Shown here in pieces: positions 1-64,000 of a stretch of DNA of 64,000 nucleotides. Made by a program: the position numbers and the translations under genes. Positions within the stretch are counted from its first letter, which is position 1, and each line of letters begins with the position of its first letter. The stretch lies in the NCBI GenBank assembly GCA_004431415.1, contig QPMI01000553.1, forward strand, positions 248,001 through 312,000, read 5' to 3'. The DNA comes from Cyanophora paradoxa CCMP329. Lineage: Eukaryota; Plantae; Glaucophyta. The notes under the pieces are model-generated. The model searched no databases. It had not been told where the DNA came from and was given only the letters and a program-made list of their open reading frames with translations.

Positions 1-3000
1 TCGACGGCGCCATGTCCGCGGGGCTTGCGCGGCCCGCGCCGGAGCCGGCCGGGTACGAGGCGAGCGGCACGCTGTTGCTGGCGGGGCCCGCGGGGCTGCC
101 CGACGACGACAGCGGCACCACCGAGAAGTACGAGTTGGCGGCCGCGCTCGGGGTGAGGCCCTTGGGCGCGAAGGTGTTGACGCCCGACGGCGAGGCCTTG
201 GCGGTCGCGATCTGGCGGCCGTCCTGCAGGACGCCGAAGCTGCCGCGCGAAATCGCGTCAGCGCCCCGCGGCACAGCGAAAATCGGTTCGCGCGCGAAAC
301 ACGGCTGCCGCACCTCGGGACGTTGCCCAGGCCGCTCGGCGTGGTCCACGCCAGCAGCGCGCTCGGGCTGGAGCCGGAGCCCGCCGGCGTCGACGTCAGC
401 GCGATGCCGGAGCTCGGGTTGCTCGGCAGCGAGGCCGCGAGCGGAGCCGAGGCGGGGCCCGCGATGCCGTTGCTGTCGAACGGCACCACCTGCAGGGCCG
501 AGGCGCCGCCGTTGGTCGGCAGGCCCGGGACGGGGACGGAGGTCTGGTTGCCGGCGACCGAGGCCACAGGCTTGCCGTCCTTGAGGACGGTGAACGAGGC
601 GGGCGAGCCCGAGGCAGGGCGCTTCCACGAGAGGGTTGCGGAGCCGGGGCCACTGCCGTTGAAGCTGCTGAGGGCGAGGCTGGACGGGGCGAGCGGGCTC
701 GGGGCGGGCGCGTCGACGCCAGAGCCGGCGATGCCCGCGCCGGGGCCGGACGAGGGACCGTACGGAGAAGACGGATCGAAGGGCGCGCCGGCGCCAGTGC
801 CGTCATACGGACCAGGAGCTGGGCCGGAGCTGGAAATGGGGTCGTTGGAAGGGCCGAAGTTGCCGTACCGATCAACCGGTACAACCTGGTAGACGATGCC
901 GGGCTCGCTGCTCCTGGGCGAAACGTCGAACGAGGTTTGGTTGGCCGGGACGCTGCCGAGGACCTTGCCATTGCCGACAACCACGTAGCTTGCAGGGCGT
1001 CCCGCACGCGGCGGGCTCCACGAGAGGCGGCCCGACGAGCCGAAGAGGCCCGGCGAGCTCGTCAGCTGCAGGTTTGACGGCGCCATGTCCGCGGGGCTCG
1101 CGGGGCCCGCGCCGGAACCAGTGGCATACGAAGTGAGAGGCACGCTGTTGCTTGCCTGCCCGATGGGGGCCCCGCTGGCTGACAGTGGCATAATCGAGAA
1201 CAGTGAGTCCCCAGCCGCCGAGGGCGGGAGGCGCTTGAGAGTGAATGCATTCACGCCCGTCGGAGACGGCGCTGCTGTGGCGACCTTGACCCCGTCCTTC
1301 AGCACTGCAAAGCTGCAGCACGAACGGCGTCAACAATGGAATTTCTCTGTAAAACGAAAATGAGACGCGTGATCACCTCGCAAGGCTGCCCGCTCCAGAA
1401 CCGAGGACCGATGACGGGGTAGTCCATGACAGAACGGCATCCGGGTTCGTCTCAGGGCCCGACATGGTCGAAGTGAGGGCGATGCCATTCAGAGGGTCGC
1501 TGGGCAGGGTGGCGGCAAGCGGCGACGAGGCCGGGCCCGCGACGCCGTTGCTGTCGAACGGCACCACCTGCAGGGTAGTAGCACCACCAGTGTTCGGCAA
1601 GCCCGAGACAGGAATGGAGGTCTGGTTGCCGGGCACGCTTCCAATGGGCACTCCGCCCTTGAGGACGGTGTACGCCGATGGGGCCCCCTTCGCCGGCCGG
1701 GTCCACGAGAGGGTGGCGGAGCCGGGGCCGCTGCCGTTGAAGCTGCTGAGGGCGAGGTTCGACGGGGCGAGCGGGTTCGGGGGCTGTGCGCTGAGGCCAG
1801 AGCCGGCGATGCCCGCGCCGGGTGCAAGCGATGTGCTCGAAGGGCCGTACGGTGTTGCCCACGCACCAGGCGCATCACGGCCGCCGACAGCCGGCATCGA
1901 CGCAGGGCCGGTGGAGCCGAGGCGGTCGATCGGGAGCACTTGGTAGACGCTGCCGGGCTTCGCAGACACCTCGTACGCTGTTTGGTTGGCGGGGACGGTG
2001 CCGATGATCTTGCCACTCTCTGTGATGGCGTAGCTGGCCGGGTAGCCTGCCGCCGGCGGGCTCCACGCGAGTCGGCCCGACGAGCTGAACAGGCCCGGCG
2101 AGCTCGTCAGCTGCACGTTGCTGGGCGCCATGGCATTGGGAGGGGCCGGGCCCGCGCCCGAGCCGACTGGGTAGGAGAGCAGGGGCACGCGGTTGCTGGC
2201 GGGGCCGATGATGTCGCCGGCGGGCGAGACGGGCGCCACAGAAAAGAGCGACTCGGCAACGGCGCTGCTCGGCAGGTTCTTCACAGTGAATGAATTGACG
2301 CCAGAAAAAGACGGCTTGACGACGCCGATCTGGCGCCCATCCTGAAGCACGGCGTACCTGTTGAGCGTACGCATCAGTAAGTATTCTTGGGCGTCAATTG
2401 CCGGAAAAAAAGCCGAAAATAACGGCTCGCGCACCCCGGAGGGCCGCCGGCGCCGGGCTGGAGGTCGCTCGCGGGCGTGGTCCAGGCGAGGAGCGCGCTT
2501 GGGTCGCTCGGGTTGCCGATGAGCGTCGAAGTGAGTGCGATGCCGGTCATCGGGTCGCGCGGCAGGGCTGCGGCCAGCGGCAATGACGAGGGGCCGGCGT
2601 AGCCCTTCTCATCGAACGGAACTACCTGGAGAGTCGAAGGGCTGCCGTTGGTCGGCAATTCGGAGACGGGGATCGAGTTCTGGCTGCCGGGCACAGATCC
2701 GATGGGCTTGCCGTCCTTGAGGACGGTGTAGCTTCTAGGAGTGCCCTTCCGAGGCGGGCGCCAAGAGAGGGTGGCGGAGCCGGAGCCGCTGCCGTCGAAG
2801 CTGCTGAGGGCGACGTCCGATGGGGCGAACGGGCTTGGCGCAGGGCCCTCGACAGCAGAGCCGGCAATGCCGGCACCGGGGCCAGTCGTGGGACGGTAGG
2901 CGCCAGGAACGCCCATCCCGGGATCGCCGGACGCCGGCAGCGAAGCAGGACCGACGCTGCCAAAGCGGTCGATGGGGAGGACCTGGAAGACCTTGCCGCC

Positions 3001-3148
3001 GCGCGGCGCGTCGGCTGAGGTCGCGCTGCCAGAAACCGTGCCCGTGATCACGCCGTCGCTGACTATCGCGTACTTGGCCGGGCTCCCGCTGGCGGGGCGG
3101 TTCCACGAGAGCTTGCCGGACGACCCGAACAGCCCAGAACTGCTCGTC
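1..3148 (-). pseudogene. 3' part of the interrupted host gene: tandem ~1.07-kb units, each encoding three FN3-like Pro/Gly/Ser-rich domains (multi-exon; continues beyond window start)
   Basis: Repeated motifs APSNLxLxS...LSWxxP..G.P.SY.V..DG..IG.V...QT...QVVPxD..G..GPAS. Short GT-AG introns at about 238-314, 1313-1375 and 2358-2430. The reading frame joins across the 3149-18386 insertion (MAPTGLQLT|SSSGLFGSSGKLSW), matching the intact repeat QLTSSPGLFSSSGRLAW. Confidence 0.8.
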
Positions 3149-3178
3149 TATATCTGCACTTTTGGAGTATTGCAATAC
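3149..3178 (+). repeat. Left TIR TATATCTGCACTTTTGGAGTATTGCAATAC
   Basis: Exact reverse complement of 18357-18386; contains the 12-bp palindrome GTATTGCAATAC. Confidence 0.95.
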
Positions 3179-3180
3179 CT

Positions 3181-3531
3181 TCGACAGAATCTGCGACAGA
3201 ATCAGTCGATAAAATTCGACAGAATCGGTCGACCGATTCTGTCGCAGAATCAGTCGATCGACTGATTCTGTCGATCGACTGATTTTGTCGACCGATTCTG
3301 TCGCAGAGTCAGTCGATAAAATTCGACTGATTCGGTCGACCGATTCTGGCGCAGAATCAGTCGATCGACAGAGTTGGTCGATCGACTGATTTTGTCGACC
3401 GATTCTGTCGCAGAGTCAGTCGATAAAATTCGACAGAATCGGTCGACCGATTCTGTCGCAGAATCAGTCGATCGACTGATTCTGTCGATCGACTGATTTT
3501 GTCGACCGATTCTGTCGCAGAGTCTGTCGAT
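3181..3531. repeat. Left subterminal array of CGACAGAATC/GATTCTGTCG-type motifs, ~107-bp higher-order unit
   Basis: CAGAGTCAGTCGATAAAATT recurs at 3304 and 3411; the same unit occurs at 18015-18353. Confidence 0.9.
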
Positions 3532-3896
3532 CTGTTGTGTTTTTATTTTATTATACTTTCAACCTAATCTGCCGATCCATATCTTAATTATAATAAAAAA
3601 TGCTGTCTACGCGTACGTATACTGGGGTCCTGAATCCTGATCGATATATATATAATATATACTCTCTCGGGCCCAGGCCAGGCGCCTGCCCGGCTCCAGC
3701 AATCCAGCAGGCCCCGGGCGCGCCTTGTGCCCACCTGCCTCTGGTTGCTCTGCAGTCTAGAACTAGAGACCGGCGGACTGTAAATTTAGCTATAGGCAGC
3801 ACATCAACACTGAATCATGCAGCGTGGGGCCTAGCACGAGCAGGCTGAAGGGAGAGGTACTAGGGATTCACATGTAGTACTAGTAATTAACTAGTA

Positions 3897-6800
3897 AGGG
3901 CGAGTCATAAGCCGGAGGATAACGGGTGAAGTGATGCGGCCCGCACCAGGTCGTTCTGCACCTCGCCGCGCTCGCTGCGCCATGCATCGCGGTGAGCGAG
4001 AGCTCGAATCGAATGGAAAGAGGCAACGCCGGCACGCAGGCGGCTATGCATGCGCACCTCGGCGAGGAGAGGAGAGGGAGAGGAGAGCACGAAAGCGGCT
4101 CTCCTAGGGCGCCCGGCAGCCCACGACCGCGACCGCTGATGGCAAGGGCGACGCGCTCGCTGCGCTTGGAGATTCAATCGAAAGAAAAGAAGCGTCCGCG
4201 CCGGCGAACGACCGCACCTCGGCCCGAGCGGCCGAAAGCATGATCTCCGAGGCGCCCGGCAGCCCGCGACCGCGACCGCGAGGGCGAGGGCGAGGGCGAA
4301 GAGCTCGCTGCGCTCGGATCGAAAGAGAAGAAATATGCGCGACACCAAACGACCGCACCTGCGCCCGAGCGGCCGCAAGCATGAACTCCGAGGCCGATCC
4401 CAGCAGCCACCGGGCCACACGTCCGGAAAGCGGCACGCGCTGCGCTGCGCACGCCGCCGGCGTTACAACAAGATCAAAGGGCGAGCAGTGGAGACAAGAG
4501 CGAGCACCTGGCCTGCGGAAGAAGGCGCCGGGCGAACTGGGCGGTGGTGTTCTGCTCGCGGGGACCAGTCACGCCCGCTCCCTGGCCCGCCAGCGAAATG
4601 AGGGATTGAATCAAAGGAGAGGAAACGAAAAGCACCTTGCTTCGCCTCCGCAGCCGCCGCCTACGTTCCGCGCGTGCCTGTCAGCGGCAGAACGCCCACT
4701 GGCGACAGCCGCGGGAGGAATGGACAAAAAAGGCAACAAGGAGGTCGACAGCGATGCGTTCGCGAGCGTTCGCGGCCGCAACCGGGCGCCAGCCACCCTG
4801 AAGCAGCGCTCTGCGTTTGAAATCAGGCGGGCGACAGGCGGCGAGAGGCGCCAGAGGATGCAAGAGAGGACCTTCGAGCATCGTTCGCGCTGGAAGCCGA
4901 CGAAGTTCGCTGCGGCGGCAGCAAGTCCGTTCGACCTGGTTTGAAAAGCGGAATCAGAGACGCGGGCAGCGCTGCGAGACCCCGGAGGAGCCAACGAACC
5001 GAGCCGCTGTGAGAGTGAAGCGCGTCCGCGCGGCAGCCTTCAGTCGAGGCTGCAGCTGCTGGCAGCAAGGCACTTGAAGGCACTTCAAGGCAGCAAGTTT
5101 GGGGTACACGACTGTTGGGAAAAGCCTTGTGAGGCCCACAGCGGCAGGGCCGCCGCGGCGGCCGCGCCGCAGTATAGCTTTCCGAAGCCGCCTGAAGCGA
5201 TTGCCAACGGCTCGACCTGGCCCTCGGTCCGGAGCGCCTCCCGCTGCGGCACCTTCGCGCGTGCTCGCAGCACGCAGCGCGAGGCAGCTACAAGCACGTG
5301 AGCTTGTAACCATGGGTCCAGCTCCCCCCGTAGCGTCGTCCCTGCGCCGCGCCGATCCACAGCTAGATCGACCGGGCCCGCAACCCCGCGCTGGGTGACT
5401 TCGCCGTGCTGGCCGGGCTCTTAAGCTTTGCGTGGCTTTCAGCTCACTTACATCCGCAGTATCTCTACCAGACAGCCCCGCGGTCGATTTGGAGGGTTGA
5501 GGTGCACGCCGGCCGGCGGAGCTCTCTCACATGTTTCGGTTCATAGCGCGTCCCTCTAAGATGCTCACGCAGTGCCTCTGACTCTGGACTGGCCGGGCGC
5601 TGCGTGAGCGCGCGGACCGACGCAACCTCCCGATCGGCGGTCGCCTCGGGTGCGCCTACCAAGCACAGCATTTGGCCAGCGACGCGCGAGCGCGTAGCTG
5701 ACGAGGCCCAGATCGCCAGGATGGGTGAGCCGCCTCAGATCGTCGCAGTTTGGGAGACATTCTTCTACACTGCCTAGGTGAGCCGGCTGGGCCCGTGCGC
5801 GTCGCTGACAGGACGCGTACGCGTCGCTGACGGGGCGCGCCGGTAACACAGGATACCGGAAGACGCCGCGTGAAGCCCAGGGGCTGGGGTGCGGCGGGTG
5901 GCGACGCCGCTCGCGGGGCGGGGCGGATCCGGAGGCGCGGCAGGCAGCCGCGTGAATTCCAGGATAGGGCGCAGGCGCTTCCTGCGGCGCTGCAGCTCGC
6001 GGAGGCGGGCGGGCGGCCGGAGGCGCGGCGCGTGGCGGCGCGGCTCGCCGGGCGGGGCAGAGGCGCGGCGGGCGGCCGCACGGCTCGCCAGGCGGGCCGG
6101 GGGCGCGGCGGGTGGCGTCGGCGGCTCGCCGGGCGGGGCGGAGGCGCGGCGGGCGGCCGCGAGGCTCCGCTGGGCGGGGCGGAGGCGCGGCGGGCGGCGG
6201 CGAGGCTCGCCAGGTGGGCGGGGGGCGCGGCGGGCGGCGGCGCGGCTCGCGGAGCGGGATGGATCCTCGCGGGCGGCGGCGAGGCTCGCCGGGCGGGGCA
6301 GACGCTCGGCGGGCGGCCGCGCGCCTCGCGGGCCGGGGCGGAGGCGCGGCGGGCGGCGGCGCGCCTCGCTGGGCGGGGCGGAGGCGTGGCGGGCGGCGGC
6401 GGCGGCTCGCGGGGCGGGATGGAGGCGCAGCAAGCGGCGTCGGCGGCTCGCCGGGCGGGGCGGAGGCGCGGCAGGCGGCGGAGGCAGCTCGCCGGGCCGG
6501 GCGGAGGCGCAGCGGGCGGCCGCGAGGCTCCGCTGGGCGGGGCGGAGGCGCGGCGGGCGGCGGAGGCGGCTCGCGGGGCGGGACGGAGGCGCGGCGGGCG
6601 GCGGAGGCGGCTCGCGGGCGGGACGGAGGCGCGGCGGGCGGCGGCGGCGGCTCGCGGACCGGGGCAGACGCTCGGCGGGCGGCCGCGTGGCTCGCCAGGC
6701 GGGCCGGGGGCGCGGCGGGCGGCGGCGCGGCTCGCCGGGCGGGCTGGGGGCGCGGCGGGCGGCGGCGCGGCTCGCCGGGCGGGCCGGGGGCGCGGCAGGC

Positions 6801-7070
6801 GGCGGAGGCAGCTCGCCGGGCCGGGCGGAGGCTGGGCGGGCGGCGCGCGGCTCGCTGGGCGGCCAGAGGCGCGGCGCGCTGCGGCGCGACTCGCCGGGAG
6901 GGCCAGAGGGGCGGCGGGCGGCGGTGCGCAGGCGCGGCGGCCGGCTGCGCGGCTCGCGGGCAGGGCGGAGGAGTGGCGGGTGCCGGCGCGGCTCGCGGGG
7001 GCGGGGCGGAGGCGCGGCGTGCAGCGGCGCGGCCCGCCGGGCGGGGCGGAGGCGCGGCGGAGGCTCGTGG
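3897..7070 (+). repeat. Left internal inverted arm of element 1, ending in an extremely GC-rich minisatellite (~5885-7070)
   Basis: AAGGGCGAGTC...GGAGGATAACGGGTGAAG at 3897 matches the reverse complement ending at 17480; colinear with scattered substitutions and indels. Confidence 0.88.
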
Positions 7071-7126
7071 GGAAGCCTGCAGATGCTCGCTCTGTACCGT
7101 AGTACTCTTGCGTAGATCATCGGATA

Positions 7127-10100
7127 TGCACCCCGCCCATTTCGAGGGTGGGGAATCCGAATCTGAAGTTCTCGTCAGCTCGTCCGTTCTCATATGCTCA
7201 GCGCGGCGACTTCGCACTTGTTTGCACATGATCATGATCATGAGTCTCTAGCTGCCATTAAAAGAATACTGGGTTCCTGGCACATGTAAGCACCCGGAGA
7301 TGATATCAGCGCCCCACTGTGTATCTGTAGAGTATTTGACGAGAAGCTCAGGGCTCCCGGGCATTGCGGCGGGGAAGAACGACTCCCTTATAGGGTTTCT
7401 CCCGAGATCAATTTTGAGAGCCGATTCCCAGTCCGCCCGTGCCTTTCCAGCTCAGATGCCAACGGATACGAGTCATTTGATAGCGTGTTAGATAGGGCCT
7501 CAACGTGATTACCGGCTGCCGGGCTTCTATTCGCATTTCCTGGCGCGCGGGAAGGCCTCAAAATGCCCGCCAAAAATAATGGCGACTTGCCCTGCAAAAT
7601 AATGCACGGCACGCTACGAGCTAGCTTGCGGCCTGCGCCGACCTCAAAATCAAATCCAGCACTGTCAAGAACCCCCGAAAGCGTCTCATCGCCCGGATGT
7701 AACTTGTCAGATAAGATGCTATCCTTGGTGATTTCTGTCCTCGACGCCTCTTCGGGGCAAGTTGACAGTCTCGGAGAGCTCGCTTGACCTGACGCCGCTC
7801 CGTCATCTGGGTCCGCGACTGACTCCACATTTGCACCCCGCCCATTTCGAGGGTGGGGAATCCGAATCTGAAGTTCTCGTCAGCTCGTCCGTTCTCATAT
7901 GCTCAGCGCGGCGACTTCGCACTTCTTTGCACATGATCATGATCATGAGTCTCTAGCTGCCATTAAAAGAATACTGGGTTCCTGGCACATGTAAGCACCC
8001 GGAGATGATATCAGCGCCCCACTGTGTATCTGTAGAGTATTTGACGAGAAGCTCAGGGCTCCCGGGCATTGCGGCGGGGAAGAACGACTCCCTTATAGGG
8101 TTTCTCCCGAGATCAATTTTGAGAGCCGATTCCCAGTCCGCCCGTGCCTTTCCAGCTCAGATGCCAACGGATACGAGTCATTTGATAGCGTGTTAGATAG
8201 GGCCTCAACGTGATTACCGGCTGCCGGGCTTCTATTCGCATTTCCTGGCGCGCGGGAAGGCCTCAAAATGCCCGCCAAAAATAATGGCGACTTGCCCTGC
8301 AAAATAATGCACGGCACGCTACGAGCTAGCTTGCGGCCTGCGCCGACCTCAAAATCAAATCCAGCACTGTCAAGAACCCCCGAAAGCGTCTCATAGCCCG
8401 GATGTAACTTGTCAGATAAGATGCTATCCTTGGTGATTTCTGTCCTCGACGCCTCTTCGGGGCAAGTTGACAGTCTCGGAGAGCTCGCTTGACCTGACGC
8501 CGCTCCGTCATCTGGGTCCGCGACTGACTCCACATTTGCACCCCGCCCATTTCGAGGGTGGGGAATCCGAATCTGAAGTTCTCGTCAGCTCGTCCGTTCT
8601 CATATGCTCAGCGCGGCGACTTCGCACTTGTTTGCACATGATCATGATCATGAGTCTCTAGCTGCCATTAAAAGAATACTGGGTTCCTGGCACATGTAAG
8701 CACCCGGAGATGATATCAGCGCCCCACTGTGTATCTGTAGAGTATTTGACGAGAAGCTCAGGGCTCCCGGGCATTGCGGCGGGGAAGAACGACTCCCTTA
8801 TAGGGTTTCTCCCGAGATCAATTTTGAGAGCCGATTCCCAGTCCGCCCGTGCCTTTCCAGCTCAGATGCCAACGGATACGAGTCATTTGATAGCGTGTTA
8901 GATAGGGCCTCAACGTGATTACCGGCTGCCGGGCTTCTATTCGCATTTCCTGGCGCGCGGGAAGGCCTCAAAATGCCCGCCAAAAATAATGGCGACTTGC
9001 CCTGCAAAATAATGCACGGCACGCTACGAGCTAGCTTGCGGCCTGCGCCGACCTCAAAATCAAATCCAGCACTGTCAAGAACCCCCGAAAGCGTCTCATC
9101 GCCCGGATGTAACTTGTCAGATAAGATGCTATCCTTGGTGATTTCTGTCCTCGACGCCTCTTCGGGGCAAGTTGACAGTCTCGGAGAGCTCGCTTGACCT
9201 GACGCCGCTCCGTCATCTGGGTCCGCGACTGACTCCACATTTGCACCCCGCCCATTTCGAGGGTGGGGAATCCGAATCTGAAGTTCTCGTCAGCTCGTCC
9301 GTTCTCATATGCTCAGCGCGGCGACTTCGCACTTCTTTGCACATGATCATGATCATGAGTCTCTAGCTGCCATTAAAAGAATACTGGGTTCCTGGCACAT
9401 GTAAGCACCCGGAGATGATATCAGCGCCCCACTGTGTATCTGTAGAGTATTTGACGAGAAGCTCAGGGCTCCCGGGCATTGCGGCGGGGAAGAACGACTC
9501 CCTTATAGGGTTTCTCCCGAGATCAATTTTGAGAGCCGATTCCCAGTCCGCCCGTGCCTTTCCAGCTCAGATGCCAACGGATACGAGTCATTTGATAGCG
9601 TGTTAGATAGGGCCTCAACGTGATTACCGGCTGCCGGGCTTCTATTCGCATTTCCTGGCGCGCGGGAAGGCCTCAAAATGCCCGCCAAAAATAATGGCGA
9701 CTTGCCCTGCAAAATAATGCACGGCACGCTACGAGCTAGCTTGCGGCCTGCGCCGACCTCAAAATCAAATCCAGCACTGTCAAGAACCCCCGAAAGCGTC
9801 TCATAGCCCGGATGTAACTTGTCAGATAAGATGCTATCCTTGGTGATTTCTGTCCTCGACGCCTCTTCGGGGCAAGTTGACAGTCTCGGAGAGCTCGCTT
9901 GACCTGACGCCGCTCCGTCATCTGGGTCCGCGACTGACTCCACATTTGCACCCCGCCCATTTCGAGGGTGGGGAATCCGAATCTGAAGTTCTCGTCAGCT
10001 CGTCCGTTCTCATATGCTCAGCGCGGCGACTTCGCACTTCTTTGCACATGATCATGATCATGAGTCTCTAGCTGCCATTAAAAGAATACTGGGTTCCTGG

Positions 10101-13100
10101 CACATGTAAGCACCCGGAGATGATATCAGCGCCCCACTGTGTATCTGTAGAGTATTTGACGAGAAGCTCAGGGCTCCCGGGCATTGCGGCGGGGAAGAAC
10201 GACTCCCTTATAGGGTTTCTCCCGAGATCAATTTTGAGAGCCGATTCCCAGTCCGCCCGTGCCTTTCCAGCTCAGATGCCAACGGATACGAGTCATTTGA
10301 TAGCGTGTTAGATAGGGCCTCAACGTGATTACCGGCTGCCGGGCTTCTATTCGCATTTCCTGGCGCGCGGGAAGGCCTCAAAATGCCCGCCAAAAATAAT
10401 GGCGACTTGCCCTGCAAAATAATGCACGGCACGCTACGAGCTAGCTTGCGGCCTGCGCCGACCTCAAAATCAAATCCAGCACTGTCAAGAACCCCCGAAA
10501 GCGTCTCATCGCCCGGATGTAACTTGTCAGATAAGATGCTATCCTTGGTGATTTCTGTCCTCGAGGCCTCTTCGGGGCAAGTTGACAGTCTCGGAGAGCT
10601 CGCTTGACCTGACGCCGCTCCGTCATCTGGGTCCGCGACTGACTCCACATTTGCACCCCGCCCATTTCGAGGGTGGGGAATCCGAATCTGAAGTTCTCGT
10701 CAGCTCGTCCGTTCTCATATGCTCAGCGCGGCGACTTCGCACTTCTTTGCACATGATCATGATCATGAGTCTCTAGCTGCCATTAAAAGAATACTGGGTT
10801 CCTGGCACATGTAAGCACCCGGAGATGATATCAGCGCCCCACTGTGTATCTGTAGAGTATTTGACGAGAAGCTCAGGGCTCCCGGGCATTGCGGCGGGGA
10901 AGAACGACTCCCTTATAGGGTTTCTCCCGAGATCAATTTTGAGAGCCGATTCCCAGTCCGCCCGTGCCTTTCCAGCTCAGATGCCAACGGATACGAGTCA
11001 TTTGATAGCGTGTTAGATAGGGCCTCAACGTGATTACCGGCTGCCGGGCTTCTATTCGCATTTCCTGGCGCGCGGGAAGGCCTCAAAATGCCCGCCAAAA
11101 ATAATGGCGACTTGCCCTGCAAAATAATGCACGGCACGCTACGAGCTAGCTTGCGGCCTGCGCCGACCTCAAAATCAAATCCAGCACTGTCAAGAACCCC
11201 CGAAAGCGTCTCATAGCCCGGATGTAACTTGTCAGATAAGATGCTATCCTTGGTGATTTCTGTCCTCGAGGCCTCTTCGGGGCAAGTTGACAGTCTCGGA
11301 GAGCTCGCTTGACCTGACGCCGCTCCGTCATCTGGGTCCGCGACTGACTCCACATTTGCACCCCGCCCATTTCGAGGGTGGGGAATCCGAATCTGAAGTT
11401 CTCGTCAGCTCGTCCGTTCTCATATGCTCAGCGCGGCGACTTCGCACTTCTTTGCACATGATCATGATCATGAGTCTCTAGCTGCCATTAAAAGAATACT
11501 GGGTTCCTGGCACATGTAAGCACCCGGAGATGATATCAGCGCCCCACTGTGTATCTGTAGAGTATTTGACGAGAAGCTCAGGGCTCCCGGGCATTGCGGC
11601 GGGGAAGAACGACTCCCTTATAGGGTTTCTCCCGAGATCAATTTTGAGAGCCGATTCCCAGTCCGCCCGTGCCTTTCCAGCTCAGATGCCAACGGATACG
11701 AGTCATTTGATAGCGTGTTAGATAGGGCCTCAACGTGATTACCGGCTGCCGGGCTTCTATTCGCATTTCCTGGCGCGCGGGAAGGCCTCAAAATGCCCGC
11801 CAAAAATAATGGCGACTTGCCCTGCAAAATAATGCACGGCACGCTACGAGCTAGCTTGCGGCCTGCGCCGACCTCAAAATCAAATCCAGCACTGTCAAGA
11901 ACCCCCGAAAGCGTCTCATAGCCCGGATGTAACTTGTCAGATAAGATGCTATCCTTGGTGATTTCTGTCCTCGAGGCCTCTTCGGGGCAAGTTGACAGTC
12001 TCGGAGAGCTCGCTTGACCTGACGCCGCTCCGTCATCTGGGTCCGCGACTGACTCCACATTTGCACCCCGCCCATTTCGAGGGTGGGGAATCCGAATCTG
12101 AAGTTCTCGTCAGCTCGTCCGTTCTCATATGCTCAGCGCGGCGACTTCGCACTTCTTTGCACATGATCATGATCATGAGTCTCTAGCTGCCATTAAAAGA
12201 ATACTGGGTTCCTGGCACATGTAAGCACCCGGAGATGATATCAGCGCCCCACTGTGTATCTGTAGAGTATTTGACGAGAAGCTCAGGGCTCCCGGGCATT
12301 GCGGCGGGGAAGAACGACTCCCTTATAGGGTTTCTCCCGAGATCAATTTTGAGAGCCGATTCCCAGTCCGCCCGTGCCTTTCCAGCTCAGATGCCAACGG
12401 ATACGAGTCATTTGATAGCGTGTTAGATAGGGCCTCAACGTGATTACCGGCTGCCGGGCTTCTATTCGCATTTCCTGGCGCGCGGGAAGGCCTCAAAATG
12501 CCCGCCAAAAATAATGGCGACTTGCCCTGCAAAATAATGCACGGCACGCTACGAGCTAGCTTGCGGCCTGCGCCGACCTCAAAATCAAATCCAGCACTGT
12601 CAAGAACCCCCGAAAGCGTCTCATAGCCCGGATGTAACTTGTCAGATAAGATGCTATCCTTGGTGATTTCTGTCCTCGAGGCCTCTTCGGGGCAAGTTGA
12701 CAGTCTCGGAGAGCTCGCTTGACCTGACGCCGCTCCGTCATCTGGGTCCGCGACTGACTCCACATTTGCACCCCGCCCATTTCGAGGGTGGGGAATCCGA
12801 ATCTGAAGTTCTCGTCAGCTCGTCCGTTCTCATATGCTCAGCGCGGCGACTTCGCACTTCTTTGCACATGATCATGATCATGAGTCTCTAGCTGCCATTA
12901 AAAGAATACTGGGTTCCTGGCACATGTAAGCACCCGGAGATGATATCAGCGCCCCACTGTGTATCTGTAGAGTATTTGACGAGAAGCTCAGGGCTCCCGG
13001 GCATTGCGGCGGGGAAGAACGACTCCCTTATAGGGTTTCTCCCGAGATCAATTTTGAGAGCCGATTCCCAGTCCGCCCGTGCCTTTCCAGCTCAGATGCC

Positions 13101-14009
13101 AACGGATACGAGTCATTTGATAGCGTGTTAGATAGGGCCTCAACGTGATTACCGGCTGCCGGGCTTCTATTCGCATTTCCTGGCGCGCGGGAAGGCCTCA
13201 AAATGCCCGCCAAAAATAATGGCGACTTGCCCTGCAAAATAATGCACGGCACGCTACGAGCTAGCTTGCGGCCTGCGCCGACCTCAAAATCAAATCCAGC
13301 ACTGTCAAGAACCCCCGAAAGCGTCTCATAGCCCGGATGTAACTTGTCAGATAAGATGCTATCCTTGGTGATTTCTGTCCTCGAGGCCTCTTCGGGGCAA
13401 GTTGACAGTCTCGGAGAGCTCGCTTGACCTGACGCCGCTCCGTCATCTGGGTCCGCGACTGACTCCACATTTGCACCCCGCCCATTTCGAGGGTGGGGAA
13501 TCCGAATCTGAAGTTCTCGTCAGCTCGTCCGTTCTCATATGCTCAGCGCGGCGACTTCGCACTTCTTTGCACATGATCATGATCATGAGTCTCTAGCTGC
13601 CATTAAAAGAATACTGGGTTCCTGGCACATGTAAGCACCCGGAGATGATATCAGCGCCCCACTGTGTATCTGTAGAGTATTTGACGAGAAGCTCAGGGCT
13701 CCCGGGCATTGCGGCGGGGAAGAACGACTCCCTTATAGGGTTTCTCCCGAGATCAATTTTGAGAGCCGATTCCCAGTCCGCCCGTGCCTTTCCAGCTCAG
13801 ATGCCAACGGATACGAGTCATTTGATAGCGTGTTAGATAGGGCCTCAACGTGATTACCGGCTGCCGGGCTTCTATTCGCATTTCCTGGCGCGCGGGAAGG
13901 CCTCAAAATGCCCGCCAAAAATAATGGCGACTTGCCCTGCAAAATAATGCACGGCACGCTACGAGCTAGCTTGCGGCCTGCGCCGACCTCAAAATCAAAT
14001 CCAGCACTG
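7127..14009. repeat. 705-bp tandem array, 9 full copies plus one partial copy
   Basis: Unit starts (TGCACCCCGCCCATTTCGAG) at 7127, 7832, 8537, 9242, 9947, 10652, 11357, 12062, 12767 and 13472; only three variable sites seen. Confidence 0.97.
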
Positions 14010-14019
14010 AGAGCCTAGT

Positions 14020-17000
14020 GACCGCCCGCCGCACCTCTGCCCCGCCCGGAGAGCCGCGCCTCCGCCCCGCCCGGCGAGCCGCCGACGCCACCCGCCGCGC
14101 CCCGGCCCGCCTTGCGAGCCGTGCGGCCGCCGCCGCGCCTCTGCCCCGCCCGGCGAACCGCGCCGCCGCCCGCCGCGCCCCCGGCCCGCCTGGCGAGCCG
14201 CGCGGCCGCCCGCCGAGCGTCTGCCCCGGTCCGCGAGCCGCCGCCGCCGCCCGGCCGCGCCTCCGTCCCACCCCACGAGCCGCGCCACAGCCCGCCACGC
14301 CTTCGCCCCGCCCGGCGAGCTGCCTCCGCCGCCCGCCGCGCCTCCGCCCGCACGGCGGAGCCCCGCCGCCGCCCGCCGCGCCACATTCTCGCCCGGCGAG
14401 CCGCACGGCCGCCCGCCGCGCCTCCGTCCCGCCCCGCGAGCCGCCGCCGCCGCCCGCCGCGCCTCCGCCCGCCCAGCCGAGCCTTGCGGCCGCCCGCCGC
14501 GCCTCCGCCCCGCCCAGCGGAGCCTCGCGGCCGCCCGCCGCGCCTCCGCCCGGCCCGGCAAGCTGCCTCCGCCGCCTGCCGCGCCTCCGCCCCGCCTCGC
14601 GAGCCGCGCCGCCGCCCGCCGCGCCCCCGGCCCACCTGGCGAGCCTCGCCGCCGCCCGCCGCGCCACAGTCTCGCCCGGCGAGCCGCGCCGCCGCCCGCC
14701 GCGCCCCCGGCCCGCCTGGCGAGCCGCGCGGCCGCCCGCCGAGCGTCTGCCCCGGTCCGCGAGCCGCCGCCGCCGCCCGCCGCGCCTCCGTCCCGCCCCG
14801 CGAGCCGCCTCCGCCGCCCGCCGCGCCTCCGCCCCGCCCAGCGGAGCCTCGCGGCCGCCCGCTGCGCCTCCGCCCGGCCCGGCGAGCTGCCTCCGCCGCC
14901 TGCCGCGCCTCCGCCCCGCCCGGCGAGCCGCCGACGCCGCTTGCTGCGCCTCCATCCCGCCCCGCGAGCCGCCGCCGCCGCCCGCCACGCCTCCGCCCCG
15001 CCCAGCGAGGCGCGCCGCCGCCCGCCGCGCCTCCGCCCGGCCCGCGAGGCGCGCGGCCGCCCGCCGAGCGTCTGCCCCGCCCGGCGAGCCTCGCCGCCGC
15101 CCGCGAGGATCCATCCCGCTCCGCGAGCCGCGCCGCCGCCCGCCGCGCCCCCGGCCCACCTGGCGAGCCTCGCCGCCGCCCGCCGCGCCTCCGCCCCGCC
15201 CAGCGGAGCCTCGCGGCCGCCCGCCGCGCCTCCGCCCGGCCCGGCAAGCTGCCTCCGCCGCCTGCCGCGCCTCCGCCCCGCCCGGCGAGCCGCCGACGCC
15301 ACCCGCCGCGCCCCCGGCCCGCCTGGCGAGCCGTGCGGCCGCCCGCCGCGCCTCTGCCCCGCCCGGCGAGCCGCGCCGCCACGCGCCGCGCCTCCGGCCG
15401 CCCGCCCGCCTCCGCGAGCTGCAGCGCCGCAGGAAGCGCCTCCGCCCTATCCTGGAATTCACGCGGCCGCCTGCCGCGCCTCCGGATCCGCCCCGCCCCG
15501 CGAGCGGCGTCGCCAACCGCCGCACCCCAGCCCATGGGCTTCACGCGGCGTTTTCCGGTATCCTGTGTTACCGGCGCGCCCCGTCAGCGACGCGTACGCG
15601 TCCCGTCAGCGACGCGAACGGGCCCAGCCGGCTCACCCAGGCAGTGTAGAAGAATGTCTCCCAAACTGCGACGATCCGAGGCGGCTCACCCATCCTGGCG
15701 ATCTGGGCCTCGTCAGCTACGCGCTCGCGCGTCGCTGGCCAAATGCTGTGCTTGGCAGGCGCACCCGAGGCGACCGCCGATCGGGAGGTTGCGTCGGTCC
15801 GCGCGCTCACGCAGCGCCCGGCCAGTCCAGAGTCAGAGGCACTGCGTGAGCATCTTAGAGGGACGCGCTATGAACCGAAACATGTGAGAGAGCTCCGCCG
15901 GCCGGCGTGCACCTCAACCCTCCAAATCGACCGCGGGGCTGTCTGGTAGAGATACTGCGGATGTAAGTGAGCTGAAAGGCACGCAAAGAACCCGGCCAGC
16001 ACGGCGAAGTCACCCAGCGCGGGGTTGCGGGCCCGGTCGATCTAGCTGTGGATCGGCGCGGCGCAGGGACGACGCTACGGGGGGAGCTGGACCCATGGTT
16101 ACAAGCTCACGTGCTTGTAGCTGCCTCGCGCTGCGTGCTGCGAGCACGCGCGAAGGTGCCGCAGCGGGAGGCGCTCCGGACCGAGGGCCAGGTCGAGCCG
16201 TTGGCAATCGCTTCAGGCGGCCTTGAAAAGCTGTACTGCGGCACGGGCCGCCGCGGCGGCCCTGCCGCTGTGGGCCTCATAAGGCTTTTCCCAACAGTCG
16301 TGTACCCCAAACTTGCTGCCTTGAAGCGCCTTCATGTGCCTTGCTGCCAGCAGCTGCAGCCTCGACTGTAGGCTGCCGCGCGAACGCGCTTCACTCTCAC
16401 AGCGGCTCGGTTCGTTGGCTCCTCCGGGGTCTCGCAGCGCTGCCCGCGTCTCTGATTCCGCTTTTCAAACCAGGTCGAACGGACTTGCTGCCGCCGCAGC
16501 GAACTTCGTCGGCTTCCAGCGCGAACGATGCTCGAAGGTCCTCTCTTGCATCCTCTGGCGCCTCTCGCCGCCTGTCGCCCGCCTGATTTCAAACGCAGAG
16601 CGCTGCTTCAGGGTGGCTGGCGCCCGGTTGCGGCCGCGAACGCTCGCGAACGCATCGCTGTCGACCTCCTTGTTGCCTTTTTTGTCCATTCCTCCCGCGG
16701 CTGTCGCCAGTGGGCGTTCTGCCGCTGACAGGCACGCGCGGAACGTAGGCGGCGGCTGCGGAGGCGAAGCAAGGTGCTTTTCGTTTCCTCTCCTTTGATT
16801 CAATCCCTCATTTCGCTGGCGGCCAGGGAGCGGGCGTGACTGGTCCCCGCGAGCAGAACACCACCGCCCAGTTCGCCCGGCGCCTTCTTCCGCAGGCCAG
16901 GTGCTCGCTCTTGTCTCCACTGCTCGCCCTTTGATCTTGTTGTAACGCCGGCGGCGTGCGCAGCGCAGTGCGTGCCGCTTTCCGGACGTGTGGCCCGTGG

Positions 17001-17480
17001 CTGCTGGGATCGGCCTCGGAGTTCATGCTTGCGGCCGCTCGGGCGCAGGTGCGGTCGTTTGCTGTCGCGCATATTTCTTCTCTTTCGATCCGAGCGCAGC
17101 GAGCTCTTCGCCCTCGCCCTCGCCCTCGCGGTCGCGGTCGCGGGCTGCCGGGCGCCTCGGAGATCATGCTTTCGGCCGCTCGGGCCGAGGTGCGGTCGTT
17201 CGCCGGCGCGGATGCTTCTTTTCTTTCGATTGAATCTCCAAGCGCAGCGAGCGCGTCGCTCTCGCCATCAGCGGACGCGGAGCGATCGCGAGCTGATCTT
17301 CTGCCTCCTCTCCTCGCCGAGGTGCATAGCCGCCTGCGTGCCGGCCTTTTCCTCTTTCCATTCGATTTAAGCTCTCGCTCACCGCGATGCGCATGGCGCA
17401 GCGAGGGCGGCGAGGTGCAGAACGACCTGGTGCGGGCCGCATCGCTTCACCCGTTATCCTCCAGCTTCTGACTCGCCCTT
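14020..17480 (-). repeat. Right internal inverted arm of element 1 (GC-rich minisatellite ~14020-15530)
   Basis: Reverse complement of 3897-7070, with a different minisatellite copy number. Confidence 0.88.
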
Positions 17481-18014
17481 TGTTGCCTAGCAACTAGGGA
17501 CGAACGACTAATTGAAGCCGCGCGCGAGCGGACGGCGTCGGGCTGGAGTGCGTGCGGCTGCATCCGGGGCCAGGGTAGGGTTTATATTTGCAGGACTAGG
17601 CAGGGCTAGGCCAGAGTAGGGATCATATTTGCGATGTGACAGCATGTATGCATAGGTGTGTGCATGCAGATCATGAATTAGGCGGCCCGCACGATATGTG
17701 AAAATAGGTGGCCTGCAGATCAACTAATTTATATAGATGCAAAAAGCCAATGCCAGATGTACATGTGTTCTGGCCCGCCTATAGCTAGTCATGGGCCGTC
17801 AGGGCCTATATATAGCTATATAGGCTATAGTGTAGCTGACCTAGGCCTGTGCATGCGACCTGCATGCGCAGCTGGATCCCCCGGAGATCCTCCACTAGTA
17901 CTGGCTCAATATTTATACAAGATAATATGCAAATCAATAATCTTAATATGAAGAATATTAATCAATTTATCGACAAACCTGGCGATATATCAATATATAT
18001 TAATATATCAAGTA

Positions 18015-18353
18015 TCGACAGATTTTGTCGACCGATTCTGTCGCAGAGTCTGTCGATAAAATTCGACAGAATCGGTCGACCGATTCTGGCGCAGAATCAG
18101 TCGATCGACAGAGTTGGTCGATCGACTGATTTTGTCGACCGATTCTGTCGCAGAGTCAGTCGATAAAATTCGACAGAATCGGTCGACCGATTCTGGCGCA
18201 GAATCAGTCGATCGACAGAGTTGGTCGATCGACTGATTTTGTCGACCGATTCTGTCGCAGAGTCAGTCGATAAAATTCGACAGAATCGGTCGACCGATTC
18301 TGGCGCAGAATCAGTCGATCGACTGATTCTGTCGATCGACTGATTCTGTCGAC
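18015..18353. repeat. Right subterminal array (~107-bp unit)
   Basis: CAGAGTCAGTCGATAAAATT at 18151 and 18258. Confidence 0.9.
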
Positions 18354-18356
18354 CAA

Positions 18357-18386
18357 GTATTGCAATACTCCAAAAGTGCAGATATA
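18357..18386 (-). repeat. Right TIR of element 1
   Basis: GTATTGCAATACTCCAAAAGTGCAGATATA followed by the TSD CTCGTC. Confidence 0.95.
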
Positions 18387-20190
18387 CTCGTCAGCTGCAA
18401 GCCGGTTGGCGCCATCGAAGGCTGGCTGGCCTTCTGACCCGCGTTGGAGCCCACAGGGTACCACAAGAGGGGCGCCTTGTTGCTCGGAGAGCCAATGACT
18501 TCGCCGCTGGGCGAGATGGGCGCCACGGAGAACATTGTCTCCTCGTCGGGGTTCAGGCCAGGGTTCCGGACGACATAGGTGTTCGTAGCGGTCCGTGTCG
18601 GGTTCGGGGGCTTGACTGTCCCGATCTGCTGGCCGTCCCTGAAAATCGCATAGCCTCCAATGCCGCCAGCTGCGCCAGTAGCAGGCGTGTTCCAGGCAAG
18701 GTGACCGCTGGGATTCGGCCCGGGGCCCATCGGCTGGGCTGTGAGTGTAATGCCGGTGCTCGGATCACTCGGGAGGGCCGTAGTGAATGTGTGCGATGCC
18801 GGGCCGGCGACGCCGTTGTCGTCAAATGGTACGAGCTGCAGCTTGGTGTGCTTGCCGTTGGTGGGGAGCCCAGACAGGGGGAACTCCGTGCGGTCTCCGG
18901 AGACGGTGCCGATGGGCTCGCCATCTCTGACGACGCTGTAGCCAGCCGGCTGGCCCGCCAGGGGAGGCGTCCACAGCAGCTTGCCCGAGCCGAGCCCTGT
19001 CGCACCAATGCTCGCAAGGATCAAGTTGGATGGGGCGAGCGGGCTCGGAGCAGGGGCTTCCAGCTCGGAACCCACGAGTCCCGCGCCAATTCCGTCCGGA
19101 TCGTACGGCGTGACCAACGCGCCGCCAAGGGCACGCGAGCCTTGGCCAGCGCCCACTCCCTCGCCGGCACCGGTGCCCGAGCCAGCGCCCGTGTAAGGCT
19201 CGTACGGGGTGGTCGCCTTGCCCTTGGGGAAGATGCTGGGCACGCGGAGGGTGCCCTTGACGATCGCTGCGGTCAAACCAGCAACGAGGAGGCCAGCGGC
19301 GCCGATGCCGAACGCGAGCGGGAGGATGTGCGACATCTGGTGGTGGAAATATATATCTTAGATGGTTTATAGCGCGCACACAAAGAGTTACCTGGTTGCT
19401 GTTCCCCTGGCCGCTATCGCCCTCCTGCGGGGGGAGCTCGCCAATACCAGCGGCAAACGCCGGCTGGCTTGACGTGAAGTAGTTCGGAATGATTTGGCCA
19501 AGGGTGAACTGCACGAAGATATTAGAGGTTTATTGAAGTACAAGCTTTAAGGAAATCGTGGGGTGGCGCTTCAGACTTGCCGTGGTCTGCACGCAAATTT
19601 CATCATCAGTAACATTTCAAGCGCACCGAACCGTTTGCGTTGAAAAAAACGCACCAAATGCGTGCAGAATCCGCGAGCATACCAGATGCCCTGCATGCAA
19701 TAGTTTAAGGCAAAGAGAAAATACTTTGCCTCAGGCCGACGGTTTCGCACATTGCGTTGGAAGAGATCTCCGGCGTTCGTCGCCATGGGGTCGGGGTTGT
19801 CGGCATCTCCGAGCTGAAGCGATTAAGCACCGGCTTTCGCAACGTCTGAAAATTGTTAAAAGTATTACGCACCCACATATTGATCTTCGGCTTAAGACGC
19901 GTCTGGCACGGCTGCCAGCTTCCGGAGGTCTCGTTCCAGAAGATGAGGTACTGTTGCAGCGTGGGAATTGTTGTCTGAGTGACAGGATACGGGATCTCGA
20001 TGATGATTGGCTTGGCGTCCGCCAGACCCTCGATGCGGAATCCGAGCACCTGGGGGCAGATCCATGTTACACTCTTGTCGAGGTTTCTAGATCTTGGTAA
20101 GCGGAGCGCATATGCATACGCACCGATATGTCGACGAAGCCGCCCGTAATCTTAACGGCGCCCTGGATGCGACCTCCCTCGGGCCCCCTC
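18387..20190 (-). pseudogene. Middle part of the host gene: GAIN/GPS-like region, single transmembrane helix and first FN3-like unit
   Basis: Exons give ...IEGLADAKPIIIEIP...YLIFWNETSGSWQPC...GFCTHL...SIFVQF (GPS-like). Intron 19337-19391 joins QGNSNQ|MSHILPLAFGIGAAGLLVAGLTAAIVK (TM) in frame, followed by FN3-like repeats. Confidence 0.75.
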
Positions 20191-20473
20191 ACACATAGTA
20201 AAATGCGGAGTTTTAACCCTCGGCTTATCTTAATTGATTTTGTTGATATATCTCGTATATTCTATTTCAATCAATCGTTAATCTGTGTATATCTTATCGA
20301 ATATTCATTTATTTCGTTTATTTTGTATTCTTTTCGATATTTTATCGTAAATTTCTCTTATTTTCCGATTAGTCTTACTGAGTCTATCGATAATCTGTAT
20401 ATATTTCCGAATAATATAACTGAATCTCAATTAGATCTTGCCTCTGGTTAAAACTCCGCATTTTACTATGTGT
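20191..20473. other. Terminal 283-bp imperfect hairpin (perfect 28-bp outer stem 20191-20218 / 20446-20473)
   Basis: ACACATAGTAAAATGCGGAGTTTTAACC and its reverse complement enclose an AT-rich, partly self-complementary loop. Confidence 0.85.
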
Positions 20474-20715
20474 GATTGGTCTGTTTGTTAATTGATTTAA
20501 TCGATATTATATTCATGTACTTTCTCGATTAAATTTAATTAAATTTAATTCATTTAATCGGAAATATATCGCTAAACTCGATTAAGATCCATAAATGATT
20601 CATTTGTTAAATAAAACAAATCGATCTCTTATTGAATCCAATCGTAATTATACATGAAACTTATATGATTTTATCATTGTTTTGTTGAGTCTAAGGGGGG
20701 ACCCTTAGGAATTTG

Positions 20716-20820
20716 GGTGTCACAGGTGTCACAGGTGTCACAGGTCAATCCCAAGGAAAGTCCTAGTGAGAAATTGATTTTTAAAATCCATGGGATAGAC
20801 CTGTGACACCTGTGACACAT
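20716..20820. promoter_or_regulatory. Iteron-like module: GGTGTCACA x3, ~50-bp core, inverted TGTGACAC x2
   Basis: Repeats seen directly; origin function is inferred. Confidence 0.55.
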
Positions 20821-21560
20821 ACCATATTCAGTAAGGACCTCATTCATTGTTAAAATCTCAGTGTTAGTTGGTGTAGTTGATTCAAATGTGATCTTAGGAA
20901 TGTGATTTAAAATCTTTCAGGCAGCATTTATTTGTCAGGCATTAAATCCATCGATTTTGACAAAGTATTTTATTTTGGCAAAGTCATTGTTTGGATCAAC
21001 AATGAAATTTGAATTATAGAAAAGTTTTCTAAAAAGGTGCCTGACAATGCCTGACATACTATATAAGTGCCTGACAACTATATTATAGTGCCTGACAAAC
21101 CATATATGGTAATACTATATGATATCTTCTACTTTCTCAGTGTTAGTTGGTGTAGTTGATTCAAAAAATGCATTTATACTCTGATTCATTGTTATTTCCT
21201 GTGAAATTTGAGTCAACTCAACCCACTTAGTCAACCCTCCCATTGAATTCGTAACAAAATCCATATACTTTTACTACTTTTACGATTAATATGAGTCAAC
21301 CTTGAGTCCACTTAAATATAAATATAATATAATAGGGGGAATCAAGGGGAGATGCTGAGTGTTATTGTAAGGAAATCGAATAGTATTCGAAATACTTGAC
21401 ATTGCTTAATGTAGGGTGCATTCATATTTCGGCTACATCATACAGTAGAATTCTATTGTAACAAAAGCTACTGTAGAAAGAAAATCATTGTAGAAAGCTA
21501 TTGTAGGAAAGGATATATTATATCCTTTTTTAACGATTGCCATTGTAATAAAAAAGGTAA

Positions 21561-21695
21561 ATAGGTGAAGGTCTAAAACTTGCGTAACCACGTAACTTGC
21601 GTAACCTCTACGACATTATGGTGTCATTTCTCTATTATTTTAGGTTACGTAACGTTTTTACTTACGTAACTTGTGTAACCTTAACGTAACCTTGT
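21561..21695 (+). promoter_or_regulatory. Origin-like module, GTAAC type (half copy of 29230-29560)
   Basis: Core ATAGGTGAAGGTCTAAAACTTGCGT plus CGTAAC iterons. Confidence 0.55.
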
Positions 21696-21767
21696 TATTC
21701 TTACATTCATCATTGTTATACTATGATATCATGATAACTAAAAAAGATCTATGATAATTGCTTATCT

Positions 21768-22229
21768 TTAATGACGTAGAGATGTTAGATGTTCGCAATC
21801 AAACATTTTAAAGATCTTGCATATCTCACTTTCAGGATCGGTGACATACCATAAACGGTGTCGCTTGTCAAATAAAGCGCCTTGTTTTTGCATGTATTTA
21901 CACAATGATGCCTGGGTAAATATACGCTTTGCCTCAATCTCTGGTAGTTTTGCTTTGATATCACCAACGAAATATAGACGTTTGGGTTGATTATGATAAT
22001 CAGGATCGATAACAGTGGGGTTTATTGTAGGAAAGTGTTTTAAGATTCTATGAAACTTGTATGAAACAAACCAATACCCTGTGTCATCATCGAATTTAAC
22101 GCCACAATCTTTGATATCAAATATTGATCTGAAACAAGTATTACGGAGGTTGCTTATATCCAACAAGTAAGCGCCGTAGTAATGGTGTGGCTCGTTTGTT
22201 GTGTTTCGGAAATAAATGAATTGATCCAT
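21768..22229 (-). CDS. 153-aa protein with two DUF5710-like motifs
   Basis: IKDCGVKFDDDTGYWFV and MQKQGALFDKRHRLWYV resemble the K..GA.WD...K.WY signature; upstream AAAATTTGA. Confidence 0.7.
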   Translation of the reverse strand: MDQFIYFRNTTNEPHHYYGAYLLDISNLRNTCFRSIFDIKDCGVKFDDDTGYWFVSYKFHRILKHFPTINPTVIDPDYHNQPKRLYFVGDIKAKLPEIEAKRIFTQASLCKYMQKQGALFDKRHRLWYVTDPESEICKIFKMFDCEHLTSLRH

Positions 22230-22284
22230 TTGTAATTAGATGTTAAAAGATTGTCAAATTTTCACATTTTTCAACGGTTTTGTT

Positions 22285-22612
22285 TTGTCTTGTAACTTTG
22301 GTGTAACATTGTGTAACTTAGCTGTAACAAGAGGTGTAACTTTTGTGTTACGTTGATGTTGTGACCATTTCAGTAAGGAATTATGTGATGTTTCGTTTTA
22401 TTCTTACCATATGTAACTGTAACTTTATTTTTTGAATTCTTTTTGAGAGAACCCCCGGGGGGGTCTTTTTATAGGTGAAGGTCTAAAACTTGCGTTACAA
22501 CGTTACAACGTTACATTTCTCGATTCTGTGACCATTTTCAGTGTTCTTTTTTGGTATCTTTGTGTAACTTTACTTTTTGTTCTAAGTTACAAAGTTACAT
22601 CTAAGTTACATC
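22285..22612 (+). promoter_or_regulatory. Origin-like module, GTTAC type
   Basis: TGTAAC iterons, 25-bp core at 22471, then CGTTACA x3 and AGTTACA x3. Confidence 0.55.
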
Positions 22613-22737
22613 GTATATCTAATGTATTCTCTACTTATCATTTGTAAAAGCGAGCGAAATGTTAACATTCAGTGTAGGTTTCAGAAAAAGCAATATTGGT
22701 TTTGTTTTATTCCACAGTGTGACATAGAGGTCAAGCA

Positions 22738-23095
22738 ATGTAACACAAGGTGTAACTTTGGTATTCCCCGATGTAATAGTAGGTGTAACTTTGATATCCA
22801 AGGATGTAACACAAGGTGTAACTTTTGAGTTTCTCGATTGACAAGACCATTTTAAGTAAGGTTTAACGCAATACTTTGCTTTTTTCTTACCATGTGTAAC
22901 TGTAACTTTATTTTTTGAATTCTTTCTGAAAGAACCCCTGGGGGGTCTTTTTATAGGTGAAGGTCTAAAACTTGCGTTACAGCGTTACAGCGTTACACCT
23001 ATCGTATTTCTTACCATTTTCAGTATTCTTTTTTAGTATCTTAGTGTAACTTTACTTTTTGTTCTAAGTTACAAAGTTACATTTGAAGTTACAGC
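22738..23095 (+). promoter_or_regulatory. Origin-like module, GTTAC type
   Basis: Core at 22953; same architecture as the 22285-22612 module. Confidence 0.55.
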
Positions 23096-23209
23096 ATTTA
23101 TCACTGTCTATATCTCATCAATTGCAAGTCTGAAAAGGCCATGACTGTGATGAAAAAATGAAACATATGTTAAACTTAAACCAAACAGATATATAACGGA
23201 ATATACAAT

Positions 23210-23686
23210 ATGAACGCGTCGGATATTCTGACCTACATTAAGAGTATTACCCATATTCCTGTTCTCATCGATGCTGACCTATCTTTAAAGAAGGCAAACC
23301 CTAACACTATCTGTATTGTGCCGTATGATATTAAATATCGTGCGTATTTCGAAATGTTTCGTAAAAACTCGGGATATTCACCTAATACCCGTTTCGTCTG
23401 CTTTCTTACATTAGAGACTCATTATATTCTCGTTCCTGTTCTAACTGAAACATCGTGTAAATTGTTTATCTCTAAGATCATCTCTAAATGGTCTACTAAC
23501 CTACCTGCTGAATCTAATGAAACTAAGGAGTGCGTCATATGTCTCGATGACTGTAAAAGTAAAATACAAATGTCTTGTTTGACATGTTTCGCCAAAATGT
23601 GCAACACATGCTTTTTACAGTTGAAGAAGTCGGAGACCTTTAAATGTCCAATCTGTCGTAATGACATAAAGACGCAACGTGATTAA
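23210..23686 (+). CDS. RING-finger protein (putative E3 ubiquitin ligase), 158 aa
   Basis: C-terminal CVIC...CLTC-x4-CNTC...CPICR. Confidence 0.85.
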   Translation: MNASDILTYIKSITHIPVLIDADLSLKKANPNTICIVPYDIKYRAYFEMFRKNSGYSPNTRFVCFLTLETHYILVPVLTETSCKLFISKIISKWSTNLPAESNETKECVICLDDCKSKIQMSCLTCFAKMCNTCFLQLKKSETFKCPICRNDIKTQRD

Positions 23687-23738
23687 TGTAAAAATTGATG
23701 GAAGATAAAAGTTTTTCTGATCTGACATGAAATAGAAA

Positions 23739-23921
23739 ATGAATAATGGACATTGGGTAACTTTGGCGACATTGCATAATAAGAAGATTGAGCTTATCCA
23801 TCGGGAGGTTGACCTTAAACACACAAAAAGACAAGACCATGAAAGACTACAAAATGTTAAACAGTATATTGATGCAATCGATGTAATGATAGATGTAGTG
23901 AATACAATCGCTAAAAATTAA
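23739..23921 (+). CDS. Small helical hypothetical protein, 60 aa
   Basis: ATG preceded by AAAATTGA at 23691; fits the compact gene packing. Confidence 0.5.
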   Translation: MNNGHWVTLATLHNKKIELIHREVDLKHTKRQDHERLQNVKQYIDAIDVMIDVVNTIAKN

Positions 23922-23963
23922 GACCATGTGAATTTCATCGCGCTTGCGCAAGCGCTATTTTTA

Positions 23964-24263
23964 TTACTTCTGTGTCCGGTTTTCAAGCTTCTGCCTCAAT
24001 CTGAATGTTATAACGCTACCATCATGGCGTGCCTTTCCCCTTTGAATCGCTTTCGATACTTCCCCGGGTGTGTTCTCGTCGAAATCAATGAATCGGGAAA
24101 CCTTCTTTTTAAACTGTCTCTGTAAATATCCGGGTAGTTGGTTGACATTACACCCGTCGTTTTTCTTAACAAGGTTCTCATAAATAATACTACTGCGGTC
24201 ATCATGTGATAAATCAGGATTTTGAAGCTGTTCTATGAAAGCGTCGGGAATCTGTGAAGTCAT
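23964..24263 (-). CDS. Hypothetical protein, 99 aa
   Basis: ATG start with AAAATTGA 33 bp upstream (24296-24303, minus strand). Confidence 0.65.
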   Translation of the reverse strand: MTSQIPDAFIEQLQNPDLSHDDRSSIIYENLVKKNDGCNVNQLPGYLQRQFKKKVSRFIDFDENTPGEVSKAIQRGKARHDGSVITFRLRQKLENRTQK

Positions 24264-24319
24264 CGTGGGTTATCCTGTCTGTTTTTTGCGGGTTGTCAAT
24301 TTTTTCAGGAAGCCAAACA

Positions 24320-24632
24320 GGTGTAACTTTTGATAACAGCGGTGTAACTCAGGGTGTAACTTTTGTGTTTCACGATGATTGAGACCATTTTTAGTAATGT
24401 GAAAGGACAATTTTCGATTATTTTCACACGAGCGTAACTGTAACTTTACTTTTTTGAATTCTTTCTAAAATAATGCCCGGGGGACTTTTTATAGGTGAAG
24501 GTCTAAAACTTGCGTTACAGCGTTACAACGTTACAGCTATCGACTCTGTGACCATTTTCAGTATTCTTTTTGGTATCTTTGTGTAACTTTACTTTTTGTT
24601 CTAAGTTACAAAGTTACATTTTGAGTTACAGT
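24320..24632 (+). promoter_or_regulatory. Origin-like module, GTTAC type
   Basis: Core at 24491; same architecture. Confidence 0.55.
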
Positions 24633-24649
24633 ATAATACATTCTTCTTC

Positions 24650-25186
24650 TTATTCATTTGCATATAACTTAGGCTCTAATGCTTCCATTCCGTCAAAAAA
24701 TAGTTTAGTTCTACAAACCGAACACTTAACATTCTCATGTGATTCAAGTAAAGAGAAGAAACACTTAGGACAAATAAGAGTATTGCAAACGATACACCCT
24801 TTATTACTTATATTGGTGTCAATTTTTTCAAGACAGATAGGACATGTTTCATTCGGACTCTCAAAGTTTTCCCTCGTGAATGACTTAATAATGATTTCCA
24901 CGAACCATTTGGTGTTCTCAATATCAAGATATGGGACTAACATGTAACGATGTTTATATGAGAATGCAAAACGAATAGGTTGAAGGGCATGATATCCCGC
25001 CTTTTCTTTCCATGCATCAAATACCCCTTTATTCTTGCGGTTCTGTTGAATAAAGTATATAATCTGTCTTTCGTTGGCTTTCATTAAGAACTTTGTATAA
25101 TTCTTATCATTCAGTTTATCTGATGCATTGACTACGGGATATGGCGAAATAGACCGTGAAAACGTCAATATATCGTTTAAATTCAT
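24650..25186 (-). CDS. RING-finger protein, 178 aa, paralogue of 23210-23686
   Basis: CPIC...CIVC-x4-CPKC...CSVCR; N-terminus MNLNDILTFSRSISPYPV vs MNASDILTYIKSITHIPV. Confidence 0.85.
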   Translation of the reverse strand: MNLNDILTFSRSISPYPVVNASDKLNDKNYTKFLMKANERQIIYFIQQNRKNKGVFDAWKEKAGYHALQPIRFAFSYKHRYMLVPYLDIENTKWFVEIIIKSFTRENFESPNETCPICLEKIDTNISNKGCIVCNTLICPKCFFSLLESHENVKCSVCRTKLFFDGMEALEPKLYANE

Positions 25187-25225
25187 TGGGTTGTGCTACT
25201 ATCTGTTACAGTTTCTTTAATTCTC

Positions 25226-25504
25226 TTAGGTTTTTTCGATATCAAACACTCTTTTAAGAACGCCATCAATTCTTACAGCATGGGATTTAATCCCGAAAAT
25301 GCGCTTAATCATGGTTGCGACCGCTTTTTTTGAAATCGGAAAGTCCACAAGCTCTTCTATTTCAGCATGGATATAATCAGAAGGTGTATAATCACCGTCA
25401 TTACTTAACCTGTAACTATGCATTAAATACGCTTCCACATCGGACATCTCATGTTGATATTTGCCCATTTCCGTTTCATCCATAACAATTTCGATGTATT
25501 CCAT
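25226..25504 (-). CDS. Stand-alone winged-helix-like protein similar to the C-terminal domain of the element's primase-helicase, 92 aa
   Basis: SDVEAYLMHSYRLSND..Y...ISKKAVATMIKRIFGIKS...IDGVLKRVF aligns by eye with SDRIGTFLRDNYALAED..Y...ITGRAVSNKVMEVFKIGS...VGGKSKRVY. Confidence 0.7.
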   Translation of the reverse strand: MEYIEIVMDETEMGKYQHEMSDVEAYLMHSYRLSNDGDYTPSDYIHAEIEELVDFPISKKAVATMIKRIFGIKSHAVRIDGVLKRVFDIEKT

Positions 25505-25653
25505 GTTACACTTAACTGTTACAGCTTAAATTTTTGTTACAAGTTTGACGGTTGATGTCCAAAAATTGACACCATACAACACACAAGGTATTTAAGGGTT
25601 TGACTTAAAAGAGAAGTGAAAGGGATATTATCTAACTCTTATATAGAGGAATA

Positions 25654-26103
25654 ATGGCGAATACTCGGAAATCAAACCAAGAGCTTCTCGCTATTCAGAA
25701 TGGGGAACCTGTCCCACAGGTTGAAAGTAATATAAAGAAGGGAAAAACAATAATATCTGAGGAAGAACGGGAAGAAAAGGCAAGAATAAGAAGGGCAAAA
25801 GATGCGGAGAGGAAGCGTGTTAAGTATCAGGAGATGAAACAACAGAGACTCGCAAATGGTGAGAAAACGGTTAATCCACCTGAGAGATTAGAAAAGATGG
25901 CTTTGTATATTCAGCGACGATATGCGAAGGATGAAGAATTTAGAAACAGAAGGAAAGAGATAACGAGGAACTACCAAGAACGAAAACGCCTCGAAAAGGC
26001 TTCTAAGGTAACTGAGCAAGAGACAGCAAAGAAAGGGGGACGACCTCGTAAATACAATGCTTGTAATCCCGATGCATCATCGGAAAAAATCGTAGCGAAT
26101 TGA
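25654..26103 (+). CDS. Basic/charged helical protein, 149 aa (possible nucleic-acid binding; C-terminal KGGRPRK AT-hook-like motif)
   Basis: Long ORF with AAAATTGA at 25562; K/R/E-rich. Confidence 0.75.
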   Translation: MANTRKSNQELLAIQNGEPVPQVESNIKKGKTIISEEEREEKARIRRAKDAERKRVKYQEMKQQRLANGEKTVNPPERLEKMALYIQRRYAKDEEFRNRRKEITRNYQERKRLEKASKVTEQETAKKGGRPRKYNACNPDASSEKIVAN

Positions 26104-26282
26104 TTGGTAGGAGGTGAAAAAATGACGCTTTACTTTCTCTTTTTTATAACCTAAGCCAAATCATTAAAGTGCCGTGGGCAACCGAAAAGCATTTAAGGAC
26201 ATCCTGAGAAGATAAGGTAAAAAGGAATTCATCAATTCCTCGGATTATTTTCTCTGAGAAAGTTAAGAACCAATCGCTGAAA

Positions 26283-29166
26283 ATGAACGCTAACACGAAA
26301 ATCGCAACTCCCTGTGACAGACTCGGTAACCTGTGCAAGTTTACACCTGAGAAACATAATTACGGGACTTTCCTCCATTGTCTCACTCCGAATACTGACA
26401 CGGACACTGAGACTGTCATAGAGTATTTCGACCATCAGATTACGGAAAGGATTAAGGATGATTTGAAGAAAGGCAAAAAACCGACCTACGCCGAATGCAT
26501 TCAGCCAAACGAAATTACCCGTGTCTATCTGGATTATGACGGCTATGTGGATCTTAAACCCGATGTTGCCGATAACTACAAGGAAGCCGAGGAATTCATT
26601 CGTGGAATGCGCAAGAGACTACACGAACTCACCGGTGCTACCATTGCTGTATCTGTGCGGCATCGTTGTGTTTATTTCGTGAAGGAAGATGTGACCCAAT
26701 TCAAGGTATCGGGGCATTTCGTCTTTACCGATCTGTGCTGTCGTCATGAAGACATCCCGAAATTCTTAAATGTAATCGGACTTACGCCAAATGTCGATTA
26801 TGACCCGCTCGTTTATAAGACAAGGCAGGCGCTTGTTTGTCTGGGTAGTTGCAAGGGGAAATGGTTGGATTCCCAAAACAAAACTAAACGCGATGTTGAT
26901 AAGGATGTAGTATTTACCAAGTTTGTGGATTGCGAAAGCATGTATGACAGCGACTTTTTCGCGCAATTCACCGATTGCCCCACTGTGCTTATCGATGAAT
27001 CAAACATGTATATGTTTGATGCTAACCTAACCCAAGATGAGAAAAACGAACGGTCGGCAAAGGCGAAAGTTGCAGAAGAGCAGATGAAGGAGGAAGGCAA
27101 GACTGAAACCAAGAAGGAGACCGCAACCACGACCAAGAAGGAGACGACCAAGACAACCAAGAAGGAGACGGCGACGACAAGCAAAAAAACAACAAAGAAA
27201 ACGGAGAGTGAAGAGCAGCCGGAGGAGTCCAATAACGTTTCATTTGAGAAACTGAGAGAAGTCGTGATGGGTCTCAGTGCTGAAAGATCGGATACATACG
27301 AAGGTTGGCTTAATGTTGGTTTCGCAATCGCGAATGTTGGAGAGGAAAACAAGATACCACCCGCGAAACAGGAGGCGCTGTTTCACGAATACTCCGAGAA
27401 AAGCCCTAAGTATGATTATGACGAATCCGCGAGCAAATGGGCAAGTATCCGTAAAGGCAAAAAATCCGGTTCCGAAAACAAAACTATAACTTTCGGCTCA
27501 CTTGTGCATTATCTGAAAGAGGATAACCCGGACAAATATTATGAACTGTTTAAACCAAGCCGACAGTTTGCATTTATCGATGAACAGATATGTGTGGAGG
27601 AAAAAGACTATTTCGACGTTAGCGCCATGAATGATAAGATGGCTCAAATCAAATTAGAAATGGATAAGACGCTATTAAGTAAAGGTCTCCCACTTCCTGT
27701 TAGCAAGATATGTAAAGCATTAATTGGCTACAAAGTGCGGTTTTCACGTGGTCTGTGGTTGATCCTGAATGAGAAAACCGGATTTTGGAAGGTAGACAAT
27801 AAGTATGATGGTGGTATGATAAGTCTTATCGGTGAGGTGGTCGGGAAAGCATACTTAGACCGGGAGAACTATTGGACTACCAAGGCGGCAAAGGCGGAGG
27901 AACAGAGCGATAAAAAAGAGTTTGCAGGAAAGGCAACCGCCTGTGCAATTATTGCGGCAAAACTTAACGGCGGAGCATACACGAAAGGACTTCTTACATA
28001 TCTATCTCATGACCTTTACGATGAGACATTTGCCGATAGGTTGGATTCAGTCGCGAATGTTGTCGGCTTTGACGATGGGTTTATGATCTTAACACGTTTG
28101 AATTCCGTCATGGTCGTTCTTCTGATATGATGACTAAAACAGTCTGTTATAACTATGATATTCCGGTGGATCCTGAGAAGGTCAAACGGCTCAATGACTT
28201 CTATATGGATATCACGGGCGACAATGTCGAACTTTGCAATTACATTAAGGCTGTTTATGCCAAGTCTCTAACGGGTAAAATAACATGCAGTTTTTCTATA
28301 TGTTTACGGGTATCGGCTCGAACGGAAAGAGCGTAATCGAAAATTTCATGCATAAGACATTTGGCGACTACTCACGAAATATGAGCATTGGGATTTTCAC
28401 GAAGGAGGATAAAGGTAATGGAATGATTCCGGAACTTGCGAATAAGCAAGGTGTTAGGCTCGTCCATACAAACGAACCAAACACGGGTAGCAAACTGTTG
28501 TCGGGACAAATCAAGAATTTCACAGGTTGTGATGAGATCACAGTAAGAACCCTTTTCAGAGAACCCATTTCATTCGTTCCGATGTTTGTTATCGTCATCC
28601 TCTGTAATAATAACCTCGAATTTGATCAGCCCGACAATGCAGTAGCGCGCCGCTTCCGTTCTGTTCCATTTCAGCAGGTCTATGCCGTCGAACCTAAGCC
28701 CGGACAGAAGAAAGCGGATAAAGACCTTACAGGGTTGTTGAATCCCGATAATGACGTAAATGGTGAATGGCGCAGGGCAAACATGGAGATTCTCATAGAC
28801 ATGCTTAAAAACCATAATGTTAATCATATTATCGACCATCCGCCCCAATGCATCCTCGAACATTCCGCTAATTATCTCGCGGACAGCGACCGTATCGGCA
28901 CATTCCTAAGGGACAACTACGCTTTGGCGGAGGATAACACGAAATACATAATATGTGACGATCTGTTTAAGGATTGCTCCAATACGATGCGAGATGTTGA
29001 TAGAAGAGCAGCGATAACAGGACGAGCTGTAAGCAATAAGGTGATGGAGGTGTTTAAGATCGGCTCGACTGTTAAAAAGGTTGGTGGAAAATCGAAGCGT
29101 GTTTATCTCGGTCTCACAAAGAACCGCGCTAACGATTTCGAAGACGATGACGAAGGTGTGGAATAA
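26283..29166 (+). CDS. D5-like primase-helicase, left copy, with two apparent homopolymer frameshifts (~28078, ~28279)
   Basis: Identical to 34492-37377 except GGG vs GGGG and AAAA vs AAAAA. Confidence 0.88.
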
Positions 29167-29229
29167 AACTAATTGGAAAATATACTATTGATATCTTTTT
29201 TATGATCATGAACCGTAAGACTCGGTTCT

Positions 29230-29560
29230 TAATAGAAGGTTACTTTAAGGTTACTCGGAGTTACTCCGGGTTACTCGGAGTTACTCAGAGAGGTTACGTA
29301 GCGTTTCCCGTTGATCATTACCATTTTCAGTGTTGATATACCGAATTTCTCTTTATTTCACAAGTGGGAGTTACGGTTACGCAACTTTTTGAATTCTTTC
29401 TGAAAATTTTGAGGGGGGTCTTTTTATAGGTGAAGGTCTAAAACTTGCGTAACCGCGTAACTTGCGTAACCTCTACGACATTATGGTGTCGTTTCTCTAT
29501 TATTTTGGGTTACGTAACCTTTTTACTTACGTAACTTGTGTAACCTTAACGTAACCTTCT
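29230..29560 (+). promoter_or_regulatory. Origin-like module, GTAAC type, directly downstream of the helicase gene
   Basis: GTTAC iterons at 10-bp spacing, core at 29426, then CGTAAC iterons. Confidence 0.6.
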
Positions 29561-29702
29561 TATTAATACATCGATATCATATGTTCTCTCTCGCTCTTCT
29601 TTGTTGCCGTTATAGAATGTAGGTAAGACATCGGAAAATCTGAAAAAAATGACATCTTAACTACATATAAGGTTGTTGTGATATATTGAATTGATAATTA
29701 AG

Positions 29703-29927
29703 ATGGCTTGCAAACTCTCCGAAGGCATCGACATGGGCGAATATCTCATTAAAGACCTTCCGGAAGAGTTAAAACCTCTTGCTCGCAAGATGGACTTAAA
29801 AGGAATACGAGAATACTATGAGAGAACCTACCCCGATTTATACAAGAAAAAGCGACGTGTCGAATCATCGGAATTCATCACTGTTAAGGTTCCAAAAGGC
29901 GTAAAGGTCAGAATTCAGAGAATCTAA
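29703..29927 (+). CDS. Hypothetical protein, 74 aa
   Basis: ATG 29703 with AAAAAAATGA at 29643. Confidence 0.6.
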   Translation: MACKLSEGIDMGEYLIKDLPEELKPLARKMDLKGIREYYERTYPDLYKKKRRVESSEFITVKVPKGVKVRIQRI

Positions 29928-29991
29928 CACGCTGAATAATATAAAAAACATTTGTAACACATGATTAATAGAAACCAAAAGAACATTTAAA

Positions 29992-30309
29992 ATGAAGCGG
30001 TTCTATGCTATCAGAGAGCATGACGCCCTTCTTTTTTATACGCGATTCTTTGAGAATCCAGAAAACAGATGTATGGATAAATTCGAAGACTTCTGTAAAG
30101 AATTTACTCAAATCGCTTATGGTAACACTGAAATACGGAGACCATCAAGAAAGCAAAAATTAAAAGACCTTTTTCAAAACATGCTTTTGTCATTTGATGC
30201 TGATAATAGAAATACTGAATATCATAATACAGTCACAGGATCTGTTAGGGAACGTCTCCAAGAGAAATTAGCAAAACGAAGAATATCACAATGTGTGACC
30301 TATTGTTAA
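29992..30309 (+). CDS. Hypothetical protein, 105 aa
   Basis: AAAATG start; compact packing. Confidence 0.6.
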   Translation: MKRFYAIREHDALLFYTRFFENPENRCMDKFEDFCKEFTQIAYGNTEIRRPSRKQKLKDLFQNMLLSFDADNRNTEYHNTVTGSVRERLQEKLAKRRISQCVTYC

Positions 30310-30556
30310 ACGCACTTTAAAAAGGGTCTTTTTTGCAAACCTCCACAGGATCGTGTAGGTTTATGTTTCGATCTACGCAAACAGCTACAATGTACTGTAT
30401 AGGTAGTTTTGAGAGTAAAAACGTTTAACCTACTGTTAAACGCACTTTAAAAGGGTCTTTTTTGCAAACCTCCACAGGATCGTGTAGGTTTATGTTTCGA
30501 TCTACGCAAACAGCTACAATGTCCTGTATGGGTAGTTTTGAAAATTAAAGCGTTTT
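30298..30556. repeat. ~130-bp tandem dimer between convergent genes (mirror at ~33103-33361)
   Basis: ACCTA(T/C)TGTTAAACGCACTTTAAAA... starts at 30298 and 30428. Confidence 0.9.
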
Positions 30557-31002
30557 CACTCTTTCCTGTTCCGATAACATTCGCATTCTGAAAGAAACGA
30601 CCTTAATATTAACTTCCTTATTGCGTCGCGACCTTCCCAATTGTTGTGATCTTTACCCAAAAGTTTGACAAAGTCTAAGATATGGATAAACTCGGGACGC
30701 GATATATCATTAGGTAAATCAAACGGCTCCGTTTCTATTTCCCAATAATTCACTTTGTAGAAATATAACAAACCGTCAGATCCCTTAGCATAGTGTATAT
30801 CGGGATTCTCAGTGAAATATCCGATTTGCTCAATTTTCCATATTATGTCGCTATTATCTAATTCATTCATAAACATTATCAATCTGTCGATATTGATTTT
30901 AATTAAGGAAGTATTAACTGAAAACACGGGTTTTCCGTTGTAGATATACGGCGTCTCCATCATTGCAATCAATCTTAGCACGAGCGTTAGGATGTCTCCC
31001 AT
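30556..31002 (-). CDS. Hypothetical protein, ~148 aa (likely start MGDILT)
   Basis: The second ATG is preceded by AAAAAATGA (31019-31027, minus strand). Confidence 0.65.
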   Translation of the reverse strand: MGDILTLVLRLIAMMETPYIYNGKPVFSVNTSLIKINIDRLIMFMNELDNSDIIWKIEQIGYFTENPDIHYAKGSDGLLYFYKVNYWEIETEPFDLPNDISRPEFIHILDFVKLLGKDHNNWEGRDAIRKLILRSFLSECECYRNRKE

Positions 31003-31276
31003 GCCGCTTAAATGGTTTTCATTTTTTGCCCGCTCAAAAATTGACGCCCCACAAGAACAAACCATAACCTGTAATGCAACGCTCTGTTATTTATGGTCGA
31101 ATCTAATGATGCTACATATGTATTTGTCGAAAAAGAGAATTAACACACTCTAAACCTCTTTCGAAATGCTATAATCCACATTGTTTACTTTTCACTTTGT
31201 GAAAAATCCCTTTTGTATGTGGAAATATCGCGGAACAAATTTATTTAAAAGTATAACAGTTTATAGTTTTAATAAG

Positions 31277-32422
31277 ATGCCTGTAAAAGATACAACCGAG
31301 AGTTTTGTAGAAAAGGCAAAAGCCAAGCATGGAGACAAATATAACTACGCCAATGTAGAATACATTGATAACTCAACAAGGGTTTCGATAGTTTGCCTTT
31401 CTTGCAAAACAGTGATTACTCAAACACCCCATGACCATTTATCAGGTTGCGGGTGTAAATTGTGTAAAATCCAAACAATTAAAGATAAAAATAGACATAC
31501 CAAAGAAGAGTTTATAGAAAGAGCGAAAGCAAAGCACGGTGAACAGTATGGATATGATGAGGTCGACTATATTAACAGTCAAACAAAGGTTAAAATCTAT
31601 TGCTTTGAATGCAATCATTTTTATTTTCAAACGCCAAACAGTCATATAATGGGGAGTGGATGTCCCCAAAAAGGCATTAAAACAATGAAACAAAAGCAGA
31701 GATTGACAAAAGACACATTTGTTGCAAAGGCAACAGAAGCCCATAATGGAAAATATGATTATCAGCATGCAGACTATGTGAATTCAAAAGTAAAAGTTAA
31801 GATACAGTGTCTGACTTGTGAGCAATTCTTTTTAATGGAACCGGCAAACCATTTAAGCGGACAGGGTTGTAAACATTGTAGTCATAGAAAACGTTCCGAG
31901 ACTTTCAGGTTAACAACGCGACAGTTTGTAGAAAAAGCAAGAGAGGTGCATGGAGATGATTATGATTACTCAAAGGTCAATTATATTGATTCGAAAACAA
32001 AAGTTAACCTAACTTGCCGAAAATGTAATAGTGAGTTCTCTCAGGTTCCAAATTATCATCTTTCACAAAAAAGCGGCTGTCCCCACTGTAAATCATCACA
32101 TGGAGAACGGGAAATAAAAAGGTATTTAGAAGATTTGGACATTGCTCACAAGACAGAGTATATGTTTTCTGATTGCTTTTATAAAAATAAATTGAGGTTT
32201 GACTTTTTCATACCAAGCCTGAACATTGTTATAGAGTTTGACGGTCAACAACATTTTGAACCTGTTAAGTGGTTTGGGGGAGAAGAAGGATTTAAAATAA
32301 CACAGATTAGAGATGGAATTAAAAACAGATACTGTGAGACTCATAATTTAAAGCTTTTAAGAATACCATACACTGAAAAAAACATAAAAGGATGTATTGA
32401 CCAATTCTTAAAGACTCTCTGA
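31277..32422 (+). CDS. Four DUF723-like Zn-ribbon repeats plus C-terminal Vsr/DUF559-like PD-(D/E)xK endonuclease
   Basis: Repeats T.E.F..KA...HG..Y.Y..V.Y..S.TKV.I.C..C...F.Q.P..H..G.GC; C-terminus SHGE...LRFDFFIP...IEFDGQQH...RD..KN.YC...LLRIPY. Confidence 0.88.
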   Translation: MPVKDTTESFVEKAKAKHGDKYNYANVEYIDNSTRVSIVCLSCKTVITQTPHDHLSGCGCKLCKIQTIKDKNRHTKEEFIERAKAKHGEQYGYDEVDYINSQTKVKIYCFECNHFYFQTPNSHIMGSGCPQKGIKTMKQKQRLTKDTFVAKATEAHNGKYDYQHADYVNSKVKVKIQCLTCEQFFLMEPANHLSGQGCKHCSHRKRSETFRLTTRQFVEKAREVHGDDYDYSKVNYIDSKTKVNLTCRKCNSEFSQVPNYHLSQKSGCPHCKSSHGEREIKRYLEDLDIAHKTEYMFSDCFYKNKLRFDFFIPSLNIVIEFDGQQHFEPVKWFGGEEGFKITQIRDGIKNRYCETHNLKLLRIPYTEKNIKGCIDQFLKTL

Positions 32423-32656
32423 AAAAAAAGATATTTCCACATACAAAAGGGATTTTTCACAAAGTGAAAAGTAAACAATGTGGATTATAGCATTTCGAAA
32501 GAGGTTTAGAGTGTGTTAATTCTCTTTTTCGACAAATACATATGTAGCATCATTAGATTCGACCATAAATAACAGAGCGTTGCATTACAGGTTATGGTTT
32601 GTTCTTGTGGGGCGTCAATTTTTGAGCGGGCAAAAAATGAAAACCATTTAAGCGGC

Positions 32657-33103
32657 ATGGGAGACATCCTAACGCTCGTGCTAAGATTGATTGCAATGAT
32701 GGAGACGCCGTATATCTACAACGGAAAACCCGTGTTTTCAGTTAATACTTCCTTAATTAAAATCAATATCGACAGATTGATAATGTTTATGAATGAATTA
32801 GATAATAGCGACATAATATGGAAAATTGAGCAAATCGGATATTTCACTGAGAATCCCGATATACACTATGCTAAGGGATCTGACGGTTTGTTATATTTCT
32901 ACAAAGTGAATTATTGGGAAATAGAAACGGAGCCGTTTGATTTACCTAATGATATATCGCGTCCCGAGTTTATCCATATCTTAGACTTTGTCAAACTTTT
33001 GGGTAAAGATCACAACAATTGGGAAGGTCGCGACGCAATAAGGAAGTTAATATTAAGGTCGTTTCTTTCAGAATGCGAATGTTATCGGAACAGGAAAGAG
33101 TGA
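32657..33103 (+). CDS. Hypothetical protein (mirror of 30556-31002)
   Basis: Identical translation. Confidence 0.65.
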   Translation: MGDILTLVLRLIAMMETPYIYNGKPVFSVNTSLIKINIDRLIMFMNELDNSDIIWKIEQIGYFTENPDIHYAKGSDGLLYFYKVNYWEIETEPFDLPNDISRPEFIHILDFVKLLGKDHNNWEGRDAIRKLILRSFLSECECYRNRKE

Positions 33104-33349
33104 AAACGCTTTAATTTTCAAAACTACCCATACAGGACATTGTAGCTGTTTGCGTAGATCGAAACATAAACCTACACGATCCTGTGGAGGTTTGCAAAAA
33201 AGACCCTTTTAAAGTGCGTTTAACAGTAGGTTAAACGTTTTTACTCTCAAAACTACCTATACAGTACATTGTAGCTGTTTGCGTAGATCGAAACATAAAC
33301 CTACACGATCCTGTGGAGGTTTGCAAAAAAGACCCTTTTTAAAGTGCGT

Positions 33350-33666
33350 TTAACAATAGGTCACACATTGTGATATTCTTCGTTTTGCTAATTTCTCTTG
33401 GAGACGTTCCCTAACAGATCCTGTGACTGTATTATGATATTCAGTATTTCTATTATCAGCATCAAATGACAAAAGCATGTTTTGAAAAAGGTCTTTTAAT
33501 TTTTGCTTTCTTGATGGTCTCCGTATTTCAGTGTTACCATAAGCGATTTGAGTAAATTCTTTACAGAAGTCTTCGAATTTATCCATACATCTGTTTTCTG
33601 GATTCTCAAAGAATCGCGTATAAAAAGAAGGGCGTCATGCTCTCTGATAGCATAGAACCGCTTCAT
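33350..33666 (-). CDS. Hypothetical protein (mirror of 29992-30309; homopolymer indel near 33622)
   Basis: Identical except T5 vs T6. Confidence 0.55.
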
Positions 33667-33730
33667 TTTAAATGTTCTTTTGGTTTCTATTAATCATGTG
33701 TTACAAATGTTTTTTATATTATTCAGCGTG

Positions 33731-33955
33731 TTAGATTCTCTGAATTCTGACCTTTACGCCTTTTGGAACCTTAACAGTGATGAATTCCGATGATTCGACA
33801 CGTCGCTTTTTCTTGTATAAATCGGGGTAGGTTCTCTCATAGTATTCTCGTATTCCTTTTAAGTCCATCTTGCGAGCAAGAGGTTTTAACTCTTCCGGAA
33901 GGTCTTTAATGAGATATTCGCCCATGTCGATGCCTTCGGAGAGTTTGCAAGCCAT
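33731..33955 (-). CDS. Hypothetical protein (mirror of 29703-29927)
   Basis: Identical translation. Confidence 0.6.
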   Translation of the reverse strand: MACKLSEGIDMGEYLIKDLPEELKPLARKMDLKGIREYYERTYPDLYKKKRRVESSEFITVKVPKGVKVRIQRI

Positions 33956-34491
33956 CTTAATTATCAATTCAATATATCACAACAACCTTATATGTAGTTA
34001 AGATGTCATTTTTTTCAGATTTTCCGATGTCTTACCTACATTCTATAACGGCAACAAAGAAGAGCGAGAGAGAACATATGATATCGATGTATTAATAAGA
34101 AGGTTACGTTAAGGTTACACAAGTTACGTAAGTAAAAAGGTTACGTAACCCAAAATAATAGAGAAACGACACCATAATGTCGTAGAGGTTACGCAAGTTA
34201 CGCGGTTACGCAAGTTTTAGACCTTCACCTATAAAAAGACCCCCCTCAAAATTTTCAGAAAGAATTCAAAAAGTTGCGTAACCGTAACTCCCACTTGTGA
34301 AATAAAGAGAAATTCGGTATATCAACACTGAAAATGGTAATGATCAACGGGAAACGCTACGTAACCTCTCTGAGTAACTCCGAGTAACCCGGAGTAACTC
34401 CGAGTAACCTTAAAGTAACCTTCTATTAAGAACCGAGTCTTACGGTTCATGATCATAAAAAAGATATCAATAGTATATTTTCCAATTAGTT

Positions 34492-37377
34492 TTATTCCAC
34501 ACCTTCGTCATCGTCTTCGAAATCGTTAGCGCGGTTCTTTGTGAGACCGAGATAAACACGCTTCGATTTTCCACCAACCTTTTTAACAGTCGAGCCGATC
34601 TTAAACACCTCCATCACCTTATTGCTTACAGCTCGTCCTGTTATCGCTGCTCTTCTATCAACATCTCGCATCGTATTGGAGCAATCCTTAAACAGATCGT
34701 CACATATTATGTATTTCGTGTTATCCTCCGCCAAAGCGTAGTTGTCCCTTAGGAATGTGCCGATACGGTCGCTGTCCGCGAGATAATTAGCGGAATGTTC
34801 GAGGATGCATTGGGGCGGATGGTCGATAATATGATTAACATTATGGTTTTTAAGCATGTCTATGAGAATCTCCATGTTTGCCCTGCGCCATTCACCATTT
34901 ACGTCATTATCGGGATTCAACAACCCTGTAAGGTCTTTATCCGCTTTCTTCTGTCCGGGCTTAGGTTCGACGGCATAGACCTGCTGAAATGGAACAGAAC
35001 GGAAGCGGCGCGCTACTGCATTGTCGGGCTGATCAAATTCGAGGTTATTATTACAGAGGATGACGATAACAAACATCGGAACGAATGAAATGGGTTCTCT
35101 GAAAAGGGTTCTTACTGTGATCTCATCACAACCTGTGAAATTCTTGATTTGTCCCGACAACAGTTTGCTACCCGTGTTTGGTTCGTTTGTATGGACGAGC
35201 CTAACACCTTGCTTATTCGCAAGTTCCGGAATCATTCCATTACCTTTATCCTCCTTCGTGAAAATCCCAATGCTCATATTTCGTGAGTAGTCGCCAAATG
35301 TCTTATGCATGAAATTTTCGATTACGCTCTTTCCGTTCGAGCCGATACCCGTAAACATATAGAAAAACTGCATGTTATTTTTACCCGTTAGAGACTTGGC
35401 ATAAACAGCCTTAATGTAATTGCAAAGTTCGACATTGTCGCCCGTGATATCCATATAGAAGTCATTGAGCCGTTTGACCTTCTCAGGATCCACCGGAATA
35501 TCATAGTTATAACAGACTGTTTTAGTCATCATATCAGAAGAACGACCATGACGGAATTCAAACGTGTTAAGATCATAAACCCCATCGTCAAAGCCGACAA
35601 CATTCGCGACTGAATCCAACCTATCGGCAAATGTCTCATCGTAAAGGTCATGAGATAGATATGTAAGAAGTCCTTTCGTGTATGCTCCGCCGTTAAGTTT
35701 TGCCGCAATAATTGCACAGGCGGTTGCCTTTCCTGCAAACTCTTTTTTATCGCTCTGTTCCTCCGCCTTTGCCGCCTTGGTAGTCCAATAGTTCTCCCGG
35801 TCTAAGTATGCTTTCCCGACCACCTCACCGATAAGACTTATCATACCACCATCATACTTATTGTCTACCTTCCAAAATCCGGTTTTCTCATTCAGGATCA
35901 ACCACAGACCACGTGAAAACCGCACTTTGTAGCCAATTAATGCTTTACATATCTTGCTAACAGGAAGTGGGAGACCTTTACTTAATAGCGTCTTATCCAT
36001 TTCTAATTTGATTTGAGCCATCTTATCATTCATGGCGCTAACGTCGAAATAGTCTTTTTCCTCCACACATATCTGTTCATCGATAAATGCAAACTGTCGG
36101 CTTGGTTTAAACAGTTCATAATATTTGTCCGGGTTATCCTCTTTCAGATAATGCACAAGTGAGCCGAAAGTTATAGTTTTGTTTTCGGAACCGGATTTTT
36201 TGCCTTTACGGATACTTGCCCATTTGCTCGCGGATTCGTCATAATCATACTTAGGGCTTTTCTCGGAGTATTCGTGAAACAGCGCCTCCTGTTTCGCGGG
36301 TGGTATCTTGTTTTCCTCTCCAACATTCGCGATTGCGAAACCAACATTAAGCCAACCTTCGTATGTATCCGATCTTTCAGCACTGAGACCCATCACGACT
36401 TCTCTCAGTTTCTCAAATGAAACGTTATTGGACTCCTCCGGCTGCTCTTCACTCTCCGTTTTCTTTGTTGTTTTTTTGCTTGTCGTCGCCGTCTCCTTCT
36501 TGGTTGTCTTGGTCGTCTCCTTCTTGGTCGTGGTTGCGGTCTCCTTCTTGGTTTCAGTCTTGCCTTCCTCCTTCATCTGCTCTTCTGCAACTTTCGCCTT
36601 TGCCGACCGTTCGTTTTTCTCATCTTGGGTTAGGTTAGCATCAAACATATACATGTTTGATTCATCGATAAGCACAGTGGGGCAATCGGTGAATTGCGCG
36701 AAAAAGTCGCTGTCATACATGCTTTCGCAATCCACAAACTTGGTAAATACTACATCCTTATCAACATCGCGTTTAGTTTTGTTTTGGGAATCCAACCATT
36801 TCCCCTTGCAACTACCCAGACAAACAAGCGCCTGCCTTGTCTTATAAACGAGCGGGTCATAATCGACATTTGGCGTAAGTCCGATTACATTTAAGAATTT
36901 CGGGATGTCTTCATGACGACAGCACAGATCGGTAAAGACGAAATGCCCCGATACCTTGAATTGGGTCACATCTTCCTTCACGAAATAAACACAACGATGC
37001 CGCACAGATACAGCAATGGTAGCACCGGTGAGTTCGTGTAGTCTCTTGCGCATTCCACGAATGAATTCCTCGGCTTCCTTGTAGTTATCGGCAACATCGG
37101 GTTTAAGATCCACATAGCCGTCATAATCCAGATAGACACGGGTAATTTCGTTTGGCTGAATGCATTCGGCGTAGGTCGGTTTTTTGCCTTTCTTCAAATC
37201 ATCCTTAATCCTTTCCGTAATCTGATGGTCGAAATACTCTATGACAGTCTCAGTGTCCGTGTCAGTATTCGGAGTGAGACAATGGAGGAAAGTCCCGTAA
37301 TTATGTTTCTCAGGTGTAAACTTGCACAGGTTACCGAGTCTGTCACAGGGAGTTGCGATTTTCGTGTTAGCGTTCAT
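34492..37377 (-). CDS. D5-like primase-helicase, 961 aa, intact (AEP - K/T/E linker - PriCT-2 - D5_N - SF3 helicase - winged helix)
   Basis: AEP motifs VYLDYD, SGH, YDPLVY; PriCT-2 YEGWLNVGFAI...FHEYS.KS.KYD...KW; D5_N FDDGVYDL; Walker A GIGSNGKS; Walker B RLVHTNE; motif C ILCNN; Arg finger AVARRF. Confidence 0.95.
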   Translation of the reverse strand: MNANTKIATPCDRLGNLCKFTPEKHNYGTFLHCLTPNTDTDTETVIEYFDHQITERIKDDLKKGKKPTYAECIQPNEITRVYLDYDGYVDLKPDVADNYKEAEEFIRGMRKRLHELTGATIAVSVRHRCVYFVKEDVTQFKVSGHFVFTDLCCRHEDIPKFLNVIGLTPNVDYDPLVYKTRQALVCLGSCKGKWLDSQNKTKRDVDKDVVFTKFVDCESMYDSDFFAQFTDCPTVLIDESNMYMFDANLTQDEKNERSAKAKVAEEQMKEEGKTETKKETATTTKKETTKTTKKETATTSKKTTKKTESEEQPEESNNVSFEKLREVVMGLSAERSDTYEGWLNVGFAIANVGEENKIPPAKQEALFHEYSEKSPKYDYDESASKWASIRKGKKSGSENKTITFGSLVHYLKEDNPDKYYELFKPSRQFAFIDEQICVEEKDYFDVSAMNDKMAQIKLEMDKTLLSKGLPLPVSKICKALIGYKVRFSRGLWLILNEKTGFWKVDNKYDGGMISLIGEVVGKAYLDRENYWTTKAAKAEEQSDKKEFAGKATACAIIAAKLNGGAYTKGLLTYLSHDLYDETFADRLDSVANVVGFDDGVYDLNTFEFRHGRSSDMMTKTVCYNYDIPVDPEKVKRLNDFYMDITGDNVELCNYIKAVYAKSLTGKNNMQFFYMFTGIGSNGKSVIENFMHKTFGDYSRNMSIGIFTKEDKGNGMIPELANKQGVRLVHTNEPNTGSKLLSGQIKNFTGCDEITVRTLFREPISFVPMFVIVILCNNNLEFDQPDNAVARRFRSVPFQQVYAVEPKPGQKKADKDLTGLLNPDNDVNGEWRRANMEILIDMLKNHNVNHIIDHPPQCILEHSANYLADSDRIGTFLRDNYALAEDNTKYIICDDLFKDCSNTMRDVDRRAAITGRAVSNKVMEVFKIGSTVKKVGGKSKRVYLGLTKNRANDFEDDDEGVE

Positions 37378-37556
37378 TTTCAGCGATTGGTTCTTAACTT
37401 TCTCAGAGAAAATAATCCGAGGAATTGATGAATTCCTTTTTACCTTATCTTCTCAGGATGTCCTTAAATGCTTTTCGGTTGCCCACGGCACTTTAATGAT
37501 TTGGCTTAGGTTATAAAAAAGAGAAAGTAAAGCGTCATTTTTTCACCTCCTACCAA

Positions 37557-38005
37557 TCAATTCGCTACGATTTTTTCCGATGATGCATCGGGATTACAAG
37601 CATTGTATTTACGAGGTCGTCCCCTTTCTTTGCTGTCTCTTGCTCAGTTACCTTAGAAGCCTTTTCGAGGCGTTTTCGTTCTTGGTAGTTCCTCGTTATC
37701 TCTTTCCTTCTGTTTCTAAATTCTTCATCCTTCGCATATCGTCGCTGAATATACAAAGCCATCTTTTCTAATCTCTCAGGTGGATTAACCGTTTTCTCAC
37801 CATTTGCGAGTCTCTGTTGTTTCATCTCCTGATACTTAACACGCTTCCTCTCCGCATCTTTTGCCCTTCTTATTCTTGCCTTTTCTTCCCGTTCTTCCTC
37901 AGATATTATTGTTTTTCCCTTCTTTATATTACTTTCAACCTGTGGGACAGGTTCCCCATTCTGAATAGCGAGAAGCTCTTGGTTTGATTTCCGAGTATTC
38001 GCCAT
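37557..38005 (-). CDS. Mirror of 25654-26103 (G4 vs G5 indel near 37622)
   Basis: Identical up to the homopolymer. Confidence 0.7.
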
Positions 38006-38154
38006 TATTCCTCTATATAAGAGTTAGATAATATCCCTTTCACTTCTCTTTTAAGTCAAACCCTTAAATACCTTGTGTGTTGTATGGTGTCAATTTTTGG
38101 ACATCAACCGTCAAACTTGTAACAAAAATTTAAGCTGTAACAGTTAAGTGTAAC

Positions 38155-38432
38155 ATGGAATACATCGAAATTGTTATGGATGAAACGGAAATGGGCAAAT
38201 ATCAACATGAGATGTCCGATGTGGAAGCGTATTTAATGCATAGTTACAGGTTAAGTAATGACGGTGATTATACACCTTCTGATTATATCCATGCTGAAAT
38301 AGAAGAGCTTGTGGACTTTCCGATTTCAAAAAAGCGGTCGCAACCATGATTAAGCGCATTTTCGGGATTAAATCCCATGCTGTAAGAATTGATGGCGTTC
38401 TTAAAAGAGTGTTTGATATCGAAAAAACCTAA
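38155..38432 (+). CDS. Mirror of the winged-helix-like ORF 25226-25504 (A6 vs A7 indel near 38330)
   Basis: Identical up to the homopolymer. Confidence 0.65.
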
Positions 38433-38471
38433 GAGAATTAAAGAAACTGTAACAGATAGTAGCACAACCCA

Positions 38472-39008
38472 ATGAATTTAAACGATATATTGACGTTTTC
38501 ACGGTCTATTTCGCCATATCCCGTAGTCAATGCATCAGATAAACTGAATGATAAGAATTATACAAAGTTCTTAATGAAAGCCAACGAAAGACAGATTATA
38601 TACTTTATTCAACAGAACCGCAAGAATAAAGGGGTATTTGATGCATGGAAAGAAAAGGCGGGATATCATGCCCTTCAACCTATTCGTTTTGCATTCTCAT
38701 ATAAACATCGTTACATGTTAGTCCCATATCTTGATATTGAGAACACCAAATGGTTCGTGGAAATCATTATTAAGTCATTCACGAGGGAAAACTTTGAGAG
38801 TCCGAATGAAACATGTCCTATCTGTCTTGAAAAAATTGACACCAATATAAGTAATAAAGGGTGTATCGTTTGCAATACTCTTATTTGTCCTAAGTGTTTC
38901 TTCTCTTTACTTGAATCACATGAGAATGTTAAGTGTTCGGTTTGTAGAACTAAACTATTTTTTGACGGAATGGAAGCATTAGAGCCTAAGTTATATGCAA
39001 ATGAATAA
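38472..39008 (+). CDS. RING-finger protein (mirror of 24650-25186)
   Basis: Identical translation. Confidence 0.85.
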   Translation: MNLNDILTFSRSISPYPVVNASDKLNDKNYTKFLMKANERQIIYFIQQNRKNKGVFDAWKEKAGYHALQPIRFAFSYKHRYMLVPYLDIENTKWFVEIIIKSFTRENFESPNETCPICLEKIDTNISNKGCIVCNTLICPKCFFSLLESHENVKCSVCRTKLFFDGMEALEPKLYANE

Positions 39009-39393
39009 GAAGAAGAATGTATTATACTGTAACTCAAAATGTAACTTTGTAACTTAGAACAAAAAGTAAAGTTACACAAAGATACCAAAAAGAATACTGA
39101 AAATGGTCACAGAGTCGATAGCTGTAACGTTGTAACGCTGTAACGCAAGTTTTAGACCTTCACCTATAAAAAGTCCCCGGGCATTATTTTAGAAAGAATT
39201 CAAAAAAGTAAAGTTACAGTTACGCTCGTGTGAAAATAATCGAAAATTGTCCTTTCACATTACTAAAAATGGTCTCAATCATCGTGAAACACAAAAGTTA
39301 CACCCTGAGTTACACCGCTGTTATCAAAAGTTACACCTGTTTGGCTTCCTGAAAAAATTGACAACCCGCAAAAAACAGACAGGATAACCCACG

Positions 39394-39693
39394 ATGACTT
39401 CACAGATTCCCGACGCTTTCATAGAACAGCTTCAAAATCCTGATTTATCACATGATGACCGCAGTAGTATTATTTATGAGAACCTTGTTAAGAAAAACGA
39501 CGGGTGTAATGTCAACCAACTACCCGGATATTTACAGAGACAGTTTAAAAAGAAGGTTTCCCGATTCATTGATTTCGACGAGAACACACCCGGGGAAGTA
39601 TCGAAAGCGATTCAAAGGGGAAAGGCACGCCATGATGGTAGCGTTATAACATTCAGATTGAGGCAGAAGCTTGAAAACCGGACACAGAAGTAA
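39394..39693 (+). CDS. Hypothetical protein (mirror of 23964-24263)
   Basis: Identical translation. Confidence 0.65.
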   Translation: MTSQIPDAFIEQLQNPDLSHDDRSSIIYENLVKKNDGCNVNQLPGYLQRQFKKKVSRFIDFDENTPGEVSKAIQRGKARHDGSVITFRLRQKLENRTQK

Positions 39694-39735
39694 TAAAAAT
39701 AGCGCTTGCGCAAGCGCGATGAAATTCACATGGTC

Positions 39736-39918
39736 TTAATTTTTAGCGATTGTATTCACTACATCTATCATTACATCGATTGCATCAATATACTGTTTAA
39801 CATTTTGTAGTCTTTCATGGTCTTGTCTTTTTGTGTGTTTAAGGTCAACCTCCCGATGGATAAGCTCAATCTTCTTATTATGCAATGTCGCCAAAGTTAC
39901 CCAATGTCCATTATTCAT
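39736..39918 (-). CDS. Small hypothetical protein (mirror of 23739-23921)
   Basis: Identical translation. Confidence 0.5.
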   Translation of the reverse strand: MNNGHWVTLATLHNKKIELIHREVDLKHTKRQDHERLQNVKQYIDAIDVMIDVVNTIAKN

Positions 39919-39970
39919 TTTCTATTTCATGTCAGATCAGAAAAACTTTTATCTTCCATCAATTTTTACA

Positions 39971-40447
39971 TTAATCACGTTGCGTCTTTATGTCATTACG
40001 ACAGATTGGACATTTAAAGGTCTCCGACTTCTTCAACTGTAAAAAGCATGTGTTGCACATTTTGGCGAAACATGTCAAACAAGACATTTGTATTTTACTT
40101 TTACAGTCATCGAGACATATGACGCACTCCTTAGTTTCATTAGATTCAGCAGGTAGGTTAGTAGACCATTTAGAGATGATCTTAGAGATAAACAATTTAC
40201 ACGATGTTTCAGTTAGAACAGGAACGAGAATATAATGAGTCTCTAATGTAAGAAAGCAGACGAAACGGGTATTAGGTGAATATCCCGAGTTTTTACGAAA
40301 CATTTCGAAATACGCACGATATTTAATATCATACGGCACAATACAGATAGTGTTAGGGTTTGCCTTCTTTAAAGATAGGTCAGCATCGATGAGAACAGGA
40401 ATATGGGTAATACTCTTAATGTAGGTCAGAATATCCGACGCGTTCAT
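39971..40447 (-). CDS. RING-finger protein (mirror of 23210-23686)
   Basis: Identical translation. Confidence 0.85.
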   Translation of the reverse strand: MNASDILTYIKSITHIPVLIDADLSLKKANPNTICIVPYDIKYRAYFEMFRKNSGYSPNTRFVCFLTLETHYILVPVLTETSCKLFISKIISKWSTNLPAESNETKECVICLDDCKSKIQMSCLTCFAKMCNTCFLQLKKSETFKCPICRNDIKTQRD

Positions 40448-41427
40448 ATTGTATATTCCGTTATATATCTGTTTGGTTTAAGTTTAACATATGTTTCATT
40501 TTTTCATCACAGTCATGGCCTTTTCAGACTTGCAATTGATGAGATATAGACAGTGATAAATGCTGTAACTTCAAATGTAACTTTGTAACTTAGAACAAAA
40601 AGTAAAGTTACACTAAGATACTAAAAAAGAATACTGAAAATGGTAAGAAATACGATAGGTGTAACGCTGTAACGCTGTAACGCAAGTTTTAGACCTTCAC
40701 CTATAAAAAGACCCCCCAGGGGTTCTTTCAGAAAGAATTCAAAAAATAAAGTTACAGTTACACATGGTAAGAAAAAAGCAAAGTATTGCGTTAAACCTTA
40801 CTTAAAATGGTCTTGTCAATCGAGAAACTCAAAAGTTACACCTTGTGTTACATCCTTGGATATCAAAGTTACACCTACTATTACATCGGGGAATACCAAA
40901 GTTACACCTTGTGTTACATTGCTTGACCTCTATGTCACACTGTGGAATAAAACAAAACCAATATTGCTTTTTCTGAAACCTACACTGAATGTTAACATTT
41001 CGCTCGCTTTTACAAATGATAAGTAGAGAATACATTAGATATACGATGTAACTTAGATGTAACTTTGTAACTTAGAACAAAAAGTAAAGTTACACAAAGA
41101 TACCAAAAAAGAACACTGAAAATGGTCACAGAATCGAGAAATGTAACGTTGTAACGTTGTAACGCAAGTTTTAGACCTTCACCTATAAAAAGACCCCCCC
41201 GGGGGTTCTCTCAAAAAGAATTCAAAAAATAAAGTTACAGTTACATATGGTAAGAATAAAACGAAACATCACATAATTCCTTACTGAAATGGTCACAACA
41301 TCAACGTAACACAAAAGTTACACCTCTTGTTACAGCTAAGTTACACAATGTTACACCAAAGTTACAAGACAAAACAAAACCGTTGAAAAATGTGAAAATT
41401 TGACAATCTTTTAACATCTAATTACAA

Positions 41428-41889
41428 ATGGATCAATTCATTTATTTCCGAAACACAACAAACGAGCCACACCATTACTACGGCGCTTACTTGTTGGATA
41501 TAAGCAACCTCCGTAATACTTGTTTCAGATCAATATTTGATATCAAAGATTGTGGCGTTAAATTCGATGATGACACAGGGTATTGGTTTGTTTCATACAA
41601 GTTTCATAGAATCTTAAAACACTTTCCTACAATAAACCCCACTGTTATCGATCCTGATTATCATAATCAACCCAAACGTCTATATTTCGTTGGTGATATC
41701 AAAGCAAAACTACCAGAGATTGAGGCAAAGCGTATATTTACCCAGGCATCATTGTGTAAATACATGCAAAAACAAGGCGCTTTATTTGACAAGCGACACC
41801 GTTTATGGTATGTCACCGATCCTGAAAGTGAGATATGCAAGATCTTTAAAATGTTTGATTGCGAACATCTAACATCTCTACGTCATTAA
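41428..41889 (+). CDS. DUF5710-like protein (mirror of 21768-22229)
   Basis: Identical translation. Confidence 0.7.
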   Translation: MDQFIYFRNTTNEPHHYYGAYLLDISNLRNTCFRSIFDIKDCGVKFDDDTGYWFVSYKFHRILKHFPTINPTVIDPDYHNQPKRLYFVGDIKAKLPEIEAKRIFTQASLCKYMQKQGALFDKRHRLWYVTDPESEICKIFKMFDCEHLTSLRH

Positions 41890-43183
41890 AGATAAGCAAT
41901 TATCATAGATCTTTTTTAGTTATCATGATATCATAGTATAACAATGATGAATGTAAGAATAACAAGGTTACGTTAAGGTTACACAAGTTACGTAAGTAAA
42001 AACGTTACGTAACCTAAAATAATAGAGAAATGACACCATAATGTCGTAGAGGTTACGCAAGTTACGTGGTTACGCAAGTTTTAGACCTTCACCTATTTAC
42101 CTTTTTTATTACAATGGCAATCGTTAAAAAAGGATATAATATATCCTTTCCTACAATAGCTTTCTACAATGATTTTCTTTCTACAGTAGCTTTTGTTACA
42201 ATAGAATTCTACTGTATGATGTAGCCGAAATATGAATGCACCCTACATTAAGCAATGTCAAGTATTTCGAATACTATTCGATTTCCTTACAATAACACTC
42301 AGCATCTCCCCTTGATTCCCCCTATTATATTATATTTATATTTAAGTGGACTCAAGGTTGACTCATATTAATCGTAAAAGTAGTAAAAGTATATGGATTT
42401 TGTTACGAATTCAATGGGAGGGTTGACTAAGTGGGTTGAGTTGACTCAAATTTCACAGGAAATAACAATGAATCAGAGTATAAATGCATTTTTTGAATCA
42501 ACTACACCAACTAACACTGAGAAAGTAGAAGATATCATATAGTATTACCATATATGGTTTGTCAGGCACTATAATATAGTTGTCAGGCACTTATATAGTA
42601 TGTCAGGCATTGTCAGGCACCTTTTTAGAAAACTTTTCTATAATTCAAATTTCATTGTTGATCCAAACAATGACTTTGCCAAAATAAAATACTTTGTCAA
42701 AATCGATGGATTTAATGCCTGACAAATAAATGCTGCCTGAAAGATTTTAAATCACATTCCTAAGATCACATTTGAATCAACTACACCAACTAACACTGAG
42801 ATTTTAACAATGAATGAGGTCCTTACTGAATATGGTATGTGTCACAGGTGTCACAGGTCTATCCCATGGATTTTAAAAATCAATTTCTCACTAGGACTTT
42901 CCTTGGGATTGACCTGTGACACCTGTGACACCTGTGACACCCAAATTCCTAAGGGTCCCCCCTTAGACTCAACAAAACAATGATAAAATCATATAAGTTT
43001 CATGTATAATTACGATTGGATTCAATAAGAGATCGATTTGTTTTATTTAACAAATGAATCATTTATGGATCTTAATCGAGTTTAGCGATATATTTCCGAT
43101 TAAATGAATTAAATTTAATTAAATTTAATCGAGAAAGTACATGAATATAATATCGATTAAATCAATTAACAAACAGACCAATC

Positions 43184-43466
43184 ACACATAGTAAAATGCG
43201 GAGTTTTAACCAGAGGCAAGATCTAATTGAGATTCAGTTATATTATTCGGAAATATATACAGATTATCGATAGACTCAGTAAGACTAATCGGAAAATAAG
43301 AGAAATTTACGATAAAATATCGAAAAGAATACAAAATAAACGAAATAAATGAATATTCGATAAGATATACACAGATTAACGATTGATTGAAATAGAATAT
43401 ACGAGATATATCAACAAAATCAATTAAGATAAGCCGAGGGTTAAAACTCCGCATTTTACTATGTGT
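43184..43466. other. Right terminal 283-bp imperfect hairpin
   Basis: Reverse complement of 20191-20473. Confidence 0.85.
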
Positions 43467-46400
43467 CCCCTCCAGACGGGCGGCCACGGCGATACCTCCA
43501 TGTTGAGGACCGACACGCCGAACCCATCATTCCCACCCTTGGGCACGAAGTCGCGAACTTCAAACGGAAGCTTCACCAGCGCCGGATTGACACCGAAACC
43601 GCCTTGATTTGTCGGAATGTCGCTAGACGGATTGACACCGAAACCGCGCTAGACAGTCCAAAGCTCGCGATTCGGCATTCGATGCGAGCTTACTTGGCGA
43701 GACGGCCCTGGGGCGCTTTGATGAGGGTGTTCAGCAGGTTCGCGAGCGGGCTGTCTGACGCCTCCGTCTGCCCGGTGAGGCCCGTGGCAGCGGTGCCGAC
43801 CCAGTCCGGACTCGAGATGGCGGCGGACAATTCCTTAGTGGTCTGGTCGATTTTGCAGTGGCAACGTCAGATCCAATGTTACATATGTTATATACATATG
43901 ATGCCAAAAGCGTCTTCAGGTGGATGTTAATGGAATGTGAAAACGCACCTGTTCAAGGTAAACGCCGAGGTCGAGATCGACAAAGTCACATGGATCGAAT
44001 TCCGGCTTGCAGTTCGACAGCTTCAGCATAAGCGTTGAATTAAGGAACCTGTTGCGGTTGCGCGCGGAAGTTGCGATTCAATGCGAGTGCCGAGAGCCGC
44101 GGCGTCGGCTCTGAACGCACGAACTGGAGACAGCGGATAGGGCCGTGATGGCGTCGAGAATGCCTGCGAGGTCTGGGTACACTTCCTTTAGGCTTGCGGT
44201 GTTGTTGGCGAGATTCACGCGGCGTTGCGCAATTGTAGCGGCCGAACAAATGTCATCAATCACTTTTTCCAAGTTCGAGGGCTTCACTGCATCAAAGTTT
44301 CAAAAGATTGTGATTTTGGTGTCCAATTGCAATATATATAGCTTCCATCGAATTTCGTACCTGTGACTCCCTGGAGCTGGTCGGCGAAGGCAGCGACCGC
44401 GTCGGCCGTTGACGAAATCATCTCTGAATCGCTAATTTGACCAGAGTTGTACAGTTCCTTGAGACTGTCAACAAAGTTATTGAAGCTCGAAATCGCCTCC
44501 GGATCCACCACCACCACTGGATCCAGCCCCCCGGCGCCCCCCGCTCCACCCGTTCCACCCGTTCCACCCGTTCCACCGGTTCCACCGGTTCCACCCGCTC
44601 CACCCGAGCTCGAGCTTCCTGGCTTCAATACCGTGACGTTGAAATAAACATCTGCGGAACCGGTGAGCTGCACGTTGAGCGCAGAAATTGCAAAGAAGTC
44701 AAATGAGTTCTAGTACCCGAGCAGCCGCAATCGTTTTCAGAGCAAATTGACGCTGTGAGCGTATGCATGCCAGCGGGAAGGGCGCCCGAGGAGAGGCTCA
44801 TAATGTTGCTTTGTCCAGGCCTCACAAGAATCTTTTCTTTAAGCTGTGGAGCGGCGCGGAGGATGAGAGTGAGCATCGTATACGTATGCCCCGGGGCGCC
44901 CAGGTGTGCCTACCTTGAGCGAGTAGGAGAGCGGGAGGGCCTTCGCCAGGTTGAAGGGCGCCTTCCAGTCCGAGCACGTGACGGTGTAGCTCGTCTTGAA
45001 CAAAACGCCCTCCGTCGGCGAGATCGCGCAGGTTCCTGGGTCGACAGACGCCGGAGGGCCGATGAGGCGGAAACTGGCCCGGTCTTCGACCGGGGCGTAC
45101 AACGTGCCCGGCTTGTTAGGGTCCGGTGCGGTGACAGAGCAGCTGTGCGCACGACAAATCCACTTCAACGATATATTTGATTACGGGGTACCGAACATAT
45201 CCAAAATTAAAACGTTTACGGACAACAACATAATCTTTGTCTGCAGGGACGAAATCCGTCAAGAAGTTTTATGAAAAGCCCAAGCATGCATGTGGTCAAC
45301 ATTTGCGCACAGTATTCGAAGGCGGGGCGGAGGTCTGGAGCGAAGACCAGCGTATCGTTCACCCGCGAGACGCTGCTGAAGTAGCTGTACACGCGCGACA
45401 GCTCAGAATATTCAGCCGGGATCGGTAACTGGAGCGGCGTGCACGCACGGGGACTTGTTCAGGTCGGCCAGGAAGGGCTCGCCGTTCGGGGCGGTCCAGG
45501 TCTGCGTTGCGACATTGGGGAAAGCTGCGTAGCCAGGGGACGAAGAAGTGCAGCGGGCGATGATCGTCTGCTTGTAGCAGACGGTTTCGGCGGTTCCCGG
45601 GGGCGGAATGACTTCGATCTGCGTTTGCGCAGACCAGACGCCATCAGCTCTCTGAATCAGCACGTGCACGTTCAATCAGCGGGGATGCGATTACCTCCAC
45701 CTTCACGCGCATTGTCACTTCCAGCGTGAGGGGCACGTCTGCACAGGAGCGCGGAGTGCGTGTCCATTAGCGAAGCAAGCTTAAGGACAGAAACCAGTTC
45801 ATCTTTGGTGGTACCGGAGCAGCCGCAATCGTTGCTCGAGCAGATAGTCGCCGTGAGGTCGTACTTGCCCACGGAGAACTTGTAGGAGGGAACCATGGCA
45901 TTACTTGTTCCGGGCGCCACAAGTACAGTATCATTCATCTGCACGGGAATTTTTAGAGAGGTCCCGGACACCTGCGGCGGGTTGGGCCTGATTGTAGCGC
46001 GCCTTGAGTGAGTAGGAGAGTGGCAGCGCGTTTGCGGCGTTGAAGGGCGGCTGCCAGTCAGAGCACGTGACAACGTAGACTGTCTCGTCCAATGACACAT
46101 CCTTGGACAATATCGAGCAGGTGCCTGGGTTCAGAGACGCCGGTGAACCGATGATACGGAATCTGGCCGTGTCTGTGACAGCAGGAAGGTTCATGCCCAG
46201 TCTGACAGGGTCGGGAGCAGTGGCGGAGCAGCTCTGCGCAGGCAGGGCAGCACGTCATCAAGGAAAATCAACGAGAGGAGCCAAGGACGGATGAAATTTG
46301 CTGACAATATTGTACTCCTTGTCTGCGACGAACACGCGCAAGTTAAGGACGCGCAGGTTGAGATAACATAAAGACTACATTAACAAATCGATCAGCGCTC

Positions 46401-49400
46401 ACTGATCTCGAAGGCCGGGCGAAGTTCCGGAGTGAACGTCAGAGACTCATCGACCCTTGAGACTGCCTTGAAGTACCTGCATGCGGTCGCGATCACGGAA
46501 AGAAATTAAAGCAAATGAAAGTCGACGGCGCGGCAACGGCAACGATCGCGGGGCATGCAGATGCACGCACGGGGAGTTCTTCAGGTCTGCCAGGATCGGC
46601 TCGCCGTTCGGGGCGGACCACGTCTGGACGGCGAGGGTCGGGTAGGCGTCGTAGGGGGAGGCCGACGACGTGCAGCGGGCGACGACGGTCTGCTTGTAGC
46701 AGAGCGTCTCGGAGGTTCCGGGGGGCGGCGAGACTGTGACCTGTGTTTGCACAATTCACAGATCACCTCTCCGAATCAGCGTTCGAATCGGCCAGGCGGG
46801 GGTACATTTACCTCCAACTTGACTGTAAGTTTTGGGTGAACAATGATGTTCAGCGGTACGTCTGCGTATTCGTACGGATCAGGCTCGCTATCTTAAATGT
46901 ACACGCGATCCAAGCACGCTTCTTCACCAGAGCAGCCGCAGCCGTTGCTCGCGCAGATGGACGCCGTGAGATTTTGCTTGCCGAGGGAAAAGACATCGGG
47001 GCTCGGCGTCATAACGTTGCTCGCCCCGGCTGGCACCAGGACCTTGCTTCCCGACTGCGGGGCTCTGAATTGAGCTTCGCGTTTTGAGAGATGGCCTAAT
47101 GCGGCTTAGGTGCGCCGGTGGAGTCATTTAAGACTCTGCCCTGCCGGGCAAGCCTTGCCTGTACTGAGTGTCCTTTATATGAGCTCTAACCGTCTATAGG
47201 GCTCGAATGTGCAATCGTTTTGCAATTGGGCCCGCATACCTTGAGGGAGTAGGAGAGGGGGAGGGCCTTCGCGAGGTTGAAGGGCGGCTTCCAGTTGGAG
47301 CACGTGACGGTGAAGGCCGTCTCCAGGTACGTGCCCTCCGCCGGCGAGACTGTGAGATTTCACTTGCCAATTTGGAGGGCACTGGAGCTCGGCGTCATCA
47401 CGTTGCTCGCCCCAGCAGGCACGAGGATCGTACTTCCCTGCTGCAAAGCCCCGAATTCAGCTTCGTGTTTAGACAGGGCTCGAGACGCAATCGTTTTGGG
47501 CCCGCATACCTTGAGGGAGTAGGAGAGGGGGAGGGCCTTCGCGAGGTTGAAGGGCGGCTTCCAGTTGGAGCACGTGATGGTGAAGGCCGTCTCCAGGTAC
47601 GTGCCCTCCGCCGGCGAGACTGTGCAGGTGCCCGGATCTTGAGACGCCGGCGGCCCGATCAGACGGAAGGTTTTGGTATCCGTCGTCGTAGGGAAGCTCA
47701 TGCCCCAATCGCTGGGGGCGGGCGCTGTCGCTGAGCAGGTCTGCCCAGTGGGGGCATCGTTAATATCGATGGTATCGAAGCGAAGAAAGGAAGAAGTACG
47801 GACCATAGTATAGAGTTTGTCTGTACAGAAGGCAAATAAATAAACCTCAGCGTAAGAGTGCGCGTCGATCCGAAACAATGAGAGACATTATTTCAACTCA
47901 CTGTATTCGAAGGGCGAGGCAGATCCCGAAGCGAACGTTAGGGAATCGTCCACCAGCGAGACCGCCTTGTAGTAACTGGCCGTGTGGTCGAGTAAGGGCA
48001 GACTTTGAATGCGCGCGCATGCAAATTCATTACGTATGCGCACGGCAAGGAGTTTTTGTCGAAGGCGAGAGCTTGCGACACGCCGTCCGACGCGGTCCAG
48101 TTTTGTGACGCGAATTTAGAATAATCCGGGTAGTTCGAGGAGGACGTGCAGCGGGCGACGAGGGTCTGGTCGGCGCAAACTTCTTCCAGGCCCCCTGGCG
48201 GCGTGACTGTGACCTGCGCACGCGTTTCAGGCACGCCGAAATGCGTGCACGTGCGCTTCCAGCCCATTCTGGTAGATCGAGTCAGCCAGGACGGGTTGCA
48301 TTTACCTCCAACTTGACTGTGTGTGATGGATTAACGGTGATGCTCAGCGGGACGTCTGCGTATAAATACGAATCAGGATCGTACACGCGATTTAAGCAAG
48401 AGTCTTCATGATCACCAGAGCAGCCGCAGCCGTTGCTTGCGCAGATAGAGACCGTGAGATTTCGCTTGCCAATTTGGAGGGCACTGGAGCTCGGCGTCAT
48501 CACGTTGCTCGCCCCAGCAGGCACGAGGATCGTACTTCCCTGCTGCAAAGCCCCGAATTCAGCTTCGTGTTTAGACAGGGCTCGAGACGCAATCGTTTTG
48601 GGCCCGCATACCTTGAGGGAGTAGGAGAGGGGGAGGGCCTTCGCGAGGTTGAAGGGCGGCTTCCAGTTGGAGCACGTGATGGTGAAGGCCGTCTCCAGGT
48701 ACGTGCCCTCCGCCGGCGAGACTGTGCAGGTGCCCGGATCTTGAGACGCCGGCGGCCCGATCAGACGGAAGGATATTTTAGCCGAAGTAGCCGCAGGAAT
48801 GTTAACGCTCCAATCTTGAGGATCGACCGCTGTCGCTGAGCAGTTCTGCACGGGTACCGGTGGTGGGTCCATTGGTGGTATCCGAAAACAACGTCGGACG
48901 AAGTACGGACCATAGTATAGAGTTTGTCTGTACAAAAAAGTACATGAAATGAATCTCAGCGTCAGCATCTACGTATATGCCCAAACCCATAAGCAAATTT
49001 TTCTCGACTCACTGTACTCGAAGGGCGGGGCAGATCCCGAAGCGAACGTTAGGGAATTGTCCACCAGCGAAACCTGCTTGTAGTAGCTGGCCATGTGGTC
49101 GAGTTATTGCAGATTAAAATGTACGCGCTCGCTAACTGAACGCTCACGGGAAAGAGTTGCTGTCGAATACGAGATCTTTTGACACGCCGTCCGAAACCAT
49201 CCACTTGTGTTGTGCATACCAGATATAGCCTAACCATTCCGGGTAGTTTACGGCAGAGGACGTGCAGCGAGCGACAAGGGTCTGGTCGGCGCAAACTTCT
49301 TCCAGGCCCCCTGGCGGCGTGACTGTGACCTGCGCACGCGTTTCAGGCACGCCGAAATGCGTGCGCGTGCGCTTCTTGCAGTTGATCATGATGATAACTA

Positions 49401-52400
49401 TAGTTAGAAGAAGCGCACCTCCAGATTCGCTTCTTTCACGCTAGTGGGAGGCGGCACGGTGCAGTTTACGGCCTTGAAATCCCTGCTGCTCTCGCGGTAT
49501 CCACCTGCGAGCGTGCACGGTCCCATTATCAGCCCTGAATCGGTCATGTGCGAACCCAGACGTCGACGCGGTCTTACCAAAGCGATCTAGACCAGCTGCG
49601 TGCAGCTATGTACAGGGCCCATACAGAACCTACCCGGATTACGAGGATGTTGTAGCCGTACGGCGTGAGACGCTCGGTCGCTTTGGTACCATCCGGATTC
49701 GTCCATTTGACCTTGTAGTCGATTCCAATCGGGTCAGGCTTGGGGGCTGCGCGCGTTGGAGTAATCGGATGTCATTCATGTTGAAGCAATCGCAATCGGC
49801 TGGGAAAACGAAAACAAAGCTTTCCGGACCGTGCCAGCGCTGGAAATCTGGAAATGTGAAAGGCTTCAACTGAGGACGCTCGCGAACTGTGCATGCGCAG
49901 CTGGAGTTGCGCACCTGTCCAGTTCTTCGCGCGAGATTCCGTGAGCACGTAAGCGAACTGGATGCTCAGCCCGTCCTTTCCGACCAGAAAAGCCGAGTGC
50001 CGCTTTGTCCAGTCGAACCAGAGCGTGAGGAGATCGTTGGCGATGTTCTCGTAGCCGATCGCTGTCTTTGCTGCGTCGAGTTTGACTTTGAAGGGATCGT
50101 TCAGGATCTCAGTGTTGGCGGGTCCCCAGCCGTTGGCAGTGTTCCAAGTATCAGGACTGAAACCGAGCCCCACCTGCGTTCTAGCATTGTGAAATCCCTG
50201 CTGACCTTCATCGTGGGCGAGCCTGCACAGGAATCAGCTTTCCCGATTCAACGAGAGCACGCGATTTGCGTACCCCACAAAGCAGCGGTCTTGATTGGTC
50301 ATGAGTGGCGCACACATAAGCAGGTCAGAGCGAGCTCGAGGGTGCGAGTGCGTTACGGCATGAGGAAGGAATTACCGAAAAGCAGCCCCTTTGCGCCTAT
50401 TGAAGCGACCGTGCCCTCGCCGTTGGCATTGTTCGGGTTTTTCGGTTGAGCGTAAACTTTGTTCTTTGTGACTGCAGGGATCAGAGCGAGAAGTACGTGA
50501 GACGAATGATCATGAATTCGGTGCTGTTCAATTTTGGCGGAGCTGACCGTGCATCTCTGCGCAGGCGAAATCAGCATTATCGGCTGCAGATGCCACTTTC
50601 AACCGTAGTCAGACGGCGATGCGCACCGCGCCGGGCTGGATTCTGTTTCGTGCTTGCATAGCGGTTCCAGGCCGGGTCCAAACCAAATCCGGTTTCGCGC
50701 CATGTTCTCGAGGGCCCCCAGTGTATATATCGGGAGTCTCCGCGATCGAGACCCTCAGGGATTTGCGCGGTATCGTTAATTCCAGCCAGAGTCCCTGTTG
50801 CGCGAATTCAATGAATTGAAAGAGCCCAGAACGAGCGCCGATGGCGCACCCTTTTGGTGATCGATGTCGGGGTCGATTTGACGGATGTAGTAATTGACTT
50901 TTTCGACGTCGAAGTTTTTCGGATTGTCGTTCCTGCGGAGGACTTGATATGAAACTTCTGAGCTCTCTACGGATCGAAGCTCACACGATTGTGTAATCGA
51001 CGTAGATCTCTAAGTTGTCCCCGTCCTCTCGGAAGAAGTATCTGAGCTTGAGTAAGATCCTCGAGCTCTCGATAAAAAGTAGAGCGCAGCACAAGTGAGG
51101 TCGGCGAGCGCAACGTGTGGGTATGCGTCATCATGCCACTGCCCATGTCGGTGAGAGATGATGGGATGACGTGCACCACCGTGATGCCGTCGTCCTCCAC
51201 AGTAACGTTCTTGATACCGATCTTACGCCTGCCAGCAGCGTCTGTGTTCAGCCCCACGACCAGCTCAATGTCTCCGACGTAACTGTTCTGCGTAACCGGT
51301 CTGGAATATGTATAACAAAGCCGAAAAGCGAACGATTGTTCTACGATGTCAGCGCACGAAGTAAGGGCCGATTTGATTCGTCTTCACATTAAGACCACCT
51401 CGAAAGTTCGTTCCCCATCCTGAGCGGAAAGGCGTGAGCAGCGTGCTTGGGCAGCAATTGGCGCGCCCTCGCCTCGAGCAGATCTAGAGCTAGTAAGGCA
51501 GAGTATGCAATCATCATCAACTATAGGTTATATATGGTTATCGTCAGGCTTTCAGCAGACTCGAGGTACCCTCGAGCAGACTCCAGGTAACCCTTTAGAC
51601 TCCACAGGCTCCGGACTGCAGCAGATACCTTCGATTGCTTTTCCAGGCGTCTGGAGTTACCGAATTCGTATTTCGGAAACGAAACCGGTTTAGAGAATAC
51701 GCATGCATCAGCTCGAAGGTAAGAATACGCACAATGAAGTCCTGCGTATTAAAAGTTGGATTCACGGATTCAATCGCACGCTGACAGATAACGGCGATTC
51801 ATGGATGTGAACACGCACCCCGCAGTAGGCCATTTGCCTGCGAAGTTCACAAAAGCGATCAGGCTGACTTCAAGTTTGAATATTCTTGCAGACGCCGCAC
51901 CTTCCCGTCCTGCAACCCTTTCCGGATTTGGAGCACCGACCGTCCGCTTCGGGCTCCACGTCCTCGATGAAGTCATCGTACTCTTCGTGCGAGCGATAAG
52001 ACGGCGGCCACGTGCACGCTCTCTAGTTCAAAAAAGTGTACAGCTCACCAGGCCACGTGTTCCACTGCACGTGTTTCGATAGGACCAGGGAAAGAGCACT
52101 TCAGCGTTAGCGCTGCGCATAAAATAGATTGAAAAGTGGAAGGAACACGGTCACCCCGTCTTTGTCAATATCCACGAACAGTCCGTGAGCAGGTTGGCGA
52201 TCATACGTCCAACCGAGCGGGTAGCCGTCCGGAATCGGACCGACAGTGCCCAGCGATCCGGAGCGGGAATTGATGGCGGTCATGATATACTTTCCGACGA
52301 CCATGTAGTCCACGTGGTCGAACTCGACTTGTCCCTTCGTCATTTTCCATGGCTGGAGGGGATAAGCACCGCGCTCCGGCACGGTAACGCCTGCGAGTAA

Positions 52401-55157
52401 AAAAAGTCATGATCAAGCGGCAGAGAAAAGATATCAACGCGAGACAGTTTCAGACCCATGTGTCCGCGGATTTCAAAAAGCGGGCTGCAGAGACAACGTC
52501 ATCAGTTTTCATTGTAGGAAAACTCGTACTCCACAACTGACCGGTATTCCCCGTGCTCGCCATTTACGCACAATCTTTCCAAGCCATGTATCAGAGGGTT
52601 TCTGTGAAGTTCAAAAGCAGCTGATCAAGCCTACCTTTCTTCGGTGCCCCAGGCTGTGGTCGCTGGATCGGCTGGCAATGGCTGCAGCATTCTTGCCCAT
52701 AGAGATTGGATAGCATCTGTGTTGTACACCTCCACTTTTGGATACGAGTAGTAGAGCTCGCTGCGGCAGGTTAGCGAATCCGGAATAAAAGATAGCCAGA
52801 GATTGAATACCCCAGTGAGTGGCCCTGCGAATGCACGCAATTGCAAGTTCAATTGCAAGTTAATCATGACATGCAACATCAAATATTAATCAATGAATCA
52901 ATAAAAAAAGGAATCACCAGCCACCGAGGGTACTTGAGCAAGATTGTGTCAGAACACGGGAGGTGAGAGGGCGAAGTTGCGTTGCGATCACGAGAGCAGT
53001 GCTCACCGAACCACCTCCCGCGTACTTTCCGGACCTGCGAAATGCCTTTTCGAGAACTGTGCTCGGGCTTGGAAGCGGTTCGCCGGAAGGACTTGCAAGG
53101 TCGGTGACTCGTCTGATTTCGTACAGTTCGCGCTGGCTAGTCCACGCGTAAGCCTCAATCGATTGGGCTCCGAAACAGCACAGCAAACGAACCCCAAGTA
53201 ATGCAACCGACCGCGGTCCGCGCCCCCCTTAGTTGGAGCATGGTGCCGGTACCACGTGGGGTCGGCAAGCGACGTCATCTGAACGGAAGCTCGCGCGATG
53301 CCGGATTCCGGAAAGCGAAATGATGCTATAGTTGCAGGGGTAACCACGTACCGAGAAGCGAGCTGCAGCACGCATCAGTAAGGCCGCGTTCAGTGACGTC
53401 GAACGATAATATCAATTGCAAGATAGAGAACACGGAGCGCACCCCCCGGTTCGACGCGCTTGATGCTGTATCCGCGGGGCAGTTCCCGTGAGCGGACTCT
53501 CGTTCACAATGAGTATCATTCAGAGACGCACCGGAGGCACCACTGGAAATGCGATTGAACGAGTCATTAACAGATTGCGGCTCAAAACGCTCAAAGTTTG
53601 TCTGACCGCATAATTCAGGGTAATCGGCTGATTGCACTTCACGTAAACATCGATAGTTTTCGACGTCGTGTCTGCGCTCGTGCATAAAACCACTCGCGGC
53701 AAGCTTGAAGTATATGTGTGGGCTGATTACTCGCCAATATCGGCCTCAGTGATTGTAGCTTCCCCGCACGTGGCGAAGACCTCGAATTGCCCGACGCGAA
53801 CTTTGTCCTTGGGAAATTTGTAAGCCCATAGCGTGTTTCCAGCGAGAAAGTTGATATGTTCATCAATCCTGGACCCCACGCTCATCGGAAAAGTAAATCC
53901 ATCGCCCACATTCGACCGCACGAAATCAACCTGACAGCGTCGTCATTCCGTCAATGGCTCTCAAAGTCGATTCTCCAATCATAGGGATATTTGAAGGCAC
54001 CCTATATGTGTGCGAGAAAGTCGCCGAGTTGTCGTAGCCCGAACTTGTGGACGCCCCCGGAAAATTTCTAACCCACAGGAATTCGAATTCAACGGGAAGC
54101 GCATGCGCATCGCTGAATTACGTGCATACGAGCAAAAAATGACAGTAAGAAATACCTATACTTGTCCGGATGAAATGTTCTGCACGTGGGGCAAGTTTTG
54201 AGCTGAAGAGCGCATACCCATTATATGTTATGTATGTGAAGAAGCTCACGTAAAGTAGACACTAGTAGCGTTCATCGGCGTGTTCATATACTTTTGGCTG
54301 AATTCGAAGGGGCGTCACTCAGAGATGGGAGACTTTAAGAGACACGGTACGATTTACACACCACCAATACCACTCCTCTGCAGACCGCGGGACACGCATT
54401 AGGCGACACGCATATTCGGGGGTGCGGAACGCGAGTACGCACTCATGGGCCCTCTGTGCGCGTTGAAGCCTCCGCCGCCTGTGATAGCGTTGGGTGCTGG
54501 ATATTGCGACGTCAGGTCACCCGCCTTCCAGCAATTGATGTTCTCGAAGCCCTGCTGCCTGTTCGCATCCACGACACCAGGGGTACCGGGCGGCTCAAAG
54601 TAGTTGCCAGCTCGCTGGATATCTGATCGTGACCGTGAGGGATGCAACGTAGATTCCTGCAGCTGCTTCTTCGGAAGCTCTCATGATCAGTGCGCACGAA
54701 TGTAAGGTAGAGAGTAATTTGTGGTCGTGACATCATTCCTTATAGTGGTTCCGTCCCAATTCTTCGGTAGGGGCAAGGAACCGGCGCCTCCCTTCGTGCC
54801 ATCCCCCTTCACGTACGTCGTGAGGATGGGCTTGTCGCCAGGCTGCCCGTCGGAGAAGCGGATTCCGGGGCGACCCTGGATGCCGCTGCGACATCGATGC
54901 GCGAGCTTAGCTTCGGGATGCTACGCCTGGATACTAATTCCAGGGCCCGGGGCGCATGCGCACACGGGGCCCATGTCTCTAGCCGTGCGGGGGTCGTCCC
55001 CCGCCGCAGCATACGCGACGGATGCAGAGAGAACAAACGCCGAAGTCACGATCGCTATCGATATGGCGACCAGGACGACTGAGGCCGGGACCGGGGCCGG
55101 CCGCCGGCCGCCAGGGCGGATGATCGGGCGGGAGCTGGGCGCGCTCGAGCTCGCCAT
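43467..55157 (-). pseudogene. 5' part of the host gene: signal peptide, large ectodomain, 4-5 Cys-rich REJ/PKD-like repeats, Gly-rich linker; many short introns
   Basis: ATG 55157 followed by hydrophobic VVLVAISIAIVTSAFVLSASVAYAA; repeats FRLIGPPAS.DPGTC.VSP.EG..L.T.F..TCS.W..P....LPLSYSL (REJ-like); (GGT)n linker at 44520-44610; in-frame TGA at 47360-47362. Exact exon structure was not fully resolved. Confidence 0.7.
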
Positions 55158-57656
55158 GAGCTCGAGCGTGCGCGCCGGATTCCCGCGGCCGACGTAAATC
55201 TTCTGAGGCTCTACGCGTATACCGACCCAGCCGCGCTGCCTGGCTGATTCCGAATCCGGCGCGCGCGCGCACCGTGGCACGCGCCTACTAGGCTATAACT
55301 ATCAGGCTATAGCTATACTATGCTGCTATAGCCTCTAGCAGAGTCCGACCGTCGGACGGTCACCGGCCCATGACACCGGGTGGTCCGGGTCTCAGGACTA
55401 ACTGTCAGTAGTACCGGTAACTGCATGAGCCTCGGAGTCAGGCGGAGTCACTGGACCGGCCGCGGGAGCCTGAGGATCGGACCGGGGGTCCGGGAGTCCG
55501 GGAGGACCGGGACCCACTGGGCCAGGTTTACAAGTTAATTTCAAGTTCCCGACGGTTTAATTTCCGAACGCTACGAGTTATCATATGGGACTTATCACAC
55601 ATAGTATATAATTAGGCGCAGTTTCCGCCATACAAACCTTTTTCCTTGACTCAGTGAGTCAAGTCGATTGACTAAAACTTGAAACTCGGCCGAGTTTTTA
55701 GACTGGGAACACTTTTTTTTTAGCGGAACTTCAATATTTAATATTTTAATGCTGCCGAACTTCGCTGAGCCCGGGCTCGAGTCGAACTTCCGAAGTGAGG
55801 CTACTAGCTGAGCTTCGGAAACGCGGCCCCCGGGCCGGGGCCCCGGCCCCCGGCCCCCGGGCCGGGCCCCGCCGGGCCGGGCCCGGCCCCCGGCCGCGGC
55901 CGCGGGCCCCGGCCCCGGGCCCCGGGCCCCGGCCCCGGGGCGGCGGGCCGCGCACTGCGGCACGCGGCGGCCGGCGCCCGAGCCTCGGAGGGCCGCGGCC
56001 CGCTGGGGCGCTGCCCAATCCTAAGATTCCTAACTATAGTAACTGTCAGTACGGTAGTATTTGTTTTTGGGTACGGTAGTAACTGCTACGTATATAGTAT
56101 ATACTATGAGATATATAAAAAAGTAAAGCCAGCCAGCCGCCAGTGCCCGCCACTGGCCCGCCAGCGGTTCGGCCGCCGCGCGTGAGTGGTCATTGGTGTT
56201 CATTAGGATTGGCCCGGCCGCCGAAACGGCGCCTAATTATAAAACAAAATATTAAGGTCTGTGCTTTAATTATTATGTCGCCCCGAAATTATGTCGCCTC
56301 AGATAGATGTGAGATAACGACATAATTAATATTTGGTGCGGCAATGGTGCCGTGACACTGCCGTCATAGTAGGGCACGCGTATATACGTAGTGGTACCCC
56401 AACAAATTTACCGTCCCATACAAGCCTGAAAATTTCATGCCGACATAATTTGGGGACGTCATATTTCGCATAGATCGAGAAGGATCGGGTTTTAAAACGA
56501 CATAAATTTGCATGACATAATATTGTGTTTTACGGTAGATTCTGTCATTCGATTCTGATGTTCCAACGGTTTTTCGTACATTTGCGCACGATACGTATAC
56601 GTACATTACTTTTAATTTCAAATAATTTGCAACGCTCACTGCAGCTGATTCGTCGCTTTCCGGCCTTCCGATAGGCCAGCCGCAAATTCCTGAAGTCCTG
56701 CGTAAAGACCGCTTTTGCAAACTTGAAAGTGAACCGTCCGACGGTCAAGTCCCGACTCCCAACTCCCGAGTCCAGCCGAAGACTGGGCCCGAAGTGAGCT
56801 TTGCTTTTGCAAATCAAGCCAGCGGAGTTAGGTCGAGCTGCACCAAGCCAGACCAAGCCGCCCTGGCCGCTAGACCGGCGCTGGTACCGGTACCATAGTA
56901 ACTGGCAAGCCGCTGGCAAGCCAGCTGAATTCTCAGGGCCGCCTAGCGGCTAGGGCCAGCCCCGGTGCAAGCTTTCGAAATTTTGGGCCAGCGCTAGCCC
57001 CAGTGCAAGCTTCTAGCCCCGACGGCCAGTGCCCTACGGTCCCTACCTATACTTGGTCCTATAATTAATCATATAAAGAAAGAAAATTTTCAAAAAAAAG
57101 TGTGCAACCGTTCGGCCGCGGGCATGCGCAATCGCACACTGCACGGAAACGATTTAGGCATTTTAATTGATGCATCAAGTGCCATCAATTGCAACTGGGG
57201 GTGCATCCGTGACACTGTGACAGAACGCTAAGAAACTACCCTTGAACTAGGGGTGGGGCTCGAGCCCAAATCGCCCGCTCGAGCCGAGCTCGAGCCGGGA
57301 CCCCTCGAGCCGCGAACCGGCTCGAGCCGGCTCAAGGTGGGGGGTACACAGTCCTTACCCTATATAATATTCGATATATATAATAAAAAACTATATAAAA
57401 TAGCCAGGTTCTCAAAGTCCCTACGCCCTGTCATAGCATGTGGGGCCTTCGACACAGATTTTCCCGAGGCGTAGGGGGTGGGGCTCTTGAGGGGTGGGTG
57501 TGGACCCGGGGGGATGTGGCATCAGGAACAAGTTGATGGAAAAAAAAGCATGAGTATCATTTCGAATCGATAATTAAGCAAGAAATTACGAAAGGGGGGG
57601 GGGGGGGGGAATCCAAATTCACGCTGTCGATGGGAATGGAATCAGATCCTGCACTA

Positions 57657-58440
57657 GCTCTCGCGGACTGCACAAGCCCCGAGCTCTCGCGAACTGCACA
57701 AGCCCCGAGCTCTCGCGGACTGCACCCCGCGGGCATCTGCGCGCTGATAGCTCAGAGATAGTTGCGAGAGCCGCCCGGCCGCGCCGCCGGCTCACCTGGC
57801 CATGGCCCGAAGAGCGAGCGAGGCCCGCCGGACGAGCCCCGAGCTTTCGATCCGCTTCGGCGCCCTGCGGGCTGCGGGCGCGCGCCACGGAGGGCGTCTG
57901 CGAGCGGATATCTCAGAGATAGTTGCTAGAGCCGTCCGGCCGTGCAGCCAGCTCACCTGGCCCGAAGAGCGAGGCCCGCCGGAAGGACCCCGAGCTTTCG
58001 GTGCGCTTGGGCGCTCTGCGGACTCCGAGCGCGCGCTACGGAGGACATCTGCGCGCTGATAGATCAGAGATCGTTGCGATAGCCTTCCGGCCGCGCCGCT
58101 GGCTCACCTGGCCCAAAGAGCGAGGCCCGCCGGACGAGCCCCGAGCTCTCGATCCGCTTGGGCGCCCTGCGGGCTGCGAGCGCGCGCTACGGAGGGCATC
58201 TGCGGGTGGATATCTAAGAGACCGTTGCGAGAGCCGCCCGGCTGCGCAGCCAGCTCACCTGGCCATGGCCCAAAGAGCGAGGCCCGTCGGATGAGCCCCG
58301 AGCTTTCGATGCGCTTGAGCGCCCTGCGGACTGCGGGCGCGCGCTGCGAAGGGCAACTGCGGGCGGATATCTCAGAGATCGACGCGAGAGCCATTCGGCC
58401 GCGCCGCCGGCTCACCTGGCTCAAAGAGCGAGGCCCGCCG
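57657..58440. repeat. 26-bp x2.6 repeat followed by ~150-160-bp diverged tandem repeat (~4.6 copies)
   Basis: GCTCTCGCG(G/A)ACTGCACAAGCCCCGA; GG(G/A)CxxCTGC...TCAGAGAT...GCTCACCTGG units at about 57731, 57892, 58043, 58194 and 58351. Confidence 0.85.
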
Positions 58441-59696
58441 TCTGTGAAGGAACCCGTGAGACTTCAAGTGAACGTGCCGGGCGGGGCGAGCGCACCATGC
58501 ACGATGTGAAGAAGACAGTCTTAAGTGAGCACTTGCCGTCCGGGGGGATTGATAGCCCCAGGCAGGGCGAGCTTTTTCAGTTCGCCTGAATCGGACGTCC
58601 CACTGCGGCTAGCGCGGTCAGGGCGGCCAGCGCAGAGCGATCCAAGCAATAGCGTACAGCGATCTTCAAGGAGCTGATCGTCTATCCAGGCCGGCCAGTG
58701 AGCCAGAGGCGCACGATGGGAGTGTTCAAGCTCTGCGCGGTCCGTGAACGCGGCGCAGGACCGGCAGCGGAGCGAGAGGAATGAGCGGATCGGGAGGAAT
58801 GAACGATGTTGCGAGCCGCGGTGCGGGCGCGATGTCAGCCGCGGGCGCAGAGCTCGAGGAATTCACCTGAAGGCGCTCTCTTCCGACCGGCGCCCGGCCC
58901 CGAAAGGAAACAGAACTGTGCTGCTGCCTCGCGAATGCGTCTGCTGTGCGCTGCAGCTGCAGACTGCGCTTTACGAGCAGCTGTGGGCCCCCGTTGCGTA
59001 TACCCCCCGCGGGTTTTTTTGGATCCGCGGTTCGAACGCGGCCCGAATTCGAATGCCAGCGCGAGTTAAGGCCTCGCGCGCGGTCGGGAGTTGAAAAACG
59101 CATGCGCGAGCATTTTCGGGTGCCCGGCGGCGCGCTCCGGCGACATGCATGGACTTGCATATGCACGATGTATGTCCCCGTTCTCGGCTGCCGGGCGAGC
59201 TACGGGCTCGCCGCGAGCTCGAGCGCGTAGAGGAGGCCGTTCCCGGTTGTCTCCAACTCGTTCCGGCGGGCAATCCCGGTCGTGGCCGCAGGGAAACGGA
59301 TTTGACGAGGCGGCATATGAAGGGGTATATACGAGGGCCATCAATGGGCCAAACGCGAAAAGTCAACTCCGAGAGCTCGAGACTCGGAAGTGACGCTTGG
59401 ATTGCGGAGGTTCTTATAACCGCCGCAACAGCTGTGGGGGTACCCCTTCCGAGGCTGGCGATCGCGGCGATCACGAGCCGATCGCGACCCTGGTGATCGC
59501 GACTTTCTCCCGATCGCGACCCTTTTCGATCGCGATTTCGAGATCGGGGGCATTTCTGCGATCGCGAGAAAGGAAAAATCGGAAAAGGCCGAAAAGTGCG
59601 TTTTTCACGCGTGAAATCGACCCAAAACGAGGGTTCGAATCCCGGGGCCGGATTTGGACTTGGGCAAAATCTCGGGCTGAAATGGGAGAAAAATGC

Positions 59697-59738
59697 GACT
59701 TGGGACTTGGGACTTGGGACTTGGGACTTGGGACTTGG
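59697..59738 (+). repeat. (GACTTGG)6 heptamer array
   Basis: Direct reading. Confidence 0.95.
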
Positions 59739-59797
59739 GAAGAGTCGGAGTCAGAGTCTGGACTCAAAAGCGGGGAAATTTTCGGAAGGGGAGAAAA

Positions 59798-60217
59798 ATG
59801 GCAGACGAGCCCTATTACGATTTCCCCTTTGAGTTGAATATGGCATTCGAGAGGTTGCACGAGTTCTGGCGTTGGCACATCACAGGACATGACATCCCCG
59901 GAATAAGACCAGTGCCCAACACACAGGGCGTCCTCGAAATTGTCCGTCAATATCCGCGTCGATTCAATGAATGGATTGAGTTCCACGCGACGAACCGTTT
60001 CCAAAGTCTCCCCGAGGCCATACGCGAAAATTTCGTGAGGCTGGTGGGGCCAGGCTACGACAACCCTAACAATCATCGACACGTACCACATGAAGACAGG
60101 GCTATTGTTCGACGGGGACGGCGCATGCGACATCGCAGGGAGGCACGGAACGAGCGGACAGCCCTTCGCACCGGGGTAGGGCTCATCGAGAGGGAGGGGT
60201 ACAGCCCCGGGATGTAG
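59798..60217 (+). CDS. Hypothetical protein, 139 aa (MADEPYYDF...)
   Basis: AAAAATGG start, intronless, plausible composition. Confidence 0.55.
   Translation: MADEPYYDFPFELNMAFERLHEFWRWHITGHDIPGIRPVPNTQGVLEIVRQYPRRFNEWIEFHATNRFQSLPEAIRENFVRLVGPGYDNPNNHRHVPHEDRAIVRRGRRMRHRREARNERTALRTGVGLIEREGYSPGM

Positions 60218-64000: not shown

Follow-up and report, generated by a model that had tools for sequence, protein, structure and literature searches.

A 23.3-kb element in the analysed window (64,000 nucleotides of Cyanophora paradoxa CCMP329; positions below are those of the window) carries five modules of short opposed repeats in each of its two mirrored arms. Judged from their sequence and from analogy with characterized replicons, these modules probably serve a self-loading D5-type primase-helicase as repeated loading sites, or origins, and come in two sequence specificities.

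Organization and Conservation of the Modules

The sequence-only reading had reported an invariant 25-bp core five times per arm. The core was found exactly on the + strand at 21561, 22471, 22953, 24491, and 29426 and mirrored on the − strand at 42072, 41162, 40680, 39143, and 34208, which makes ten copies; allowing up to five substitutions revealed no others, and 4e-11 copies per arm are expected by chance. The core forms one arm of an imperfect dyad, and its final two bases belong to the first repeat. As that reading had also described in outline, each core is followed by three repeats 8–9 bp apart, a gap of 43–54 bp, an inverted repeat lying 15–17 bp from its neighbor, and three more repeats. 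The opposed repeats that it placed upstream of four cores are those of M2–M5, in which the left half holds two opposed repeats about 50 bp upstream and 2–6 others about 135–210 bp upstream. M2–M5 have opposed sets of penta- or hexameric iterons, at least two per side, and M1 has them on the right side only. In left-arm coordinates (all +), M1 (21561–21692; mirror 41965–42096) is the right half of an A-type module without a left half; M2 (22291–22610; mirror 41047–41366), M3 (22739–23093; mirror 40564–40918), and M4 (24322–24630; mirror 39027–39335) are full B-type modules; and M5 (29238–29557; mirror 34100–34419) is a full A-type module. Full modules measure 309–355 bp.

When the B modules were aligned, a check that the earlier reading had proposed, invariant columns made up 65 of 66 in the repeats and 28 of 28 in the core, compared with 106 of 179 in the spacers (p = 2e-11). 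Spacer divergence among the modules amounts to 13–30% although the repeats are unchanged, a pattern that implies long-term selection for binding. There is no AT-rich core of the kind cited for phage P4 alpha and SaPI Rep: AT content between the inner repeats is 61–73% against 63% for the arm, and the AT-rich patches are T-tracts flanking the repeats. Two further regions are origin-like by layout only. T1 (20717–20830) combines opposed TGTCAC/GTGACA repeats with the spacer motif of the modules, and its alignment to the B modules (p = 0.014) involves that motif only. In T2 (20932–21100), a TATAG..TCTAAAA stretch is surrounded by TGTCAG/CTGACA repeats that oppose each other; no alignment above chance was obtained between T2–T4 and the modules.

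Two Repeat Words

In module orientation, word A reads R[C/A]GTAACY (24 sites, in M1 and M5) and word B reads R[A/C]GTTACA (39 sites, in M2–M4). The words differ at two positions, the flanking bases switch along with the word, and no module mixes them (24/24 A sites and 39/39 B sites are pure); this purity, together with the concerted change of flanking bases, points to selection by two readers. The flip between GTAAC and GTTAC that had been noted at every iteron does hold as a word change at every position, but it is not one of polarity: if A were inverted B, a T would precede GTAAC as in 37 of 39 sites, and it does so in 2 of 24 A sites (p = 1e-12). An apparent third repeat word in the consensus of loose contig ends was rejected as a tool artefact because an exact overlay of M4 and M2 recreates it.

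The Primase-Helicase, M5, and ORF92

The intact primase-helicase (34492–37377, − strand; 961 aa) has the architecture AEP-PriCT2-D5N-SF3 by Pfam and PHROGs; its left-arm copy (26283–29166) is in two pieces, broken at homopolymer runs. The predicted model ends in an alpha-beta-alpha-alpha-beta-beta topology (pLDDT about 80–88), from which the C-terminus (residues about 860–950) is predicted to be a winged helix; folded alone from a single sequence, this domain reached a pLDDT of 45, too low for use. The best Foldseek match of the model was ASFV PrimPol (E = 7.5e-26). M5 lies directly downstream, 72 bp after the helicase stop, and M1–M4 do not. M5 is likely the cognate candidate origin of the adjacent helicase, and word B, carried by six modules, is probably not preferred by it; the best reading is that a sister winged helix likely reads B.

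A candidate for such a reader is ORF92 (25226–25504, − strand; 92 aa). It is probably a paralogue of the helicase winged helix that stands on its own and differs in its wing; the homology is moderate. Its score against a close-clade profile (17.1/12.5 bits) exceeds those of 500 shuffles, broad profiles gave weaker scores (hhalign 41%), and its global alignment was bettered by 1 of 2000 shuffles. Pairwise BLASTP gave no match, and no homologues were found by word search or in the PDB. Three B words abut the ORF92 start codon (25505–25541, +; cluster chance p ~ 8e-4).

Extent and Gene Content of the Element

The element (20191–43466) consists of 11,041-bp inverted arms (20191–31229 and 32430–43466; mirror copies 99.95% identical) and a 1.2-kb unique center, and its GC content of about 0.36 compares with 0.52–0.83 in the surrounding host DNA. 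It is flanked by a 6-bp target-site duplication (TSD; 20185–20190, +, and 43467–43472), and its in silico deletion leaves a 99-aa minus-strand host frame open across the insertion site. Short-read contigs span the left junction and the center in 4/4 runs. The terminal 283-bp unit (20191–20473), closed by a 28-bp inverted repeat, is hairpin/MITE-like (fold z = −10) and begins a high-copy end of about 1.37 kb common to many other elements; summed contig depth over 20003–21505 is 150–250x host single copy, a figure inflated by overlapping contigs.

Element ORFs are all shorter than 180 aa except the helicase and the nuclease. The latter, in the center (31181–32422, +), is homing-endonuclease-like, with zinc-finger repeats and an endonuclease domain (Pfam DUF4379; PHROG 559/681). 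Pfam also identified one RING-finger ORF between M3 and M4 (23210–23686, +), a second ending at M4 (24650–25186, −), and, weakly, DUF5710 in the 153-aa ORF153 between M1 and M2 (21768–22229, −). No major capsid protein or packaging ATPase was matched (12 element ORFs against Pfam, 11 against PHROGs), no rve integrase or tyrosine recombinase was found among the element ORFs in the same databases, and ORF169 had no match in Atlas. The motif AAAA[AT]TGA, a degenerate pattern picked post hoc from the sequence, stands upstream of 6/12 genes (random 1.07, p = 3e-4); it is described as a giant-virus early promoter and, in the literature available, also for Gezel-14T and a transpoviron.

Other Family Copies in Short-Read Contigs

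Contig joints 22248->29370, 24285->29370, and 21699/29564->24647, which occur in 3–4 of 4 runs, place modules of type A in slots 2 and 4 of other copies, where the described copy has B, so that module type swaps between copies while the flanking genes stay about 95% alike. The point where other elements depart from M1 is precisely the first base of the core (among the matches listed, 3/4 runs have loose ends at 21562), and M1 is a hybrid with its breakpoint there. In 3/4 runs, a second helicase allele, 10–14% different across the C-terminal region, parts from the window at 29220, immediately ahead of the A array.

Comparison with Viral Loci and Known Systems

Searches with the core and for helicase loci found no close relative of the element beyond the host species. 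The core had 0 matches in viral contigs; its 19-mer had 8 in metagenomes, all without repeats and taken as chance, and its upstream part had 4, likewise without repeats. The direct search for helicase loci returned none, and the helicase-locus search P0002 gave three giant-virus loci, all without arrays. In viral contigs that contain three consecutive GTTACA, 21 of 36 loci with opposed arrays had no long ORF ending nearby; among the other 15, the ORF was a replicative helicase in nine (DUF927 in five, which are close kin, VapE in two, and D5 in two) and no recognized helicase in six. Loci without opposed arrays had a replicative helicase in 1/13. In locus L039, the B spacing recurs almost unchanged. 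The PLV-like L057 has the same wing motif at 21% identity and GTTAC..GTAAC repeats in A orientation, and its relatives L138/L139 have a different helicase end and CCATCAC repeats. The wing motif is present in two helicase-like proteins, and for one of them, L134, no array lies within 520 bp of it. None of the 73 giant-virus D5 loci most like the element helicase has an opposed array behind the gene, the one apparent array being a microsatellite. Reiterated modules with mixed words were absent in 79/80 comparison loci and were not found in the literature searched.

Baculovirus hrs and defective genomes carry several dispersed origin-like repeats per genome, possibly as origin and enhancer, but their architecture and proteins are other than those of the element and they are not known to have mixed helicase specificities.

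A close origin layout is that of SaPI/PICI islands (Rep or fused PriRep5 with ori). As far as the available text describes it, the SaPI origin lies immediately downstream of rep, spans about 300 bp, and comprises opposed sets of 6–12 penta- or hexameric iterons to which the C-terminal winged helix binds (PMC9371898); the inverted iterons are separated by 15–17 AT-rich bp (bioRxiv 10.64898/2026.10.17.759575). The element shares the SF3 primase-helicase with a C-terminal winged helix (here predicted), the opposed short-repeat block of similar length right behind the gene, and the inverted repeat 15–17 bp from its neighbor. However, the islands are described with one ori each and a long AT-rich center, whereas the element has five modules per arm (ten cores), two words, a center that is not AT-rich, and a eukaryotic host.

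The element also resembles PLVs and virophages with a D5 primase-helicase, reported from cryptophyte PLVs, Halocafeteria elements, and Gezel-14T. The available accounts share with it a low-GC insert (14–40 kb), TIRs, a 5–6 bp TSD, an AEP-S3H replicase, a homing-type nuclease, a terminal palindrome, and AAAATTGA promoters. The element differs in having no capsid, ATPase, or integrase gene and in arms of 11 kb, above the 8-kb TIR limit of one survey; capsid-less PLV/virophage remnants with TIRs and TSDs are on record, and iteron origins for this group were not found in the literature available. The mobile D5-like helicases of entomopoxvirus TIRs and PLVs are likewise repeat-flanked, with nuclease neighbors and replicon turnover near TIRs, but the available text proposes the TIR itself as origin and mentions neither iterons nor specificity variants (PMC11296320). 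Transpovirons, too, are linear and lack a capsid, and they share TIRs, a helicase, and early promoters of the giant-virus kind; they are episomes of about 7 kb carried in giant-virus particles, with no AEP-D5 fusion noted in the text available (PMC11788076), whereas the element measures 23.3 kb and is host-integrated with a TSD.

Interpretation of the Modules

Taken together, the layout, the position of M5, the selective conservation, the phage- and PLV-type parallels, and the independence from gene orientation favor the earlier proposal that the modules are origin-like and bound by a helicase. Its count of ten origins stands for the cores, but five of these are mirrored, two belong to half modules, and six carry word B. 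The element, mirror-duplicated and lacking capsid and integrase genes, would derive from a family of Polinton-like/virophage type that is copied during giant-virus infection. The D5-type primase-helicase would load itself at the reiterated modules, with M5 (A) serving the adjacent helicase and the sister winged helix reading B, and extra origins fitting more than one helicase may confer a replication advantage. A wider version, which we put forward tentatively, is a 'key-ring' replicon with origins of several specificities (A, B, and the TGTCAC and CTGACA words of the shared ends), of which the B origins would be gated or jammed by ORF92; whichever sister element or helper provides the helicase could then copy the element.

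It is rather unlikely that M5 is the sole origin and that M1–M4 are origin-derived operators or enhancers, with ORF92 binding B and controlling its own gene and the promoters adjoining M2–M4. The B words at its start codon, its similarity to the helicase winged helix, and the short distances of M3 and M4 from the AAAA[AT]TGA motifs of RING1 and ORF99 (20–60 bp) and of M2 from the ORF153 start (about 60 bp) fit such control; yet M2–M4 retain the core and a two-sided layout beyond an operator's needs, A modules fill slots 2 and 4 in other copies, and the homology of ORF92 is only moderate. We regard as more doubtful still a single helicase reading both words, which would make all eight full modules equivalent origins. 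The invariant core is common to all modules, GTWAC is a near-palindrome, the two words differ at two positions, and SaPI Rep1, according to the text available, discriminates poorly between origins in vitro (PMC9371898), so that one helicase might read both words, but the words are never mixed and their flanking bases co-change.

The modules could also be joints at which origin-initiated strand invasion copies modules and shuffles gene cassettes, making them by-products rather than selected origins. They are direct repeats flanking gene blocks, the breakpoint of the hybrid M1 coincides with the start of the core, and copies with similar flanking genes differ in module type; in addition, D5 helicases that are mobile and flanked by repeats have been reported from entomopoxvirus TIRs and from PLVs (PMC11296320, in the text available); however, the drift of spacers around fixed repeats implies lasting selection for binding and makes this explanation improbable. 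Promoters, terminators, or an assembly artefact are the least probable of all. Although all modules are intergenic and M3 and M5 have modest folds (z = −3.0 and −2.4), M1, M2, and M4 have none, the promoter motifs are separate from the modules, and module orientation is uniform while flanking genes run in both directions; an artefact is largely excluded by the recovery of the modules, the left junction, and the center in independent short-read contigs.

The replication start of D5-bearing PLVs and virophages is undefined in the literature available, in which one paper proposes the TIRs. With M5 the element provides a discrete candidate origin, together with a natural A/B specificity switch on one scaffold and two candidate reader domains for the A/B code, so that one set of binding assays would cover the origin, the code, and the hoarding of origins. 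Origin hoarding may be a mode of competition among capsid-less elements, and the wider 'key-ring' version, if true, would mean parasitism and interference at the level of origins among endogenous Polinton-like elements.

Organization and Conservation of the Modules

The 25-bp core (25-mer) reported by the sequence-only reading was found exactly at all five proposed positions of one arm (modules M1–M5; 21561, 22471, 22953, 24491, and 29426, plus strand), with five more copies mirrored on the minus strand; a sequence search returned no further copy with up to 5 substitutions, and the chance expectation is 4e-11 copies per arm. The repeat layout described there also agreed with our repeat mapping: the core is followed by three repeats 8–9 bp apart, a 43–54 bp gap, one inverted repeat, and three more, and in M2–M5 a pair of opposed repeats also lies some 50 bp upstream, plus 2–6 others at a pitch of about 10–12 bp. 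Full modules measure 309–355 bp, and M1 is a right half only. The module feature is real. Its earlier interpretation as two polarities of one iteron around an AT-rich core had to be abandoned. Read in module orientation, M1 and M5 carry word A (R[C/A]GTAACY, 24 sites) and M2–M4 carry word B (R[A/C]GTTACA, 39 sites), two different words never mixed inside one module. An inverted B would place a T before GTAAC in 37/39 sites, and this was found in 2/24 A sites (p=1e-12), so A is rejected as inverted B. The module centre is not AT-rich but an imperfect dyad, and T-tracts adjoin the repeats.

Across M2–M4, the invariant columns amounted to 65/66 in the repeats, 28/28 in the core, 22/24 in the spacer motif ACCATTTT, and 106/179 elsewhere (p=2e-11). 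The conservation of repeats, core, and spacer motif against a variable remainder indicates that these modules are probably old copies with a putative binding function under selection.

Element Structure, Ends, and Host Setting

The modules lie in a low-GC insert of 23,276 bp (20191–43466); its two 11,041-bp arms flank a 1.2-kb centre and are the same except for six homopolymer indels. It forms a near-perfect 23-kb palindrome (11-kb arms) about a homing-endonuclease-like gene. A 6-bp duplication lies on both sides, and removal of the insert restores a 99-aa open host frame across the site. The host appears to be eukaryotic, as a domain scan detected REJ and fn3 fragments in its DNA. The host exon split by the insertion is on the minus strand, within a REJ-domain gene region (polycystin/GAIN-like by eye; 19705–20190 and 43473–49000). 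In 4/4 runs, one contig at single-copy depth joined host DNA to the left end of the element, and another ran through the centre into both arms; therefore, the insertion (at the left junction) and the central inversion are no artefact of this assembly. The depth of the centre contig is about 2x that of a diverged relative present in single copy; the genome may therefore hold a second identical centre. More than half of the arm's words were present in 20 of the 24 runs listed (18 studies, one organism label throughout).

The host flank contains a second large inverted structure (3896–17480), possibly a foldback-type transposon, whose arms of about 3.2 kb (92%), with GC-rich 40-bp repeats, enclose ten 705-bp tandem copies. 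A host tandem array with units of about 151–157 bp occupies 57731–58440.

The interior of the element is present in about 5–10 copies, and its first 1.37 kb is common to a much larger family, with a summed depth of 150–250x single copy that is inflated by overlapping contigs. In this high-copy end (20191–21560), the terminal unit is hairpin/MITE-like and 283 bp long; the end also contains a stack of opposed-repeat blocks built on other words, among them T1 (20717–20830, TGTCAC) and T2 (20932–21100, CTGACA); the same 30-bp stretch follows T1 (20857) and T2 (21136). T1 is the only block of the shared ends having a motif in common with the modules (p=0.014). The other end blocks gave no alignment with the modules, so that the opposed-repeat blocks are candidate origins by layout. 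The start of the M1 core is the exact point where other elements diverge from this one, so M1 appears to be a product of recombination at the core, in agreement with the replicon-replacement model outlined for PLVs (PMC11296320).

Genes and Promoter Motifs

The element encodes a primase-helicase of 961 aa (AEP-PriCT2-D5N-SF3 in domain and profile scans) with ASFV PrimPol as its nearest fold, a C-terminal winged helix predicted in the structure model, and best relatives at 31–37% identity. It also carries genes for a zinc-finger endonuclease, at the centre, and for two RING proteins, along with small ORFs. The 12 element ORFs scanned gave no hit to a capsid, ATPase, or integrase gene. The element is similar to the PLV/virophage remnants presented in PMC12220804 and bioRxiv 10.64898/2026.07.28.741278, but it is without both of their defining genes, capsid and integrase. 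A direct duplication of about 129 bp (30300–30540) lies just past the ends of ORF105/ORF169.

A role of the modules as promoters or terminators was rejected, since all five point the same way among neighbour genes running both ways, and genes have motifs of their own. AAAA[AT]TGA occurs within 200 nt of 6/12 genes, against 1.07 at random and 1 on the opposite strand (p=3e-4, a value limited by the pattern having been picked after looking at the sequence). AAAATTGA is described as a giant-virus early promoter in Gezel-14T (bioRxiv 2022.07.28.501842) and in a transpoviron (PMC11788076), and this likeness suggests that the element genes are expressed in a giant-virus factory.

Candidate Readers of the Two Words

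Joints from 22248 and from 24285 to 29370 were recovered in 4/4 runs at about 5–7x single copy, and a joint from 21699/29564 to 24647 was also found, where short contigs leave deletion possible. They indicate that other copies hold an A module in slot 2 and another in slot 4, with the intervening genes about 95% alike, which points to A as the majority word, paired with the majority helicase.

For word B, a sister helicase or ORF92 (25226–25504, minus strand) could act as the reader, and both are possible together. A second helicase allele at about 2x single-copy depth differs in the C-terminal region at 30/286 and 27/190 bases; in 3/4 runs it departs from the sequence of the window at 29220, immediately ahead of the A array. 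ORF92 aligned over its full length to close-clade winged helices with 17.1 bits, or 12.5 when the window helicase was left out, against a maximum of 9.2 in 500 shuffles; its global alignment to the winged helix outscored 1999/2000 shuffles, and three B words adjoin its start codon (p of about 8e-4). With broader profiles the signal fell to 8.2 bits, no higher than the best shuffle, hhalign gave 41%, and BLASTP gave no match between ORF92 and the helicase winged helix. We give about half of the weight to the sister helicase, about a third to ORF92, and the rest to the same helicase reading both words.

Modules as Putative Replication Origins

SaPI origins are described as blocks of roughly 300 bp in which opposed penta/hexamer iterons, bound by the C-terminal winged helix, lie immediately behind rep (PMC9371898); inverted iterons 15–17 AT-rich bp apart are the proposed sites where melting begins (bioRxiv 10.64898/2026.10.17.759575). 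The same geometry is seen in M5, which begins 72 bp after the helicase. The modules would resemble the SaPI origin in their working, but they have neither its single origin nor its AT-rich centre.

Outside the element, at least 121 viral contigs had three consecutive GTTACA, and the 80 with flanks were used. Among the matches listed, opposed arrays occurred at 36/80 loci and an ORF of at least 250 aa ended nearby at 29/80; 28 were scanned after dropping one duplicate, and a replicative helicase was found at 9/15 listed loci with opposed arrays versus 1/13 without, five of the nine being close kin. Contig L039 nearly reproduces the B spacing, with similar core edges. L057, a 15-kb PLV-like contig with packaging-ATPase-like and nuclease-like ORFs by inspection, has the wing motif too despite 21% overall identity, and a single array (5800–6080) of GTTAC..GTAAC repeats in the A orientation lies behind its helicase. 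Contigs L138, likewise PLV-like, and L139 share the N-terminus of L057 and have a different helicase end and CCATCAC repeats, in L138 as a single array behind the helicase (6290–6450). In L134, which has the wing motif at the protein end, no array was found within 520 bp of the motif. Giant-virus D5 loci had no array behind the gene either (0/73; one pass was a microsatellite), and this result counts against generality.

In the literature searched, mainly papers outside subscription journals, iteron origins that are both reiterated and of mixed words were not described for elements of this kind. Among the matches listed, a single cluster was present at 43/80 loci and two adjacent clusters at one, and none had clusters dispersed within 6 kb; reiteration is the unusual part of the system. 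The modules are rather likely to be reiterated helicase-loading sites, putative origins of two specificities.
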